From: an uncultured Candidatus Saccharibacteria bacterium
GTDB lineage: Bacteria; Patescibacteriota; Minisyncoccia; Phycocordibacterales; UBA2100
Direction of reading: 5' to 3'
DNA length: 55,220 nucleotides
Assembly (NCBI GenBank): GCA_964462785.1
Contig: CAYWZA010000005.1
Span: 1-55,220 of the forward strand
This document shows, piece after piece, positions 1 to 55,220 of this stretch. Numbering within the stretch: position 1 is the stretch's first letter; each line of letters starts with the position of its first letter. Position numbers and translations under genes: made by a program. The notes beneath the pieces are model-generated. The model saw nothing but the letters and a program-made list of their open reading frames with translations. It had not been told where the DNA came from and did no database searches.

Positions 1-53
1 ATTTCATGCACTTTGATTATCTCAAAGTGTTGCACTTACTTGTTGAACTAGCT
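1..53. repeat. 53-bp terminal inverted repeat, left copy
   Basis: Bases 1-53 (atttcatgca...gttgaactagct) are the exact reverse complement of 55168-55220; internal hairpin cactttga-ttatc-tcaaagtg. Confidence 0.95.
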
Positions 54-94
54 GGTCTCCTACTTGCCATGTCCGGTTATGCTACACTTTTAGG

Positions 95-1048
95 GTGATA
101 AAGGTGGCGTTCAGATTGGCTGTACAGATGTGGCCCATCACGGCAGCGCTCGGCGCGGTCGTCCTGTTGCTGTCCGGTTCGCTCACGTATGCGTTTGTAA
201 AGATAGTGGCGCTGGAGGGACGCGCGAATTCACTTGCAAGCGAGCTCGCCTCGACGAGCGCCGCGCTCGCGGGCGCAACAGCAAATTTCTCATCCGGCAT
301 TTCCTCACTCGAGGCAAAGACTGCAGGGCTGGACAATTCCCTTTCGGTGGCTCAGCGCGAGCTCCAAAGCAATGTGGATGCGGTGCGATCGCAAGTGGGC
401 GGAGTTGAACAAGCGGTGGGCAGTATTTCCGGTACGGTGAATACGCTTGAAAAGCTCAGCAAGACCGATCCGGAACTCCTGCAAAAATATTCGAAAGTCT
501 TCTTCCTTAACGAACATTATGCCCCTGAGCGCGTGGCGGAGATCGATAAAAAATTCCTCTATACTGAAAACTCGCCCGAGGTAATTCACGCAGGTGTCCT
601 GCCTCGTCTCAATGCACTGCTCGCTGCCGCACAGGGTGCGGGGCAAAAGCTGTACGTTAAATCGGCATATCGATCGTTTGACGAGCAAAAATCACTCAAA
701 AGCGCGTATGCAGTGACCTATGGCGCGGGTACTGCAAACCAATTTTCTGCAGATCAAGGATACTCCGAACACCAGCTAGGAACGACCGTCGATTTCATTA
801 CAACCGGTCTCGGCGGAGAGCTTGATGGCTTTGATCGCACGCCGGCATATCAGTGGATGCTCTCAAACGCGCACAAGTACGGGTTCACGCTCTCCTATCC
901 CGCCAACAATGAGTTTTACGTATTCGAGCCGTGGCATTGGCGCTATGTCGGCGTAAAACTCGCCACCGATCTACACACAAACGGCAAGACATTCTATGCG
1001 ATGGATCAGCGTGACATTGATGCGTATCTAGTTTCAATCTTTGAATAA
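95..1048 (+). CDS. Membrane-anchored D-Ala-D-Ala carboxypeptidase (peptidase M15B, VanY/LdcB-like) with coiled-coil stalk
   Basis: N-terminal TM, heptad-like Ser/Ala/Leu region, then SAYRS, SEHQLGTTVD and EPWHWRY zinc-peptidase motifs. Confidence 0.9.
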   Translation: MIKVAFRLAVQMWPITAALGAVVLLLSGSLTYAFVKIVALEGRANSLASELASTSAALAGATANFSSGISSLEAKTAGLDNSLSVAQRELQSNVDAVRSQVGGVEQAVGSISGTVNTLEKLSKTDPELLQKYSKVFFLNEHYAPERVAEIDKKFLYTENSPEVIHAGVLPRLNALLAAAQGAGQKLYVKSAYRSFDEQKSLKSAYAVTYGAGTANQFSADQGYSEHQLGTTVDFITTGLGGELDGFDRTPAYQWMLSNAHKYGFTLSYPANNEFYVFEPWHWRYVGVKLATDLHTNGKTFYAMDQRDIDAYLVSIFE

Positions 1049-1206
1049 AGGGTATTCACCCCAGAGCAAGCTCTGGACTCATTTTGAACTCGCTATGCTC
1101 GTGCATATTCCGCAGCAAGCTGCGGGGTATCATACCCTGTATTGCGTCTTCGCTCGGAGAAAATGCAAAGCTACGCATTGCATTTTGCCCCTCGCTAGCC
1201 GCAATA
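1049..1206. repeat. Composite REP-like palindromic element(s)
   Basis: Outer IR agggtat/ataccct (1049-1138) enclosing hairpins ccagagcaagctctgg and ccgcagcaagctgcgg; second unit tattgcg...cgcaata (1140-1206) with internal aaaatgca/tgcatttt stem. Confidence 0.65.
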
Positions 1207-1283
1207 GAGTGGGCTCTGATTGACAAAAGTGGTGCGTGGGCGAATGATCACTACTAGATTGTTTCCTTTGGGAGGAAGACGTC

Positions 1284-2117
1284 ATGCATGCCTCTGAAAC
1301 TGCGACTGCCGCACCGATAGAGCAGGAATGGTGGCGCTATACCAACGAGGAACACGACATATGGACTGCATTATTTAAACGGCAAGAAACCGTGCTGCGT
1401 AAGCGCGCATGCAATCAATTTCTGAATGGGCTAGAAGAGCTGGGCGTGATGGCACATCACATCCCCAATTTCGCTGCGCTCAATGAGGTATTGCACAAGA
1501 AGACAGGCTGGAAAGTGGTTGCCGTACCCGGACTTGTCGACGACGCGCTTTTCTTTGAGCATCTCGCAAACCGCCGCTTCCCTTCGACGCGCTTTATCCG
1601 GCGCAGAGATCAGCTCGATTACATCCAAGAGCCGGACATCTTTCACGATGTATTTGGGCACGTGCCCATGCTTGTCGACCCGATCTTCGCCGACTACATG
1701 CAAGCGTATGGCAAGGGTGGCTTGCGTGCGCTGGGCGGCGGAAACCTGCATCATCTGGCACGACTCTATTGGTATACCGTGGAGTTCGGTCTCGTGAATA
1801 CCCCACAAGGCATGCGGATCTATGGCTCTGGAATCGTTTCATCGAGCAAAGAGTCAGTCTACGCGCTCGAGTCGCCACGACCGCATCGCATCGCGTTTGA
1901 TTTGCTGCGCGTTATGCGCACCCAGTATCGAATCGATGATCTGCAGGAAGTGTATTTTGTCATCAACTCAATTGAAGAGTTGATGGATATTACGCTCAAA
2001 GATTTTGGTGCGATATATACAACGCTCGAGCATATGCCTGCGGCGGACAAAAATCTCGCGCCAAATGCACTCGTGCCGAGTGATGCGCTGTTTACAATCG
2101 GAACTACTGATAGCTGA
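1284..2117 (+). CDS. phhA: Phenylalanine 4-monooxygenase (pterin-dependent aromatic amino acid hydroxylase)
   Basis: EPDIFHDVFGHVPML (Fe-ligating His pair), LYWYTVEFGL, YGSGIVSSSKE; GGAGG SD upstream. Confidence 0.93.
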   Translation: MHASETATAAPIEQEWWRYTNEEHDIWTALFKRQETVLRKRACNQFLNGLEELGVMAHHIPNFAALNEVLHKKTGWKVVAVPGLVDDALFFEHLANRRFPSTRFIRRRDQLDYIQEPDIFHDVFGHVPMLVDPIFADYMQAYGKGGLRALGGGNLHHLARLYWYTVEFGLVNTPQGMRIYGSGIVSSSKESVYALESPRPHRIAFDLLRVMRTQYRIDDLQEVYFVINSIEELMDITLKDFGAIYTTLEHMPAADKNLAPNALVPSDALFTIGTTDS

Positions 2118-2121
2118 TAGT

Positions 2122-2150
2122 ATGCCGCTCGCTTCGCGAGCGGCATTTTC
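2122..2150 (+). terminator. Intrinsic terminator after phhA
   Basis: atgccgctcgc-ttc-gcgagcggcat hairpin followed by T run. Confidence 0.75.
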
Positions 2151-2252
2151 ATTGCATATACATGCTTCTTCTGTACGGTGAACATATTGTGCACATCGAC
2201 GGTCAACGGATGATATGCGAACATATCAGAATATTCATTAGCACGTACGCCT

Positions 2253-3140
2253 ATGCAAAAAATTGTTCCGCACCTGTGGTTCGACAAAGAGGCTAAAGAG
2301 GCGGCGGAGTTCTATGTTGCCGCCCTCGGAGGCGATTCAAAAGTTACCAATGTATCCACCATACACGGCACGCCATCGGGCTCGGTGGACATAGTCTCGT
2401 TTGCATTGCTGGGGCACGCATTCATGGGCATCAGTGCCGGTCCTATTTTCAAACCAAATCCGTCCATTTCATTTCTCGTCGCATGCAGCACGAAAGAAGA
2501 GGTAGACACCATCTGGAACAAAATGTCGCAGGGTGGTTCAGCACTGATGGAGCTCGGCACCTATCCGTTCAGCGAGCGCTACGGATGGATACAGGACCGC
2601 TATGGATTCTCGTGGCAGATCATGTTCTTTCCTGACAAGAAGACGCCACAGCGGGTTGTCCCGTCATTTCTGTTCGTAGGAAATGTGTACGGCAAGGCGG
2701 AGGAAGCTATGAAATTGTATGCCTCCGTGTTTAAAGACGCGCGCATTGACCACGTCCTGAGATATGAAAAAAATGAGGCGCCCGACAAAGAAGGCGCTGT
2801 GAAGCACGCGGCTTTCACGCTTGAGGGGCAGGAATTTGCCGCAATGGACAGTGCACATGAGCACAAGTTTGCTTTCAACGAGGCGGTTTCGCTTATGGTG
2901 TACTGCGATACGCAGGAGGAGATTGATCACTATTGGGATGCGCTTTCAGCCGTTCCTGAAGCCGAACAATGCGGCTGGCTCAAAGATGCGTATGGAGTCT
3001 CGTGGCAAATTGTTCCCCGGGAAATGGATGCCATGATGCGCACCGGCACCACAGAGCAGGTGGCGCGGGTTACTGAGGCATTTCTCAAGATGAAAAAATT
3101 TGACATCGCAACATTGCAGAAAGCGTACGACGGCGTTTAA
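2253..3140 (+). CDS. Tandem VOC/PhnB-family protein (3-demethylubiquinone-9 3-methyltransferase-like family)
   Basis: MQKIVPHLWFD start; duplicated domains with YGWIQDRYGFSWQ and CGWLKDAYGVSWQIVP; C-terminal MKKFDIA. Confidence 0.88.
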   Translation: MQKIVPHLWFDKEAKEAAEFYVAALGGDSKVTNVSTIHGTPSGSVDIVSFALLGHAFMGISAGPIFKPNPSISFLVACSTKEEVDTIWNKMSQGGSALMELGTYPFSERYGWIQDRYGFSWQIMFFPDKKTPQRVVPSFLFVGNVYGKAEEAMKLYASVFKDARIDHVLRYEKNEAPDKEGAVKHAAFTLEGQEFAAMDSAHEHKFAFNEAVSLMVYCDTQEEIDHYWDALSAVPEAEQCGWLKDAYGVSWQIVPREMDAMMRTGTTEQVARVTEAFLKMKKFDIATLQKAYDGV

Positions 3141-3164
3141 ATAATCCACGCATATAAAACATAC

Positions 3165-3536
3165 ATGAAGCGTCACGTGCAGACATCGATATTGCTCGCT
3201 CTTCTTGCGGCAGGAATTGTGCTCACCGCGGTTGTTGCCCTGACTGCAATGCGCGCGTATCTGTGGGGGCAGGAACAGCACTATTTTGGAGAGGTTATTC
3301 GAATGACTGATAGCGGTGTTGTCATATCAGATCCGTTATTGGGCGAGCGTTTTGTCATTATCGATGCAACGACGGTGATACGCAGAGGTCGAGACAGTGC
3401 GCAGCGTCTGCAGGTTGGTGATCGCCTGATTGTATTCAGTACGGACGAGGAAATTGCAGTCCACGCAACATTTATTCGCGTAGTGAGCGACGGCAAACAG
3501 CTTCCATTACCGTTGCAACAGCGCCTCAAGCAGTAG
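3165..3536 (+). CDS. Hypothetical membrane-anchored protein with small beta-barrel-like domain
   Basis: N-terminal hydrophobic helix, LQVGDRLIV-type OB-like pattern; operon context. Confidence 0.6.
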   Translation: MKRHVQTSILLALLAAGIVLTAVVALTAMRAYLWGQEQHYFGEVIRMTDSGVVISDPLLGERFVIIDATTVIRRGRDSAQRLQVGDRLIVFSTDEEIAVHATFIRVVSDGKQLPLPLQQRLKQ

Positions 3537-3553
3537 TGCGGGTCTGCACATCT

Positions 3554-4123
3554 ATGCGATTAACTCTCAAAAAATATCTTCCGCGTTTTTTGCCCATCCT
3601 ATTTTTTGCAGGGACACTATTCGTTCTTTTTTCATCATCACCGGAAGATCTCATACGCTTCGTTGGAATCGAGAACGCCTACGCACTCATTTTTGCACTG
3701 GCATTCCTTGGCGGACTTACCACTTTCAGCGGTATTCCCTACCATCTCGTGCTCATCACGCTCGCATCAGGCGGTCTTAATCCGTATCTCCTCGGCATGA
3801 CAACGGCACTTGCGGTGTCGCTGGGCGATTGCACCTCGTACTATGTCGGATACTACGGACGCGATCTGCTCCCCGTGAAGCTACAGTCTTCCCTGCAGCG
3901 ACTCTCAAAACTTCAGGTACAACACCCTCGTTTGCTGCCCGCAGCATTTTTTTTCTACGGCGCGTGTATCCCTTTTTCGAGCGACCTCATCACGATTCCC
4001 ATGGGAATCCTTCGCTATCCGCTCTGGAAAGTGATCGTGCCGCTTGGTATTGGCACTGTCATATTCAACACCGTCCTCGCCCTCATCGCTGCATATTCCT
4101 ACGAGTGGTTCGTGTTTTTATAG
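3554..4123 (+). CDS. VTT/DedA (SNARE-associated) family membrane protein
   Basis: Multiple TMs, LGDCTSYYVGYYGR, PFSSDLITIPMGILRYP patterns; ATG at 3554 preferred to GTG 3536. Confidence 0.75.
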   Translation: MRLTLKKYLPRFLPILFFAGTLFVLFSSSPEDLIRFVGIENAYALIFALAFLGGLTTFSGIPYHLVLITLASGGLNPYLLGMTTALAVSLGDCTSYYVGYYGRDLLPVKLQSSLQRLSKLQVQHPRLLPAAFFFYGACIPFSSDLITIPMGILRYPLWKVIVPLGIGTVIFNTVLALIAAYSYEWFVFL

Positions 4124-4128
4124 ACCGC

Positions 4129-5646
4129 CTATTCCACCGTATACGTGAACATCATGCCCGCTTCGATGTGCTCGAGGATGTGACAGTGCGCCATCCATAC
4201 GCCTAGGTTAGAGGGATCGAGAAGGATGTCGACTGTTTCGCCGGCTTTGATTAATGTTGTGTCTTTCCAAACGAGATTGGTCTCTTTCACGCCATCACGC
4301 TCAAGCACGAGGAATCTGTTGCCGTGGAAATGGATCGGGTGCTGCATTGGATGCATTGATTTCGGATCATTGAAGATCCGAATCTTTACTGGCTCGTCGC
4401 GCTTGAGTGCCCAGTTGATATCCATGTCTATCTTCCCTGTATCCTGATCGACGATGTGCCACTTCGTCGAATCGGCAGTAGTATTTGCATTCATCATCGC
4501 GTGCGAGTCTTCCCACTCGATGCCACCCGCAGGCGCACCCATCATGCCGCCCATGCTACCCATGTTCATACCACCCATGCCTCCCATTCCCATCATGTCG
4601 ATCGTGAGCGTAAGACGCTTATCAGGCGCTTTGTCGAAGTATTGCCTAAACGAATCGATACTTGCCTTGGTCGCCTGATGTTCCGGAATGTCAGCGAACG
4701 CTTCCGCATACGAGGGCAGAGCCGCCTCGCTCTCGATCGCGATCGAGCCGAGTGCCGTCATGCCAGACGGCGTATCGTTTACGATGGTTGTTGGCGACTG
4801 GATCAAGACATCGACGATCGCACGCTCGGAAGGTCCAAGAAGAACGCTATCCACCCATTGCGCTTTTTCATACGCGCCGTTGTCGCCGCCGACGAGCTTC
4901 ATCCTTGTCCCCTTGATCGCAAAATTGAACGGGCGCGTATTCGCCGCGTTCGTAAGATAGAGGCGCACAACTTCTCCCTTCTTCGCCCGGAGGACGAAAT
5001 TCTCTTGCCCGTTCACAAGCATCACATTGCCGAAACGACCCATGAGCACGTGATCAGTGCCGGTCTTGCTCAGATTGAGTTTGCCACCCTCAATGAGGAT
5101 ATCGTCGAGAAACAAGGCGACTTCCCTGTTGACTGGCGTCCAGTACGATTCGTCTGCAGGGATGACAATGAAATTTCCATAAAGCCCCATTTCCTGTGCG
5201 TACGCATCATGCACGTGCGGGTGGTACCAATATGCACCAGCGTCGGGGAACTTAAGTTTGTACGTAAAGCTCTCACCAGGCTCCATCTCTTTCTGTGTCA
5301 CCTGTGAGCCATCGAAAGCGTTATCCATGCGCACGCCGTGCGAATGCAGGAGCGTCTTGATGTCGGTCGCGTTCGTGAAGTTGATCGTGATTTCCGCACC
5401 TTGTGGAACTTTGATCAGTGGTCCTGGGATGGAGCCGTTGTATGCGAGCATCGTATGTGCGCGACCAGCGATCGTCTTCTGCACCTCATCCATGACGAGA
5501 TCGTAGGAATCACCATTTTTCAACTCAACGACGGTGCTTTCTTCGGCGGTGGTCAACTGTGCAGTGTTCGTGCGCGTGTCCGTGTACGCTCCGTAAACAG
5601 CGATGGTAAAGAAGAGCGCCGCGCCTATCAGTACTTTTTTGTTCAT
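4129..5646 (-). CDS. Multicopper oxidase (CueO/CopA-like), exported
   Basis: HSHG, YWYHPH, HPIHFHG, HCHILEHIEAGM copper motifs; Met/Gly-rich insert. Confidence 0.93.
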   Translation of the reverse strand: MNKKVLIGAALFFTIAVYGAYTDTRTNTAQLTTAEESTVVELKNGDSYDLVMDEVQKTIAGRAHTMLAYNGSIPGPLIKVPQGAEITINFTNATDIKTLLHSHGVRMDNAFDGSQVTQKEMEPGESFTYKLKFPDAGAYWYHPHVHDAYAQEMGLYGNFIVIPADESYWTPVNREVALFLDDILIEGGKLNLSKTGTDHVLMGRFGNVMLVNGQENFVLRAKKGEVVRLYLTNAANTRPFNFAIKGTRMKLVGGDNGAYEKAQWVDSVLLGPSERAIVDVLIQSPTTIVNDTPSGMTALGSIAIESEAALPSYAEAFADIPEHQATKASIDSFRQYFDKAPDKRLTLTIDMMGMGGMGGMNMGSMGGMMGAPAGGIEWEDSHAMMNANTTADSTKWHIVDQDTGKIDMDINWALKRDEPVKIRIFNDPKSMHPMQHPIHFHGNRFLVLERDGVKETNLVWKDTTLIKAGETVDILLDPSNLGVWMAHCHILEHIEAGMMFTYTVE

Positions 5647-5889
5647 ATAGTCTATTTAATCATGGATTTTGCAAATGCCGCCATTGCGGGGAGTACTTCG
5701 CATCATGATTTCATCATGTTGGGCATATAGCGTAGGCTGCGCGTCATCGGACATGATGCATATGGTTTCTTACCTCGATAGCAATGCATATCGAGCGAAG
5801 TTGGGTGCACACCGCTGCGGTGGCAATCGCACTGAGCGTATACCACATGCCGAAACGCCATACATGCTATGCATGCATCAATTTTTCAT

Positions 5890-7962
5890 ATGAAGCGGCG
5901 GGCAATTCTCACGATCGTGGGGATATATGTCGCATACTTGTTAACAGGGCTTGTCGGTTTACAGCTCTATAGCGCAACGCTTAATGTGCGACCAATTCTC
6001 ATATGGCTGCCGCTCGGGATTAGCGTTGCCGCCGTATTGCTGGAAGGATATATCGCCCTCATACCAATTGCGCTTGGTGCAATAACCATCGCCATTATTA
6101 ACAGTGTGCAGCCGCTTCCCCTTGCTGCTGCCACCGTTGTGGCGCACGTTGCGCAGGCGTATGTATTTGGGTTTATATTTCGCACGCTGCACGCGCATCC
6201 TCGTCTTGAGACGCTGCGCGACATGGCGCTCCTGCTCGCAACAGGTTTTTTTGCGACTGCCGTCTTTCCTTCAATACGATCTGCGGCAATCTATCTATAC
6301 AATGCGCAGTACGGCACGGAAATTCCAATCACGTGGACAACGTGGTGGGTTGGCAATGCGCTCAGCGTGCTCATTATTGTGCCGCTCCTGCTCGGCGTAT
6401 ATGCGCGAGCGCATCGGCTGTGGCGACGCCCCCGACTGCAGAATCTTGAACTGATTATTGCGCTCGTGCTACTTTCCGGCGTGTCGGTATTTCTTTTTGG
6501 AACATTGACCACCGCAGTGGGGGGTATTTCGCTCTTGTTCCCCTTACTGGTCATGCTGACATGGATATCGCTACGCTTCGGTGTGATCCCTACCGGCATC
6601 GGGCTGCTGCTCATGACCGCAATTTCGATCGGCGGAGCTCTCATTGGCACCTACGTCATGCCTCTCGGCGGTATACACCAGCGTCTGCTTAATGTGCAGA
6701 TATTCGATCTGATCATGGTGGTGTTCTTTCTTATTTTGGCGTCGGTGGAGGAACAGCGCAGAATTTCTCTCGCAGAGCAGGTGCAAAACGCGGAGCAACT
6801 TAAAGAGGCGCTTGAAAAGCTCCACAAGCAGGAAGATGCGAAAAATGAGTTCATCGCCATTCTTGCGCACGAGCTGCGCAATCCGCTTGCGCTCATGGAT
6901 AACTCAATGCAATTACTGCGCATCGAGACGAAAGATCACGTCGAAAATACGAAGCTCATCGACACCATGCTCAAACGCGTCCACACAATGGCGCGTTTGC
7001 TTGATGATCTTTTGGACATATCACGCATCACACAAAATAAAATCACCATTAAAAGCGAGGTCATCGACATGCGTGGCATCGCTCAGCACGCTATCGAAAA
7101 TATGAGATCCGTTGTAGCAAACCGGATGCAAACACTGCAAGGCACGGTGCCGTCGTACCCACTATGGGTGCGCGGCGACCCAACACGCCTTGAGCAGGTC
7201 ATGCTCAATCTGCTCATAAACGCTGCAAAATACACGCCTGACGGAGGGCGTATTGTTTTCACGCTTGCCAAAAGTGACGGATATATCGTCATTCGTGTTG
7301 CGGATAACGGTATTGGCATTCCATCCGACATGCTCACGCAAGTGTTTGAACCGTTTGTGCAAATTAGCCGTCCATACAAAATGCCGGGCGTTTCCGCCAG
7401 CCTCGGCGTCGGTCTTTCCGTCACTAAAAGGCTCGTCGAACTGCATGGCGGATCCATTGAAGCACAGAGCGCAGGATTGAATCAGGGCAGCGAATTCACA
7501 ATACGCCTACCTGTACACGAGCACAGTCACGATGAATCGAAACTGCCGAGACAAGCCGCAGAGAATCGCGAACAACAACAACAAAAACTGTCGCATGTCC
7601 GCACATTCGATATTCTTGTCGTTGACGATGAGTCGGCAATCGCGGACGGCTTCAAAAAATTGCTTGAGCAGGTCGGCGGACACACAGTGCGCGTTGCATA
7701 CAACGGGAAAGATGCGATCCAGCGCATGAAAGAACATGCGGCTGATGTTGTCATATTGGATATCGGCTTACCGGATATGGATGGATATACGGTTGCGCGC
7801 GCCCTTAAAAAGGAACGTGAACCGACGTTTCTCATTGCGCTCAGCGGATATGGTCAGGAGAAAGACAAGGAAAAAGCGCGTCAAGCCGGCTTTGATGAAT
7901 ATCTGGTAAAACCTGCGGGCATTGCTGCCGTTGAACGCATTCTGAGCACCATACCCAGTTAA
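5890..7962 (+). CDS. Hybrid sensor histidine kinase (MASE1-like membrane domain, HisKA, HATPase, receiver)
   Basis: ~9 TMs with WLPLG/WWVGN; AHELRNPL H-box; NLLINAAKY, DNGIG, GVGL boxes; VVDD...LDIGLP...KP receiver. Confidence 0.9.
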   Translation: MKRRAILTIVGIYVAYLLTGLVGLQLYSATLNVRPILIWLPLGISVAAVLLEGYIALIPIALGAITIAIINSVQPLPLAAATVVAHVAQAYVFGFIFRTLHAHPRLETLRDMALLLATGFFATAVFPSIRSAAIYLYNAQYGTEIPITWTTWWVGNALSVLIIVPLLLGVYARAHRLWRRPRLQNLELIIALVLLSGVSVFLFGTLTTAVGGISLLFPLLVMLTWISLRFGVIPTGIGLLLMTAISIGGALIGTYVMPLGGIHQRLLNVQIFDLIMVVFFLILASVEEQRRISLAEQVQNAEQLKEALEKLHKQEDAKNEFIAILAHELRNPLALMDNSMQLLRIETKDHVENTKLIDTMLKRVHTMARLLDDLLDISRITQNKITIKSEVIDMRGIAQHAIENMRSVVANRMQTLQGTVPSYPLWVRGDPTRLEQVMLNLLINAAKYTPDGGRIVFTLAKSDGYIVIRVADNGIGIPSDMLTQVFEPFVQISRPYKMPGVSASLGVGLSVTKRLVELHGGSIEAQSAGLNQGSEFTIRLPVHEHSHDESKLPRQAAENREQQQQKLSHVRTFDILVVDDESAIADGFKKLLEQVGGHTVRVAYNGKDAIQRMKEHAADVVILDIGLPDMDGYTVARALKKEREPTFLIALSGYGQEKDKEKARQAGFDEYLVKPAGIAAVERILSTIPS

Positions 7963-7968
7963 CCTGTC

Positions 7969-8925
7969 ATGAAAAAAGGTCACACCATCCGTTCATATCG
8001 TACACTCGTTAAGCGGCGGTTGAACAGATTGCGACCAATTCTTTCGAGAGTGGCGCACGGTGATTTTTCACACAACGTGCGTGTAGATACGCACGAAGAT
8101 GATTTCAAAAGTATATATGCCGGTATACAACTCATGATCAAGTCTGTTCGTGATACGATAGCTCACTTGAACAAACGGAATACCAACCTCAAGCAAAAAG
8201 TTCGCACGCTGCGGAGTGAGGTGTTGGAGCGTAAGAAGATGGAGCTCAACAAAAATGAATTTATAGCATTTCTCGGGCACGAGCTGCGCAACCCGCTTGC
8301 GTCCGTCCTGTATGCTGCGCAATTAATCAGGCTACAGATGCGAGCAGGTACGCTCGAGCATGTCGAAGAGGAAGTGCGCGTTATCGAGCACCAAAGCGAA
8401 CACATGGCACGGTTAATTCAAGATCTGACTGATGTTTCCCGCATTGCACGCGGCAAAATCGAATTGGAACGCCAGCCTATCGATCTCAAGGAAACGCTTC
8501 ACCGAGCCATACAAACCATGGAGCCGCATATAGCCGAAAAAAACCACCATTTTAGTGCCGTATTGCCGGAACAAACACTCCGCGCATTTGCCGATCCAAT
8601 GCGCATTGAACAAATCGTTACCAACTTGTTAGGCAATGCGATCCGATACACCGAGGCTGGCGGGATCATCGAGCTTACACTCGACACCATCGACAGCATG
8701 GCGCGCATTCGGGTCAAAGATAACGGGCAGGGTATTTCATCAAGATCGCTCAAGAAAATTTTTGATGTTTTCTTCCAGGTTAATGCGCAGGAGCACGGGT
8801 TAGGCATGGGGCTTGCGATCGCGCGCGGTCTTGCGCGCATGCACGGTGGCGATGTTGTTGCCTCGAGTGGCGGAATCGGCAAGGGGAGTGAATTTGTGTG
8901 CACGATTCCTTTGCTCAAATCCTGA
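7969..8925 (+). CDS. Cytoplasmic histidine kinase with N-terminal HAMP-like region
   Basis: GHELRNPL, NLLGNAIRY, DNGQG, GLGMGL; no TM segment. Confidence 0.88.
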   Translation: MKKGHTIRSYRTLVKRRLNRLRPILSRVAHGDFSHNVRVDTHEDDFKSIYAGIQLMIKSVRDTIAHLNKRNTNLKQKVRTLRSEVLERKKMELNKNEFIAFLGHELRNPLASVLYAAQLIRLQMRAGTLEHVEEEVRVIEHQSEHMARLIQDLTDVSRIARGKIELERQPIDLKETLHRAIQTMEPHIAEKNHHFSAVLPEQTLRAFADPMRIEQIVTNLLGNAIRYTEAGGIIELTLDTIDSMARIRVKDNGQGISSRSLKKIFDVFFQVNAQEHGLGMGLAIARGLARMHGGDVVASSGGIGKGSEFVCTIPLLKS

Positions 8926-8960
8926 TTCACCGCTCTTTCATTTCGAGCTGCTAGCATCGC

Positions 8961-9035
8961 TGTACTGGCACCTTTCGTTCGGGGCAGGGGGCAAGAATCA
9001 ACTTTGAGTCCCAGCCCCCGAGGCGCCAGCATGCA
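8961..9035 (+). promoter_or_regulatory. Long GC-rich stem-loop upstream of the polysaccharide operon
   Basis: ctggcacct/aggcgccag outer stem and cggggcaggg/cccagcccccg inner stem, ending ~40 nt before the ATG at 9076. Confidence 0.4.
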
Positions 9036-9075
9036 ACTTATAACGTAATAAATAAAAGTCTGTGCTCTTTTTTGT

Positions 9076-10425
9076 ATGACAAAATCAACTACAACGCTCG
9101 AAAATAAAAAACGCTCTGCTTCGGACATCCAGAAACAGGCTGCGAAGAAACATGAAGTAGTTGCCGTTGTGGGGCTTGGATATGTAGGCTTGCCACTTGC
9201 CATTACTGCAGAATCGCGCGGGTACAAGCTCGTCGGATTCGACATAGACGCACAAAAAGTTGAGAAATTGCAAAAGCGTGATGCTCCATTTCTATCAGAA
9301 GCAGAGGAGCGTGCCTTTGCTGAAAGCCGCATGCACATCACCACACGCGAGGAGTCGCTTGCAGAGGCAGACATCATCGTCATATGCGTACCAACTCCCG
9401 TATCAGAAGATGCTCATGTGCCTGATCTCAGCCCACTACGCAACGCATGCGTGCTCGTCGCGCGCAACCTCAAGAAAGGGGCGTTGGTTATCGTGGAGTC
9501 CACAGTTAATCCCGGCGCCTGCGAGAGCGTTGCTATTCCAGTCATTGAATCCGTATCGCAATTCCATGCCGGCAGAGACTTTCTATTCGCCCACTGTCCT
9601 GAGCGCATTAATCCGGGAGATCCACTTTATACCGTGGCAAATATTCCTCGCGTGATTGGCGGCATCGATACCCCGAGCGTCGAGCGCGCCGAGGCATTTT
9701 ATCGCTCGGTTGTTTCTGCAAGCGTCGTACGCATGAGCTCAATCAAAGAAGCCGAAGCGGTGAAGATGGTCGAGAATGCATTTCGTGACATTAATATCGC
9801 GTTTGTAAATGAGCTGGCAATGTCGTTCGACAAAGCGGGTATTGATATTGTGAACGTCATTCGCGGGGCAACAACAAAACCATTTGGCTTCCTTCCCCAC
9901 TATCCCGGCTGTGGCGTCGGCGGCCACTGCATACCCGTCGATCCGTATTACCTGATCTCATACGGCAAGGAGAACGGCTTTACCCATCGATTTCTCATGA
10001 CGGCCCGCGAGATTAACAACAACATGCCACACTACACGCTCAAAATACTTTCGCGCCTACTCCGCGAGCGCGGCAAAAAACTGCGTGGCGCAAAGGTGGC
10101 ATTGCTCGGCTTATCGTACAAGCGTGATATTGGGGATACACGTGAAAGCCCCGCGTTGATTATCCGCGATGAGCTCATGTCTCGTGGTGCATCGCTGCGC
10201 AGTTTTGACCCGCATGTTCCAAAAGAGTCGACCGTTGAGAGCTTGGAGGATGCTTTGAGTGGGGCTGACGCGCTTGTCATAGCAACCGACCACAGCATCT
10301 TTCGATCTATCGTCCCGAGTACGTTGCTTAAGAATGGGGTCGGCGTGGTCGTCGATGGGCGCAATTGTCTACAAAAGGAGTTATTCGTTTCAGAAGGCAT
10401 TAGCTATCACGGTATCGGTCGGTAG
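9076..10425 (+). CDS. Nucleotide-sugar 6-dehydrogenase, WbpA/WecC/TviB type (UDP-N-acetylhexosamine dehydrogenase)
   Basis: GLGYVG, CVPTP, ESTVNPG, PERINPG, KMVENAFRDINIA, GVGGHCIPVDP, YKRDIGDTRESP. Confidence 0.9.
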   Translation: MTKSTTTLENKKRSASDIQKQAAKKHEVVAVVGLGYVGLPLAITAESRGYKLVGFDIDAQKVEKLQKRDAPFLSEAEERAFAESRMHITTREESLAEADIIVICVPTPVSEDAHVPDLSPLRNACVLVARNLKKGALVIVESTVNPGACESVAIPVIESVSQFHAGRDFLFAHCPERINPGDPLYTVANIPRVIGGIDTPSVERAEAFYRSVVSASVVRMSSIKEAEAVKMVENAFRDINIAFVNELAMSFDKAGIDIVNVIRGATTKPFGFLPHYPGCGVGGHCIPVDPYYLISYGKENGFTHRFLMTAREINNNMPHYTLKILSRLLRERGKKLRGAKVALLGLSYKRDIGDTRESPALIIRDELMSRGASLRSFDPHVPKESTVESLEDALSGADALVIATDHSIFRSIVPSTLLKNGVGVVVDGRNCLQKELFVSEGISYHGIGR

Positions 10426-10443
10426 GTAGCATTAATTGGAGCT

Positions 10444-11736
10444 ATGTTCGTATACGCACCACAAAAGTTGGAAGAAATGAGGAAATCGTTCAACGATGCC
10501 GGTGCTGTGTTTTTCTTTTTTTTTGTCCTGTACGTCATATTCGTGCTCAAGGTGATCACGTATAAATCGATCTATGACAGCGTCTTCTTGGGTGTGTACT
10601 CGATGCTCATCACCGTCTACATACTCTCCCGTTTCCTGCTCTCCTACCTACACATGCCAATAGCAATTGATCCGTCGTATGAGCCGACCATCGCATTTGT
10701 CGTGCCGGCAAAAAATGAGGAGGACAATATTTACAAAACTCTGCAGCGCTTTGCGCAGGTAGAATATCCGCGCCACAAAATCGAAGTCATTGCCATCAAC
10801 GACGGCTCAACCGATAACACCTACGCGGAAATGCAGCGCGCGGCAGACGATATCGCACCGGCGATACAGCGCGTCGAGGTAGTCAATTGGACAGAAAATC
10901 GTGGCAAGCGCCATGGCATGGCAGAGGGCGTAAAGCGCGCGCGCAATGACATTGTAATTTTCGTCGACTCAGATAGTTTCATTGAGCCAAATGCGGTACG
11001 GCACCTGGTTAAATACTTCGCCGATCCAGACATTGGCGCAGTGTCCGGTCACACCGACGTGGAAAATCGCACGACAAATCTTTTGACCGAAATGCAGGCT
11101 ATCCGCTACTATATCGCCTTCACGATATATAAAGCTGCAGAGTCCGCATTCGGCATGGTGACCTGCTGCCCGGGGTGCTGCAGCGCGTATCGCCGCACCT
11201 ATCTACTCGAATTTATTGACAAATGGCTGAACCAAACATTCCTCGGGGGAACCTGTACGTTCGGTGACGATAGATCACTCACGAATTTTATCATCCAAAA
11301 GTATCGCGCCGTGTACTCATACGAGGCGCGCGCGACAACCGTCGTACCGGATACGATGGGTAAATATGTCGTCCAGCAGCAACGGTGGAAAAAATCGTGG
11401 ATACGGGAAACATTTATTGCGGCGAGTTTTGTGTGGACGCGAAATCCCGTTGCCGCTGTTTCTTTCTACACATACATGTTTTTGGCATTTGCCTCCCCCA
11501 TTGTTTTCTTCCGCGCCATGGTGTGGCTTCCCGTAACTGATAGTGCGTGGCCGATCATTTATTTGATGGGTTTGTTTCTCATGTTGTTCCTGCATGGGTT
11601 GTATTACCGGATTCGAGTCGGTCAGCGCGCGTGGTTTCTCGCTATCGTAAACTTCTGGCTTAATACCGTTCTCCTGATGTGGCAGTTGCCGTGGGCGCTG
11701 CTCACCATTCGCGACTCGAGGTGGGGTACCCGGTAG
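10444..11736 (+). CDS. Processive membrane GT2, hyaluronan synthase (class I HasA)/NodC-like
   Basis: 2 N-terminal TMs, DGSTD, DSD, FGDDRSLTN, QQQRWKKSWIRE, 3 C-terminal TMs; 430 aa. Confidence 0.85.
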   Translation: MFVYAPQKLEEMRKSFNDAGAVFFFFFVLYVIFVLKVITYKSIYDSVFLGVYSMLITVYILSRFLLSYLHMPIAIDPSYEPTIAFVVPAKNEEDNIYKTLQRFAQVEYPRHKIEVIAINDGSTDNTYAEMQRAADDIAPAIQRVEVVNWTENRGKRHGMAEGVKRARNDIVIFVDSDSFIEPNAVRHLVKYFADPDIGAVSGHTDVENRTTNLLTEMQAIRYYIAFTIYKAAESAFGMVTCCPGCCSAYRRTYLLEFIDKWLNQTFLGGTCTFGDDRSLTNFIIQKYRAVYSYEARATTVVPDTMGKYVVQQQRWKKSWIRETFIAASFVWTRNPVAAVSFYTYMFLAFASPIVFFRAMVWLPVTDSAWPIIYLMGLFLMLFLHGLYYRIRVGQRAWFLAIVNFWLNTVLLMWQLPWALLTIRDSRWGTR

Positions 11737-11746
11737 CAAAATCATT

Positions 11747-13345
11747 ATGCATTACATGGTGTTGACGAAAGGCAAGATGTTGTTTCTCATACTCGTTGCT
11801 CTCATGCTGCTCATCACGGTCACGGCAACATTTGTATATAAAGACTCCCGCTATGGCATCGATAACCTGCCAAACATAGTGAGTCGTGTGGTGCGGCAAC
11901 ACTCTGCCGAACTATATTACCGTGTATCGTTTGCCGCGCGCGACAAGACCGGGTCGTTGCCGGAATATTTTGGTCTCAGTGACCGTGTTATAGACGAAGA
12001 ACGGGATGCGCGTGCGGTGCCTGTCTTGGTATATCACGGCATAGCGGACAAGGGTGGTGATTACACCATCTCACAGGCCACGTTTGCCGAGCACATGTTT
12101 ACACTGCATCAGGCCGGATGGAAAACGATTTCATCCGCAGCATTGGAACAGTTCTTGCGCGGAACCGCTACGGTTCCCGAGCGTTCTTTTTTACTGACGT
12201 TTGATGATGGTGCAAAAAGCAGCTTTTATCCGGTTGATCCGGTTCTGTCTGCGCTTGGTGTGCACGCACTCACATTCATATTGCCAAAGTATTCCCTCAA
12301 TAACGGCACCCATTATTATCTTTCGCTGGGAGAATTAAACTCAATGCTTGCCAACGGACGGTGGGAAATAGGCTCACACAGCCAAGAAGGTCATCAGCTC
12401 TTTCCTGCGGATGCGGCAGGTGCCATGACGCCGGCGCTGGGACGCCCATTGTGGCTACTGAATGAAGAGCGTCTGGAAACCCAACAAGAGTACGAGAAGC
12501 GTATCGAGGCAGATCTGCGGATCTCGCGCCACAATCTAGAGCAGGCACTGGGCATTCCCATCACATCATTTGCGTTCCCTTTCGGAGAATTCGGACAGCT
12601 CAACGACAGCTTCCCTGCGGCGATTACCACAGTCGCGCGTATCGCTGGTGATACATACAAGATGTCTTTTTACCAAGTGCGACGCGGGGAGGGATTTACA
12701 TTTAATTATCCAACACCGGAACAAACGGGAATGCTGCTGGTCAGGAGAATCGAGCCACATCCCGAAACGACAGCACACGAATTACTTGAGCACCTAGAGA
12801 ATGGATTACCGAAAGACATACCGTTTGTTGAAGACTTCTCAGCAGAACAGGGGTGGTTTTCAGTGTGGGGACCATACTCATTTACGCTTGGGCAACTCTC
12901 TCTTGCTGCCTCACCCGAAGAAACAGGGAACGCAGTTATTTTGGACGGAACGCGAGACTGGCGTGACTATACCGTTCGCATGCGTGTGCATTCGCCATCA
13001 CGCACCGGCATCTATCTCTGGGTGCGCTTCCAAGGAAGCGAGCAACATGCCGGATGCAACTTTGGCAACGGCTTCATCCACGTTGAAGAGACGATCCTGG
13101 GGGACGCCCGGGTTATACAAGGGCTGCGGACAGATGACATAATCATTCCGGATGGCGATTTCACCATCGAAGCCCGTGTGCAAGGCAGATCCTTAACATG
13201 CACACTGGATGAACGCGCGAGTGCGACATCGGAATTTTTGAATCCGGCGCTGGATACGGGCGGCATAGGTGTAAAAATCTGGTCCCCGGAATCTGGAAGG
13301 GCGCGTTTGATTATAAAAAACATCCATGTGGATTCCGCACCATGA
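11747..13345 (+). CDS. Membrane-anchored polysaccharide deacetylase (PgaB/IcaB-like CE4) with C-terminal beta-sandwich domain
   Basis: VPVLVYHG, LTFDDG, IGSHSQEGH, FAFPFGE motifs; N-terminal TM. Confidence 0.85.
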   Translation: MHYMVLTKGKMLFLILVALMLLITVTATFVYKDSRYGIDNLPNIVSRVVRQHSAELYYRVSFAARDKTGSLPEYFGLSDRVIDEERDARAVPVLVYHGIADKGGDYTISQATFAEHMFTLHQAGWKTISSAALEQFLRGTATVPERSFLLTFDDGAKSSFYPVDPVLSALGVHALTFILPKYSLNNGTHYYLSLGELNSMLANGRWEIGSHSQEGHQLFPADAAGAMTPALGRPLWLLNEERLETQQEYEKRIEADLRISRHNLEQALGIPITSFAFPFGEFGQLNDSFPAAITTVARIAGDTYKMSFYQVRRGEGFTFNYPTPEQTGMLLVRRIEPHPETTAHELLEHLENGLPKDIPFVEDFSAEQGWFSVWGPYSFTLGQLSLAASPEETGNAVILDGTRDWRDYTVRMRVHSPSRTGIYLWVRFQGSEQHAGCNFGNGFIHVEETILGDARVIQGLRTDDIIIPDGDFTIEARVQGRSLTCTLDERASATSEFLNPALDTGGIGVKIWSPESGRARLIIKNIHVDSAP

Positions 13346-14226
13346 ACATCCGTCATCTACCGGTGACAGTGGTGCGGACTCTGATGGTCTGCACGGTCAT
13401 AGGGTTCTTTGTGTGGATGTTCGGGATGTTGCATGGATTCGTGACTGTTGAAAATACTGCTGCATCATTACCTGCGATACACGAAGAAGGCGAACGCTTC
13501 GTGTACACATTTTCCGTTGACGGAATATTGCAGGAGGCGGAAGAGCGTGACACCACAAGCCCCTATTGGTGGCTCAACTCGGGCGGCATGTTTATCATTG
13601 AAAACGGCATTGGGAAAACAATACAGGGGGCGCTCCCCTCGCTGCACCGTTGGCGGCTTGCGTATGCAGCGGACAATCCGACCGATAGTGACGGCGGATA
13701 CCATCCGCAAAATCTCTTTCGCCTCATTTCACGCAACGAGTGGCTTAACCCGAGCACACGCGTGATGTTTCGTATCGCGCACGATAATCTAAGCGCGAGC
13801 CAAAATCGCAACGAATCGAACGGGATATTTATTATCAGCCGCTATGTCAACGGTGACACTTTGTACTACGCAGGCATTCGCGTAGACGGTTCTGCGGTCA
13901 TTAAGAAAAAATACCGGGGGGTGTATTACACACTGGCGCAAGTACCGGTCTTCTCCGGCCCCTACGATCGTGATACGTCGGCAAATCTTTTGCCCCACAG
14001 CGAATGGCTGGAGATGATAGGCGAAACGAAAACGCAGACGGACAATTCAGTGACAATACGATTGCTTCTCAAGCGCGGAGATGCGGAGCCTGTGCTTCTT
14101 GTTGAGGCAGTTGACGCAAGCGGCATATGGGATGGCACCCCTGTCATAGATGCGCGAGCGCGAATCGGCATACGATCTGATTTTATGGATGTGGAATTTA
14201 CATCCATCGAGGTACACGAATTATAA
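13342..14226 (+). CDS. Exported protein of unknown function, jelly-roll/lectin-like; paralog of 15081-15941
   Basis: N-terminal TM; shares SPYWWxNSG, GYHPQNxFRL, YYAGxRxDG, GIRxDFMDVEF with the paralog; ATGA overlap with deacetylase. Confidence 0.75.
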   Translation: MNIRHLPVTVVRTLMVCTVIGFFVWMFGMLHGFVTVENTAASLPAIHEEGERFVYTFSVDGILQEAEERDTTSPYWWLNSGGMFIIENGIGKTIQGALPSLHRWRLAYAADNPTDSDGGYHPQNLFRLISRNEWLNPSTRVMFRIAHDNLSASQNRNESNGIFIISRYVNGDTLYYAGIRVDGSAVIKKKYRGVYYTLAQVPVFSGPYDRDTSANLLPHSEWLEMIGETKTQTDNSVTIRLLLKRGDAEPVLLVEAVDASGIWDGTPVIDARARIGIRSDFMDVEFTSIEVHEL

Positions 14227-14241
14227 GGTCAGTAGGTATCG

Positions 14242-14259
14242 ATTCATCGCAAATTCATG
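14242..14259 (+). promoter_or_regulatory. Candidate OmpR-family tandem operator
   Basis: attcatc-gcaa-attcatg, 11-bp period, upstream of 14314. Confidence 0.4.
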
Positions 14260-14313
14260 CCACAGCGATAGCATCAACAGCGGGAACATTATCATTATAA
14301 GTATTATTTATAT

Positions 14314-15015
14314 ATGCAAGAACAAACGCATAGCCTCGATAACCGAATTCACACCGTGCTGTTTTATGCACACATAGTGGTGTGTGCGGTCGTAATCAGC
14401 ATCTCTGCTTTCCTATTACTGAAAGCCGAAAGCGCTGATGCGGCGGCGTTTACCCGCAGTCTTGAAATGGGCATGAGCGGCAACGACGTGTCGGCACTCC
14501 AGACATATCTTGCGATGGATCCGAGTATATATCCGGAGGGGCTGGTGACGGGTTATTTCGGATCGCTCACACAAGCCGCTGTCATGCGCTTTCAGGCAAG
14601 CCGCAGCATTGATCAGGCGGGACGCGTTGGTCCAATTACCCGCGCTGCACTGAACGCAATCCCTGCGGTCGCGGCACTGCCCATGGATGGCGCGCTTGGG
14701 ACCGGCGGTTCGGATGATGTATCGGCTCCCATTATGAGCACGTCAACTGTCGTTGCGGCAACAAACACCGCAGTCATATCATGGAATACCAATGAACCGG
14801 CATGGCATCGAGTCATGTATGGGACCATTTGGCCATTCCTCTATGCGACGGCAGCTAAGGCATCCGATGTAGCGTTTGATGCAAACGGATCCGTCTTGCT
14901 CAGCAATCTGCTGCCCAATACACTCTATTATTACGTCCGCGAATCGGAGGACGTAGCGGGCAATGTCATGTGGGATACTGCCGCATCGTTCCGCACAGCA
15001 ACTAACACGCCGTAG
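14314..15015 (+). CDS. Exported peptidoglycan-binding (PG_binding_1-like) protein with FN3-like C-terminal domain
   Basis: LEMGMSGNDVSALQTYL...TGYFGSLTQAAVMRFQ...GRVGPITRAALN; ISWNTNEP...LLPNTLYYY. Confidence 0.82.
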   Translation: MQEQTHSLDNRIHTVLFYAHIVVCAVVISISAFLLLKAESADAAAFTRSLEMGMSGNDVSALQTYLAMDPSIYPEGLVTGYFGSLTQAAVMRFQASRSIDQAGRVGPITRAALNAIPAVAALPMDGALGTGGSDDVSAPIMSTSTVVAATNTAVISWNTNEPAWHRVMYGTIWPFLYATAAKASDVAFDANGSVLLSNLLPNTLYYYVRESEDVAGNVMWDTAASFRTATNTP

Positions 15016-15034
15016 CGTACACACACTCTTGAAA

Positions 15035-15068
15035 GCAAAAAACCACCGCCAACCGGTGGTTTTTTTGC
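15035..15068. terminator. Bidirectional intrinsic terminator
   Basis: aaaaaaccaccg-ccaac-cggtggttttttt between convergent genes. Confidence 0.85.
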
Positions 15069-15080
15069 TGCAATGCAATA

Positions 15081-15941
15081 TTACAGATCACGAACGCGGA
15101 AGTTGTCGAATTCAACGTCCATGAAGTCAGTGCGAATACCCGATGAACCGCTTTTGATAGGAGCACCGCCGGTGCCCGTATCCTTTACGGAGAGAATCGA
15201 TGCGTAGGTGCCGTCGTTCTCTTTATCAAGCAGGAGCTGCAATGACACAGAGCCGTCGGCGTTGTTTTTTGCCTCAAGTTTCATACCCATCCATGTGTTG
15301 ACTGGCAACAGCGATGGATTGCTTGTCCGATTGTATGAGCCCTTGGTGCCGAACGCCTGACCCGATGCAAGCGTGTAGTAAGTGCCTCCAATTTTTTTCT
15401 TAATGGTGGCTCCGCCGTCGCTGCGAACACCGGCATAGTAGAGATTACTTCCATCCTTGTAGCGAGCGAAGAAGAGCACGCCATTGTAGCCGTCGCGGTT
15501 CGGGCTGCTGCTGAAGTTGTTGCGCGTGATCCGGAAACTCATCTCGTGCATCGCACTTCCCCACGTCTGCTTACTGACGAGACGGAAGATGTTTTGCGGA
15601 TGATAGCCGTTATCCGTATCGAGCGGGTTCGTCTGCGCGTACAACTTGCGCCAATAATCGTTTGCGGGGAGTTCCCGCTGGACGGTCATGCCGAGACCAT
15701 CCTTCACAATCAATTTTGCCCCCGAGTTTACCCACCAATATGGACTTGGGCTTTCAGCCATTGACCCCGCTTCTTGGAGTACGCCAGGGACATTGAAGGT
15801 GAACAAATAATGACCGGGCACTGCTGCTGCGGATGCGGGCAGCGGGACCACAATCGCGAATGCGACAAGTGCCGCAATCAGGCCGAGTGTTGATCCTATC
15901 GGAGCCGCAATACGCACGGCGTGTGTAGTAGCTTTTTTCAT
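15081..15941 (-). CDS. Secreted protein of unknown function, jelly-roll/lectin-like; paralog of 13342-14226
   Basis: Signal peptide (...PASA), shared motif blocks, C-terminal VEFDNFRV; start taken at MKKATT. Confidence 0.75.
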   Translation of the reverse strand: MKKATTHAVRIAAPIGSTLGLIAALVAFAIVVPLPASAAAVPGHYLFTFNVPGVLQEAGSMAESPSPYWWVNSGAKLIVKDGLGMTVQRELPANDYWRKLYAQTNPLDTDNGYHPQNIFRLVSKQTWGSAMHEMSFRITRNNFSSSPNRDGYNGVLFFARYKDGSNLYYAGVRSDGGATIKKKIGGTYYTLASGQAFGTKGSYNRTSNPSLLPVNTWMGMKLEAKNNADGSVSLQLLLDKENDGTYASILSVKDTGTGGAPIKSGSSGIRTDFMDVEFDNFRVRDL

Positions 15942-16195
15942 AGCGAATATTTTTAACGAGTAACGGAAGTGGCGCGCACGAAAGCACAACATGAGAACAG
16001 ACCAGTACGTGAAAACATCGTGAACGAAACTTCCGACGGCTCATTATACGGAGTGAGATTGTAAGTCAACGAAATTATGAAGACGATATGTACGCTTCTT
16101 CATGAACAATGCATGTTTTCTTTAAAAATATAGACGCGCATATATGAAGAAAACGCGCTGTGGGATTTTTAAAACCATCTGTCAATGCACAGTAT

Positions 16196-16320
16196 GTGAG
16201 TCTTGTGAACATTGATGCAATGCGAGAAGCGGGCGAGCACCGAACCGAGACGTATTGAATATACGGCGAGGGAGGAGCGAAGCCCGCGACAAAGCAGTGC
16301 GCAATGTTCACAAAACTCAC
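16196..16320. mobile_element. 125-bp MITE/REP-like palindromic element
   Basis: 19-bp terminal IR gtgagtcttgtgaacattg / caatgttcacaaaactcac (1 mismatch) with internal gcgggc/gcccgc and cgtat/atacg stems; no coding capacity. Confidence 0.65.
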
Positions 16321-16394
16321 GTGAAATGTTCAGCATTGCTTCATGCACGTTTGCTTACAATGCGATCAGCATTAAAAAAATAATTTTTACAGGT

Positions 16395-17621
16395 ATGAAC
16401 ACCACAGTGTTGGATCGCGGGATGCGCATGATGATTTTTTTACTGGTATGCATATGCGCACTCGGTGCATATCCAGCCGAAACGCGAGCCCAGGTCAATC
16501 TGGTCCCGAACGGCTCGCTGGAATCCGCTGATAGCTCCGGTGTACTGCCTGTCAGTTGGCGCAAGGGAGGCTATGGAAGCAATACCCGCTCGCTCACCTA
16601 TCCCGTCCCTGGAGTCGGAGGTGGCAAAGCGGTGAAAACCGCCATTACAAGCTATGTAAGCGGCGATGCGAAATGGTTCTTCAATCCGATTTCCCTCTCG
16701 CCGGGCTTGTACACATATTCTGATGACTACATGTCGGACCGGGCGAGTATTGTTACGGTGCAATTTGAGCGCACTGATGGCACGTTTGCATATATCGACA
16801 TTGCAACACTACAGCCATCCGCAACATTCCAATCGATATCTGTTGATTTCAGCGTGCCCGCAAACACCGCAAACGTCACTATCTTTCATCTCATAAAGGG
16901 GGTTGGGTTCGTCACCGTGGATAACGTAGCTGTACGATTTAAGGAATCGCCATCCGGCATATTCAGCACTGGCGCAGTGACATTACGTTTCGATGATGGC
17001 TGGCTCTCCCAATATGAAAACGCGCTGCCAAAACTCAACAGCACGGGACTTAAGGGGACATTCTACATTGTCACGCGCCAAATGGCGGAACAAGGATTTC
17101 CCGGATACATAAACCAAACCCAGCTGCGTAACATATACACTGCAGGCAATGAAATAGCCGCGCATACGCGCACGCATCGCGATTTAACCACACTGAGCTC
17201 GTCCGTACAGCAAAGTGAAATACAGGGATCGCGACAAGATCTGATCGGCTGGAATGTGGGTTCCATTCTTTCGTTTGCCGTTCCATTCGGTTCATATAAT
17301 CAGTCCCTCATCACGATGATACAAAATGCCGGCTTTACCAGCATGGTAACGGCAAACGGGGGTCTAAATCTGGAAACAGCCGATGCCTTCCAGCTTGCGC
17401 GAGTTTCTGCAGACACACGAAATTCTCTGGCGCAACTGAAGCAAGCAGTCGACAGCGCCGCAGCAAACAAACAATGGCTCATCATAACCTTCCATGAAAT
17501 CAATACGAGCGGGAGAACCTACAGCATCACCCCAGCCAATTTCAATGCCATCATCGATTACATCGTCCAAAAAGGCATTCCGGTCGTGACTGTTTCTGAA
17601 GGCGTACAGTTCTTGCGGTAA
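16395..17621 (+). CDS. Secreted polysaccharide deacetylase (NodB/CE4) with N-terminal carbohydrate-binding-module-like domain
   Basis: Signal peptide, NLVPNGSLE CBM-like start, LRFDDGW, AHTRTH, FAVPFG, IITFHE. Confidence 0.85.
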   Translation: MNTTVLDRGMRMMIFLLVCICALGAYPAETRAQVNLVPNGSLESADSSGVLPVSWRKGGYGSNTRSLTYPVPGVGGGKAVKTAITSYVSGDAKWFFNPISLSPGLYTYSDDYMSDRASIVTVQFERTDGTFAYIDIATLQPSATFQSISVDFSVPANTANVTIFHLIKGVGFVTVDNVAVRFKESPSGIFSTGAVTLRFDDGWLSQYENALPKLNSTGLKGTFYIVTRQMAEQGFPGYINQTQLRNIYTAGNEIAAHTRTHRDLTTLSSSVQQSEIQGSRQDLIGWNVGSILSFAVPFGSYNQSLITMIQNAGFTSMVTANGGLNLETADAFQLARVSADTRNSLAQLKQAVDSAAANKQWLIITFHEINTSGRTYSITPANFNAIIDYIVQKGIPVVTVSEGVQFLR

Positions 17622-17995
17622 TCTCGGAAATGTTTTTGAAGCGAGGCAGATGCTGTTCAAGTAAATTCCACATGTGGTGAATGTACTCGAACACACGATT
17701 CACAACAGACTAATTCTCGGGTGTCGTTCATGTGCTTCTTAGACAGTTTCTGACATGTGTCATTCACGTGCGCGTCATGCCAAAACGTAGCGTGCGTGAA
17801 AATTTCACACTAACTCCATTTTTGTCGCATACAGTGCGAGCACACATCGGTCGATATGGAGCGTGTGCTCTATGAGCGTGTCGATTACTACTTTTAGCGC
17901 GGGTGCAGGCCGAAGCTCTTCAATGCGGTTACGCGATCGCGCATGGGGATCACCAATCCTCGTTATCATCAAAATCAAAAAAACAGAATAACTTT

Positions 17996-19255
17996 ATGCA
18001 AACAGCATTAGCATTTCCAAAAGTAGCTGCCAGCGCGGCTATATTCGGACTTCTTATGTTTACGGGCGCTCCTGCTGCATCAGCGGGGACAATCAGCGTC
18101 GTAAACAGCAACACAGCAACCGTAACGAACTCAGTCGTTGTGAGCGCCAATTCCGGAGGCAACTCCTCAGCAGGAGGGCATGGCGAACGCGGGGGTCGCG
18201 GAGGCGATGCCTCTTCGGCAGGGAACAACAACGCGCAGGGTGACAATTCGGGTGGAAACGGCGGAGCGGGTGGCAGTGGTGGAGCAGGTGGCGACATCGT
18301 CACGGGGAACGCCATCTCAACCGCAACCGTCAGCAACGACATTAATTCAACAGAAACCATCGTGGAGGATAACGATTCTGACGAGGGTGAATGCGATACT
18401 GAAACACTTCACACTGATTCTCAAATAGGATCCTCAGAATCATCGTCATTGGTTGAGACACATGCATTCGACGACAACTCGCATAACGAGCAGTCAGCAT
18501 CAGATTCAAGCGGCTCTGAAGAGTCAGCAAATGAGTCTGAGAATACATGGTCATCAAACTCGGACAGCAGCACAGAATCAGCTTCGGAATCCTTTACTGA
18601 AAACCACGACGATGCGGATGCAGCATCCTCATCGGTAGACGAGGTGCATTCGACCAACGATGACGCAGACGGCGCTTCTTCGACCTTCGATGAGTCGCAT
18701 GAAAGCGCATCGCAGAGCTCTTCGAGCGTCGGTGGTGAAAGCGACAGCCAAAGCTGGAATGCAAACAGCGCATCATCCGACGAAGCGGCTGATAACGCTT
18801 CTGCAGCATCCTCGGCTTCTGAGCATGAGGAGTCAGCATCAAGCTCGTCAAACACCAATGCCATCTCAGAAGATGACGTGTTGGTCGAGACCAGCGCATC
18901 TGAAGAGCATGACAATCTCGTTTTTGATTGGACATGCATCAACGATGAAGGCAACGAGAATGACGACATCTCGGTAAGCAACACAAACGCAGCAACTGCA
19001 GTGAACGCGGTTGCAGTGGATGCGCGCTCGGGCGACAGCCATTCAATCGGTGGGAATGGTGAGCGCGGTGATCGCGGTGGTGATGCCTCTTCGGCAGGTA
19101 ATAACAACTACGGAGGCGGCACGAATTCCGGTGGCAATGGCGCTAACGGAGGTTCGGGAGGTGCAGGCGGCAGCGTATCGACCGGCACTGCAGATTCACT
19201 CACAGACGTTGTGACAATCTCAGGGCGCACGGTAACACGCGTGATGCGCAACTAG
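17996..19255 (+). CDS. Secreted Gly/Asn/Ser-rich repeat protein with two terminal repeat modules and an acidic central region
   Basis: Signal peptide ...PAASA; duplicated ~85-aa module (ISVxNxNxA...GERGxRGGDASSAGNNN...GGSGGAGG..TGxA); central ~200 aa without Lys/Arg. Confidence 0.8.
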   Translation: MQTALAFPKVAASAAIFGLLMFTGAPAASAGTISVVNSNTATVTNSVVVSANSGGNSSAGGHGERGGRGGDASSAGNNNAQGDNSGGNGGAGGSGGAGGDIVTGNAISTATVSNDINSTETIVEDNDSDEGECDTETLHTDSQIGSSESSSLVETHAFDDNSHNEQSASDSSGSEESANESENTWSSNSDSSTESASESFTENHDDADAASSSVDEVHSTNDDADGASSTFDESHESASQSSSSVGGESDSQSWNANSASSDEAADNASAASSASEHEESASSSSNTNAISEDDVLVETSASEEHDNLVFDWTCINDEGNENDDISVSNTNAATAVNAVAVDARSGDSHSIGGNGERGDRGGDASSAGNNNYGGGTNSGGNGANGGSGGAGGSVSTGTADSLTDVVTISGRTVTRVMRN

Positions 19256-19261
19256 TGCCCA

Positions 19262-19326
19262 CTGAAAACAGGACTTGCTCCTGTTTTCAGATAAGCGCTC
19301 AAGACTCCCCCGCTTGAACGCTTATC
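19262..19326 (+). terminator. Tandem hairpins (terminator or mRNA-stability element)
   Basis: ctgaaaacagga-cttgc-tcctgttttcag directly followed by gataagcgctcaag...cttgaacgcttatc. Confidence 0.6.
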
Positions 19327-19371
19327 GAGAAAACAGCGAACGATCACGTTATCACTAATCTTTTCAATAGT

Positions 19372-21888
19372 ATGTCGATCGGGATGAAACGGAAGTGGCT
19401 GGGATTGATGCTCATATGCAGTGTGGTGGTATCCCAGTATTCACCAATGCTCGTAGTATTTGCAGAAGAGACCGTCGCTGAACAGCCTGCAGCACCCATA
19501 GAACCGGCGGTCGCCGAACAGCCGGCGCAGCCTGAAACAACTCAGTCAGGTGATACGAATACAGAGGCATCGACCGCAGAAATCACCTCTGACGCCAGTA
19601 CACCCGCTGTTGCAGCAGACACTCTTTCTGAAGAAGCGAGCATCGGGCAGGCAAGCACCACTGAAGCAGCGACCACCTCCGAACAGACATCGAGCACCAT
19701 GCAGGAAGACACTGCCGCAAGCAACTCAAGCGAGCTTGCGGATACCGCCACATCGAGTGCAACCACCACTCCCGAGAACATTGATGGCGCATCGGGTGGA
19801 TCCGGATCCGGTGACGACTCGTCCACGCCACATATTCTCTCCGGCAAAGCGGTTGCGTTGGCTAATATTCTCAACATCGTGAATACCAACACGGTGAATT
19901 CGCAAGGGGCAATATTGTTCTCAAACTTTTTCGATCACAGCGACGGCGTCGACCTGCGCACCATGGGGACTACGTCGGGAAGTTGCCAGCTCCTCGACTG
20001 CACGACAGATGATGCGGTGGAGGTCCACCTTCTCAATGACGCAGTGATCGATAACCTGATACGCGTCAACGCACTGAGTGGAGAAAACGCCATCGACACT
20101 GCAGGACAGGGGGTGATACAAACAGGTGATGCGTATGCCGGTCTCAACCTGATCAATGTGGCGAACACCAATTTTGTTGATTCGCAATACCTCTTGGTGA
20201 CCGTGAATGCATTCGAGGGCGTCGATGGCGACATCGTGTTCCCCGGTTTGCTTGATTTCTTTTCATCATTGCTCGGTATCGGCGAGGATAGCGCCGTCGC
20301 ATTCGAAAATACTGCCGATGTGGTTAATACCGTGGCTATTGACTCAAATTCCGGCGACAACAACGGTAGCGGGACGACCACTATAGAGACCGGCGATGCA
20401 CACACGTCTTCAAATGTATTCAATCAAATAAACACGTCCCTCTTGGGCGGACACTCAATTTCTCTCATCTTTCGTGTGCACGGCAATTGGGCGGGCGATG
20501 TGTTCGGCGTGCCGGATGGATTCTCGTGGAACGATCAAGGTGATGGTAGTTTTTCGCTCACCAATGATCCAACGGACACCATCGACGACATACGCGCCAC
20601 GGGTACCTCAACGGCGCTTATTAACAACGATGTGTATGTTGACGCCATCTCAGGTCGCAATGCCATCACCGGTGCGGAGACGTCCCTTATCTCGACCGGC
20701 AACGCATACGCGGGGGTCAACATCATCAACGTTGCAAACGCAAACGTCATCGGGCGCAACTGGATACTTGCGATTATAAATATTTTTGGCGACTTCAACG
20801 GCAGCATTGCATTTGGACGTCCCGATCTCTGGGTAGGAGAACAGATCGATGCACCAGCGTCCCCTGAAAACGGAACTGAGATCACCTACAAATTCACCGT
20901 CATCAATAACGGAGACTCCTCGGCAACTGATGCGAAACTTTCCGATGCGTATGATTCTGCGCATATTGATGTCATCGATTCATCTGCTCAGTATGTGCTC
21001 GGTGCCGATGGGCAGCTGCATTGGGATCTGGGCAATATCCCGCCTCAAGGAGCAATCGAGATCACGTATCGAGCGCGCATCAAAAATGCACCTTCAGGGA
21101 CCGACATTACCAACACCGTGACAGCTTCCGAGCACGAAACTGATAATAATCTTGCAGACAACACCGATACCGCCACCTTGCAAACGCGCGGCACAATTGG
21201 CGGCTGGATGTCGCCGGAGATGCAGGGGCTGGTCAAAAGTAATTCCAACTCCGGAGGAAACAGTGCCATTGCCGACTCGTTTGCAGTTGTCCGCCGGACG
21301 GCATCGACAACCGTACTCGCGAGCACCACGCGCATCGTGCACCAAGAGCTTGTACTCTCAAACACCACGGGCAATCAGATTCCGAACGTCTCGCTACATG
21401 ACACACTCTACGACCCATCTGGGCGCTTGATCGGAGACGAAGTGTGGGACTTGGGAATGGTGCGCCCGCATGAAGATATAGTCATCGGATATGACATATC
21501 ATTTACGCCGGACGCTCCATGGGGTGTGTACGATTTGTCGACATACATCAGCAATGGGTCCGCCACAACTACATTCAATAAGAATGGCAGTATATTCCTG
21601 CTGCCGAAACCGCCTGATCCGCTCATACCATCCCTTCCGATTGAGGCAGCTACAACGACCGCGCATGTATCATCAAAAATCCAACCAATACGTGTCTATG
21701 AAATACCCGTTCCCACACGCGAAGACATGAGTCTGCCCGCGACCAACGAAGCGCAAGTAGCCGCTGCAGCCTCAAGCACCTCGCTGCCACTCAATATATT
21801 GCTCTACCTCCTGCCATTTATCGTCGGCGGTCTCGGGGCGCTTGCCCTCTACCTTGCCCCTAAGCGAAGGGATAGAAAATTGACATAG
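19372..21888 (+). CDS. Large cell-surface protein: TG[DN]A repeats, DUF11-like domain, C-terminal membrane anchor
   Basis: Signal peptide, T/S/A/E linker, four repeats (IxTGDA/TGNA..N..N..NxN), ITYKFTVINNG...W.LG.I..TNT..DNN..DN, TM followed by KRRDRK. Confidence 0.8.
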   Translation: MSIGMKRKWLGLMLICSVVVSQYSPMLVVFAEETVAEQPAAPIEPAVAEQPAQPETTQSGDTNTEASTAEITSDASTPAVAADTLSEEASIGQASTTEAATTSEQTSSTMQEDTAASNSSELADTATSSATTTPENIDGASGGSGSGDDSSTPHILSGKAVALANILNIVNTNTVNSQGAILFSNFFDHSDGVDLRTMGTTSGSCQLLDCTTDDAVEVHLLNDAVIDNLIRVNALSGENAIDTAGQGVIQTGDAYAGLNLINVANTNFVDSQYLLVTVNAFEGVDGDIVFPGLLDFFSSLLGIGEDSAVAFENTADVVNTVAIDSNSGDNNGSGTTTIETGDAHTSSNVFNQINTSLLGGHSISLIFRVHGNWAGDVFGVPDGFSWNDQGDGSFSLTNDPTDTIDDIRATGTSTALINNDVYVDAISGRNAITGAETSLISTGNAYAGVNIINVANANVIGRNWILAIINIFGDFNGSIAFGRPDLWVGEQIDAPASPENGTEITYKFTVINNGDSSATDAKLSDAYDSAHIDVIDSSAQYVLGADGQLHWDLGNIPPQGAIEITYRARIKNAPSGTDITNTVTASEHETDNNLADNTDTATLQTRGTIGGWMSPEMQGLVKSNSNSGGNSAIADSFAVVRRTASTTVLASTTRIVHQELVLSNTTGNQIPNVSLHDTLYDPSGRLIGDEVWDLGMVRPHEDIVIGYDISFTPDAPWGVYDLSTYISNGSATTTFNKNGSIFLLPKPPDPLIPSLPIEAATTTAHVSSKIQPIRVYEIPVPTREDMSLPATNEAQVAAAASSTSLPLNILLYLLPFIVGGLGALALYLAPKRRDRKLT

Positions 21889-21907
21889 TCCCCCAATATG
21901 GTATACT
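21880..21907 (+). promoter_or_regulatory. Sigma70-type promoter for the response regulator/kinase operon
   Basis: TTGACA-16 nt-TATACT with TG extended -10. Confidence 0.65.
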
Positions 21908-21924
21908 ATACATTCATGAAGAAT

Positions 21925-21942
21925 CTTCATCTGGGCTTCATC
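21925..21942 (+). promoter_or_regulatory. Candidate OmpR-family tandem operator
   Basis: cttcatc-tggg-cttcatc, exact 7-mer at 11-bp period, just downstream of the promoter. Confidence 0.5.
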
Positions 21943-22037
21943 TTGGCTCTGTATAAAGACAATATCGCTATAGCAGCGATGCATAGCTGAGAGGCGTTAA
22001 AAATAGCACTCGAAACTCATCCCAAAAATATCGTGAT

Positions 22038-22712
22038 ATGAAAATCCTAATCGTAGAGGACGAAGAGAAGATGGCGAAACTCCTCAAGAAGGGTCTTGAA
22101 AAGGAAGGCTACGCTGCAGATTACGTGACCGACGGCGAGGCGGCTGAAAAGCGCATCGGGCTCAATCGTGATGCATATGATCTCATTATTCTCGATTTGA
22201 TGCTCCCGAAAAAGAGCGGGGTTGAGGTGTGCAAGACCATCCGTGAATACAAGATCATGACCCCGATTCTGGTCCTCACGGCAAAAGATATGCCCGCAGA
22301 CAAAACCGCGGCGCTCGATTGTGGCGCCGATGATTATCTGGTCAAACCGTTTTCATTTGAAGAATTACTAGCGCGCCTTCGGGCGCTTATGCGCAGACCG
22401 GTGCAGGCGCTGCCGACCGTCATCGAAATAAAGGGCATCAGCCTCAATAATGCCGAGCGAAAAGTATTTTTGAACGGAAAGGAGGTGCCGATGACGATGA
22501 AGGAGTTCAGTTTGCTTGAATACCTGATGAAGAATCCGAATCGCGTGCTGACACGCGATCAGATCATGGAACATCTCTGGGGGTGGGACTTTGATTCGTT
22601 CAGTAATGTGGTCGATGTGCATATAAAAAATTTGCGGAGGAAACTCCATGACACTAACAGTCAAAAGACTCTTGAGACAATTCGAGGATTGGGCTACCGA
22701 TTTAAGGCGTGA
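22038..22712 (+). CDS. OmpR/PhoB-family response regulator
   Basis: MKILIVEDE, LDLMLP, GADDYLVKPF, NVVDVHIKNLRRKL, TIRGLGY. Confidence 0.95.
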   Translation: MKILIVEDEEKMAKLLKKGLEKEGYAADYVTDGEAAEKRIGLNRDAYDLIILDLMLPKKSGVEVCKTIREYKIMTPILVLTAKDMPADKTAALDCGADDYLVKPFSFEELLARLRALMRRPVQALPTVIEIKGISLNNAERKVFLNGKEVPMTMKEFSLLEYLMKNPNRVLTRDQIMEHLWGWDFDSFSNVVDVHIKNLRRKLHDTNSQKTLETIRGLGYRFKA

Positions 22713-23703
22713 TGAGCTCATCTTGGCTGTACTTAGATTAGCGGCGCTCTACGTGGTGGCGATATCTTTCGTGCTGATCCTGTTTTACATCACCATCATT
22801 CTCAACAGATTATACGTAGGGATAGATCTTGCCGATCTGGTGTCCAGTCGACGCGTTTTCATCAACGAGGTTGCACAGAGCATTATCACCAGCTCCACCA
22901 TTATTGTCGCTGGCATGGTATTCAGTGTCTGCGTCGCAACGTTTCTCCTCGCCTGTTTCGCATTCAGACGTATCGACGAGGTGACTCGCATGCAACATCG
23001 CTTCATCGCTGAGACGTCCCATGAGATGCGCACCCCCCTCTCCATTATGAAGACAGGTATTGAGGTCTCATTGATGAACAAAAATTCATTGACACGAGAG
23101 GAAGCTGTTGAAGTGTTGGAAACCAACCTGCAGGAGGTGAACAATATGGCACGCATGATTAATGCGCTCTTAGTACTATCGCGGTTCGATGACCCATCCC
23201 GCTCAGCGCAGTTGGAACGAATCAATATTACCGATATTGTTTCTGCCGCAACACTCGCATACGAGAAAGCCGCTGAGTCAAAACAGATTACTATGCATCT
23301 CCCGGATGCCCCCGCCTATACGGTGGTAGGCAATAGCGTACACTTGGGAACCATGTTCAAGCAGATTATCCGGAACGCCGTCGCATACACTGAAGAACGT
23401 GGATCTATTCAGGTGCGCATTGCACCCTCGTTTCCCAAACGAGTCCGTGTTTCGATACAAGATACAGGAATCGGCATCGACGCGAAAGACATTCCGCACA
23501 TCTTTGAGCCGTTTTACCGTGCGCGCGACAGCCACGAACTACTGACGGAACGTCATCGTGCCAATAACCCCAGCACAAAAAAGCCGGTCGGTCTTGGACT
23601 TGCACTGGTAAAAAAGATTGTAAAACAACACCGTGGCACCGTACGTGTACACAGCGAGGTAAAAAAGGGGTCAACATTTTTTGTCACTCTGCCGCTTGTA
23701 TAA
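22648..23703 (+). CDS. Sensor histidine kinase (2 TM)
   Basis: SHEMRTPL, IIRNAVAY, DTGIG, GLGLAL; start overlaps the regulator 3' end (start position uncertain). Confidence 0.88.
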   Translation: MTLTVKRLLRQFEDWATDLRRDELILAVLRLAALYVVAISFVLILFYITIILNRLYVGIDLADLVSSRRVFINEVAQSIITSSTIIVAGMVFSVCVATFLLACFAFRRIDEVTRMQHRFIAETSHEMRTPLSIMKTGIEVSLMNKNSLTREEAVEVLETNLQEVNNMARMINALLVLSRFDDPSRSAQLERINITDIVSAATLAYEKAAESKQITMHLPDAPAYTVVGNSVHLGTMFKQIIRNAVAYTEERGSIQVRIAPSFPKRVRVSIQDTGIGIDAKDIPHIFEPFYRARDSHELLTERHRANNPSTKKPVGLGLALVKKIVKQHRGTVRVHSEVKKGSTFFVTLPLV

Positions 23704-23723
23704 AACACAGCAGGCGTGCAATA

Positions 23724-24404
23724 ATGCGCGCGATGCGCGTACTCATTATTGACGACGACCAGAACATGTGCCACGTGCTTCGCCGCGGCTTAGAGGCTGA
23801 GAGCTATTCGGTAGACACCGCATTCGGGGGGAAAAATGGTCTCTATTTAGCGACCATTACAGACTACGATCTCATCATCCTCGATAACGCCATGCCTGAT
23901 GAAGACGGGCGCTCGGTGTGCAGAAAAATTCGCGCAGGGGGTAAAACAACTCCCGTTTTAATCCTTTCCGCACTCAGTAGCCCCACTGAAAAAATCGACC
24001 TGCTGAATATTGGTGCTGATGACTACTTAGGAAAACCGTTCTCCTTTGGAGAGCTTCTCGCCCGCATGCGCGCATTGATGCGCAGACCACGCGCTGTGGT
24101 TGAAGAAACCATCTGCGTCGGCCCACTCTCGCTCAATACGCGAACACATACCGTACGCCGCGACGAAGAAGACATCTCTCTAACCCGTAAGGAATACATG
24201 CTGCTCAAATATTTTATGCTCAACAAGAGCGCGGTGCTTTCGCGCGCCATGCTCATGGAACATGTGTGGGATATGCATCTTGATCCTTTCTCTAATACCG
24301 TTGAAGCGCATATAGCAAGCCTGCGCAAGAAAATAGAAGATCCGCATCAGACACGGCTCATCCATACCGTTGCGGGGAGAGGGTATAAATTGGAGTGCGT
24401 CTAG
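23724..24404 (+). CDS. Second OmpR/PhoB-family response regulator
   Basis: LIIDDD, LDNAMP, GADDYLGKPF, NTVEAHIASLRKKI, TVAGRGY. Confidence 0.93.
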   Translation: MRAMRVLIIDDDQNMCHVLRRGLEAESYSVDTAFGGKNGLYLATITDYDLIILDNAMPDEDGRSVCRKIRAGGKTTPVLILSALSSPTEKIDLLNIGADDYLGKPFSFGELLARMRALMRRPRAVVEETICVGPLSLNTRTHTVRRDEEDISLTRKEYMLLKYFMLNKSAVLSRAMLMEHVWDMHLDPFSNTVEAHIASLRKKIEDPHQTRLIHTVAGRGYKLECV

Positions 24405-24415
24405 TTCTCGTCTGA

Positions 24416-24455
24416 CCTCATGTGCACTTTAAGATTACTTTATCTTTTCTTTAAG
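24416..24455 (+). promoter_or_regulatory. Candidate tandem operator (3-4 half sites)
   Basis: cctcatg/ctttaag/ctttatc/ctttaag at 24416, 24427, 24438, 24449 (11-bp period). Confidence 0.45.
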
Positions 24456-24540
24456 GGGGCTCTTATGGGATCGTTCATAATGATGGAAGTCCAATAGAGA
24501 AAAAACGGAGCAATGCCATGACACATAGCGGGAGGCGACC

Positions 24541-25266
24541 GTGACCACACCCTCATTCCACATACGAGGGGTGAGTGCGGCGGATGTGGATGTGCTCGAG
24601 ACTCTGGAAGCACAGGTCTGGGGAGCACTGCACATGTATGCGCTCACGCGGGATGACCTCACTCGCTGGATGCAGGTGCAATCATCCTTTTTCATTGTTG
24701 CTGAGCACAACAACGTAATCGTTGGCTATTTCCTTGGTCAGCATAACCACTTTGATCCGGTCAGCATAGACCAGTACATAAAGCTTGACATAATTACAGG
24801 AAAAGGTTATATTAATATCCCGCATGACCCCGCAGGCGACAGTCTGTATGGGATATCAATTGTGTCTGTCATGCGCGGAGCGGGGCATGCGCTCTACCAG
24901 CGGGTGCTCCATGAGCTTGCCGCTCAGAAGAAAAAGTACTACTTCGGCTATGTTCGCCTTGCCGGTTTCCGCCCGTTCTTGCAGACACTCAATCCGCAGG
25001 AACAGGTCCACGCCGCAACACAAGGTCTTGATACCGTAGCGCTGTGGTATGCACATGAATGTATGGAGCGCATCGGCGGGAAAGTGTGGGCGCAGTGCAC
25101 GGCAAAACCGACACTGGCACTCCCCTCACCGCCACCTGACCCTATACTCAGCTTTCATGTCAAAAACTGCAACGGAGCATTCGGTCTTATGCGCGTCGTT
25201 CCACATTACATGCACGATCCTGCATCAATAAATTATTCGGCGTTCCTTGTATACGAATGCACGTGA
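24541..25266 (+). CDS. GNAT-fold acetyltransferase-like protein (YkwB-like)
   Basis: IR.....D...L..LE, FIVAE...IVGY, HDPAGDSLYGISI, RGAGHALY, DPILSFH; GGAGG SD before GTG. Confidence 0.65.
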   Translation: MTTPSFHIRGVSAADVDVLETLEAQVWGALHMYALTRDDLTRWMQVQSSFFIVAEHNNVIVGYFLGQHNHFDPVSIDQYIKLDIITGKGYINIPHDPAGDSLYGISIVSVMRGAGHALYQRVLHELAAQKKKYYFGYVRLAGFRPFLQTLNPQEQVHAATQGLDTVALWYAHECMERIGGKVWAQCTAKPTLALPSPPPDPILSFHVKNCNGAFGLMRVVPHYMHDPASINYSAFLVYECT

Positions 25267-25273
25267 TATTTGT

Positions 25274-27292
25274 ATGTTCGCATTCACTTACACAGCCGCA
25301 TTGCTCGCGATTCTTTTCGCGGTCTGTGCGGCTTTTCTGCTTACGCGATTCCGGCACCGCGCGCTGGCAGTTGCGCTCGCATTTGAATTTCTTTCAGGCG
25401 CCTTCTGGATTGGCTCAAACGCCGGTGCAGATGTGGCATACACGCCCGCAATGAACATAGCGTGGAGCGGTCTGTGCTTTATCGGCGGCTTGCTTATCTT
25501 GAGTTTCTTTCTGCTATTCGTCGAAGTGTTTACAAAAGGAGACTGGCCTTCACGTGCGCGTATTGCGCTCTATATGGCGCCGAGCATTCTTATGGCTCCG
25601 CTCGCATTTTCAACATACTCGATTGTGGACACAATCTTCCCTCCCAACGCTCCTTCAGCGATTGTTCCCGGACCGTTGTATTACGGGTATCTACTGTTTT
25701 TCTTCATCGCAGTTGTGTACGGGCTTGCGCGTTTGATTCGCTATTATTTCAATGCGAGCGGCAATCACCGATACCAGGCTGCTTACATTATTCTGGGCTC
25801 TTCCCTATTTTTCGCGGGTCTAATCACCTTTAATGTCATTCTTCCTCTCTTCGGGGAGCTGCGCTTTTTCAACGTCGGACCCCAATTTGCCGCTGTGTTT
25901 CTTGCTGCGTGTGTATACGCAATTTTCAAATACCAGCTCTTGGATATACGGGTCCTGCTTCAGCGCGGATTGATCTTTTCCATACTCTTTGCGCTTGTGG
26001 TGACTGTCTACGTAAGCGGTCTGCTGTACGTCGAATCGATGTTTGGGTTCGAGACCGGGACCGCTGCGCACCTATCGGCAGCCCTTGTGCTTATCATAGG
26101 TATATTTACTGTACCCCCACTGGAACGCGCGTTTAAGAAAATAACCGACCCATGGTTTTTTAAAGATTCGTATTGCTACTCACAGACACTTGAACAGCTG
26201 AGTACTGTCCTAAATAACACCGTCGAGCTCAAGCCACTTGTCGAGAGCTCGCTCACTACACTCGCAGAAGCAATGCGACTGCAGGGTGTCGAGCTGCGCC
26301 AGATGCGTGATGGATCCACCTTTCGTGTACACGCTGAAGAACTGCAGGAGCTAGGCGCTCCCGCATTGTGCGTGCCCGTAAGCCTTGGAGACGGTGAGCA
26401 ATTGGGAGAGCTGTGCGTTGGCGAGAAACTTTCTGGTGATCCAATACGGGCGGAAGATGCTGCGCTTCTGCGCACATTTGCCGCACAGCTCGGCATCGCT
26501 CTCAAGAAAGCCGAATTGTACCAACAGCTCAAGGAATACTCACTTACTCTGGAGCAAAAAGTTGCCGAGCGTACGGCGCGCCTCGAGCGGATGCAGAACC
26601 ATCAGCGGGAAATGATCGATGATGCGTCTCATGAATTGCAAACTCCACTCGCGATCATAAAAACCACCGTTGAGCTTCTTATGCGAGAAAAAATTGGCGA
26701 CGCATTCAGGGCGGATCTCGCGATGATTGACCGCAGTGTGGACAGTTTGACACGACTCGTCAGTAATTTGCTGCACCTCGCCCGACTGGAAACGGAAACT
26801 GATAAAATTCGCCACACTGAGTTTGATCTTTCTGCTCTTGCGCGCAGCATCATTGAATACACTGAGGTAATCTGCGAGAGCGCGCAGATTACCCTCCACG
26901 CATCCATTGAGGATGGAATCTCATTTTTCGGTCGGAGAGAACTCATTGAGGAAGTCATCACCAATTTGCTTTCCAATGCCGTGAAATACACACGCAATGC
27001 TCCTGAACGCCATGTGCACTTCACACTTCGAGCCGATGCAGGGACCATCGAGGTCAAAGTCGTAGACAGTGGCGCGGGTATTGCACCGGAAGATATCCCA
27101 CACCTATTCAAGCGCTTTTATCGAAGCCAGACACAAGCTGGTGTGACGCGAGGGACCGGACTCGGGCTTGCTATCTGCAAGCGCATTGCCAAACAGCACG
27201 GCGGTAAGATTTTTGCTGAAAGCGGCGGTATCGGCACTGGTTCTACATTCACAGTGCAATTGCCTCGCCAGCGACCTAGAGGCAAAAAATAG
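25274..27292 (+). CDS. Sensor histidine kinase with N-terminal multi-TM (HisKA_7TM-like) receptor and GAF-like domain
   Basis: Hydrophobic N-terminus ending YAIFKYQLLDI, GEKLSGD..EDAALL, SHELQTPL, NLLSNAVKY, DSGAG, GTGLGL. Confidence 0.88.
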   Translation: MFAFTYTAALLAILFAVCAAFLLTRFRHRALAVALAFEFLSGAFWIGSNAGADVAYTPAMNIAWSGLCFIGGLLILSFFLLFVEVFTKGDWPSRARIALYMAPSILMAPLAFSTYSIVDTIFPPNAPSAIVPGPLYYGYLLFFFIAVVYGLARLIRYYFNASGNHRYQAAYIILGSSLFFAGLITFNVILPLFGELRFFNVGPQFAAVFLAACVYAIFKYQLLDIRVLLQRGLIFSILFALVVTVYVSGLLYVESMFGFETGTAAHLSAALVLIIGIFTVPPLERAFKKITDPWFFKDSYCYSQTLEQLSTVLNNTVELKPLVESSLTTLAEAMRLQGVELRQMRDGSTFRVHAEELQELGAPALCVPVSLGDGEQLGELCVGEKLSGDPIRAEDAALLRTFAAQLGIALKKAELYQQLKEYSLTLEQKVAERTARLERMQNHQREMIDDASHELQTPLAIIKTTVELLMREKIGDAFRADLAMIDRSVDSLTRLVSNLLHLARLETETDKIRHTEFDLSALARSIIEYTEVICESAQITLHASIEDGISFFGRRELIEEVITNLLSNAVKYTRNAPERHVHFTLRADAGTIEVKVVDSGAGIAPEDIPHLFKRFYRSQTQAGVTRGTGLGLAICKRIAKQHGGKIFAESGGIGTGSTFTVQLPRQRPRGKK

Positions 27293-27303
27293 GTTTTTGA
27301 TAC

Positions 27304-27337
27304 CAAATCACCCCGCGGCATGCCGCGGGGTGATTTG
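27304..27337. terminator. Perfect 34-bp palindrome (bidirectional terminator or REP)
   Basis: caaatcaccccgcggca|tgccgcggggtgatttg. Confidence 0.7.
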
Positions 27338-27345
27338 TTAAAATT

Positions 27346-27570
27346 TCATGAAGCCTCCTCTTCCCTGTCGGCATGTGCTTTCATAATGTATTCACATCCG
27401 TTCTGTATTGTATGTTCAGTTCCACATATCTCGCTTGCGAGAATGTCCTTTCCAACATCTTTCCGGTGTAGCAACACACTGAAAAGATCTGTTCTTTTGA
27501 TCTTTCTCATCATTGGCGGGACGCAACCCGGGATATAATGCGTTTCGTCAATGAGCATCCACTCTGGCAT
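27346..27570 (-). CDS. Possible small hypothetical protein
   Basis: 74-codon ORF filling the gap, converging on the palindrome; no recognisable motif. Confidence 0.35.
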   Translation of the reverse strand: MPEWMLIDETHYIPGCVPPMMRKIKRTDLFSVLLHRKDVGKDILASEICGTEHTIQNGCEYIMKAHADREEEAS

Positions 27571-27614
27571 ACACTACGTGTCGGAGAAATTCCTGAAACA
27601 CTCAGGATAGGATA

Positions 27615-27660
27615 GCACAATCACGCGCCTTGGAATATTTCCAATGGCGCGTGATTGTGT
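27615..27660. repeat. Intergenic hairpin
   Basis: cacaatcacgcgcc-ttggaa...tccaa-t-ggcgcgtgattgtg. Confidence 0.6.
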
Positions 27661-27770
27661 TTTGACATGGACTTCATGAAGTCGCATATACTTCCCGTCA
27701 CCATTTCCTTATCCAACCATGCCATACTCTTCCTGTATCGTTTATTAGCATTAACATGGCATATAAACGT

Positions 27771-27920
27771 ATGAATAAAGACAAAGAGAAGAAGAGCGGG
27801 TTGACATGTCCTTCGTGCGGGTTCGAGGCAAAGAGTGCTGACGAAATGCAGGCACACATGAGAGACACCAAGGAAGATCCGGCACATACTGCAGCAGCGG
27901 GAGTTTTCGAGGGTGAATAG
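27771..27920 (+). CDS. Small C2H2-like zinc-finger protein (49 aa; not in the ORF track)
   Basis: MNKDKEKKSGLTCPSCGFEAKSADEMQAHMRDTKEDPAH...; followed by a terminator. Confidence 0.65.
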   Translation: MNKDKEKKSGLTCPSCGFEAKSADEMQAHMRDTKEDPAHTAAAGVFEGE

Positions 27921-27936
27921 CCCCTAGGGGATGAAG

Positions 27937-27965
27937 AAAAGCCGGCGGAATTCCGCCGGCTTTTT
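27937..27965. terminator. Bidirectional intrinsic terminator
   Basis: aaaagccggcggaattccgccggcttttt between convergent genes. Confidence 0.85.
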
Positions 27966-27987
27966 GGTTACTGCTTGATTGTCACAC

Positions 27988-29892
27988 TCACTGAGCGTAC
28001 CTATTATTCTGCCTTGCGTCATCCGAGGAGGTTGCCGCAATAATAGCGCGAATCTCCCTTCCACTTAATTCACTTCGCTTGAATAATTCCTCTGCAACCG
28101 CCACAACGTGTACACGATGCTTTTCAAGTAGTGCACGGGCATTCTCAAATGCTTGCGTGCACAATTTTCGAATCTCATCATCTGCCAACGCTGCAGTGTG
28201 TTGGGAGCAGGTATACATTTCAGGACCGTCACGGTTCAAATGCGCTCCACCAGTGCGTTCTTTCAATCTGGTGGGACCCAGAACGCTCATGCCCCAGAAG
28301 CAGACCATGCCCATCGCGATGCGCGTTGCCATACGAATGTCCTCATCGGCACCCGCAGACATATCACCGCCGAAAAACACTGCTTCTGCGGCGCGCCCTC
28401 CCATCAATACATCGAGACGTGCCTTCAAAACACTTTCCGGAAAGTGGTGCCTATCTGACTCAGGTAATTGCAGCATTACGCCAAGTGATGTTGTGCGTGG
28501 CACAATAGATACTTTCTCAACTGGATCGGTGCCCGTGGTATACATCGCAACAAGCGCGTGTCCGATTTCATGGTATGCAGTACGCCTTTTATCCGCTTCA
28601 CTCAGGGTCAGTGATCTGCGTGCACCTCCGAGCATCATGTCGTCGCGCACTTTCATCAGATGCCGCTGCGCCACTTTTTGTGCCGGCGGATCTTCTTCAG
28701 ACGCGGCGTTCGCCGCCTCTTCTACCAGCACTTTGATATCAGCACCGGTAAATCCCGGAATACTCAAAGCAAGCAGTGCTAATTCAACATCCTCAGCGAG
28801 CGGCGTTGTGCGGGTATGTACCTTGAGAATAGCCTCGCGTCCGCGCGCGTCGGGAGGTGGCACGGTGATTTTCTTGCTGATACGACCACTACGCATGAAC
28901 GCATCATCCAAATTTTCCGGATTGTTCGTCGATGCCATGAAAATGATCTCGGGATATTTATCAAACCCGTCGAGCTCACTCAACAGCGCGTTGGTTGTTT
29001 GCTGATATTCTCGATCACCACCGGAACTCACTGCTGTGCGTTTCGCAGCAATCGAGTCCACCTCATCGATATAGACAATGCACGGCATTTGCGCTTTCGC
29101 CTTAGCAAATAGTTCCCGAACACGGTGAGCGCCAACACCGACAAACATATAGGTGAAATCTGCTCCATTCATCGCATGGAATGGCACCCCTGCCTCACCG
29201 GCAACCGCCCGCGCAAGTAGTGTTTTTCCGGTTCCCGGAGGACCGATGAGTAGAATGCCCTTAGGCACCTTACCGCCCAGCAGGGTAAATCGCTGCGGGA
29301 ATTTGAGAAACTTTACTACGCGCTGCAACTCTGCTTTCGCCTCGTCCATGCCCGCAACATCAGCAAACGTAGGAAGCGTCTTTGCATCTCTGCTGCTCTT
29401 CCAGAATTTGAGATCGAACTCACCCTGCGGTCCAATGCCGCGGAAATACAAGTACACCCACATCAAAAAAATTGCAAACAAGACCAGTGTCGCATAATTA
29501 GGCTGCACCGTTGGTGCACCAATCGAGGACGCAAATGTCACATCGACACCGTGCCCACGCAACTCAGATACAGGGTTTACGAATGTGCTATTGATGCGCA
29601 CCGCAATCTGGTTGCCATTCTTGAGTACTCCAATGAGCACGTCAGGACTGATGACAACCGCCTTTATTTCCTGTGCCGTCACTTTCGACATGAATTCCGT
29701 ATACGAGACGATGGGCACTTGTATGACGGGCTCCGGCTTTCGTGTTTCCGGCCACAGAAAATGAACTGTCGCCCAGCACAAGGTGCCCGCAACGATCGTC
29801 AGATACAGACGCCGCCTCGTGCGTACGCGCATCGTAAACAATCGTGAGGCAAATGCTTTCACGCGAAGCCACATGGCTTTGACCCATTTCAT
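27988..29892 (-). CDS. ftsH: ATP-dependent zinc metalloprotease FtsH (divergent)
   Basis: 2 TMs, [24 protein letters not shown]...RSGR, AYHEIGH, GGRAAE; AAGGAG SD before MKWVK. Confidence 0.92.
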
Positions 29893-29944
29893 TGCTGTAC
29901 TCCTTAAAGATCGTCTATATAGGATAGTATCACCCGACACAGTC

Positions 29945-30042
29945 TAGAGCATGCTTCAAAACCCCTCCCTGCCTACGCCGTGCAGTTTCCTGCTGCGAGC
30001 ACGAGTCTCGGCTAGGGAACCCAGGTTTTTCAACAAGCTCTA
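29945..30042. mobile_element. ~98-bp MITE-like element with imperfect terminal IRs
   Basis: tagagcatgcttcaaaacc ... ggtttttcaacaagctcta (15/19 match), TA at both ends. Confidence 0.45.
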
Positions 30043-30090
30043 CTCATTTTTGACACTCGTTGGAAATTGGACCATAATTAAAAAGATACT

Positions 30091-31557
30091 ATGCCCCATA
30101 AAACTAGCGTGCAACAGCTGCTCGAATTCCTTACTGCATACCGATCGTACATCATCTTTGGCGTCGTGATTATCACAGGTGCATGGTGGTTTGTGTTCAA
30201 TAGTAACGGCGAGCATCTTGAAATACTCACAGTAAAGCGAGCGCCTTTCGAGGCTCATATTTCAGTGTCCGGCAAGGTGGTCGCCGCGCGGGAGGTTGAA
30301 CTCGGCTTTTCACAGAGCGGTCGTGTCGCTCATGTCTATGCCACTGTCGGAAAAAAAGTTTCAACCGGCACATTGCTTGCCGAAGTTGAGAACGGCGACC
30401 TGGTGGCAACGATCATGCAAAAGCAGGCGACACTCGACAAATTGGAAGAAGGCACCCGTTCGGAAGAAATTGCAGTAAAAGAAACTGCGCTCTCAAACAG
30501 CGAGCTCTCACTGTTTGAGACGATCCGCGATGCATACCGCGCGGGTGATGACGCCGTGCGCCAGGCGACTGATCAATACATCAATAACCCACGCACCACC
30601 CCCACGTTGAATTTCTCAACGACTGACGCACAGCTTTCTATCGATATCGCCCAGAAGCGCATCGCTCTTGAGGATGCATTGACCGATTGGCGCCTGCGCA
30701 TCGATGGTGACGCATCTGCGACAACACTTGCCCCGCTATCCAAGCAGCATCTCATCACGATCAATAATTATCTGGAGACGCACAGCGTCGTTCTCGCACA
30801 CGCAATCACTAATACAACGGTAACCAGCAGCACCATCAGCGGGTATGCCGCCGACGTTGCATCCGCCAAAAATAGCATTACTACGGCGCTCAGCGCCCTC
30901 GTGAAAGCTGAATCCGCGCGCGCAAGCGCCGAAAAAGATCTTGCGCTCGCACGCGCGGGGTCACGCAGCTCCGATATAGCTGCCGCGCGGGCAGATGTCA
31001 TGAGTGCGCGTGCACAACTCACCAAGACCCGCATCACCGCGCCGTTTGCAGGCACCATTACGCGCGTTGATCTGGAGCAGGGCGAAGTCGCCCAAGCGGG
31101 AACGGCGGTCATATCAATGATCGGCGGCTCATTCCAGATCGAGAGTTTTGTACCCGAAGTGAATATAGCGGCGCTTGTGATCGGCGACGAGGCGAAAGTG
31201 CTGCTTGATGCATATGGAACAAGTGTTCCGTTTAAGGCTACAGTAATCGCCATCGACCCCGCGGAAACAATTCGCGAAGGTATTTCAACGTATAAAACCA
31301 CGCTGCAATTCACAACAAGCGACGAGAGGATCCGCTCGGGCATGACCGCAGACATTTCTATCATTACCGAGCGCAAGCCGGACGCCATCGTGATTCCCCT
31401 TGGCGCAACAACCAAGCGGGGCGATACGACGTATCTCAAGATTTTTGAAAACGGTGTGGTGTCTGAGCGAGAAGTTGAGACCGGTCTTACATCATTGGGT
31501 CAAGTGGAAATTGTGAGCGGGCTTTCAGAAGGTGAGTCGATCGTGCTGAATCCATGA
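30091..31557 (+). CDS. Membrane fusion / periplasmic adaptor protein (MacA/HlyD-like)
   Basis: N-terminal TM, ELGFSQSGRV, long helical hairpin, ITAPFAGTIT, VPE.NI, GMTA, EIVSGLSEGE. Confidence 0.88.
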   Translation: MPHKTSVQQLLEFLTAYRSYIIFGVVIITGAWWFVFNSNGEHLEILTVKRAPFEAHISVSGKVVAAREVELGFSQSGRVAHVYATVGKKVSTGTLLAEVENGDLVATIMQKQATLDKLEEGTRSEEIAVKETALSNSELSLFETIRDAYRAGDDAVRQATDQYINNPRTTPTLNFSTTDAQLSIDIAQKRIALEDALTDWRLRIDGDASATTLAPLSKQHLITINNYLETHSVVLAHAITNTTVTSSTISGYAADVASAKNSITTALSALVKAESARASAEKDLALARAGSRSSDIAAARADVMSARAQLTKTRITAPFAGTITRVDLEQGEVAQAGTAVISMIGGSFQIESFVPEVNIAALVIGDEAKVLLDAYGTSVPFKATVIAIDPAETIREGISTYKTTLQFTTSDERIRSGMTADISIITERKPDAIVIPLGATTKRGDTTYLKIFENGVVSEREVETGLTSLGQVEIVSGLSEGESIVLNP

Positions 31558-32816
31558 ACATCCTGCTAAACATACAGGTTGGCTGGTATCTTGCGGTACG
31601 CCAGATAAAGCGCTCGAGCAAATGGACGACCAGTCTCATTATTTTCGTGATGCTGCTCACATTCCTGAATTTGGTCGTTGTCACCGGAGTCTTGGTGGGT
31701 ATCATTGATGGCATCTCAAATCTCTATCGCATGCAGGAGACAGGCGACGTGGTCATAACCACACCAAAGGATAAAAACTACATCGAGCACAGCCAGCACA
31801 TCATTTCTTTTTTGGAAACGCTGCCGCAGATTGAGCGCATGAGCCCGCGGTATACCGCCGCGGCGCAACTCGAGGCAAACTACAAAGAGCGTGCCGATGC
31901 AACCGAAAAGGCAAACATGACCGGCACGAGCATCGTCGGCATCGATCCGGATACCGAAGCGGCGTTCTCTCATCTTCCCTCATTCATTCGCGAAGGCAGC
32001 TATTTTGAGCCCGACGACTACGATGCGGTCATTATTGGTCCGCAGCTCATTGATCGATATTCCTTTGGTGGTGACGTCCCAGGATTGACTCCGCTCAAAA
32101 ATGTCTACCCCGGCACCATGCTGCGGCTCACTATCGGCGATATCGAGCGCGAGGTGGTTGTGCGCGGTATTATAAACACCACGGCAAATTCCCCGCTTGC
32201 GACTCGTGTGTTTATGCCGGCACAAGAGCTGCGCGAACTTATCGGGCGTGACGATTACAATGTCAATCAAATCGCACTGCGCCTCCGTCCCGGCACCGAT
32301 GCTGTGGTATTTCGCGATCTCCTCATCCGCAGCGGTGTGAATGAGACCGCGGTGGTGCAGACATTTGAGCAGGCAATCCCGAATGGCGTCTCTGAAGTGC
32401 GGAGCACGTTTGAGCAAATGGGCAACGCCATCAGCTCGGTAGGTTTGGTGGTTGCCGCCATTACCATTTTTATCGTCATTTTCATTAACGCACTGACGCG
32501 GCGCAAATACATCGGTATCCTCAAGGGTATCGGCATATCGGGCGGAGCAATTGAAATCGCATACGTGTTTCAATCCGTGTTCTATGCGCTCATTGGCTCT
32601 GGTATTGGTCTGGCGATTTTGTATGGATTTCTTGTCCCCTATTTCAATGCGCACCCGATCGTGCTCCCGATCAGCAACGCGATTATTGTCGCGCCGGTCG
32701 GAGAGACTTTCTTTCGCGTCGCACTCCTGGTCGTTGCCACGATCATCGCCGGCTACATTCCGGCTCACATGATCGTCAAGAAAAACACCCTCGATTCCAT
32801 TTTGGGTCGTAATTAA
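31554..32816 (+). CDS. ABC transporter permease (MacB/FtsX/LolE family)
   Basis: TM, large extracytoplasmic domain, RRKYIGILKGIG, 3 C-terminal TMs with YIPA. Confidence 0.88.
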   Translation: MNILLNIQVGWYLAVRQIKRSSKWTTSLIIFVMLLTFLNLVVVTGVLVGIIDGISNLYRMQETGDVVITTPKDKNYIEHSQHIISFLETLPQIERMSPRYTAAAQLEANYKERADATEKANMTGTSIVGIDPDTEAAFSHLPSFIREGSYFEPDDYDAVIIGPQLIDRYSFGGDVPGLTPLKNVYPGTMLRLTIGDIEREVVVRGIINTTANSPLATRVFMPAQELRELIGRDDYNVNQIALRLRPGTDAVVFRDLLIRSGVNETAVVQTFEQAIPNGVSEVRSTFEQMGNAISSVGLVVAAITIFIVIFINALTRRKYIGILKGIGISGGAIEIAYVFQSVFYALIGSGIGLAILYGFLVPYFNAHPIVLPISNAIIVAPVGETFFRVALLVVATIIAGYIPAHMIVKKNTLDSILGRN

Positions 32817-32832
32817 TCTCACTACCGGATAT

Positions 32833-33510
32833 ATGACTACCATCCTCGAAACAAAAAGCCTCGTAAAAACCTTCAAAACCGGCGACGTAGAGACGCGCGT
32901 GCTCAAGGGTATCGACCTCTCGGTGAAAAAGGGTGAATTTCTCGCAATTACCGGTCGCTCTGGAGCCGGAAAGTCGACCCTGCTTTATCAAATGAGTTTG
33001 CTTGATGATCCGACTTCCGGAGAAATCTGGATAGACGGGCGGGAGGCGCACACCATGTCTGAAAAAGAGAAGGTGCGTTTCCGACTCTATAAATTTGGCT
33101 ACGTGTTTCAGGATTATGCGCTGCTGCCCGAGCTCACCGCACTTGAAAATGTGGCGCTCCCTTTGTTTATGGAGCAGTATAGTCTGGCTGCGGCGCACAA
33201 GCTGGCGGAGGATGCACTCACCCATGTCAATCTCGGACACCGGCTTCACAGCGTTCCGAGCAAGCTCTCGGGTGGCGAGCAGCAGCGCGTATCGATTGCG
33301 CGCGCCATCGCTGAAAAGCCTGACATTCTTTTTGCTGATGAGCCAACCGCGAATCTCGACCGCGAGTCATCGCGGGGCATCATGGACATGCTTATTGACC
33401 TTCACAAGGGCGGGCAGACAATCATCATGGTCACCCACGAGGAAGAGTATTGGAAAATTGCTGAGCGCGTCATTGAAATTGATGACGGGCGTATTGTGGG
33501 GCAAAAGTAG
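32833..33510 (+). CDS. ABC transporter ATP-binding protein (LolD/MacB-like)
   Basis: GRSGAGKST, LSGGEQQRV, ADEPTANLD, VTHE. Confidence 0.93.
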   Translation: MTTILETKSLVKTFKTGDVETRVLKGIDLSVKKGEFLAITGRSGAGKSTLLYQMSLLDDPTSGEIWIDGREAHTMSEKEKVRFRLYKFGYVFQDYALLPELTALENVALPLFMEQYSLAAAHKLAEDALTHVNLGHRLHSVPSKLSGGEQQRVSIARAIAEKPDILFADEPTANLDRESSRGIMDMLIDLHKGGQTIIMVTHEEEYWKIAERVIEIDDGRIVGQK

Positions 33511-33521
33511 GCGGTCTTGCG

Positions 33522-33818
33522 TTAACTCTTCGTTTGAGACAATGCGACTGCCGCATCAAAATTATCTTCCGGCGCCATTGTGTTGCGCTTTTCGTATCCA
33601 CATCGCTCACAGCGGTGTGTGAGTATCCATTCATCGCCCACGCGCTCGACAGCAGCGGGCTTCATCATCCCCTTGCATGCGGATGCACGATCACCGGGAT
33701 GCGTGTCCACATGCTTACTCCACAAGCATTTCGGGCAGTGATTTGTGTAACCATTGCCTACAACGCTCGCACCGCAATGCTCGCATTGAAAATCTTCAAC
33801 AGTGCGCGTAAATGACAT
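33522..33818 (-). CDS. RNHCP-domain protein
   Basis: FQCEHCG, TNHCPKCLWSKHVD, PGDRAS.C.G.M.P, HRCERCG. Confidence 0.85.
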   Translation of the reverse strand: MSFTRTVEDFQCEHCGASVVGNGYTNHCPKCLWSKHVDTHPGDRASACKGMMKPAAVERVGDEWILTHRCERCGYEKRNTMAPEDNFDAAVALSQTKS

Positions 33819-33833
33819 GCCTGTACCTTATCA

Positions 33834-35720
33834 CTATCTAATGGTGATACTCAACTCTTTCACTGCTTCGCTCTGTAGCGCACGCACATCCGCTGGAGTG
33901 CACGCAAGGCGGAAGTGCATCTCACTCTCACCAAATGACGCGGGGACATGTACAAAATAGGTGCCGCTATTGCCGCGCCCGCGCAACGTGTTGTCTGCCG
34001 ATAGTTCCACAAGCTCACATGGTCTTCCCGAGGAAACACCAGTCGCCGCCCAAATAATCACAAATGAATCTCCCTTGTCGACTGTGTCCGGTGCAGCAAA
34101 AGAAATAATGGGGTGCACGATTGGCGCTGCAACCGGCTTGGATATTGCGGGTGTAGCTGCCGGCGCCGTAGGCGCCGGCGATGCGGCACCGGGAGCCGTC
34201 GGCGATTGAGCATCCGATCCCTGATTGCCCGACCCACTAAACAAGCGGGACACCAAGCCGAAAATTGATGTGAGCAAATTTGGTGAGCCACCCGCTGCAC
34301 TAGGGGAATACGAGGAGACGCCAGACACGCCCGGACTGCTCCACAAGCCACTCATGTACGTTCCTACGTTCGCCGCAGTATCTGACCAATAGCCACCCCT
34401 TCCAGTATTCGTAACGGGCGCATAGGGAACCTCGCCGCTTACTTGCGGGGCGACAGCTTGATTAAACCAACCCGCATGCTGCGCGGTTTCGTGTGGTCGC
34501 TGCAGAGAACCAAAATACTGAAAGAGTTTCCCTTGCCGCGTTACTTGGATGACGGCTTGCAATGCAGACTCAGGGTTCCTCACGTCTTGCATTGACCCTA
34601 ATCCATATTCACCCGGACAGAATTGTAAAATGCCGTAAGAGCATTCGCTGGGAGCAGCGGCATTAACATTAAAACTGGATTCTTGCTTTGCAATCATGGT
34701 ATACAATCGGCCCCATTCCTCAGCTGATCCGGAACGCAAAAGACCCAAACTTTGGAGCCGCGGGTCTGCATACCCATCGAGGCCGGCTGCTCGCGCCGCC
34801 TTAACTGCATGTGCATAAAAAGATACCGGGTCGACCTGACCACCCGCGCCAACGGGTATCGGTTGCGCACTCAACTGCGCCACCAAGGAGGGTCCGGGTG
34901 TCACTGATCCCGTCTCTACGGTAAACCCAGTGACCGCCGCGCGGCAGGTGTTTTCGAGGGCGCAAAAATATTCCGGGATTACTTGTGCCTTGGGTTGCGC
35001 CGCCTCCTGCATAGTTACAATCGAGTTGGCGAATTTTCGTGTGTCGAGATTGTATATGCCAAAACTCTCGCTCCGTAAGGTTCGTTTGATTGGTTCTGCC
35101 GCCTCTCTAATTGCAGCTTCATCTCCTGTTGCAATTGCATCTAAAAGCTTTTGCTTCTGAGCGGGTGTTGACCGTTTATCAAGTTCATCGAGATATTGTG
35201 ATGGAAATCCCGCTCCCACGAGTGCCCGCTGAATTTGCCCCTTACTAAGCGACGGCAATTTCGCGCTCTCAGGGATTGCCTGTGCCTTAAATGCTTCGGC
35301 AAGACTCTTGAATTTTTCTTCCACCTGTCTACCAGTACCACTACTTAGTGCGGCTGCAATTTTTGAAACTGTGTCTCCATCTTTTTTCGGTATTTTTGTC
35401 CCGCAGTTTTGTTGGTTTTCGTTACATATGCTGATAGAGCCGATCTGCCCCGCATCACCACAGGAAGACACAACTCTGATGTTTCCATCCTTGATGGTAA
35501 TTTCGTCGTTGGTCTCTTTATGCCGGAGCTCAGGCGTCTTATCGGGACTGGTGTCTGCGGGAACATTCTGTATGGCAGTATTTGGCGCTTGCGACTGCTG
35601 ATCCTTAGGGTGCGTTGCGCGCACGCTATCGATATATGCCTGACATTCCGGAGATGCTACCGCGCCCACCGCGAAGGGCAGAAAGAGCACCCCCACAAGT
35701 GTGAGTACAATGAATCGCAT
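33834..35720 (-). CDS. Secreted protein with lytic-transglycosylase (SLT)-like domain
   Basis: Signal peptide; IAKQESSFNVNA...SYGILQF motifs; Pro/Ala linker and C-terminal Ig-like domain. Confidence 0.6.
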   Translation of the reverse strand: MRFIVLTLVGVLFLPFAVGAVASPECQAYIDSVRATHPKDQQSQAPNTAIQNVPADTSPDKTPELRHKETNDEITIKDGNIRVVSSCGDAGQIGSISICNENQQNCGTKIPKKDGDTVSKIAAALSSGTGRQVEEKFKSLAEAFKAQAIPESAKLPSLSKGQIQRALVGAGFPSQYLDELDKRSTPAQKQKLLDAIATGDEAAIREAAEPIKRTLRSESFGIYNLDTRKFANSIVTMQEAAQPKAQVIPEYFCALENTCRAAVTGFTVETGSVTPGPSLVAQLSAQPIPVGAGGQVDPVSFYAHAVKAARAAGLDGYADPRLQSLGLLRSGSAEEWGRLYTMIAKQESSFNVNAAAPSECSYGILQFCPGEYGLGSMQDVRNPESALQAVIQVTRQGKLFQYFGSLQRPHETAQHAGWFNQAVAPQVSGEVPYAPVTNTGRGGYWSDTAANVGTYMSGLWSSPGVSGVSSYSPSAAGGSPNLLTSIFGLVSRLFSGSGNQGSDAQSPTAPGAASPAPTAPAATPAISKPVAAPIVHPIISFAAPDTVDKGDSFVIIWAATGVSSGRPCELVELSADNTLRGRGNSGTYFVHVPASFGESEMHFRLACTPADVRALQSEAVKELSITIR

Positions 35721-35727
35721 CTCTAAA

Positions 35728-35970
35728 TTATATCATCACAATTGCGTGGTTATTTGAGACTTCCACAACACCGGTGTCTACTTCGAATGCACGCTGCTCG
35801 CCTTTCGCATCGCGCACGCGAATAGTACCCGCTTTAAGTGTTGAAACCAGTGGCTCGTGGTGTGCAAGAACAGTAAATTCACCGTCCGTGCCAGTGAGCG
35901 TCACCGACTGGGCTTCGCCATCGAATTTTGTTTCCCCTACCGAGGCAATCGTAATATGTAATGTTGCCAT
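35728..35970 (-). CDS. atpC: F-type ATP synthase epsilon (beta-domain only)
   Basis: GEFTVLAHHEPLVSTLKAG, GVVEV; position after atpD. Confidence 0.9.
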   Translation of the reverse strand: MATLHITIASVGETKFDGEAQSVTLTGTDGEFTVLAHHEPLVSTLKAGTIRVRDAKGEQRAFEVDTGVVEVSNNHAIVMI

Positions 35971-35989
35971 AAATATAAAGGTGCCACCT

Positions 35990-37695
<1,706 letters not shown>

Positions 37696-37701
37696 ACTTA
37701 T

Positions 37702-38619
37702 TTACCGCATTGCTTCGATGCCGCTCGTTATTTCGGTGACTTCACGAGTGATGGCGGCTTGGCGGGCTTTATTGTACGCCAAAGTGAGCTCTTTGCCTAC
37801 TTCCTTCGCTTTGTCGGTGGCGTTTTTCATCGCCACCATGCGCGCGCTGTGCTCGGATGCTTTTGCCTCCAAGAGCGCGTGGAACACGGCGATGTTGAGA
37901 ATTTTTGGCATGATTGCATCAAATACTTCGCCTGCGGAGGGCTCGATGGTATAGACCGGCGGATGCGTCGGGTCGGAGCGCTTGATGCCGGCGTATTTGC
38001 CTTTGACCGGCGCGATACCAAGCACCATTTCCTCCATCATTTTTTTGGTGATGGGGAGAATCTGGCGCGCGACAGGCTTCTGCTCGAAGGTGGAGAGGAA
38101 ATTGGTGTAGATCATGATAGCATCACCCGCCTCCCCGCTTTCGCGCCACGCAAGAATATCGTCCGTAATTGCGCGCATGTCCTGCTCAGAGACGCCATCG
38201 CTCACGTTTTCCTTGCGATCACGCACATCGTATCCGCGGTTCGCGAAATAATCCGCGCCGCGGCGACCGATGCAGAAAAATATCGTGTTTTCTTTCGTGA
38301 GCTTGCGCTCGGTGAGCGCGCGCTCGACCTGCTTCACCGCGGCGCTATTTAAGGCGCCCGCGAGACCCCTGTCGCTCGTGACCACAATCACCACTGTTTT
38401 CCCTTCCCGTTGGCTCATGAGAGGATGCAATGTCACTTCATGGCTGCTCGAGATGCGTTCGAGAATAGAAAGCGCGGCGGCGGCGTAGGGGCGCGCGGCA
38501 AGGGCGCGCTCCTGAGATTTGCGCATCTTGACCGCTGAAACGGCTTCCATCGCGCGCGTCACTTTCCGCGTCTTTCCCACGGATAGAATCTTTAATTTTA
38601 TGTTTTTAAGTCCTGCCAT
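37702..38619 (-). CDS. atpG: F-type ATP synthase gamma
   Basis: TRAMEAVSAVK, TSDRGLAGALN, SEHSARMVAMKNATD, YNKARQAAITRE. Confidence 0.97.
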   Translation of the reverse strand: MAGLKNIKLKILSVGKTRKVTRAMEAVSAVKMRKSQERALAARPYAAAALSILERISSSHEVTLHPLMSQREGKTVVIVVTSDRGLAGALNSAAVKQVERALTERKLTKENTIFFCIGRRGADYFANRGYDVRDRKENVSDGVSEQDMRAITDDILAWRESGEAGDAIMIYTNFLSTFEQKPVARQILPITKKMMEEMVLGIAPVKGKYAGIKRSDPTHPPVYTIEPSAGEVFDAIMPKILNIAVFHALLEAKASEHSARMVAMKNATDKAKEVGKELTLAYNKARQAAITREVTEITSGIEAMR

Positions 38620-38621
38620 AA

Positions 38622-38909
38622 TTACTGGATCATTGTTGTACCGCCATGCCGCGCGGTGCCCATTCGTACGTAATCAGCTTTGCATTCATTCATGAGCTCA
38701 CGCAGCTCTGCGATTCTTTTATAGGTCTCTTGGATATCTTTTAAAAAGGCCTCCTTGTGCGCTTCGTTGGATTCCTGCTCCATTTTCTGTTTTGTGTCTG
38801 CAATATTGGATTCGAGCACTGCAATGTTGCTCGCAATTATTTTCATGGCTTCTTCCGCTGCAGCCTCATTGCTTCCTGATGGTGCCTGCAAGCCTTCGCG
38901 AGGATTCAT
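38622..38909 (-). CDS. Hypothetical coiled-coil protein inserted in the atp operon
   Basis: Fills the atpA-atpG gap; helical heptad pattern. Confidence 0.65.
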   Translation of the reverse strand: MNPREGLQAPSGSNEAAAEEAMKIIASNIAVLESNIADTKQKMEQESNEAHKEAFLKDIQETYKRIAELRELMNECKADYVRMGTARHGGTTMIQ

Positions 38910-38913
38910 ACGT

Positions 38914-40476
38914 TTACTTCATTAACTCTGTGTGCGTTTCCGCAAACATTTCGAGCGCTTTGTTGAGCAAATCTTTTGCACCATCGCTAATCGCTTTCTC
39001 TTTTCTGATGGTATCCATGATGCGCTCGTGCTGCCCATCAAGATACGCGAGGAGTTTCTCCTCGGCTTCGTGCAGGCGCGCGATAGGCACTTTGTTGAGA
39101 TATCCATTTACTGCCGTGTAGAGCACCACCACCTGATCCTCAAATGGCATGGGCTTCCCCCTTCCCTGCTTCAATATTTCAACCATGCGCCGACCGTCAT
39201 CAATGCGCTTCGCCGTCTCTGCATCGAGATCCTGCGCGAATTGCACAAATGCCTCAAGCTCACGGAATTGCGCAAGAGAAAGGCGCAGCGTGCCGGCAAC
39301 TCCCTTCATTGCTTTCGTCTGTGCGGCAGATCCGACACGCGAGACGGAGATACCGACGTCGATAGCAGGGCGAATACCCTTGTTAAAGAGCCCGGCATCG
39401 AGATAGATCTGTCCGTCGGTGATTGAAATGACGTTTGTCGGAATGTATGCCGATACGTCTCCTTCTTGCGTTTCGATAATGGGAAGCGCGGTAAGCGAGC
39501 CTCCTCCTTTTGCATCCGAGAGCTTTGCCGCGCGCTCGAGCAAGCGCGAGTGCAAGTAGAAAATATCTCCCGGATATGCCTCGCGACCCGGCGGACGGCG
39601 AAGAAGCAGGGAGAGCTGACGATACGCGACCGCCTGCTTTGAAAGGTCGTCATAGATTACCAGCGCATCGCGCCCCTTATCCATGAAATATTCTCCGATT
39701 GCAGCGCCAGCAAACGGGGCAAGAAACTGAAGTGCCGCCGGAGCTGACGCAGGAGCATCAACAACGATTGTGTATTCGAGAGCGCCGCGCTGCTCGAGCT
39801 CTGCCATGATGCGTGCCGTTTTCGATTCCTTCTGCCCAATAGCGACATAAATACAAATCGGGCGCGTCTCTTTCGGTTCGTGTTTCTGGGCAATGATCGT
39901 GTCGATCGCGATCGTCGTCTTACCCGTAAAGCGATCGCCGATGATAAGCTCGCGTTGCCCGCGCCCTATGGGAATCATGGCATCGATTGATTTGATACCG
40001 GTTTGAAGCGGCGTACCCACCGATTTACGTTCAATAACACCATACGCTTCGCGCTCGATGGGTGTAAACTTTGTGTCTTTAATCGGGCCCTTGCCGTCAA
40101 TCGGCTCGCCAAGTGCGTTGACCACGCGCCCCACGATATGCTCGCCCACAGGAATAGAGAGCACACGCCCCGTAGATTTCACGAGCATGCCCTCGCGCAA
40201 ACGACTGGTATCACCAAGCACCACCGCGCGTACACCGTCCTCTTCAAGATTTAATATGAGACCGTAGAGCAGCCCTTCTGACTCCAGCGCGTCCTTAAGC
40301 TGCTTGCCATCACTCTCCTCAAATTGCACCACTTCCGACATAAGCGCCTGCTCCAAGCCGTCAATGGAAACAACACCATCGCCCACTGCGGTGATACGCC
40401 CCACATGCTCACGCTCTTTGCTTGGGGCAAAGTGCTCGATCTCCTTTATGATTTTTTCGATCATTGACGATTCCAT
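38914..40476 (-). CDS. atpA: F-type ATP synthase alpha
   Basis: [38 protein letters not shown]. Confidence 0.98.
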
Positions 40477-40482
40477 ATTGAT

Positions 40483-40872
40483 TTATCGGATTATGCTTGC
40501 ATAGAGCGACATCAGATGCTTTTTAAAACTATTGTCGATGAGTGTGTTGTGCGCCTCCATGCGCCAACCGCCAATGAGCGTGTCATCGAGGCGAACGTGC
40601 ACCGCATGCGTATCAACACCGAGCTCTTTCATCTGCTCGGCTGCCTCTCGTTTGGCATGCGCTGCGTCACGCTCATGTGCAACGCTTACTGCTACTTCGT
40701 GCCGACGCTTGTGTGCCGACTCACGCCGATCCAAAATTGCCGGCAAGCGTGCCATGACGCCATGCATACCACGCGCCTCGGCATAGCGCTTGAACGCCGC
40801 CACGGCCTCCTTGGGATTAGCGCCGCGTTCAGTCATGGCAATCAATGCGTCTGCGTAGATATCAGTTTTCAT
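40483..40872 (-). CDS. atpH: F-type ATP synthase delta (short form)
   Basis: YADALI start, DDTLIGGWRM...IDNSFK; position between atpF and atpA. Confidence 0.8.
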   Translation of the reverse strand: MKTDIYADALIAMTERGANPKEAVAAFKRYAEARGMHGVMARLPAILDRRESAHKRRHEVAVSVAHERDAAHAKREAAEQMKELGVDTHAVHVRLDDTLIGGWRMEAHNTLIDNSFKKHLMSLYASIIR

Positions 40873-40885
40873 ACCGGGATAACGA

Positions 40886-41335
40886 TTATGCACTGTGCTT
40901 ACGCAATAATTTTTCGGCAGCGAGCACAGCCGCACGCGCAATCTCCTTCTCGCTCGCCGAACGAATTTCTTTTGCCTCGGCAAACGCACGCATACGTGCC
41001 TCTTGGATGCCGGCATCGGCGCGGCGTTGCGCCTCTTCAAGAATCGCGGCACTCTTTTCCTCGGCGCGCGTGCGGGCCGTGGCATACATGGATTCTGCTG
41101 TATGCGACGCTTTCGTGATGATTTCCTTTCCCTCGCTGTCGGCAGCAGCAAGCTTTTGTGCAGCCGCATGCGCCTCCTCGACCCCGCGTGCAATAAGAGC
41201 ACGGCGCTCGTCGATCATTTTCAAAACCGGCTGATACAAAAATTTCCACAGCACCAGGAGCACCAGTGTGAAATTGAAACCCTGCGCGAGCAGCAGTTTC
41301 CAATTGATGCCAAATGTGGTGAGGAGTTCTTGCAT
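40886..41335 (-). CDS. atpF: F-type ATP synthase b
   Basis: FGINWKLLLAQGFNF...KFLYQPVLKMIDERR, coiled coil, AAEKLL. Confidence 0.92.
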   Translation of the reverse strand: MQELLTTFGINWKLLLAQGFNFTLVLLVLWKFLYQPVLKMIDERRALIARGVEEAHAAAQKLAAADSEGKEIITKASHTAESMYATARTRAEEKSAAILEEAQRRADAGIQEARMRAFAEAKEIRSASEKEIARAAVLAAEKLLRKHSA

Positions 41336-41394
41336 GGTACATGGGAGCAGAGCGTTCAAGCATTTTTAAAAATGTCTGCACGTTTTGCGACTGC

Positions 41395-41667
<273 letters not shown>

Positions 41668-41755
41668 TTATTGTCGCCATACACATGGGCACATGTATTG
41701 ACTCTGCTTCAAGATAGTTGTATTATTTTTAAGGATTCACCGAGGAGATCGGTAC

Positions 41756-42007
41756 ATGCGGAAGCAATCGTTCGACGTTGGTGTCGACACTACTGATATA
41801 ACAAACTCGCCGACCTACCGCAGGAAAAAGCCAATGCATTGTCAAATCTGTGCCGAGCAGGGCGTGCACACTCGACTGAATGCCTACAATCATACGGGTT
41901 CGTGCCTGCGACATCCTCTGCCGAAAGCAGAACGACACAAGCCTTTCGAACTCGTTGGTGTCGTCTACAAAAAAGGCAGGAGGCTTAAACCGATTACTGA
42001 AGAGTAA
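41756..42007 (+). CDS. Small Cys/His-rich protein antisense within the atp operon
   Basis: AGGAG SD; CQIC...LNAYN...CLRH motif. Confidence 0.5.
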   Translation: MRKQSFDVGVDTTDITNSPTYRRKKPMHCQICAEQGVHTRLNAYNHTGSCLRHPLPKAERHKPFELVGVVYKKGRRLKPITEE

Positions 42008-42019
42008 TCGGTTCTTTTT

Positions 42020-42814
42020 TTAATGCGCCTCTGTTATTGCAAGCTTAATGAAGAAGAGTGTTAGCAGTGCAAAAATTGCCGCCTGAATAAAGCCAACGAA
42101 GACTTCAAAAAGCATGAGCGGTACCGGCAGTACGTACGGCACAAAGTATGAGATGACGACGATCAGAACTTCGCCGGCAAAGATGTTTCCGAAAAGACGA
42201 AATGAAAACGAGATGAGGCGTGCGATTTCTGACACCAGATCGATGATGCCGATGAAAAATCCCATGATCGAGTGGAAGTTGATAAACTTGCCTGCATATT
42301 TCCACACGCCAATCGTCAAAATACCTACAATTTCAATGACGCCAAAGGAAATAATCGAAAGTGCGAGTGTCATGTTGAGATCGGTATTCATCGAGCGAAA
42401 GAGCGGTATGAATCCCCCGCCCTCCTCAAAAAATCCGACGCTGCCAACACCGGGGATAAATTCGAGCAGATTGGCGGTAAAGATGAATAGAAAAATGGTC
42501 ACCAAGAGCGGCAAAAATTTGCGTGCCATGTCGCGGCTCTCCAGCGTCTCGGCAATGTAATCATACACATACTCAAGCAGCGCCTCGAAAAGCGTTTGTA
42601 TGCGGCTGGGTACGAGCTTCACCCCGCGCCCCACCATGACGCCAATAATTATGAGGAGTGTGACAGCCACCCAGCTCATCAAAAGCGTGTTCGTGATCGG
42701 CAACCCTAAAAATTCGCCCAGTCGCTCTGCGACAAGCGAAATATGTATGCCGCCGCCATGTGAAGCGGGAGCCACATGTTCCACGGCGCTTGCGGTATTC
42801 GTTGCGGTATCCAT
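42020..42814 (-). CDS. atpB: F-type ATP synthase a
   Basis: ITNT, NLLEFIPG, SFSFRLFGNIFAGE, QAAIF..LT. Confidence 0.95.
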   Translation of the reverse strand: MDTATNTASAVEHVAPASHGGGIHISLVAERLGEFLGLPITNTLLMSWVAVTLLIIIGVMVGRGVKLVPSRIQTLFEALLEYVYDYIAETLESRDMARKFLPLLVTIFLFIFTANLLEFIPGVGSVGFFEEGGGFIPLFRSMNTDLNMTLALSIISFGVIEIVGILTIGVWKYAGKFINFHSIMGFFIGIIDLVSEIARLISFSFRLFGNIFAGEVLIVVISYFVPYVLPVPLMLFEVFVGFIQAAIFALLTLFFIKLAITEAH

Positions 42815-42883
42815 CTGCCCGATTGTAGCGTAATTTTCACAAAAAGCATGCGCCCGCGAATGAATCGCGGGCGCCAAGCATCA

Positions 42884-43153
42884 TTAGTCCTCTTCGCCAG
42901 AGGATCTGAAGAGCAGTACCCATGGGATGCTAAGAAGTATCAACAAGCCGCTCACCGATACAACCATATCCATCTGCACATCGGTATGCGGAATTTCCGA
43001 TTTAGAAAGAAACGCAAACGCAAGAATCAGTACTGTCGGGGGCATGAGCCAAAAGCGGCTCTTCGCCAGCAAGATCACGGACAGGACATACGCCGCCCAA
43101 AGCCAGTAATCCTGCCATGGCAAGCTCAAAAACGTTTGGTTGAATTGCTCCAT
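42884..43153 (-). CDS. Small membrane protein of unknown function
   Basis: Three hydrophobic segments; AAGGAG SD. Confidence 0.55.
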   Translation of the reverse strand: MEQFNQTFLSLPWQDYWLWAAYVLSVILLAKSRFWLMPPTVLILAFAFLSKSEIPHTDVQMDMVVSVSGLLILLSIPWVLLFRSSGEED

Positions 43154-43196
43154 CTTCGCCTCTCCTTATGCTGGAAAAACTGTACAACATACACTC

Positions 43197-44036
43197 CTAC
43201 AGCGCAAGGCGGTAGATATCGAAAGAATTCTCCCCCTCAAACATGTCAGAGGGGTTAGGCAAAAACAGACGCGGGCGGGCGAGCTCGGAGGTCGCGTCAT
43301 TGATAAGTCGATGGAATACATCGAATTCTTCTTTGCACTTCGCGTATTCAATCACATAGCGACGCATCTGCGGTGAGCCATCTTTATTTTTCCGTTTTTT
43401 ACACTCATGCAGAATGAACCGCTTCACCGGCTTATTAAATTCCTGCTTCACGGTGTAGTAATTGAAAATCGCTTGAATCACGAAGAGTGTTTTTTGTGCG
43501 CCAAGCGCACTGAATGAGTCGACAAATTTATGGTCAACGATGTCCACTGCTTTCGGGTCCCCCTGAGAGCGCACTACCAAATCTGAAATGGCTTTCACGG
43601 GAAGCGCGAGCTCTTCTACGGTGGCAATCGCCTTCATCTCAACAGCGAGCACATCGTATTTCGGCGGACGGGCGAGATAAAAGGAGATTGCCTGCAGATA
43701 CTCTTTCTCCATCTGCTCGCGTTTCTTTTTTCTGTCTGCAGCGCTCTCACCCGATTTTCCAAAATTAATTTCAAAGTCCGGCACGGCGCGCAGATAGTGC
43801 AGCCCCAGATCTACCGCGCCCTCCTTCCCTATGCCGCCATAAAAATGCTGGAGTGCGACGTGCCCCGCCCGCCCCACAACAGATGCGGGACCAGACGGCA
43901 TATCGCGTATGTTTTCGACATACCGCTTGTACCACGCAAGCGGATTGCGCAAAAACGCCATGAGCGACGAGTGGCTCCAGTGGCTAATCGGGAGCTTGGG
44001 ATGCTCATGCGACATGCCACGACTACCTTTCATCAC
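43197..44036 (-). CDS. PD-(D/E)XK superfamily nuclease (RecB-C-terminal-like)
   Basis: SHSSL..F.RNP..W...Y, G.AGH.AL, ISDLVV...IVDHK, Q...Y. Confidence 0.75.
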   Translation of the reverse strand: MMKGSRGMSHEHPKLPISHWSHSSLMAFLRNPLAWYKRYVENIRDMPSGPASVVGRAGHVALQHFYGGIGKEGAVDLGLHYLRAVPDFEINFGKSGESAADRKKKREQMEKEYLQAISFYLARPPKYDVLAVEMKAIATVEELALPVKAISDLVVRSQGDPKAVDIVDHKFVDSFSALGAQKTLFVIQAIFNYYTVKQEFNKPVKRFILHECKKRKNKDGSPQMRRYVIEYAKCKEEFDVFHRLINDATSELARPRLFLPNPSDMFEGENSFDIYRLAL

Positions 44037-44146
44037 GCGATTGTACCATCTCTACTTGCAAAGCTTGTAGCACACTCAACCTTGCAAGAATTTTTACGAG
44101 GAGTAGGATAGCCAACGGTTTTGATCTTTTACCATAGAGAGGTTGC

Positions 44147-44839
44147 ATGAGCAAAAAGACGGAGTGCTCGAAAAAGAAATATAAAACGCCAGAAAAGGCG
44201 CTTTTCTTTTCTATATCGGGTATGCGCGGCACCGGCAGAACGAGAGTATTCAATCGCCTGAAGTTTCTCTTGCCCGAGACTTTCCCACGAAAGTCTTTTG
44301 TGTTTCTGGACGATCCGTTCAAGGAATTATCGCATCCACTCTTATGGGCGGACAATGAACGCATGTTGCATCCCGTGAGCAGGCTCTTTAAATGCTGGGC
44401 GCATTTGAATGATTTCAGCTTGAAAAAACTTTTGCCTGCACTCAATGCATACGATGTGGTTGTTACCGACGGCTACGGTCTTAATGCGGTTTTGTATGCT
44501 ACCGCATGCGACAACTGCGCAAAGACAGACGCAGACGTGCTTGCGATGCATCATCGCATCGTCAAGGCGCGTGTGTGCGAACAGGGTATTGATCCTCCTG
44601 AGTATTTCCTGACCCGAGCCGATGTTGGCGTCGTCACCGAATTCCTGCTTGATGGAGCATGTCCCGGATTGACCAGAGATCAATGTCGCGACTTCATCCT
44701 AAAAGAAGAGTCCATCATCGACTCCTACTTTGACGAGGACAGCGGGCAAAAAAAGCCTCACATACTTGATGCCGCCTTGTCGCTGGAAGCCATGTGCGAG
44801 AATGTTGCGCATGTGGTACACAAGCGTTTAGCAGATTGA
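44147..44839 (+). CDS. Divergent thymidylate-kinase-like P-loop protein
   Basis: FFSISGMRGTGRT, LLPAL..YDVVVTDGY, PPEYFL. Confidence 0.55.
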   Translation: MSKKTECSKKKYKTPEKALFFSISGMRGTGRTRVFNRLKFLLPETFPRKSFVFLDDPFKELSHPLLWADNERMLHPVSRLFKCWAHLNDFSLKKLLPALNAYDVVVTDGYGLNAVLYATACDNCAKTDADVLAMHHRIVKARVCEQGIDPPEYFLTRADVGVVTEFLLDGACPGLTRDQCRDFILKEESIIDSYFDEDSGQKKPHILDAALSLEAMCENVAHVVHKRLAD

Positions 44840-44858
44840 CGCTCGACCACACCACTTT

Positions 44859-44888
44859 ATCCCGCGCCAGATACTGGCGCGGGATTTA
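44859..44888. terminator. Intrinsic terminator between convergent genes
   Basis: atcccgcgccag-ata-ctggcgcgggat. Confidence 0.75.
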
Positions 44889-44894
44889 CATTTT

Positions 44895-46439
44895 CTACAA
44901 ATCAGTTCCTGAATAGGAAAGATTAAGGCTTTTGTTGCACAGCGGAAAATCGGGAACGATGTTGCCGGGACCAAGCTCGCCAAAAAGCGGCCAATTCATG
45001 AATGATGGATCAGAAATGGCACAGCGCTCAATGCGACCGTTTGTATCGAGAGATACCCAATCGATAACGCCACCACGGAATGATTCAGCCCAGCCAAGTG
45101 CGCTCCCCTGCTTTGGTTTTAGCGGCGTCGATACTGCTCCATGAGGCACTGTTTTTATGCAGGCACGTATTAGTGCGATTGATTCGTGTAGCTCGAGTAC
45201 GCGCACTGAGAACCGAGCGCGCACGTCGCCTGCTGTTTTCACTGCAACCGTCAAAGGCAGTGCGGCGTATGCGGCATACGGATGATCACGCCGCAAATCA
45301 GCATCCACGCCCGATGCGCGCGCTGCGATTCCGCGAGCGCCGTAGGCGCGCGCTGCCTCTTTCGAAAGCACGCCGGTGGTTTCAAAACGCTCCATCAGAC
45401 CATCACTCCCATACGCAATATCAAGAAGTCCTCGTATTTCACTCTCAAATCGCTCAAGTGTTGCGAGCAGATGCGCCTGCCCCTCCTGATCAATATCATG
45501 CGCGCCTCCGGGAAACACCGCCCCGCGAAGGAATCGGTGCCCAGTGAGAGCGGCGTGCAGCCGACGCATTTCTTCGGCGATTCTAAATCCCTGCGCCGCA
45601 AGAAAAGTAAACCCTGTGCCCATACCACCCACGTTGCCGATATCAAATATGTGCGCCGTCATACGTTCGAGTTCGTTCCACAGCACACGCAGATGCTGTG
45701 CGCGCGGAGAGACAGCGGTGCCCGTCACGCGCTCCACAGCTTCACAAAATGCGAGCGAATGCCCTACCGCCATATCGCCGGAAATGCGTTCGATGTACGG
45801 TAGCGCCTCTTGAGGGGTCTTGCCTTCAACAAGCTTCTCAACACCTTTGTGCTTGAAGAATAATTTTCCCTCGAGTGAAAGAATGCGCTCGCCGCGCACA
45901 TTAAAGCGAAAGTGCCCCGGCTCAATGATGCCCGCATGAATGGGTCCTACCGGAATTTCATAGACGCCTTTCCCTTCCACCCGATGCATGGGATACGGCA
46001 CATCGGCATGCGGCAGCTTGGTATCCCATGCGAAATCTTTTCTCAAGGGGTATGTGTGCTCTGGAATATTTTCATGATGCTCCAAGCGTCGCCAATCGGG
46101 GTGCCCCTCGGCAGTGATGCCAAACTGATCGCCGATGAGTCGCTCAAACCAATGCGCCGCCATGATCGTGCGCGTGAGTGCAGGGTACGTCGGATCGTTT
46201 TCAGGCAATTCGCTGCGTAGAATTAAAAAACCATCGTGTGCAGAAAATACTGCATGCACGGCAAATACTTTTGCGGCACGGCGTTCATCAGTCGCAAACA
46301 TGAAGACCAGCGGGCAGCGAGATGCTATGCACACATCTGCCAACACGCTGAGTTGCTCCCGCGGCACGAGCACGGGCTCGTTTGCACGAGGCTTCACGAC
46401 ACCAAGCGTCTCACCTATTTTTTCCAAAGTCATATGCAT
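44895..46439 (-). CDS. Ehr/Hyf-like large subunit (NuoC+NuoD/HycE-like) without NiFe-binding cysteines
   Basis: GPIHAGIIEPGHFRF, HKGVEK, ERISGD (for RxCGxC), DFPLCNKSLNLSYSGTDL. Confidence 0.88.
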   Translation of the reverse strand: MHMTLEKIGETLGVVKPRANEPVLVPREQLSVLADVCIASRCPLVFMFATDERRAAKVFAVHAVFSAHDGFLILRSELPENDPTYPALTRTIMAAHWFERLIGDQFGITAEGHPDWRRLEHHENIPEHTYPLRKDFAWDTKLPHADVPYPMHRVEGKGVYEIPVGPIHAGIIEPGHFRFNVRGERILSLEGKLFFKHKGVEKLVEGKTPQEALPYIERISGDMAVGHSLAFCEAVERVTGTAVSPRAQHLRVLWNELERMTAHIFDIGNVGGMGTGFTFLAAQGFRIAEEMRRLHAALTGHRFLRGAVFPGGAHDIDQEGQAHLLATLERFESEIRGLLDIAYGSDGLMERFETTGVLSKEAARAYGARGIAARASGVDADLRRDHPYAAYAALPLTVAVKTAGDVRARFSVRVLELHESIALIRACIKTVPHGAVSTPLKPKQGSALGWAESFRGGVIDWVSLDTNGRIERCAISDPSFMNWPLFGELGPGNIVPDFPLCNKSLNLSYSGTDL

Positions 46440-46446
46440 AGATATA

Positions 46447-47916
46447 TTAACTGCTGAGCGCACGCGCGATGTGCTGCGCCACCGCAAAACCTTGCGGTGT
46501 CCAGAGCGCGATGCCGATACTGATCACAAACAGATAATGAAGCGCGATGCCCGCATGCGCGACTGTCCACTTCTCACCGTGCGCGATCGATCCCCTTTCA
46601 TGATCAGGTGTTTTATACATGAATGGCATGCACTGGCGGATGAATCCCGCGGCAACAATCGTAAGCCCAAACAGCACAAGCACCACCACAAACGGGTGCA
46701 CGGCGAGCCCGCGTGCCACCAATAGATACTCACTTAAGAAAAGTGGTGAGGGCGGCACCGCCAAGAGCGCAAGTAACCCAATGAGAAACAAGGTGCCGGT
46801 ATAAGGGAGCGCGCTTAGCACTGCGCCCACATGTGAAAACTTTGTACTCTTGAAACGGTGAACAATTGATGCCGCACTAAAAAATAAAGCCGATTTGGTC
46901 AGTGCGTGCGCGACGAGATGTATGATGCCTGCCACTGCAGCAACACCGCCCAGCCCGAACGAAATAGCGATGAGACCCATGTGCTCAATCGATGAGTACG
47001 CAAGCAGCCGCTTGTAATCCTGTTGTACCAGAACAAAGGCGGCAGAAACCAAAACCGAGAGCGTGCCGAAGATAATTAATAGCCAGCCGGTCCACACACC
47101 ATCGCCAAGTGAAAGATCGACAACCATCTTAAAACGCAGTACTGCGAACAACGCAACCGGCAGCAAGATACCTGAAAGTAGCCCCGAAATAGGGGCAGGC
47201 GCCGCAGAGTGCGCATCAGGGAGCCATTGATGCATGGGCACAAAGCCTGCTTTGGTGCCATAGCCGATCAGCATAAAAATGAACGCGAGCTTCATGAGAT
47301 CGGGTGATAGCAATGCCCCTGTGGAGACAAGATCGGTCCAGTTGAGTGTGAGTGCCTCCTTCACATCTGCAAGCTGCACGGCGTAATAGGTGAATAGCAA
47401 TCCGATGAGACTCAGAGCGATGCCGGTCGAGCACAGTATAAGATATTTCCACGCCGCCTCGAGCGATCCCTGCTTTGCATAAAATGCGACGAGCAATGTC
47501 GTTGCGAGCGTCGTTGCCTCCACTGCAATCCACAGCACGCCGAGGTTATTTGCGAGAATGGTTGCGGACATCGCAAGCACAAACAGAGCCAAGAGCGCCG
47601 TGTATTGCTGTGCATTCCGCAGCGAGATAATGCCCTCGTGCAATTCCTCATCGAGATGTGGCACGCTCGTCAAAACTGCTGTCCATTGCATGAACGAAAC
47701 AAGCATCAAGAGCACCCCCGCAGCTGCATCTATGTACCACATGCCTCCGCCGATAAGTGACGCGTGGAAAATTCCTTCCAGACCAAGGTACGCGCCCAGC
47801 GCGAATACCACCGTGCTCCATGCATACGTCACCCCAAACAACATGCGCACATTTCTGGTGATAAACGGTAGCGCGCCCCCCAGTGCACATACGCCAAGAA
47901 AAATATACGTAGTCAT
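46447..47916 (-). CDS. hyfF: Antiporter-like membrane subunit (HyfF-like)
   Basis: WIAVEATTL, EAAWKY, GTKAGFVPMHQWLPDAHSAAP, KRLLAYSSIEHMG. Confidence 0.85.
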   Translation of the reverse strand: MTTYIFLGVCALGGALPFITRNVRMLFGVTYAWSTVVFALGAYLGLEGIFHASLIGGGMWYIDAAAGVLLMLVSFMQWTAVLTSVPHLDEELHEGIISLRNAQQYTALLALFVLAMSATILANNLGVLWIAVEATTLATTLLVAFYAKQGSLEAAWKYLILCSTGIALSLIGLLFTYYAVQLADVKEALTLNWTDLVSTGALLSPDLMKLAFIFMLIGYGTKAGFVPMHQWLPDAHSAAPAPISGLLSGILLPVALFAVLRFKMVVDLSLGDGVWTGWLLIIFGTLSVLVSAAFVLVQQDYKRLLAYSSIEHMGLIAISFGLGGVAAVAGIIHLVAHALTKSALFFSAASIVHRFKSTKFSHVGAVLSALPYTGTLFLIGLLALLAVPPSPLFLSEYLLVARGLAVHPFVVVLVLFGLTIVAAGFIRQCMPFMYKTPDHERGSIAHGEKWTVAHAGIALHYLFVISIGIALWTPQGFAVAQHIARALSS

Positions 47917-47925
47917 AGCTGATTT

Positions 47926-48573
47926 CTAACCCACAAGATCCCGCATACGATCGGTGCTGACAGAGTCATGCTCGTGTTGAGCACGATACACCAGCGCCAT
48001 CATGAGGACAAAGCCGATCAGCACATCAAACAGTATGCCGATCTCCAAAAGAAGTGGCATGCCGTGCACCAGCGCAAGCCCGAATGTAAAGATACCGTTT
48101 TCAAGCGTCAAAAAACCTGTCCCCTGCCCGAATAGATCCTTGCGGGTAATGAGCAGCAGGAAACCAATGAGCACGAGTGAGAATGATGTTGCGACGATAA
48201 TGTATTCCGCTTTGGGAAATGCGTACACGCGCGCTGCCCAAAACGCACCTGCGATGAGTGCCGCTGAAAGAAACGAGAGCACTGCGGGGCGCGCATACGA
48301 TTCGAGCCGTTGCGATACGCGCGGGCGTGTCGCCGCATGGCTTAGAAAATACGGCACCGCGATAACTTTGACCACGAGCACAAGGAACGCCGATATATAC
48401 AGTGCTGAATCATCCAGTACGAGCGCGAGAGCTACGGTGAACAGCGCGAGGAAAAGCGACTGCATGCGGAACCACGTGATGAGCGAAAAAAGTCGCATGC
48501 GGCTCGACAGCAAAAATGCGGAGAGCAGCATGGCGGACGCAAGCAGTGGAATTATTGGTGGTATTGCAGACAT
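47926..48573 (-). CDS. hyfE: Membrane subunit (HyfE-like)
   Basis: Hydrophobic, K...VP, Q..GFLTLENGI, P.LLEIGILFD. Confidence 0.8.
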   Translation of the reverse strand: MSAIPPIIPLLASAMLLSAFLLSSRMRLFSLITWFRMQSLFLALFTVALALVLDDSALYISAFLVLVVKVIAVPYFLSHAATRPRVSQRLESYARPAVLSFLSAALIAGAFWAARVYAFPKAEYIIVATSFSLVLIGFLLLITRKDLFGQGTGFLTLENGIFTFGLALVHGMPLLLEIGILFDVLIGFVLMMALVYRAQHEHDSVSTDRMRDLVG

Positions 48574-48574
48574 A

Positions 48575-49519
48575 TTATGTAAACGCAATTGCGAGCGCCG
48601 CAATGAAAGAGCTGACCGCAACAAGAAATGCCAAAAGTGCGTATTCCTGCATACGATAGAAACGCATCTTCACTACCAGCGTTTCAATGAGTGCCAGTCC
48701 GCACGGCGCTACTACAACTTTGATCATGCCTATGAGCAATGCGATTGCTACGGCGCCTAATGCCACTCCGGATACCGTCACATACACAGGCATGGCAATG
48801 TTGAGTACCAGTGTTGAAAGTACGATGAGTTTGATTGCAGAGGCATATTCGAGCATCGCAAGATACGGCCCTGAATATTCGAGCACCATCGCTTCGTGCA
48901 CCATCGTGAGCTCAAGGTGCGTTGCCGGATTATCGACCGGATAGCGGGCATTTTCGAGTAGTGCGGCGAACGCAAGCGCCAGCGCCGCGAGCAGCGTTGG
49001 GGCAATTGCATGCAAGGGAAATTGCGAAGCGTTCGCGAGTATGCCTCCTATGCTCCATGAGCCGTATAGTGCTCCTAAGACTGCAAACACCAGAAACAAC
49101 GTCGGTTCGATGATTGCCGCAAGTATCATCTCGCGACTCGATCCCATGTTGCCAAACGTGCTGCCGGTATCCATGCCGCCGAATACGAGGAAGACCACTC
49201 CTAACGCCAACACGCCGGTGATCAAAAACACATTATCGAACGAGGTCAGGAGCGGATTCACCGCGAACGCCGGAATAATGCAGGCGAGTACGACCGCGGT
49301 TGTCAGAACCATATAGGGAACTGTGTGAAAGACCCATGTGCTCCATTCCGGTATGGTCATTTCCTTTTTGCACAACGTTGCCAATGCCCAGTACGGCTGA
49401 AAGATAGATGCGCCGCGCCGATTTTGCAGCCGAGCTTTTGTCGTGCGTACGATACCGAGAAACAGCGGCGCGAGCGCGAGGAAAAAAATCGGCTGGATGA
49501 TAAGGAGCGCTATATTCAT
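48575..49519 (-). CDS. hyfC: NuoH/HyfC-like membrane subunit
   Basis: KARLQNRRG...QPY, MDTGSTFGNMGSSRE, ENARYPVDNPATHLELTMVHEAMVLEYSG. Confidence 0.85.
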   Translation of the reverse strand: MNIALLIIQPIFFLALAPLFLGIVRTTKARLQNRRGASIFQPYWALATLCKKEMTIPEWSTWVFHTVPYMVLTTAVVLACIIPAFAVNPLLTSFDNVFLITGVLALGVVFLVFGGMDTGSTFGNMGSSREMILAAIIEPTLFLVFAVLGALYGSWSIGGILANASQFPLHAIAPTLLAALALAFAALLENARYPVDNPATHLELTMVHEAMVLEYSGPYLAMLEYASAIKLIVLSTLVLNIAMPVYVTVSGVALGAVAIALLIGMIKVVVAPCGLALIETLVVKMRFYRMQEYALLAFLVAVSSFIAALAIAFT

Positions 49520-51471
49520 AAGGCAAAAATGATTGTCGCGATAAGTGTCAACAACACCAGCAACAGATAGACTTGCACCACCCCGCTTTGCAGGCGACGT
49601 ACGAAATTCGCACCGGCGAGCATCCAATTCCCGATATGGTGATAGAGCCAGTGTTCCCATATTGATTGAATGTTCCATGCTAGCTGTTTGCGGACGATCC
49701 ACGGGTTCGATGGACTCACCGATGTGCTACTGAATTGCTTGTTCGTAATCAGCAACATGCGGAAGAAAAAGCGGGCGGGTGCCGCAAAACCGGTCGCCGA
49801 ATATTGCATGCGCGGTGAAAGCGGTGCGCCACAATCCCATGTCCCCGTCGTGCGCATGGAAAAACGCACGCTGCGCGCGATTGCGAACATGAGCAGGACG
49901 ACCGCAATTGCGGCAACCGTAATGTGCCAAGGATTCAAGAGTGCATTTGGCACAATTGAAAGTGGCGAGAACCATGCGTACGTCTTCGGCATCAACATCG
50001 GTACAATCGCAAAGCTGGTGAGAAGCGACAGCGCGGCGCACATCGCGGGTGGCGCAGTGAGCGTGAAGGGAAGTTGCTGAAGATCATGCGCATGCTCAGT
50101 GCGAGGTCGCCCGAGAAAAAGCACACTAAATAATCTCACTGATGCAAAGAGAGCAAGTCCGGCAACGAGTGCGACGAGTGCGAGTATTACTGCTGCACCG
50201 GTCGCTAGTATTGCCGGTAAGCCACTCATCCCGACCGCGAGCGATTGTACGTATAGCCATTCGCCGAAGAACGCGCCAAACGGCGGCAGCGCTGCGGCAG
50301 CAAGAGAGAGTGCGAGCACCACGCCGGAAAATACCGGCCAGACGCGCGCGAGCCCTCCCATCTCATCCAAATCGTGTGTGTGTGTTTCCGAGACAATCGC
50401 GCCAATACTCATAAAGAGTCCTGTTTTGAAAAGCAGATGGTTGAGCGCGTGGAGGAGCAAGAATAACTCGACGCTATGCGCAAGAGCCGCGGTAACTGGG
50501 GTGGGCACCAGTACGCGCACCATAAGGAGCACCCCTGCTGCAGAAAAAAGCAAACCCATATGCTCGACCGATGACCACGCAAGCAATCGCTTAGCATCGT
50601 TTTCTACCGCCGCATGGATGCTGCCGAAGACCGCAGAGACGAGCCCGATCACAATCACCACGAACGACCACAGTGGATGAATAACCGGAAATAAACGCGC
50701 CGTTTCCAAAAATCCAAAGAACGCAACAATAAGCATCACTCCCGAGAGTAGCGCCGAGCTATGGCTTGGTGCTTGCGGGTGCGCATACGGCAACCATTGA
50801 TGCAGCGGCACCAGTCCCGCCTTTGATCCGAATCCCGCAAAGAGAAGCATGAATGCTGTCGCGAGCATCGTTGGTGTGAGTCTTGTTGCAGATTGCACAA
50901 CCTGCTGCCACGGAGAAAATATCGCTCCTTGCGCAAGCAGCAGAAATCCGGTGAGTAGCGCAAAGAATCCTATCTGGGTCACTACAAAATAGAGAAAACC
51001 GGCATAGAGCGATTCCTCACTCCGGTCAGCGACCACCAGAAAATATGCCGCAACCGACATGACTTCCCAGCTGATGAGAAATGCTGCCGGAGAATTCGCG
51101 AGCACCACCGCACACATGCCGCTCACGAAAAGCGCAGATGCAGTATTGACCGCGCGCAAAGAAAACGTCGACGCATACCGCGGCAGATATCCAATCGCAA
51201 AAAAAGAGGTGAGCAACACACCTAATGAAATACATCCAAAAAAGAGCGCTGAGAGCGCGTGTATGCGCAGCAGCCCATACGCGATAGGCACCGCTTCTGA
51301 ATTAGCAGTGAGCCCATACACAATCGCCGCCGCCATGCCAATTCCCGCACCCAGTATCATCAGAATCTGTGCGAGTGTATTTCGCTGCGGCAGAGCAACA
51401 GCGACGATTGCCGACATGCCGAAGCATGCAAACATGCCATATATATAGTATGTGAGCATTGGATCAACCAT
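49516..51471 (-). CDS. hyfB: Antiporter-like membrane subunit (HyfB-like)
   Basis: SWEVMS, GSKAGLVPLHQWLPYAHPQAPS, KRLLAWSSVEHMG, TWDCG...RMQYSATGF. Confidence 0.85.
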   Translation of the reverse strand: MVDPMLTYYIYGMFACFGMSAIVAVALPQRNTLAQILMILGAGIGMAAAIVYGLTANSEAVPIAYGLLRIHALSALFFGCISLGVLLTSFFAIGYLPRYASTFSLRAVNTASALFVSGMCAVVLANSPAAFLISWEVMSVAAYFLVVADRSEESLYAGFLYFVVTQIGFFALLTGFLLLAQGAIFSPWQQVVQSATRLTPTMLATAFMLLFAGFGSKAGLVPLHQWLPYAHPQAPSHSSALLSGVMLIVAFFGFLETARLFPVIHPLWSFVVIVIGLVSAVFGSIHAAVENDAKRLLAWSSVEHMGLLFSAAGVLLMVRVLVPTPVTAALAHSVELFLLLHALNHLLFKTGLFMSIGAIVSETHTHDLDEMGGLARVWPVFSGVVLALSLAAAALPPFGAFFGEWLYVQSLAVGMSGLPAILATGAAVILALVALVAGLALFASVRLFSVLFLGRPRTEHAHDLQQLPFTLTAPPAMCAALSLLTSFAIVPMLMPKTYAWFSPLSIVPNALLNPWHITVAAIAVVLLMFAIARSVRFSMRTTGTWDCGAPLSPRMQYSATGFAAPARFFFRMLLITNKQFSSTSVSPSNPWIVRKQLAWNIQSIWEHWLYHHIGNWMLAGANFVRRLQSGVVQVYLLLVLLTLIATIIFAL

Positions 51472-51472
51472 A

Positions 51473-52000
51473 CTATTTTTTTCTCCCCTGCTGGATCGCC
51501 GTAAGGATGCCCGTCAAAATTTCAGTTGGGGTTGGCGGATCACCCGGAATTTTATAATCCACGGGTATCACGGCGTCAACTGATCCCACCACTGCATATG
51601 AATCTTTCCAGATCCCGCCTGTGCAGGCGCCATCACCCACTGCAATCACGATCCGCGGTTCGGGAGTCATGCCGTACGCAGTGCGCAGCGCGTGCTCCAT
51701 ATTACGCGTCACAGGACCGGAGACAGTGAGCACATCCGCATGCCGCGGCGATGCGACAAAGGAAATTCCAAATCGCTCGATGTCGTAATACGCGTTGTTG
51801 AGCGCCGTCATTTCATACTCTTCTCCGTTCGTGGATCCTGCGTCGATATGGCGTATGCGGAGCGACCGACCGCCATAAAGCGCTTTAATTGTGTGCAAGA
51901 GATTCTCCCCTACCAGAGCATCAGCATCAGATTGCGTAACTGCCGCCGCCGGCTCAGTCTTTATCCCCGTGGAAAAAATGGTACGTAAAACACTCAACAT
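51473..52000 (-). CDS. NuoB/HycG-like small subunit lacking canonical Fe-S cysteines
   Basis: YDIERFGISFVASPRHADVL, P.P.IVIAVG, IPVD..IPGxPP; GSTNGE, GDGA and PGDPP at ligand positions. Confidence 0.85.
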   Translation of the reverse strand: MLSVLRTIFSTGIKTEPAAAVTQSDADALVGENLLHTIKALYGGRSLRIRHIDAGSTNGEEYEMTALNNAYYDIERFGISFVASPRHADVLTVSGPVTRNMEHALRTAYGMTPEPRIVIAVGDGACTGGIWKDSYAVVGSVDAVIPVDYKIPGDPPTPTEILTGILTAIQQGRKK

Positions 52001-52079
52001 ATATAGAGGTGAACCCTACTGTACGCCTAGGCGCATACACCCGCAAGAGAGCGAGAGACACGGGCGGGGGTAGTATCTA

Positions 52080-53333
52080 TCAGTAACTCCGTAGTTGCTT
52101 CGCCCGTTCATGCGCACGGATTTTTTCGAGCGCTTTTGCTTCGATCTGACGGATGCGTTCGCGCGTGACGCCGAATTCACGACCAACTTCTTCAAGAGTA
52201 AAGCAAATGCCTTCGCCGGTAAGCCCATGGCGGAGTTCCAAAATTTTCCGCTCTTTCGGTGAAAGTTCATCAAGTACGGTTTGAATCTGATCGGTCAAAA
52301 TGCGATGCGATGCGCTGTGATCAGGTGATTCGATCGTATCATCGGCAATAAAGCTGCCGAGGCTTGATTTGTCTTCATCATCACCGACGGGCGTCTCAAG
52401 CGAGACGGTATCCTGACTGATTTTCTGAATCGTATAGATTTTCTCCAATTCGATTCCCATTTCGGATGCCACCTCCTCCGGTAGCGGATCGCGCCCAAGA
52501 TGCTGGGAAAGCTCGCGCATCTTTTGTTTATATTTCTGAATTGTTTCCACCATGTGGACCGGAATACGAATGGTGCGCGATTGATCGGCAAGCGCACGGG
52601 TAATCGCTTGGCGAATCCACCACGTGGCATACGTTGAAAATTTGTAGCCTTTTGTCCAGTCAAATTTCACCACTGCTTTTGCGAGACCAAGATTTCCTTC
52701 TTGGATGAGATCGAGAAGTGTGAGGTCGGGCGAACGATTCGCATATTTTTTTGCAATCGAGACAACAAGGCGCAGGTTTGAGCGCGCCAAAATATTCTCC
52801 GCCTCTTTATCGCCCGCCACAATGCGCTGTGCAAGCTCCTTTTCCTGTTGTCCATTTAAGAGCGGGTACTGACCGATCTCGCGCAGATACATCTGGATAG
52901 AGTCATACGATGCATCGCTGCGGCGATGGTGCAATTTCTTTTTTTCGAGGATCTCATCGGCGGCAGAACTATCCAACATACTCCCCGTCTCAAGCACGTC
53001 CACACCAGCAGTGGAGAGGCGTTCATAGAGATCCTCGAGCAAAAGGATATTTTCTTCGATGTTCGGAAACGAGCGGAGAATTTCATCGTAGGTGACATAG
53101 CCGCGACCGCGCCCCATGCTAAGCAGTGTCGTGATGCGCTGCTCCTCCCCCTTTGCGCGTTTTACCGGCTTTGCCGCCGGAGCGACTTTCGCCTGAACTC
53201 GCGCCTGTGGGGTCTTTGCAGCTGCTTTCTTTTTCTGCGGAGCCTTCTTCGAGCGCTTGGGAGTGCGCGCCTTGCGTACCTTTGCCTTAGGCTTTTTTGC
53301 AATCTTCTTTTTTGCCTTCTTTTTTGACGCCAT
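52080..53333 (-). CDS. rpoD: Primary sigma factor sigma70 with Lys/Ala-rich N-terminus
   Basis: [61 protein letters not shown]. Confidence 0.96.
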
Positions 53334-53410
53334 ATGAAAAATGTTGAACTATTTCATTGAAAATATGCAGGATAATCACGCTGGTTCTTCCAGCGTGCTA
53401 TTGGGGCACT

Positions 53411-55135
53411 CTAGCTCTTTTTTTCAAGTTTTGCAATCTCTTTCGCCAGATCTGTGCATAACTTGAAAGCAGTGTTCTGAGCCTTGGTATCCCCCTCGGT
53501 TTCAGCTGCGCGCAGAGCAGCCTGCGCATCTTTCAGCTCGCGCGCCAGACGGTCGCGTGCAATGAGTGCAAATAGCGATTCGATTTCTGTGCGAACCCCT
53601 TTTTCGGGCACGTGTGCAAATACCCTCTCTGCCGCAAAGCGTAATGCCTCTTGCTGCTCCTCCGGCAATTCACTAAGCATCTCCGCAGCATCAGCACCTG
53701 CTGCATCTTTCAGCAGCGTGTTCATTTCTTTTTTTGTAAACACTGGTGTCTTGAGAGTCGTCTGCCAGAGCACAATGCCACATGCCTGTTTGAGACGCGG
53801 TGTCAGTGTTTGAGGCGTTCCGCTTTTCGCAAGCGCACGCGCAGGTGCGGGAGTCTCCTGCTTCCAGGTGCCTTCTGCAAGCTCGGCGCGCACCGCGTCT
53901 TCGGATACGTTGAGACGCTCGGCAACCACACCAATAAAATGATCCCTATCAATCGGACTCTTAATCATGGCGATAAAAGGAAGCACCGTGCGACGCGCCG
54001 CCTTTGCATATGCGCGCGGCTCGGCGTGCATTTCCTTGAGCGCCGCGAGCAAAAATTCAATAACATGCTTCGCCTCACGAACACGTGCGCGCCACGCATC
54101 TTTTCCTTCTTTCAATATATAGTCCGCGGGGTCGTCGCCCTTGGGCAGCTGCGCCACCTTCACATCCATACCCGCCGCAAGTGCCATGATGGCGGAACGC
54201 CGTGCAGCTTCGATACCCGCGTTGTCGGCATCGAGCGCGAGCACTATGTTTTCCGAAAAACGCATAAGCAGTGCGACGTGCTCCGGCGTAAGCGCTGTAC
54301 CGGAAACAGCGACTGCATTCGCCCACCTCGATTGATGCACCGTGAGCAAATCCATCTGCCCCTCCACAAGTATGGAAAAATTGAGCTTCCGCATCGCCTG
54401 CTTAGCGCGATCGTATCCATACAACAATCGCGATTTATTGTAGAGAGGTGTTTCGGGGCTGTTGAGATATTTTGGCGCGTCGGTAGGCGGCTCACCTTTC
54501 TCTGCAAAAATACGCCCCGAGAATCCCACGATGCGTCCCGCCGGATCAAAAAGCGGGAACATGATGCGACTGCGGAATCGGTCGTACAGACCTTTTTCCG
54601 TTTTCTTTGCGAGACCGGCGGTTTCAATTTCTTTGTCTGAAAATTTCTTTTCGCGCAGATGCCCCGTGAGCGCGCGCCATTCTTCGCGCGCATACCCCAA
54701 GCGAAATTCGCGAATCGTCGCTTCGGTAAGCCCGCGCTTTGTCAGATAGCTCCATGCCGGATGATCCTCGGTAAGTGCCTCCTCAAAAAAACGAGTAGCA
54801 ACTTCGTGCGCTTCAAATAATTTATCCGTCACATCGCGTTCACCCTTTCGCTCGAAGACGAGTGGCACACCCGCGCGCTCAGCAAGTATTTTAAGTGCGC
54901 CTTTAAAATCAATGCCTTCCATCTCCTGCACGAAGGTGAACATATCGCCACCAACACCGCAGCCAAAACAATGGTACGTACCACGATCAGGCGAGACGAC
55001 AAACGACGGTGTCTTCTCGTGATGAAAGGGACAGCGCGCTTTATGGTTCACTCCCGCGCGCGAGAGCTTTACATACTGTGAGACCACATCGATGATCGAG
55101 AGTCGTTGCTTAATCTGTTCCACCGTGGAGGACAT
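53411..55135 (-). CDS. dnaG: DNA primase
   Basis: CPFHHEKTPSF...CFGC zinc finger, FRSRIMFP, KYLNSPET, VEGQMD, DADNAG, DPAD. Confidence 0.97.
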   Translation of the reverse strand: MSSTVEQIKQRLSIIDVVSQYVKLSRAGVNHKARCPFHHEKTPSFVVSPDRGTYHCFGCGVGGDMFTFVQEMEGIDFKGALKILAERAGVPLVFERKGERDVTDKLFEAHEVATRFFEEALTEDHPAWSYLTKRGLTEATIREFRLGYAREEWRALTGHLREKKFSDKEIETAGLAKKTEKGLYDRFRSRIMFPLFDPAGRIVGFSGRIFAEKGEPPTDAPKYLNSPETPLYNKSRLLYGYDRAKQAMRKLNFSILVEGQMDLLTVHQSRWANAVAVSGTALTPEHVALLMRFSENIVLALDADNAGIEAARRSAIMALAAGMDVKVAQLPKGDDPADYILKEGKDAWRARVREAKHVIEFLLAALKEMHAEPRAYAKAARRTVLPFIAMIKSPIDRDHFIGVVAERLNVSEDAVRAELAEGTWKQETPAPARALAKSGTPQTLTPRLKQACGIVLWQTTLKTPVFTKKEMNTLLKDAAGADAAEMLSELPEEQQEALRFAAERVFAHVPEKGVRTEIESLFALIARDRLARELKDAQAALRAAETEGDTKAQNTAFKLCTDLAKEIAKLEKKS

Positions 55136-55167
55136 AGCTCCATACTACCAGCTGCGAGCCTATCTAA

Positions 55168-55220
55168 AGCTAGTTCAACAAGTAAGTGCAACACTTTGAG
55201 ATAATCAAAGTGCATGAAAT
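55168..55220. repeat. 53-bp terminal inverted repeat, right copy
   Basis: Exact reverse complement of 1-53. Confidence 0.95.

Follow-up and report, generated by a model that had tools for sequence, protein, structure and literature searches.

Four co-directional genes in a 55,220-nucleotide stretch of DNA (the window) from an uncultured Candidatus Saccharibacteria bacterium form a conserved operon, which encodes, from 5' to 3' on the + strand, a UDP-HexNAc-type dehydrogenase (DH), a GT2 synthase, a CE4 deacetylase and a ConA-like protein. Its hallmark is a three-gene core of synthase, deacetylase and ConA-like protein that recurs across candidate-phyla (Patescibacteria) genomes and to which the DH is a facultative addition. 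The core most likely produces a GlcNAc-based, partly de-N-acetylated polymer; in the DH-carrying genomes, including this one, the polymer may also hold GlcNAcA. Taken as a whole, a surface polymer of this kind with optional, DH-dependent GlcNAcA is an explanation to which we give an even chance.

The first three genes (9076-13345) had been singled out in an initial annotation as a hybrid of hyaluronan- and PNAG-type operons; they are indeed grouped and co-directional, and all five motifs quoted there are present. Their family assignments lie well outside what chance would produce. Gaps of 18 nt and 10 nt separate DH from synthase and synthase from deacetylase. The end coordinate 13345 leaves out the fourth gene, which starts at 13342 and shares its first 4 nt with the end of the deacetylase gene.

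Gene identities in the operon

The DH (449 aa; 9076..10425, + strand) is a nucleotide-sugar 6-dehydrogenase with a TIGR03026 score of 405 bits (cut-off 189.8). Its translation contains GLGYVG (33-38), PERINPG (175-181) and GVGGHCIPVDP (280-290), including the GxGxxG and catalytic-Cys (GGHC) motifs. Models of UDP-ManNAc/UDP-GlcNAc dehydrogenases give 234-330 bits overall (UDP-ManNAc DH 330 and 247, TviB 234), whereas UDP-glucose DH models give 48-178 bits; likewise, solved UDP-HexNAc-class enzymes reach 209-277 bits (PDB 4r16 277, Cap5O 246) and UDP-glucose DHs at most 147. By sequence, the DH is thus of the HexNAc type and not of the HasB/Ugd type, as had been proposed. A full UDP-glucose-type dehydrogenase (244 vs. 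98 bits) lies elsewhere in the same genome, at C1:29621-31027, in a different glycan cluster.

The DH reaches no equivalog cut-off, and its top-scoring models are UDP-ManNAc dehydrogenases. A WecB epimerase over cut-off was found neither in this genome nor in three of the five other DH-carrying genomes; because in four of the six no WecB was found, UDP-GlcNAc is the likelier substrate, and conversion of UDP-GlcNAc to UDP-GlcNAcA the most likely reaction. The genome has GlmS and MurA and thus uses UDP-GlcNAc. A search of the 95.8%-complete genome for a sugar-1-phosphate nucleotidylyltransferase (GalU, GlmU, any NTP_transferase) found none, which leaves the precursor supply unexplained and counts against the preferred explanation.

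The synthase (430 aa; 10444..11736, + strand) is a class I HAS/NodC/chitin-synthase-like processive GT2 synthase-translocase, with Pfam matches to Glycos_transf_2 (2e-29) and Chitin_synth_2 (5e-23). Among NCBIfam models NodC scores best (185 bits, cut-off 550), and the PgaC/IcaA model gives 122 bits (cut-off 422). The motifs DGSTD (120-124), NRGKR (152-156), DSDS (175-178), GDDRSLTN (274-281), QQQRWKKSW (311-319) and the C-terminal WGTR (427-430) are of the HAS variant, as initially annotated; a rhizobial NodC (443 aa) instead has GEDRHLT, QQLRWARS and WLSR, and is 27.5-28% identical. Among solved structures the synthase comes closest to Xenopus HAS1 (119.5 bits) and chlorovirus HAS (111), with chitin synthases at 25.5-32. 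By hydropathy, it has two hydrophobic segments at the N-terminus and two to three at the C-terminus, consistent with the topology of small class I HAS-like enzymes. In chlorovirus HAS, as described in part of PMC12987647, Lys177 and the Arg of QxxRW sandwich the GlcA carboxylate. Both residues align with K155 and R314 of the synthase; the equivalent Lys and Arg also occur in NodC, and the pair is therefore non-discriminating.

The deacetylase (532 aa; 11747..13345, + strand) combines a PgaB/IcaB-type CE4 de-N-acetylase with a C-terminal ConA/CBM66-like beta-sandwich behind a single N-terminal hydrophobic anchor. It matches Polysacc_deac_1 (Pfam, 2e-13) and the PgaB model (1e-29). The AF2 model (pLDDT 91.2) retrieves PgaB in Foldseek (2.8e-20), with a TM-score of 0.80 for the A. 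actinomycetemcomitans and E. coli PgaB N-domains, as well as IcaB and BpsB, so that the PgaB/IcaB-like assignment is borne out by sequence and fold. The C-terminal part resembles CBM66 (TM 0.73), and Foldseek aligned no hydrolase domain to it. Among 50 orthologs TFDDG (151-155) is invariant, and within HSQEGH (211-216) H211 is conserved at 90% or more and H216 at 60-90%; with its PgaB-like fold and conserved Asp/His residues, the enzyme looks active, and it is presumably located outside the membrane. PNAG with its beta-1,6 linkage, and not a beta-1,4 chain, is the known substrate of PgaB-type deacetylases, which counts against the preferred explanation.

The fourth gene (13342..14226, + strand) encodes a membrane-anchored ConA-like (DUF1080/3-keto-disaccharide-hydrolase-like) protein with no Pfam or NCBIfam match. 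Its AF2 model (pLDDT 92.9) matches CBM66 (Z 16.4), YesU-like 1oq1 (15.9), DUF1080 3hbk (13.0) and GH16 enzymes (~13); lectins, CBMs and GH16/DUF1080 enzymes thus score alike. In the ESM Atlas, the nearest named clusters consist of 3-keto-disaccharide hydrolase domain proteins (0.97), and 26 residues are invariant among 43 homologs. The protein is a putative glycan-binding or glycan-trimming partner.

Conservation of the core and its surroundings

Among the matches listed, at least 120 database proteins are 65-81% identical to the synthase. The deacetylase follows the synthase in 49 of 51 loci, and in 41 of 45 it is itself followed by the ConA-like gene; of 10 further synthase loci, sampled evenly over classes, 8 had the same core. 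The DH adjoins the synthase, upstream, in 33 of 45 loci and is absent in the remaining 12 (11 if a divergent HexNAc-type DH at L044 is counted). A DH ortholog elsewhere in the genome was found in none of the five genomes without DH at the synthase locus, and of 13 further synthase-positive genomes 8 yielded none anywhere, among these 8 genomes 98% and 100% complete. DH-less synthases are scattered over about six places in the synthase tree, beside DH-carrying sisters, in one case with 100% support, and no changes in the catalytic motifs track the loss of the DH. The initial annotation had paired the DH with the synthase; by the GT2 phylogeny and the repeated absences, the DH is facultative, thus an optional add-on and not an obligate HasB-like partner. 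In genome G205 a DH ortholog is found on a separate contig, where its neighbour is another GT2, and the DH family therefore also serves other glycans. An independent pair of DH and HAS-like GT2 occurs in a Gram-positive-type phage fragment.

Two histidine kinase genes precede the operon: a hybrid sensor kinase and candidate operon regulator (5869..7962, + strand; Pfam MASE1, HisKA, HATPase_c and receiver) and a second kinase (7969..8925, + strand; HisKA, HATPase_c), with 150 nt between it and the DH. Of 40 related loci with sufficient upstream DNA, 16 have a histidine kinase no more than 2.5 kb ahead of the cassette, and the neighbouring two-component genes may regulate the operon. Downstream, a membrane-anchored peptidoglycan-binding and FN3-like protein (14314..15015, + strand; PG_binding_1, Pur_ac_phosph_N) is possibly encoded by the last gene of the transcription unit; a homolog was seen close to the cassette in just 2 of 56 loci, so it belongs to the local context and not to the core. 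A terminator-like hairpin with a T-run (15045..15066, + strand), a consensus match from a pattern scan, stands after this last + strand gene. A convergent ConA-like paralog (15081..15992, - strand) is 39% identical to the fourth operon protein, aligns with it and its homologs, and matches the same places in related loci. Further on lies a second CE4 deacetylase (16212..17621, + strand), HfsH/NodB-like with an N-terminal extra domain (Polysacc_deac_1 1.8e-21, HfsH model 2.8e-28); 8 of 56 loci carry, in the vicinity of the cassette, a homolog aligned over most of the protein, and another 2 a short partial match.

Comparison with known systems

The trio is not without precedent: clusters with the same functions occur in fungi and chloroviruses. 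Published descriptions, in parts of PMC4059230, PMC5122149 and PMC7053769, combine a predicted UDP-GlcNAc 6-dehydrogenase (UNGD), a chitin/hyaluronan-synthase-related (CHS-like) GT2 and a polysaccharide deacetylase: Wangiella CHSL-UNGD, Trichoderma chs8-cda1-UNGD and the chloroviruses; the GT2 of these clusters is termed class VIII, ‘CV’ or ‘chitin/hyaluronan synthase’. Their authors likewise infer that the DH feeds the synthase, and these parts do not identify the product either. Those clusters are eukaryotic or viral; peculiar to the bacterial cassette are the PgaB-type CE4-ConA fusion, the membrane-anchored DUF1080-like protein and a DH confined to part of the family. No description of the bacterial operon was found in the literature searched. 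Of the original interpretation, then, the motifs, the DH type, the deacetylase and the operon stand, whereas a DH as fixed partner and a trio without precedent are not supported.

Class I HAS operons (streptococcal hasABC, Bacillus pXO1 hasACB, CvHAS) share a small membrane-integrated GT2 with GDDRxLTN, QQxRWxKS and WGT(R) and a nucleotide-sugar 6-dehydrogenase before or after it; the synthase is 36% identical to a plasmid hasA over 59% of the query. Unlike in these operons, the DH here is HexNAc-type and dispensable in relatives, a deacetylase is nearly always present, and hasC/GalU was not found in the genome. The PNAG systems (PgaABCD, IcaADBC) also pair a GT2 synthase with an extracytoplasmic CE4 de-N-acetylase of PgaB/IcaB fold, and their partly deacetylated GlcNAc polymer serves as the model for the chemistry of the cassette; however, the synthase scores lower on PgaC/IcaA than on NodC, the cassette deacetylase ends in a ConA-like sandwich, and PNAG loci are not known to have a dehydrogenase. 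In rhizobial NodBC, too, a CE4 deacetylase adjoins a GT2 that matches the synthase in superfamily and size, but NodB is a small soluble enzyme, in contrast to the anchored, PgaB-like protein here.

The closest homolog of the synthase in a cultured organism is a plasmid GT2 of Paenibacillus cellulositrophicus (WP_152403772.1, 39.6% identity over 89%), followed by a homolog of the deacetylase-ConA protein (E 5e-19). There, in contrast, the synthase is extended at its N-terminus by a stretch that weakly matches PilZ (27 bits), the deacetylase homolog is without the DD and His motifs and any Pfam match, and a GH18 chitinase-family gene and a tandem CE4 gene are present and a dehydrogenase absent. 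By analogy, this neighbourhood suggests a GlcNAc-type backbone. The GH18 link rests on one distant relative.

The probable product

Substrates, linkage and co-incorporation of GlcNAcA are all inferred, and the alternatives differ mainly in what becomes of the DH product. The synthase might take only UDP-GlcNAc everywhere, giving a plain chitin/chitosan-like polymer that the deacetylases turn partly into GlcN, with the DH product going to a different glycan or glycoconjugate. The DH-less loci and genomes, the constant catalytic residues, the Paenibacillus neighbourhood and the G205 ortholog all favour this; the DH, where present, is nevertheless almost always immediately upstream and co-directional, and its pairing with such a synthase recurs independently in the phage fragment and, by the partial accounts cited above, in fungi and algal viruses, which makes this reading rather unlikely. 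At the other extreme, as the initial annotation had it in its strong form, DH-carrying genomes could make a regular acidic glycosaminoglycan, either alternating GlcNAc-GlcNAcA in hyaluronan style or a GlcNAcA homopolymer. The HAS-variant motifs, the solved HAS relatives, the carboxylate-site residues and the tight DH-synthase spacing speak for it. NodC shares those residues, near-identical synthases occur in genomes without any DH, and obligate alternation is incompatible with the acid donor being lost repeatedly; we consider it distinctly unlikely. A strictly alternating copolymer is thus improbable as the family product, as the DH is no fixed partner; a GlcNAc backbone into which HexNAcA can optionally enter is the better fit. 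What the DH-less relatives demonstrate is that the synthase does not need uronic acid; they say nothing of its use when available.

Short secreted or lipid-linked chito-oligosaccharides, made for NodC-like signalling or priming, would agree with the best NCBIfam model and the size of the synthase; given a score far under the NodC cut-off, the low identity, the HAS-variant motifs, the absence of NodA/NodI/NodJ-type neighbours in a Pfam search, and anchored partners whose large non-membrane domains fit an exported chain, such a product is highly improbable. Ordinary hyaluronan, with UDP-GlcA from the dehydrogenase on contig C1, would suit a HAS-like synthase, but it would leave the near-universal deacetylase without a role; moreover, that dehydrogenase belongs to another cluster, the conserved partner is not HasB-type and GalU was not found, so that this product would be very surprising.

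The polymer with optional GlcNAcA could arise in the following manner in a monoderm, ultra-small Patescibacteria bacterium with a synthase-dependent surface-polysaccharide system: the GT2 would polymerise UDP-GlcNAc at the inner membrane face and thread the chain outward through a transmembrane channel of its own. On the outer side, the anchored CE4 enzyme would strip some N-acetyl groups, leaving GlcN, while the ConA-like domain of this enzyme, together with the ConA/DUF1080-like protein on a separate anchor, may hold, sort or trim the chain. Where the DH is present, UDP-GlcNAcA would be accepted by the synthase as a second donor, and its incorporation would render the polymer acidic and, after deacetylation, zwitterionic.

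Gene order and genomic setting

The cassette comprises four forward-strand genes: a nucleotide-sugar dehydrogenase of 449 aa (9076-10425), a GT2 synthase of 430 aa that starts 18 nt after it (10444-11736), a CE4 protein of 532 aa 10 nt further on (11747-13345) and a 294-aa ConA-like protein without a family match, whose gene overlaps the CE4 gene by 4 nt (13342-14226). Two histidine kinases are encoded upstream: a MASE1 hybrid (5869-7962, +) and, separated from the dehydrogenase gene by a 150-nt gap, a second kinase (7969-8925, +). Downstream, a gene whose 233-aa product contains a peptidoglycan-binding domain (14314-15015, +) begins 87 nt after the 294-aa gene and is followed by a terminator-like hairpin (15045-15066), a convergent paralog of the 294-aa protein (15081-15992) and a second CE4 gene (16212-17621). 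A promoter scan returned 8 sites as compared to a shuffle mean of 12.8, i.e., fewer than the shuffles, and zero sites in the 150-nt gap 5' of the dehydrogenase gene.

The window corresponds to contig C5 of the source genome, which measures 983 kb in 39 contigs and is 95.8% complete; the nearest relatives of the window's genes carry the labels Kaiserbacteria, Paceibacterota or Parcubacteria. Three two-component systems lie inside 22 kb of the window (5869-8925, 22038-23703 and 23724-27292); one of their kinases is the MASE1 hybrid and another has a 7TM sensor region. Among these systems are encoded a 450-aa protein without a family match (17903-19255) and an 838-aa DUF11 surface-repeat protein (19372-21888). 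Energy genes are abundant for a candidate-phyla bacterium (4129-5646, 35990-42877 and 44895-52000, all on the reverse strand): their products are a multicopper oxidase with three domains, subunits of an F-type ATP synthase and a membrane complex resembling complex I or a group-4 hydrogenase, with fused 30-kDa/49-kDa, 20-kDa and NuoH-like subunits plus two that are antiporter-like. A homolog of biopterin-dependent aromatic amino acid hydroxylases (1284-2117, +; Pfam 1.9e-48) seems unusual in so reduced a genome. Apart from the cassette, contig C1 of the same genome carries a large glycan cluster (C1:5195-46730) with a GDP-mannose dehydratase, a GT11 fucosyltransferase-like gene, several GT1/GT2/GT4 genes, a 954-aa carbamoyltransferase-methyltransferase fusion, an asparagine-synthase-like amidotransferase and an MBOAT plus AlgX-like SGNH pair (O-acetylation); it also houses a UDP-glucose-type dehydrogenase.

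Predicted functions of the cassette enzymes

The dehydrogenase has three Pfam domains and the GLGYVG and GGHC motifs and scores above the cut-off of the nucleotide-sugar dehydrogenase model TIGR03026 (405.3 bits). Two independent rankings agree with the initial annotation that it is of the HexNAc type: NCBIfam models for UDP-ManNAc dehydrogenase (330 and 247 bits) and TviB (234) exceed the UDP-glucose-type models (48-178 bits), and among solved structures 4r16 (277), Cap5O (246), 3g79 (224) and CalS8 (209) exceed the UDP-glucose-type enzymes (at most 147 bits). The second full-length dehydrogenase of the genome (C1:29621-31027), within the large separate glycan cluster, ranks in reverse (AglM 244 and TuaD 193 versus 98 bits for UDP-ManNAc dehydrogenase), which indicates that the distinction is real and not an artefact of the models. 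Whereas the partner in HAS operons is a UDP-glucose 6-dehydrogenase (HasB) that provides UDP-GlcA, the cassette thus encodes a HexNAc-type partner.

The dehydrogenase reaches no equivalog cut-off, and its top model is an archaeal UDP-ManNAc enzyme. Supply of UDP-ManNAc requires a UDP-GlcNAc 2-epimerase; WecB over the cut-off is absent from the source genome and present in two of five other dehydrogenase-carrying genomes (2/6 overall). GlmS and MurA are present in the source genome, implying that UDP-GlcNAc is in use. As WecB is mostly absent and UDP-GlcNAc is in use, conversion of UDP-GlcNAc to UDP-GlcNAcA is favoured as the probable reaction, although the WecB pattern is no proof. The models used detected neither GalU nor GlmU nor any member of the general NTP_transferase family in the 95.8%-complete source genome; since UDP-GlcNAc, which the cell needs, shows the same nucleotidylyltransferase blank, no conclusion was drawn on the availability of UDP-glucose. 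Short UDP-glucose-dehydrogenase-like ORFs (263-322 aa) without the NAD-domain start and without any of the UDP-binding domain recur in the source genome (C1:8735-9526 and 43412-44299, both on the reverse strand) as well as in three further genomes of this group (L069, L070 and L071). One listed match in the source genome has an internal stop, and these ORFs may represent gene decay or a truncated family that is conserved.

All motifs quoted for the cassette in the initial annotation are found in the translations. In the synthase, DSDS (175-178), GDDRSLTN (274-281), QQQRWKKSW (311-319) and WGTR (427-430) make up the HAS catalytic core (DxD, GDD(R), QxxRW and C-terminal WGT(R/S)) when aligned with the motifs of Xenopus HAS1 and chlorovirus HAS; variants of this core also occur in NodC and chitin synthases. 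Class I HAS enzymes are built into the membrane by an N-terminal transmembrane pair and by C-terminal transmembrane/interface helices that make the channel. In the synthase, hydropathy places hydrophobic segments at residues 15-44, 43-67, 336-364 and 367-388, and the C-terminal region aligns to the HAS channel region. The top curated model is NodC (TIGR04242), with 185.2 bits compared to a cut-off of 550, and the PNAG synthase model PgaC/IcaA (TIGR03937) gives 121.8 bits at a cut-off of 422.3; both scores lie outside equivalog membership. Identity to a rhizobial NodC is 27.5-28%. Among solved structures, Xenopus HAS1 (119.5 bits) and chlorovirus HAS (111) score highest, with chitin synthases at 25.5-32 bits. 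Where this NodC has GEDRHLT, QQLRWARS and WLSR, the synthase keeps the HAS variants GDDRxLTN, QQxRWxKSW and WGTR, so the HAS-type character originally attributed to its motifs withstands this alignment.

HAS alternates UDP-GlcNAc and UDP-GlcA, making hyaluronan. In chlorovirus HAS, Lys177 and the Arg of QxxRW hold the GlcA carboxylate, according to the accessible text of PMC12987647. The alignment shows both residues conserved in the synthase, as K155 and R314, and equivalents exist in NodC as well; they would permit an acid donor but do not predict one. An FFFFF stretch of the synthase is encoded by T5-C-T9 (10511-10525); its frame is intact here and relatives keep the phenylalanines, and the nine-T run could be prone to slippage.

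The CE4 protein has a single N-terminal anchor and was modelled at a pLDDT of 91.2. In Foldseek, the nearest folds to its deacetylase domain are PgaB (2.8e-20; isolated PgaB N-domains at TM 0.78-0.80), BpsB and IcaB, while its C-terminal beta-sandwich resembles CBM66. Among 50 orthologs, TFDDG is invariant, H211 is present in 90% or more and H216 in 60-90%, the H-x4-H spacing being presumably that of PgaB. Fold and catalytic residues thus bear out the assignment as a PgaB/IcaB-like deacetylase, with scores below the equivalog cut-offs (TIGR03938, 103.2 versus 321.9 bits; TIGR03933, 26.7 versus 248.35). The 294-aa protein is modelled confidently, with a pLDDT of 92.9, from a 43-sequence alignment as an N-terminal membrane helix followed by a ConA-like jelly roll. 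Its structural matches include CBM66 at Z 16.4, a Bacillus protein of galectin-like fold at 15.9, DUF1080 proteins at 13.0 and GH16 enzymes at ~13, and in the ESM Atlas it lies beside '3-keto-disaccharide hydrolase domain' clusters (0.97); by its model, it is a predicted glycan-binding or glycan-cutting module. A catalytic assignment was rejected: lectins, CBM66, DUF1080, GH16 and PL7/PL14 lyases all score Z 12-16.

Distribution and the variable dehydrogenase

A pattern scan with one genome per species yielded 56 synthase loci, in which neighbours were counted where enough flanking DNA was available. The CE4-ConA gene directly follows the synthase in 49 of 51 loci, a ConA-like gene lies further 3' in 41 of 45, and the dehydrogenase gene directly precedes the synthase in 33 of 45 (34 if the 35%-identical, still HexNAc-type enzyme of locus L044 is included). 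A histidine kinase within 2.5 kb (16/40) or a response regulator within 3.5 kb (17/40) is encoded 5' of the cassette. When the class was sampled evenly, the synthase occurred in 14 of 301 genomes (12 of the 279 of high quality); ten further loci came from this sample, eight with synthase, CE4-ConA and ConA-like genes together, one without the ConA-like gene and one with the synthase alone. Among the 120 database homologs listed, the synthase is 65-81% identical across named groups. The cassette is therefore patchily distributed yet strongly conserved. Candidate-phyla bacteria have tiny genomes with few glycan genes; the patchy spread together with the high synthase identity suggests a surface trait that is under selection and can be exchanged. 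Copies with synthases 44-72% identical to that of the window are found on contigs binned as Woesearchaeota (DPANN archaea; L022, L042 and L049), Gammaproteobacteria (L047) and Actinomycetota (L044 and L050); either these contigs are mis-binned or the cassette has moved between ultra-small bacteria and archaea.

The dehydrogenase is the variable component. In none of five genomes with a dehydrogenase-less locus was an ortholog found elsewhere, the only matches being of 21-40 bits to ORFs of ~300 aa. In 13 further synthase-positive genomes, an ortholog was found in five, at 50-57% identity (four adjoining the synthase, one on another contig beside a different GT2), and was missing in eight, including genomes of 98% and 100% completeness. 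The ortholog on another contig (L084, contig C1 of genome G205, 5563-7179) has 50% identity, and the different GT2 next to it is 23% identical over a short stretch. In a quick maximum-likelihood tree of 50 synthases, whose placement of the long-branched L050, L044 and L053 is not reliable, dehydrogenase-less loci appear in about six separate places, and the dehydrogenase-less L020 is the 100%-supported sister of the dehydrogenase-carrying L026. At the catalytic-motif positions, synthases with and without the dehydrogenase do not differ. A search for residues tracking the dehydrogenase led only to a variable loop (134-145) and R165, in sequences that are not independent of each other, and was discarded.

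An obligate, acid-alternating enzyme of the hyaluronan style is unlikely, since it would not tolerate the repeated loss of the dehydrogenase. From gene content, what the family has in common appears to be a chain of the GlcNAc type and its deacetylation. Among cultured organisms, the nearest homolog is encoded on a Paenibacillus plasmid (39.6% identity) and also points in this direction: it adjoins CE4 genes, a CE4-ConA homolog and a gene of the GH18 chitinase family, and it lacks a dehydrogenase. At this locus (L072, P. cellulositrophicus plasmid NZ_CP045296.1, 4550-12180), the synthase homolog is extended at its N-terminus by a region that matches PilZ weakly (27 bits), a hint of possible control by c-di-GMP; it is flanked by a tandem CE4, the GH18 gene and the CE4-ConA homolog, which has lost the catalytic Asp/His motifs. 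Where the dehydrogenase is present, its fixed position, 18 nt 5' of the synthase, suggests that it feeds the synthase, in agreement with published fungal and algal-virus gene pairs and with a tailed-phage fragment that carries, behind its lysis gene, a GT2 with HAS motifs together with a HexNAc-type dehydrogenase.

Related clusters and possible product

In Wangiella and other fungi, a CHS-like GT2 adjoins a predicted UDP-GlcNAc 6-dehydrogenase (UNGD), and a polysaccharide deacetylase is the third cluster gene in one fungal clade and in chloroviruses (PMC4059230; PMC5122149). Trichoderma chs8, which is homologous to hyaluronan synthases too, clusters with UNGD and cda1, the latter being induced together with chs8 during mycoparasitism (PMC7053769). 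The gene content of the cassette fits the description of these clusters, a comparison by description only, and in the accessible portions of the three papers their product is unknown (PMC4059230; PMC5122149; PMC7053769). The trio of HexNAc-type dehydrogenase, HAS-like synthase and deacetylase, initially presented as a novel hybrid of hyaluronan and PNAG operons, hence stands as a trio but not as a novelty, eukaryotic and viral clusters known from genomics being nearer to it. A literature search combining Patescibacteria, Parcubacteria or CPR with hyaluronan or chitin synthase, GT2 and deacetylase found no paper on the bacterial operon, and one for 'N-acetylglucosaminuronic acid' found no synthase-made GlcNAcA polymer.

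Viral contigs yielded no relative when searched with the synthase alignment and one marginal match with the dehydrogenase. A degenerate motif scan found 26 dehydrogenase loci, of which a single one has a HAS-like GT2 alongside, the tailed-phage fragment and not an algal virus; no UNGD-CHSL sequences of the fungal or chloroviral type were found in the scans. The phage pair (L113, viral record G306, 744-3355, reverse strand) consists of a 420-aa HAS/NodC-like GT2 (GDDRCLTN, QQIRWNKSF, WGTR) and then the dehydrogenase, just after the lysis gene, in the company of a tail endopeptidase, a BppU-like baseplate protein and an amidase; it could be a capsule pair of lysogenic conversion.

We infer every substrate and product of the cassette. 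The reading that we prefer, for which the chances are about even, is a synthase-dependent system that would make a GlcNAc-based surface polymer, from which the deacetylase would remove part of the N-acetyl groups; the HexNAc-type dehydrogenase, an optional module, would supply UDP-GlcNAcA to the synthase where it is present. The initial observations are thereby confirmed and their interpretation is supported in part: dehydrogenase and deacetylase do stand beside a HAS-like synthase, but the dehydrogenase, absent in part of the relatives, is not a fixed partner.

The same dehydrogenase-less loci, and the GH18 and CE4 neighbours on the Paenibacillus plasmid, would suit a plain chitin- or chitosan-like polymer with the dehydrogenase serving another glycan; its fixed place before the synthase speaks for its feeding the latter, and we regard this alternative as unlikely. 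Still less probable is a regular acidic glycosaminoglycan in the dehydrogenase-carrying genomes: K155 and R314 could accommodate its donor, and repeated dehydrogenase loss argues against obligate alternation. Short chito-oligosaccharides, to which the top rank of the NodC model might point, appear quite improbable, the NodC score being far below cut-off and the motifs being the HAS variants. Ordinary hyaluronan would accord with those variants but would call for a HasB-type partner in place of the HexNAc-type one, and is scarcely to be expected.

A broader and rather doubtful proposal is that the cassette makes an undescribed chitin-derived glycosaminoglycan with GlcNAc, GlcN and GlcNAcA in one beta-linked chain, its charge tuned by keeping or losing the dehydrogenase and by extra deacetylases. 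Many ultra-small episymbiotic bacteria might be coated with this polymer or use it as a matrix for attachment to their hosts. The cassette, with a synthase in a sister lineage to hyaluronan synthases, might correspond in prokaryotes to the UNGD/CHS-like/deacetylase clusters that fungi and algal viruses carry, and might even have given rise to them. Should the product prove to be a chitin-like polymer of acidic or zwitterionic character, a new member would join the natural glycosaminoglycans, and the HAS/chitin-synthase family would gain a new donor specificity, for UDP-GlcNAcA. Near-identical synthases with and without the dehydrogenase, such as those of L026 and L020, are a natural experiment on donor choice, and the cassette could offer a biochemical handle on the still unexplained chs8-UNGD-cda1 cluster of fungi, with its induction during mycoparasitism (PMC7053769).

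Follow-up and report, generated by a model that had tools for sequence, protein, structure and literature searches.

Geobacter sulfurreducens Ehr and the M. tuberculosis Rv0082-Rv0087 operon are among the named hydrogenase-related complexes without NiFe ligands; their small subunits are reported to keep the cluster cysteines, and Rv0082-Rv0087 is said to share the six-gene order, with the NuoB-like gene first (B-first), of the operon analyzed here. The Ehr definition itself, complexes without NiFe ligands, is said to come from Marreiros et al. in 2013. In Azorhizobium caulinodans, a respiring diazotroph, the Hyq complex (hyqBCEFGI) was described as an 'endo-hydrogenase' and reported to be H2-recycling and H2:quinone-linked, and all HyqI orthologs are stated to have the four cysteines for an N2-type [4Fe-4S] cluster (PMC3357923). 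A monophyletic but patchy group of group 4-related large subunits without NiFe cysteines, said to be unlikely to interact with H2, was also described in CPR bacteria in 2020 (BMC Biol, PMC7304191). The large subunit of our operon fits that description; in the passages considered, no mention was found of an Ehr small subunit, lost cluster ligands, membrane subunits or ATP synthase linkage.

The operon lies in a 55,220-nucleotide stretch of DNA (the window), and its host is a tiny groundwater bacterium. It resembles Hyq in having the same six subunit types, no NuoI-like subunit and a large subunit without either CxxC motif, and the NuoH-loop and pocket motifs are invariant in both. Unlike Hyq, in which HyqI keeps four cysteines and the gene order is B-last (proteobacterial clade), the operon is B-first, its small subunit retains none of those cysteines, and neither quinone nor Fe-S assembly genes were found in its host. 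Among solved structures, the five larger subunits are best matched by MBH (6cfw) and the Hyd-3 formate hydrogenlyase (FHL, 7z0s), which have the same modular architecture but carry a NiFe site, a proximal cluster and further ferredoxin-like subunits, all of which are missing here. In Mrp (7qru, 6z16), which is redox-free as in the function proposed below, MrpA and MrpD are homologous to the two antiporter-like subunits, whereas the NuoH-like subunit and the NuoB/NuoD-like cap encoded in the operon have no counterpart; conversely, none of the MrpB, C, E, F and G families was matched among the six operon genes (Pfam, NCBIfam). The operon is a variant of the known Ehr/Hyq type; we found no description of a cysteine-free Ehr small subunit in the literature.

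Gene set and layout

The six genes (44895-52000, minus strand) are intact and translationally coupled, as the first-pass annotation had stated, with junctions that are, in order, a 1-nt gap, an ATGA overlap and gaps of 1, 9 and 7 nt (Table 1). Three of the open reading frames extend upstream of their likely starts. The HycD/NuoH-like frame opens at 49702, and its likely start, ATG 49519, is residue 62 of that frame and overlaps the upstream stop (ATGA); the alignment to 7z0s_D begins at residue 64. Likewise, the HyfE-like frame opens at 48624 with a likely start at ATG 48573, and the large-subunit frame opens at 46487 with a likely start at ATG 46439. Every NCBIfam group 4 hydrogenase match fell under its curated cut-off (406 bits of 667 for hydrogenase 4 subunit B against the HyfB-like subunit, 67 of 136 for the hydrogenase 4 membrane subunit against the HyfE-like subunit, and 354 of 543), and the NuoB subfamily model scored 114.4 bits against the small subunit (cut-off 116). 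The only PF00361 and PF01058 genes in the genome, which is 95.8% complete, are those of this operon.

Table 1. Ehr genes, in operon order, and ATP synthase genes in the window.
Feature	Position	Strand	Evidence
Small subunit (HyqI/HycG/MbhJ/NuoB-like), 175 aa	51473..52000	-	PF01058, 94 bits
HyfB/HycC/NuoL-like antiporter-like subunit, 651 aa	49516..51471	-	PF00361; 7z0s_C E 1.5e-45
HycD/NuoH-like subunit	48575..49519	-	PF00146 (ORF 48575-49702); 7z0s_D E 2e-35
HyfE-like small membrane subunit	47926..48573	-	weak PF00420 (ORF 47926-48624)
HyfF/MbhH/NuoN-like antiporter-like subunit, 489 aa	46447..47916	-	PF00361; 6cfw_H E 3.5e-35
Large subunit, fused NuoC+NuoD/HycE-like	44895..46439	-	PF00329+PF00346, weak PF00374; 7z0s_E E 1.4e-63
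F1Fo ATP synthase operon	35990..42877	-	Pfam; 2 kb downstream of Ehr operon, same strand
ATP synthase a	42020-42877	-	Pfam
ATP synthase c	41395-41658	-	NCBIfam
ATP synthase delta-like	40483-41202	-	Pfam
ATP synthase alpha	38914-40476	-	Pfam
ATP synthase gamma	37702-38619	-	Pfam
ATP synthase beta	35990-37342	-	Pfam

Lost redox sites and retained channel residues

The claims that the NuoB-like subunit carries GSTNGE, GDGA and PGDPP with a single cysteine, and that the large subunit lacks both NiFe CxxC motifs, were borne out against solved structures. The small subunit has GSTNGE, GDGAC and PGDPP, its sole cysteine is C126, and its T57, E60, G124 and D154 stand opposite the four [4Fe-4S] cysteines of MbhJ (6cfw_J, E 1e-29) and HycG (7z0s_G); the cluster N2 ligands of complex I NuoB are likewise missing. 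The AF2 model of this subunit (pLDDT 91.2) has MbhJ as its closest fold, with an rmsd of 1.8 A over 135 columns. The large subunit aligns end to end with HycE, whose RVCGICGFAH becomes RISGDMAVGH (S and M replace the N-terminal cysteine pair) and whose DPCYSCTD, at the very C-terminal end, becomes NLSYSGTD (S and G replace the second pair), so that none of the four cysteine ligands of a group 4 NiFe center is left; the protein ends NLSYSGTDL-stop, with no C-terminal extension. These alignments demonstrate the loss of all cluster ligands of the small subunit together with all NiFe ligands. The quinone-binding tyrosine of NuoD, which we take to be the Tyr in RLDYVS of NUCM, corresponds to the Gly in RISGDM (alignment to 9iho_D).

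The replacement residues are themselves conserved. Across 120 small-subunit relatives spanning 63-100% identity, the four former ligand columns read T104/N8/S6/C1, E120, G119 and D117/S3, while the C126 column is not conserved (C68/I33/A11/V7). All four cysteines (CCCC) are kept in 66 of the 91 Ehr/Hyq family members compared, and sister lineages have other residues at these sites (xCDD, DxDD and DPDN). The first-pass suggestion that Thr, Glu and Asp form a new metal or substrate site appears doubtful from these columns, with position 1 variable (T/S/N/D) and position 3 a glycine.

In the large subunit, 76 positions are invariant family-wide, the former NiFe motifs among them. The pocket signatures RxSGD and NLSYSGxD, which were derived in the present analysis rather than taken from the literature, are both present; S524 and Y525 are found in 25/25 Cys-poor members, G527 in 24/25 and D529 in 25/25, and the same four residues in 62-63 of 65 four-Cys members. 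As had been claimed, both antiporter-like subunits keep their Glu/Lys motifs (WEVMS, VEATT and KAGxVPxHxWLP). The HyfB-like and HyfF-like subunits each have the TM5 Glu and the TM7, TM8 and TM12 Lys expected of MrpA/MrpD-type subunits, those of the latter aligning with 6cfw_H. In 25 Cys-poor complexes these residues are retained in 25/25 L-like and 24-25/25 N-like subunits, and in four-Cys relatives in 46-48/49 and 56-60/60, respectively. The NuoH-like loop, P-x-D-N-P-x-T-H-L-E-L-T-M-x-H-E-A-M-x-L-E-Y-S-G, is family-invariant, and its motif (signature DNPxTHLELTMxHEAM, again derived here) is kept in 25/25 Cys-poor and 51/51 four-Cys relatives. In these alignments the antiporter Glu/Lys residues, the NuoH-loop motif and the former NiFe pocket are near-invariant among relatives with or without the cluster.

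The loss of every cofactor site and the patchy spread (the small subunit has a match in 18 of 301 class genomes, of which 14, G000 included, are Ehr-type) would suit an operon that descends from a hydrogenase or complex I and is now decaying without function. The sequence data speak against this: in addition to six intact, coupled genes and replacement residues that are near-invariant in more than 100 relatives, every one of the six genes has pN (0.26-0.51) far under pS (0.73-0.88) against loci L005-L007. Of the six proteins, the small subunit has diverged least in these comparisons (0.62-0.64 amino acid identity vs 0.35-0.55 for the other five), and 26 of 40 differences in a partial list from a related strain's contigs fall at third codon positions. 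Decay is already contradicted by these sequence comparisons, and we assign it a negligible probability.

Redox partners and neighboring genes

That the operon has no NuoI/ferredoxin subunit was confirmed, with no PF12838 (Fer4_7) match anywhere in the genome, but such absence is the norm for the six-gene family, as ferredoxin-type ORFs (CxxCxxCxxxCP) occur at only 3 of 80 related loci. A six-frame genome scan for CxxCxxCxxxC[PGAS] gave one doubtful match only, on another contig, and SufBD, NifU_N (IscU), radical SAM and UbiA-family genes had no match in the genome. With no cluster or NiFe ligand left in the complex, these absences uphold the proposed redox independence; the group 4 [NiFe]-hydrogenase hallmarks (NiFe cysteines, proximal cluster and HycF/NuoI-like ferredoxin subunit) and those of complex I (N2 ligands, quinone Tyr and quinone pool) are all missing. 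A setting in a non-respiring organism, the other part of that proposal, is only partly true of the family, since Chloroflexota records and archaeal-labelled records include Cys-free small subunits too. Nor does cysteine loss track loss of Fe-S assembly, SufBD being present in 7 of 11 Cys-poor genomes of the class sample.

Along the lines suggested for Hyq (H2:quinone), the complex could still be a redox enzyme whose large-subunit pocket receives electrons through a Glu/Asp-ligated metal site or directly from a soluble donor. A. caulinodans hyq mutants are reported to lose H2 recycling (PMC3357923); acidic residues recur at the former ligand sites in independent lineages, and the window encodes a multicopper oxidase. 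Against this stand the small subunit without any conserved cysteine, the glycine at the third ligand position, the loss of all NiFe ligands, the lack of a ferredoxin domain, Fe-S assembly scaffold or quinone prenyltransferase in the genome, and the finding of no recurrent redox partner gene near either Cys-poor or four-Cys loci, and we regard electron transfer as very improbable.

The ATP synthase that the first-pass annotation placed near the operon is indeed encoded there (Table 1), with a c subunit that is putatively H+-type as judged by a Na+-site motif. In a 301-genome class sample the F1Fo gamma subunit was detected in 13/13 Ehr-type genomes compared with 128/287 others. Of 23 B-first loci in small genomes, 6 have ATP synthase genes on the same strand within 10-20 kb, in three arrangements, as against 0 of 68 other loci, a linkage limited to those six and drawn from related genomes that are not independent samples; in G072 the six Ehr genes lie between atpG and atpD, inside the atp operon. 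From these patterns we infer a functional partnership of the complex with ATP synthase. The co-occurrence in all 13 genomes and the insertion in G072 would also suit a structural or accessory function that involves no transport, whether as F1Fo assembly platform, regulator or brake, or membrane-organising scaffold; a scaffold, however, would need neither the buried Glu/Lys set of two subunits nor the invariant NuoH loop, and 17 of the 23 loci are not beside atp genes, which makes such a role quite unlikely.

Other neighbors recur as well. In three SEGD-type loci the genes immediately upstream, on the same strand, are a CPA-type Na+/H+ exchanger and a DedA/VTT gene; in a fourth only the VTT gene is there. 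A beta-carbonic-anhydrase-like ORF adjoins the operon in two small-genome (L006, L011) and two proteobacterial (L037, L045) loci, and a SulP+STAS transporter is directly upstream in four proteobacterial loci. Both of the latter would fit a non-redox converter driven by chemistry or ligand, in which the former NiFe pocket (R-x-S-G-D and N-L-S-Y-S-G-x-D, with a GP.H....EPGHFR loop) binds or turns over a small substrate, e.g., CO2/HCO3- (cf. Cup and DAB), and so drives or gates ion flow. Consistent with such a converter, the pocket motifs are equally kept with and without the cluster, and no position in the large or NuoH-like subunit was found to co-vary consistently with cysteine loss. However, the carbonic-anhydrase-like adjacency is seen in only 4 of about 90 loci, the Pfam match comes from one protein only (CsoSCA_cat, 32.9 bits, cut-off 21.5, with a CxDGR motif), the host genome encodes no homolog of this CsoSCA-like neighbor (tblastn) that could be the partner of a DAB/Cup vectorial carbonic anhydrase, and no Zn-type ligand set was found in the pocket. 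We consider the converter unlikely.

A candidate ion translocator

Because the redox-metal sites are lost, the ion-channel residues are kept and ATP synthase is adjacent, the complex most likely moves ions rather than electrons, and we give a probability of roughly 55% to an ion translocator that is coupled to protons, involves no redox chemistry and works together with the ATPase. Ion translocation is suggested by the invariant Glu/Lys residues, the NuoH-loop motif and the links to ATP synthase and the Na+/H+ exchanger; that ions move, which ions, in what direction and with what coupling to the ATPase are predictions from sequence. The complete six-subunit Ehr/Hyq complex without redox cofactor would act as a conformationally coupled cation/proton translocator resembling Mrp antiporters, in which the two antiporter-like subunits and the NuoH-like subunit would conduct protons and probably a counter-ion, while the hydrogenase-derived cytoplasmic cap (small and large subunits) would serve as a gate or coupling element acting on the NuoH loop. 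Such a complex would use or balance the proton gradient set up by the H+-F1Fo ATPase in a fermenting cell without a respiratory chain. A passive plug is improbable as the role of the cap because the 76 invariant large-subunit positions include the former NiFe pocket; conservation of the cap equals that of the channel, so the cap may still bind or process something.

Several observations weigh against a translocator. The MrpB/C/E/F/G-type subunits of a true Mrp are missing from the operon, cysteine loss does not follow loss of Fe-S assembly, and the only genetically studied relative, A. caulinodans Hyq, was reported to recycle H2 (PMC3357923). Furthermore, the host genome already encodes a CPA Na+/H+ exchanger, which leaves the need for another antiporter less than obvious.

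More tentatively, the whole six-subunit Ehr/Hyq family, and not the CPR members alone, might be a non-redox machine whose pocket senses or processes a small non-redox ligand (proton, cation or CO2/HCO3-), gates ion flow through the antiporter-like subunits and is functionally partnered with F1Fo ATP synthase. On that view the [4Fe-4S] cluster would play a structural or regulatory part that can be dispensed with, and carboxylates (xEGD, DxDD, DPDN) would have taken its place independently in two lineages at the least and probably in more.

How the coupling machinery common to complex I, membrane hydrogenases and Mrp works is a matter of continuing debate. Here nature supplies a complex without a redox center in which strong selection has preserved the cap, the NuoH coupling loop and the antiporter modules; it would offer a built-in control for the role of the cap beyond electron transfer, and may represent a living intermediate between Mrp and redox-driven enzymes. 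The repeated, convergent replacement of the Fe-S site by Asp and Glu informs how such sites get lost. For ultra-small, non-respiring CPR bacteria, the complex, which was found only in genomes with this ATPase (all 13 sampled) and once inside the ATPase operon, is a candidate means of managing the proton gradient generated by the ATPase.

Operon layout and missing cofactor ligands

The six Ehr genes had been described by the first-pass annotation as intact and closely coupled, and this was borne out by the ORF calls, by the Pfam matches and by junctions of at most 9 nt or an ATGA overlap. Since the third ORF aligns with HycD only from its residue 64 onwards, the NuoH-like gene probably starts at ATG 49519, which overlaps the preceding stop as ATGA; the remaining junctions are gaps of 1, 1, 9 and 7 nt. 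The top NCBIfam names were hydrogenase 4 subunits B, F and E, NuoB and NuoD, with every score below the curated cut-off. Among solved structures, E. coli formate hydrogenlyase (7z0s; HycC, HycD, HycE, HycG) and the Pyrococcus membrane-bound hydrogenase (6cfw; MbhH, MbhJ) gave the best matches. The operon is preceded by rpoD and dnaG and followed in turn by a 230-aa ORF (orf230), a gene for a PD-(D/E)XK nuclease and the genes of the F1Fo ATP synthase. Orf230 gave no Pfam or NCBIfam match and had no relative near the other Ehr loci compared.

Coordinates of the Ehr genes and of other features in the window, and of features in related loci (L-numbers) and sampled genomes of the class (G-numbers)
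Feature	Position	Strand	Match or remark
Ehr small subunit, 175 aa	51473-52000	-	Pfam Oxidored_q6
Ehr L-like antiporter subunit, 651 aa	49516-51471	-	Pfam Proton_antipo_M
Ehr NuoH-like subunit ORF	48575-49702	-	Pfam NADHdh
Ehr HyfE-like ORF	47926-48624	-	weak Pfam Oxidored_q2
Ehr N-like antiporter subunit, 489 aa	46447-47916	-	Pfam Proton_antipo_M
Ehr large subunit ORF	44895-46487	-	Pfam Complex1_30kDa and Complex1_49kDa, weak NiFeSe_Hases
orf230	44147-44839	+	faces the end of the Ehr operon
F1Fo ATP synthase operon	35990-42877	-	same strand as Ehr
Three-domain multicopper oxidase	4129-5646	-	CueO/laccase-like, below NCBIfam cut-offs
Biopterin-dependent aromatic amino acid hydroxylase domain	1284-2117	+	PF00351, E 2e-48
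Carbonic-anhydrase-like ORF	L006:18140-19327		weak CsoSCA_cat
Carbonic-anhydrase-like ORF	L011:11147-12391		weak CsoSCA_cat
Carbonic-anhydrase-like ORF	L037:10800-11876		weak CsoSCA_cat
Carbonic-anhydrase-like ORF	L045:2020-3162		weak CsoSCA_cat
c-di-AMP riboswitch	L057:9818-9948	+	RF00379, 58.8 bits
CPA-type Na+/H+ exchanger and DedA/VTT genes 5' of an Ehr operon with SEGD small subunit	G210:C1:94803-97638		
Six Ehr genes inserted between atpG and atpD	G072:C3:9278-22333		L144, L145; DADD small subunit

The motifs of the small subunit read DAGSTNGEEYEM, VGDGACTGG and IPGDPPTP, with a single Cys in the protein, and in a HMMER alignment to MbhJ and HycG the four Cys of those proteins face T57, E60, G124 and D154, as expected from the ligand replacements and sole Cys reported earlier for this NuoB-like protein. 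The large subunit was aligned with HycE over residues 87 to 529, where RVCGICGFAH of HycE corresponds to RISGDMAVGH and the C-terminal DPCYSCTD to NLSYSGTD, confirming that both NiFe CxxC motifs are missing; the protein stops one residue past NLSYSGTD and thus has no maturation extension. A genome-wide search (39 contigs totalling 983 kb, 95.8% complete) gave no match to Fer4_7, and the one PF01058 gene and two PF00361 genes all belong to the Ehr operon. The claim that a NuoI/ferredoxin subunit is lacking therefore stands, but the absence is not peculiar to this operon: ferredoxin-type ORFs (CxxCxxCxxxCP) occurred in only 3 of 80 scanned loci, so the absence of a NuoI-like subunit is normal for the six-gene Ehr/Hyq family. 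As far as sequence can show, electron transfer via the Ehr complex is excluded, and at that level the ligand loss upholds the redox-independent reading proposed before; residual redox chemistry in the complex appears very improbable.

Selection and repeated loss of the cysteines

A search of 5.8 billion proteins with the small subunit returned 7951 matches, the best 120 of which are 63-100% identical to it, their named records being labelled Kaiserbacteria, Patescibacteria, Parcubacteria or Minisyncoccota. These best 120 of 7951 relatives hold no Cys (43), one (60), two (14) or three (3), and their former ligand columns read T in 104, N in 8, S in 6 and C in 1; E in all 120; G in 119 and A in 1; and D in 117 and S in 3. 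The column of the lone Cys holds C in 68, I in 33, A in 11 and V in 7, whereas dozens of further positions do not vary at all. Comparison of all six genes with the three closest loci for which DNA was available (L005-L007) gave pN of 0.26-0.51 and pS of 0.73-0.88, and because synonymous sites are saturated at this distance we used pN and pS only and not dN/dS. The small subunit is the best conserved of the six proteins (amino acid identity 0.62-0.64 vs 0.35-0.55 for the others against the same loci). Its AlphaFold2 model, built with 67 sequences lacking the full set of four Cys (hereafter Cys-poor), has a pLDDT of 91.2 and a predicted fold that superimposes on MbhJ (1.8 A, 135 columns), while being silent on stability without a cluster. 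Selection keeps all six Ehr proteins, including the cap formed by the small and large subunits. Decay of the operon, the reading under which the substitutions would be sporadic, is ruled out by the near-invariant replacement residues, by pN being lower than pS and by the small subunit being the most conserved, and its probability is negligible.

Beyond these close relatives, all four Cys were present in 95 of the best 150 representatives (50%-identity clusters), with the remainder including, at the four positions, TEGD, NEGD, SEGD, NEGN, DAAD, DADN, DVDD, DIDD, DVDS, DEDS, DDDS and SAES. These non-CCCC forms are scattered over several places of the small-subunit tree, and two of the representatives bear Chloroflexota or Dehalococcoidia names. 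A locus scan with one genome per species covered 80 of at least 600 loci, and all 80 have the same six genes in one of two orders. The order of the window (B-first) was found in 12 loci from genomes of 0.8-1.3 Mb, with 4 records labelled other phyla, as well as in one KSB1 genome and one Anaerolineales genome; the B-last order was found in Proteobacteria and a few others. The alphaproteobacterial B-last loci match the published hyq operon of Azorhizobium caulinodans in gene content and gene order; in that operon HyqI is reported to keep four Cys and HyqG to lack both CxxC motifs (PMC3357923). Across the 80 loci, ten class loci and the window, small subunits were CCCC in 66/91 and not CCCC in 25/91, the window being among the 25. 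The DPDN-type subunits, from two records labelled archaeal and one Moduliflexus record, have a four-Cys Bacillota member as their sister (support 0.999), SEGD subunits are nested inside xCDD forms, and at least two independent Cys losses are well supported. The window's clade adjoins the proteobacterial clade in a midpoint-rooted tree of the four larger subunits and is inseparable from the other small-genome clade in single-protein trees rooted on Proteobacteria; for the TEGD and SEGD/xCDD clades the trees would accommodate one shared loss or two.

Fe-S assembly, ATP synthase and other neighbours

The host genome, at 95.8% completeness, gave no match to SufBD, NifU_N/IscU, radical-SAM or UbiA and contains one class-V aminotransferase; the missing genes fit a cell unable to build Fe-S clusters or quinones. 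Among 301 sampled genomes of the class, SufBD was present in 64. Apart from that of the window, 13 of these genomes carry an Ehr-type small subunit; it is Cys-poor in 11, and the presence of SufBD in 7 of the 11 rules out lost Fe-S assembly as the general cause of Cys loss; one genome with a four-Cys small subunit gave no SufBD match. SufBD was unmatched in 237/301 class genomes, and Fe-S-poor proteomes may therefore be common in the class. The window also encodes the multicopper oxidase, in a genome where neither Fe-S assembly nor quinone genes were detected, and the hydroxylase domain, which is unusual for a CPR genome of ~1 Mb.

The ATP synthase is a clearer genomic link than Fe-S assembly. 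The F1Fo gamma subunit was found in 142/301 class genomes, namely in 13/13 Ehr-type genomes and that of the window vs 128/287 others, the 13 being related genomes from 5 families and not independent samples. ATP synthase genes are same-strand neighbours of Ehr, within 10-20 kb, in 6 of 23 distinct loci (the window, L006, L011, L055, L063 and G072; between the two locus sets, pairwise identity of the large subunit reaches at most 84%) and in 0 of 68 other loci. Ehr is placed upstream of the atp genes in two of the linked loci, downstream in three and between atpG and atpD in G072. An accessory role for the Ehr complex in the ATP synthase would suit the insertion in G072, and we regard it as quite unlikely. 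The window's c subunit does not have the Gln/Ser-Thr/Tyr pattern that we take to mark Na+-binding rings, and the ATPase is thus taken as putatively H+-coupled.

Ion handling is also indicated by the other neighbours. In three SEGD loci (L018, L028 and that of G210), genes for a CPA Na+/H+ exchanger (~715 aa) and a DedA/VTT protein lie immediately 5' of Ehr on the same strand; the beta-carbonic-anhydrase-like ORF (~360-415 aa, CxDGR motif) adjoins Ehr in four loci, two from small genomes and two proteobacterial; and a SulP+STAS transporter lies 5' of Ehr in four proteobacterial loci, flanking in L037 the side opposite the carbonic-anhydrase-like ORF. Near the Ehr loci compared, no gene for a redox partner recurred. 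In the Anaerolineales locus L057 the riboswitch, the sole RF00379 match in its 8.8-Mb genome, lies ~50 nt 5' of a B-first Ehr operon with a four-Cys small subunit; among 30 other riboswitch loci taken from 150 Anaerolineae genomes (34 further matches were left out) none adjoined Ehr, and c-di-AMP control as a general feature was thus set aside as an anecdote. The fluoride riboswitch (RF01734) was found in 0/14 Ehr-bearing class genomes, and no Rfam elements were found in the window.

Conserved residues and proposed function

Residues were counted in 25 Cys-poor complexes and in relatives with a CCCC small subunit, misses being mainly alignment gaps. The tallies agree with the earlier statement that both antiporter-like subunits retain their Glu and Lys.

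Conserved charged residues of the antiporter-like subunits
Residue	L-like, Cys-poor	L-like, CCCC	N-like, Cys-poor	N-like, CCCC
TM5 Glu	25/25	46/49	24/25	56/60
TM7 Lys	25/25	47/49	25/25	58/60
TM8 Lys	25/25	48/49	24/25	58/60
TM12 Lys	25/25	47/49	24/25	60/60

The NuoH-like loop P-x-D-N-P-x-T-H-L-E-L-T-M-x-H-E-A-M-x-L-E-Y-S-G is kept in 25/25 Cys-poor and 51/51 CCCC complexes (its Asn in 50/51), and 76 positions of the large subunit are at least 95% conserved over 90 sequences, including the GP.H....EPGHFR loop, the G-D of R-x-S-G-D and the tail D-F-P-x-x-N-K-S-x-x-x-S-Y-x-G-x-D. Almost no positions in the large or NuoH-like subunit co-vary consistently with Cys loss, so the remaining complex looks alike with or without the cluster. 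The strongest rival to an ion-translocator reading is that a non-redox ligand, perhaps inorganic carbon, is still bound or converted in the conserved large-subunit pocket; we consider it unlikely.

Ehr complexes and a CPR-specific clade without NiFe ligands are already known, with their function stated as unknown (PMC7304191, PMC6349859, PMC10284858), and Jaffe et al., in their main text, discuss small subunits for group 3b enzymes only (PMC7304191). No mention of a Cys-free Ehr small subunit or of an Ehr-ATP synthase link was found in the literature searched, which did not extend to Marreiros et al. (2013) or to the additional files that accompany Jaffe et al. Judged from genes and residues, we favor, at a probability of roughly 0.55, a redox-free, proton-coupled ion translocator resembling the Mrp antiporters: the ATPase would build a gradient, and the Ehr complex would serve it.
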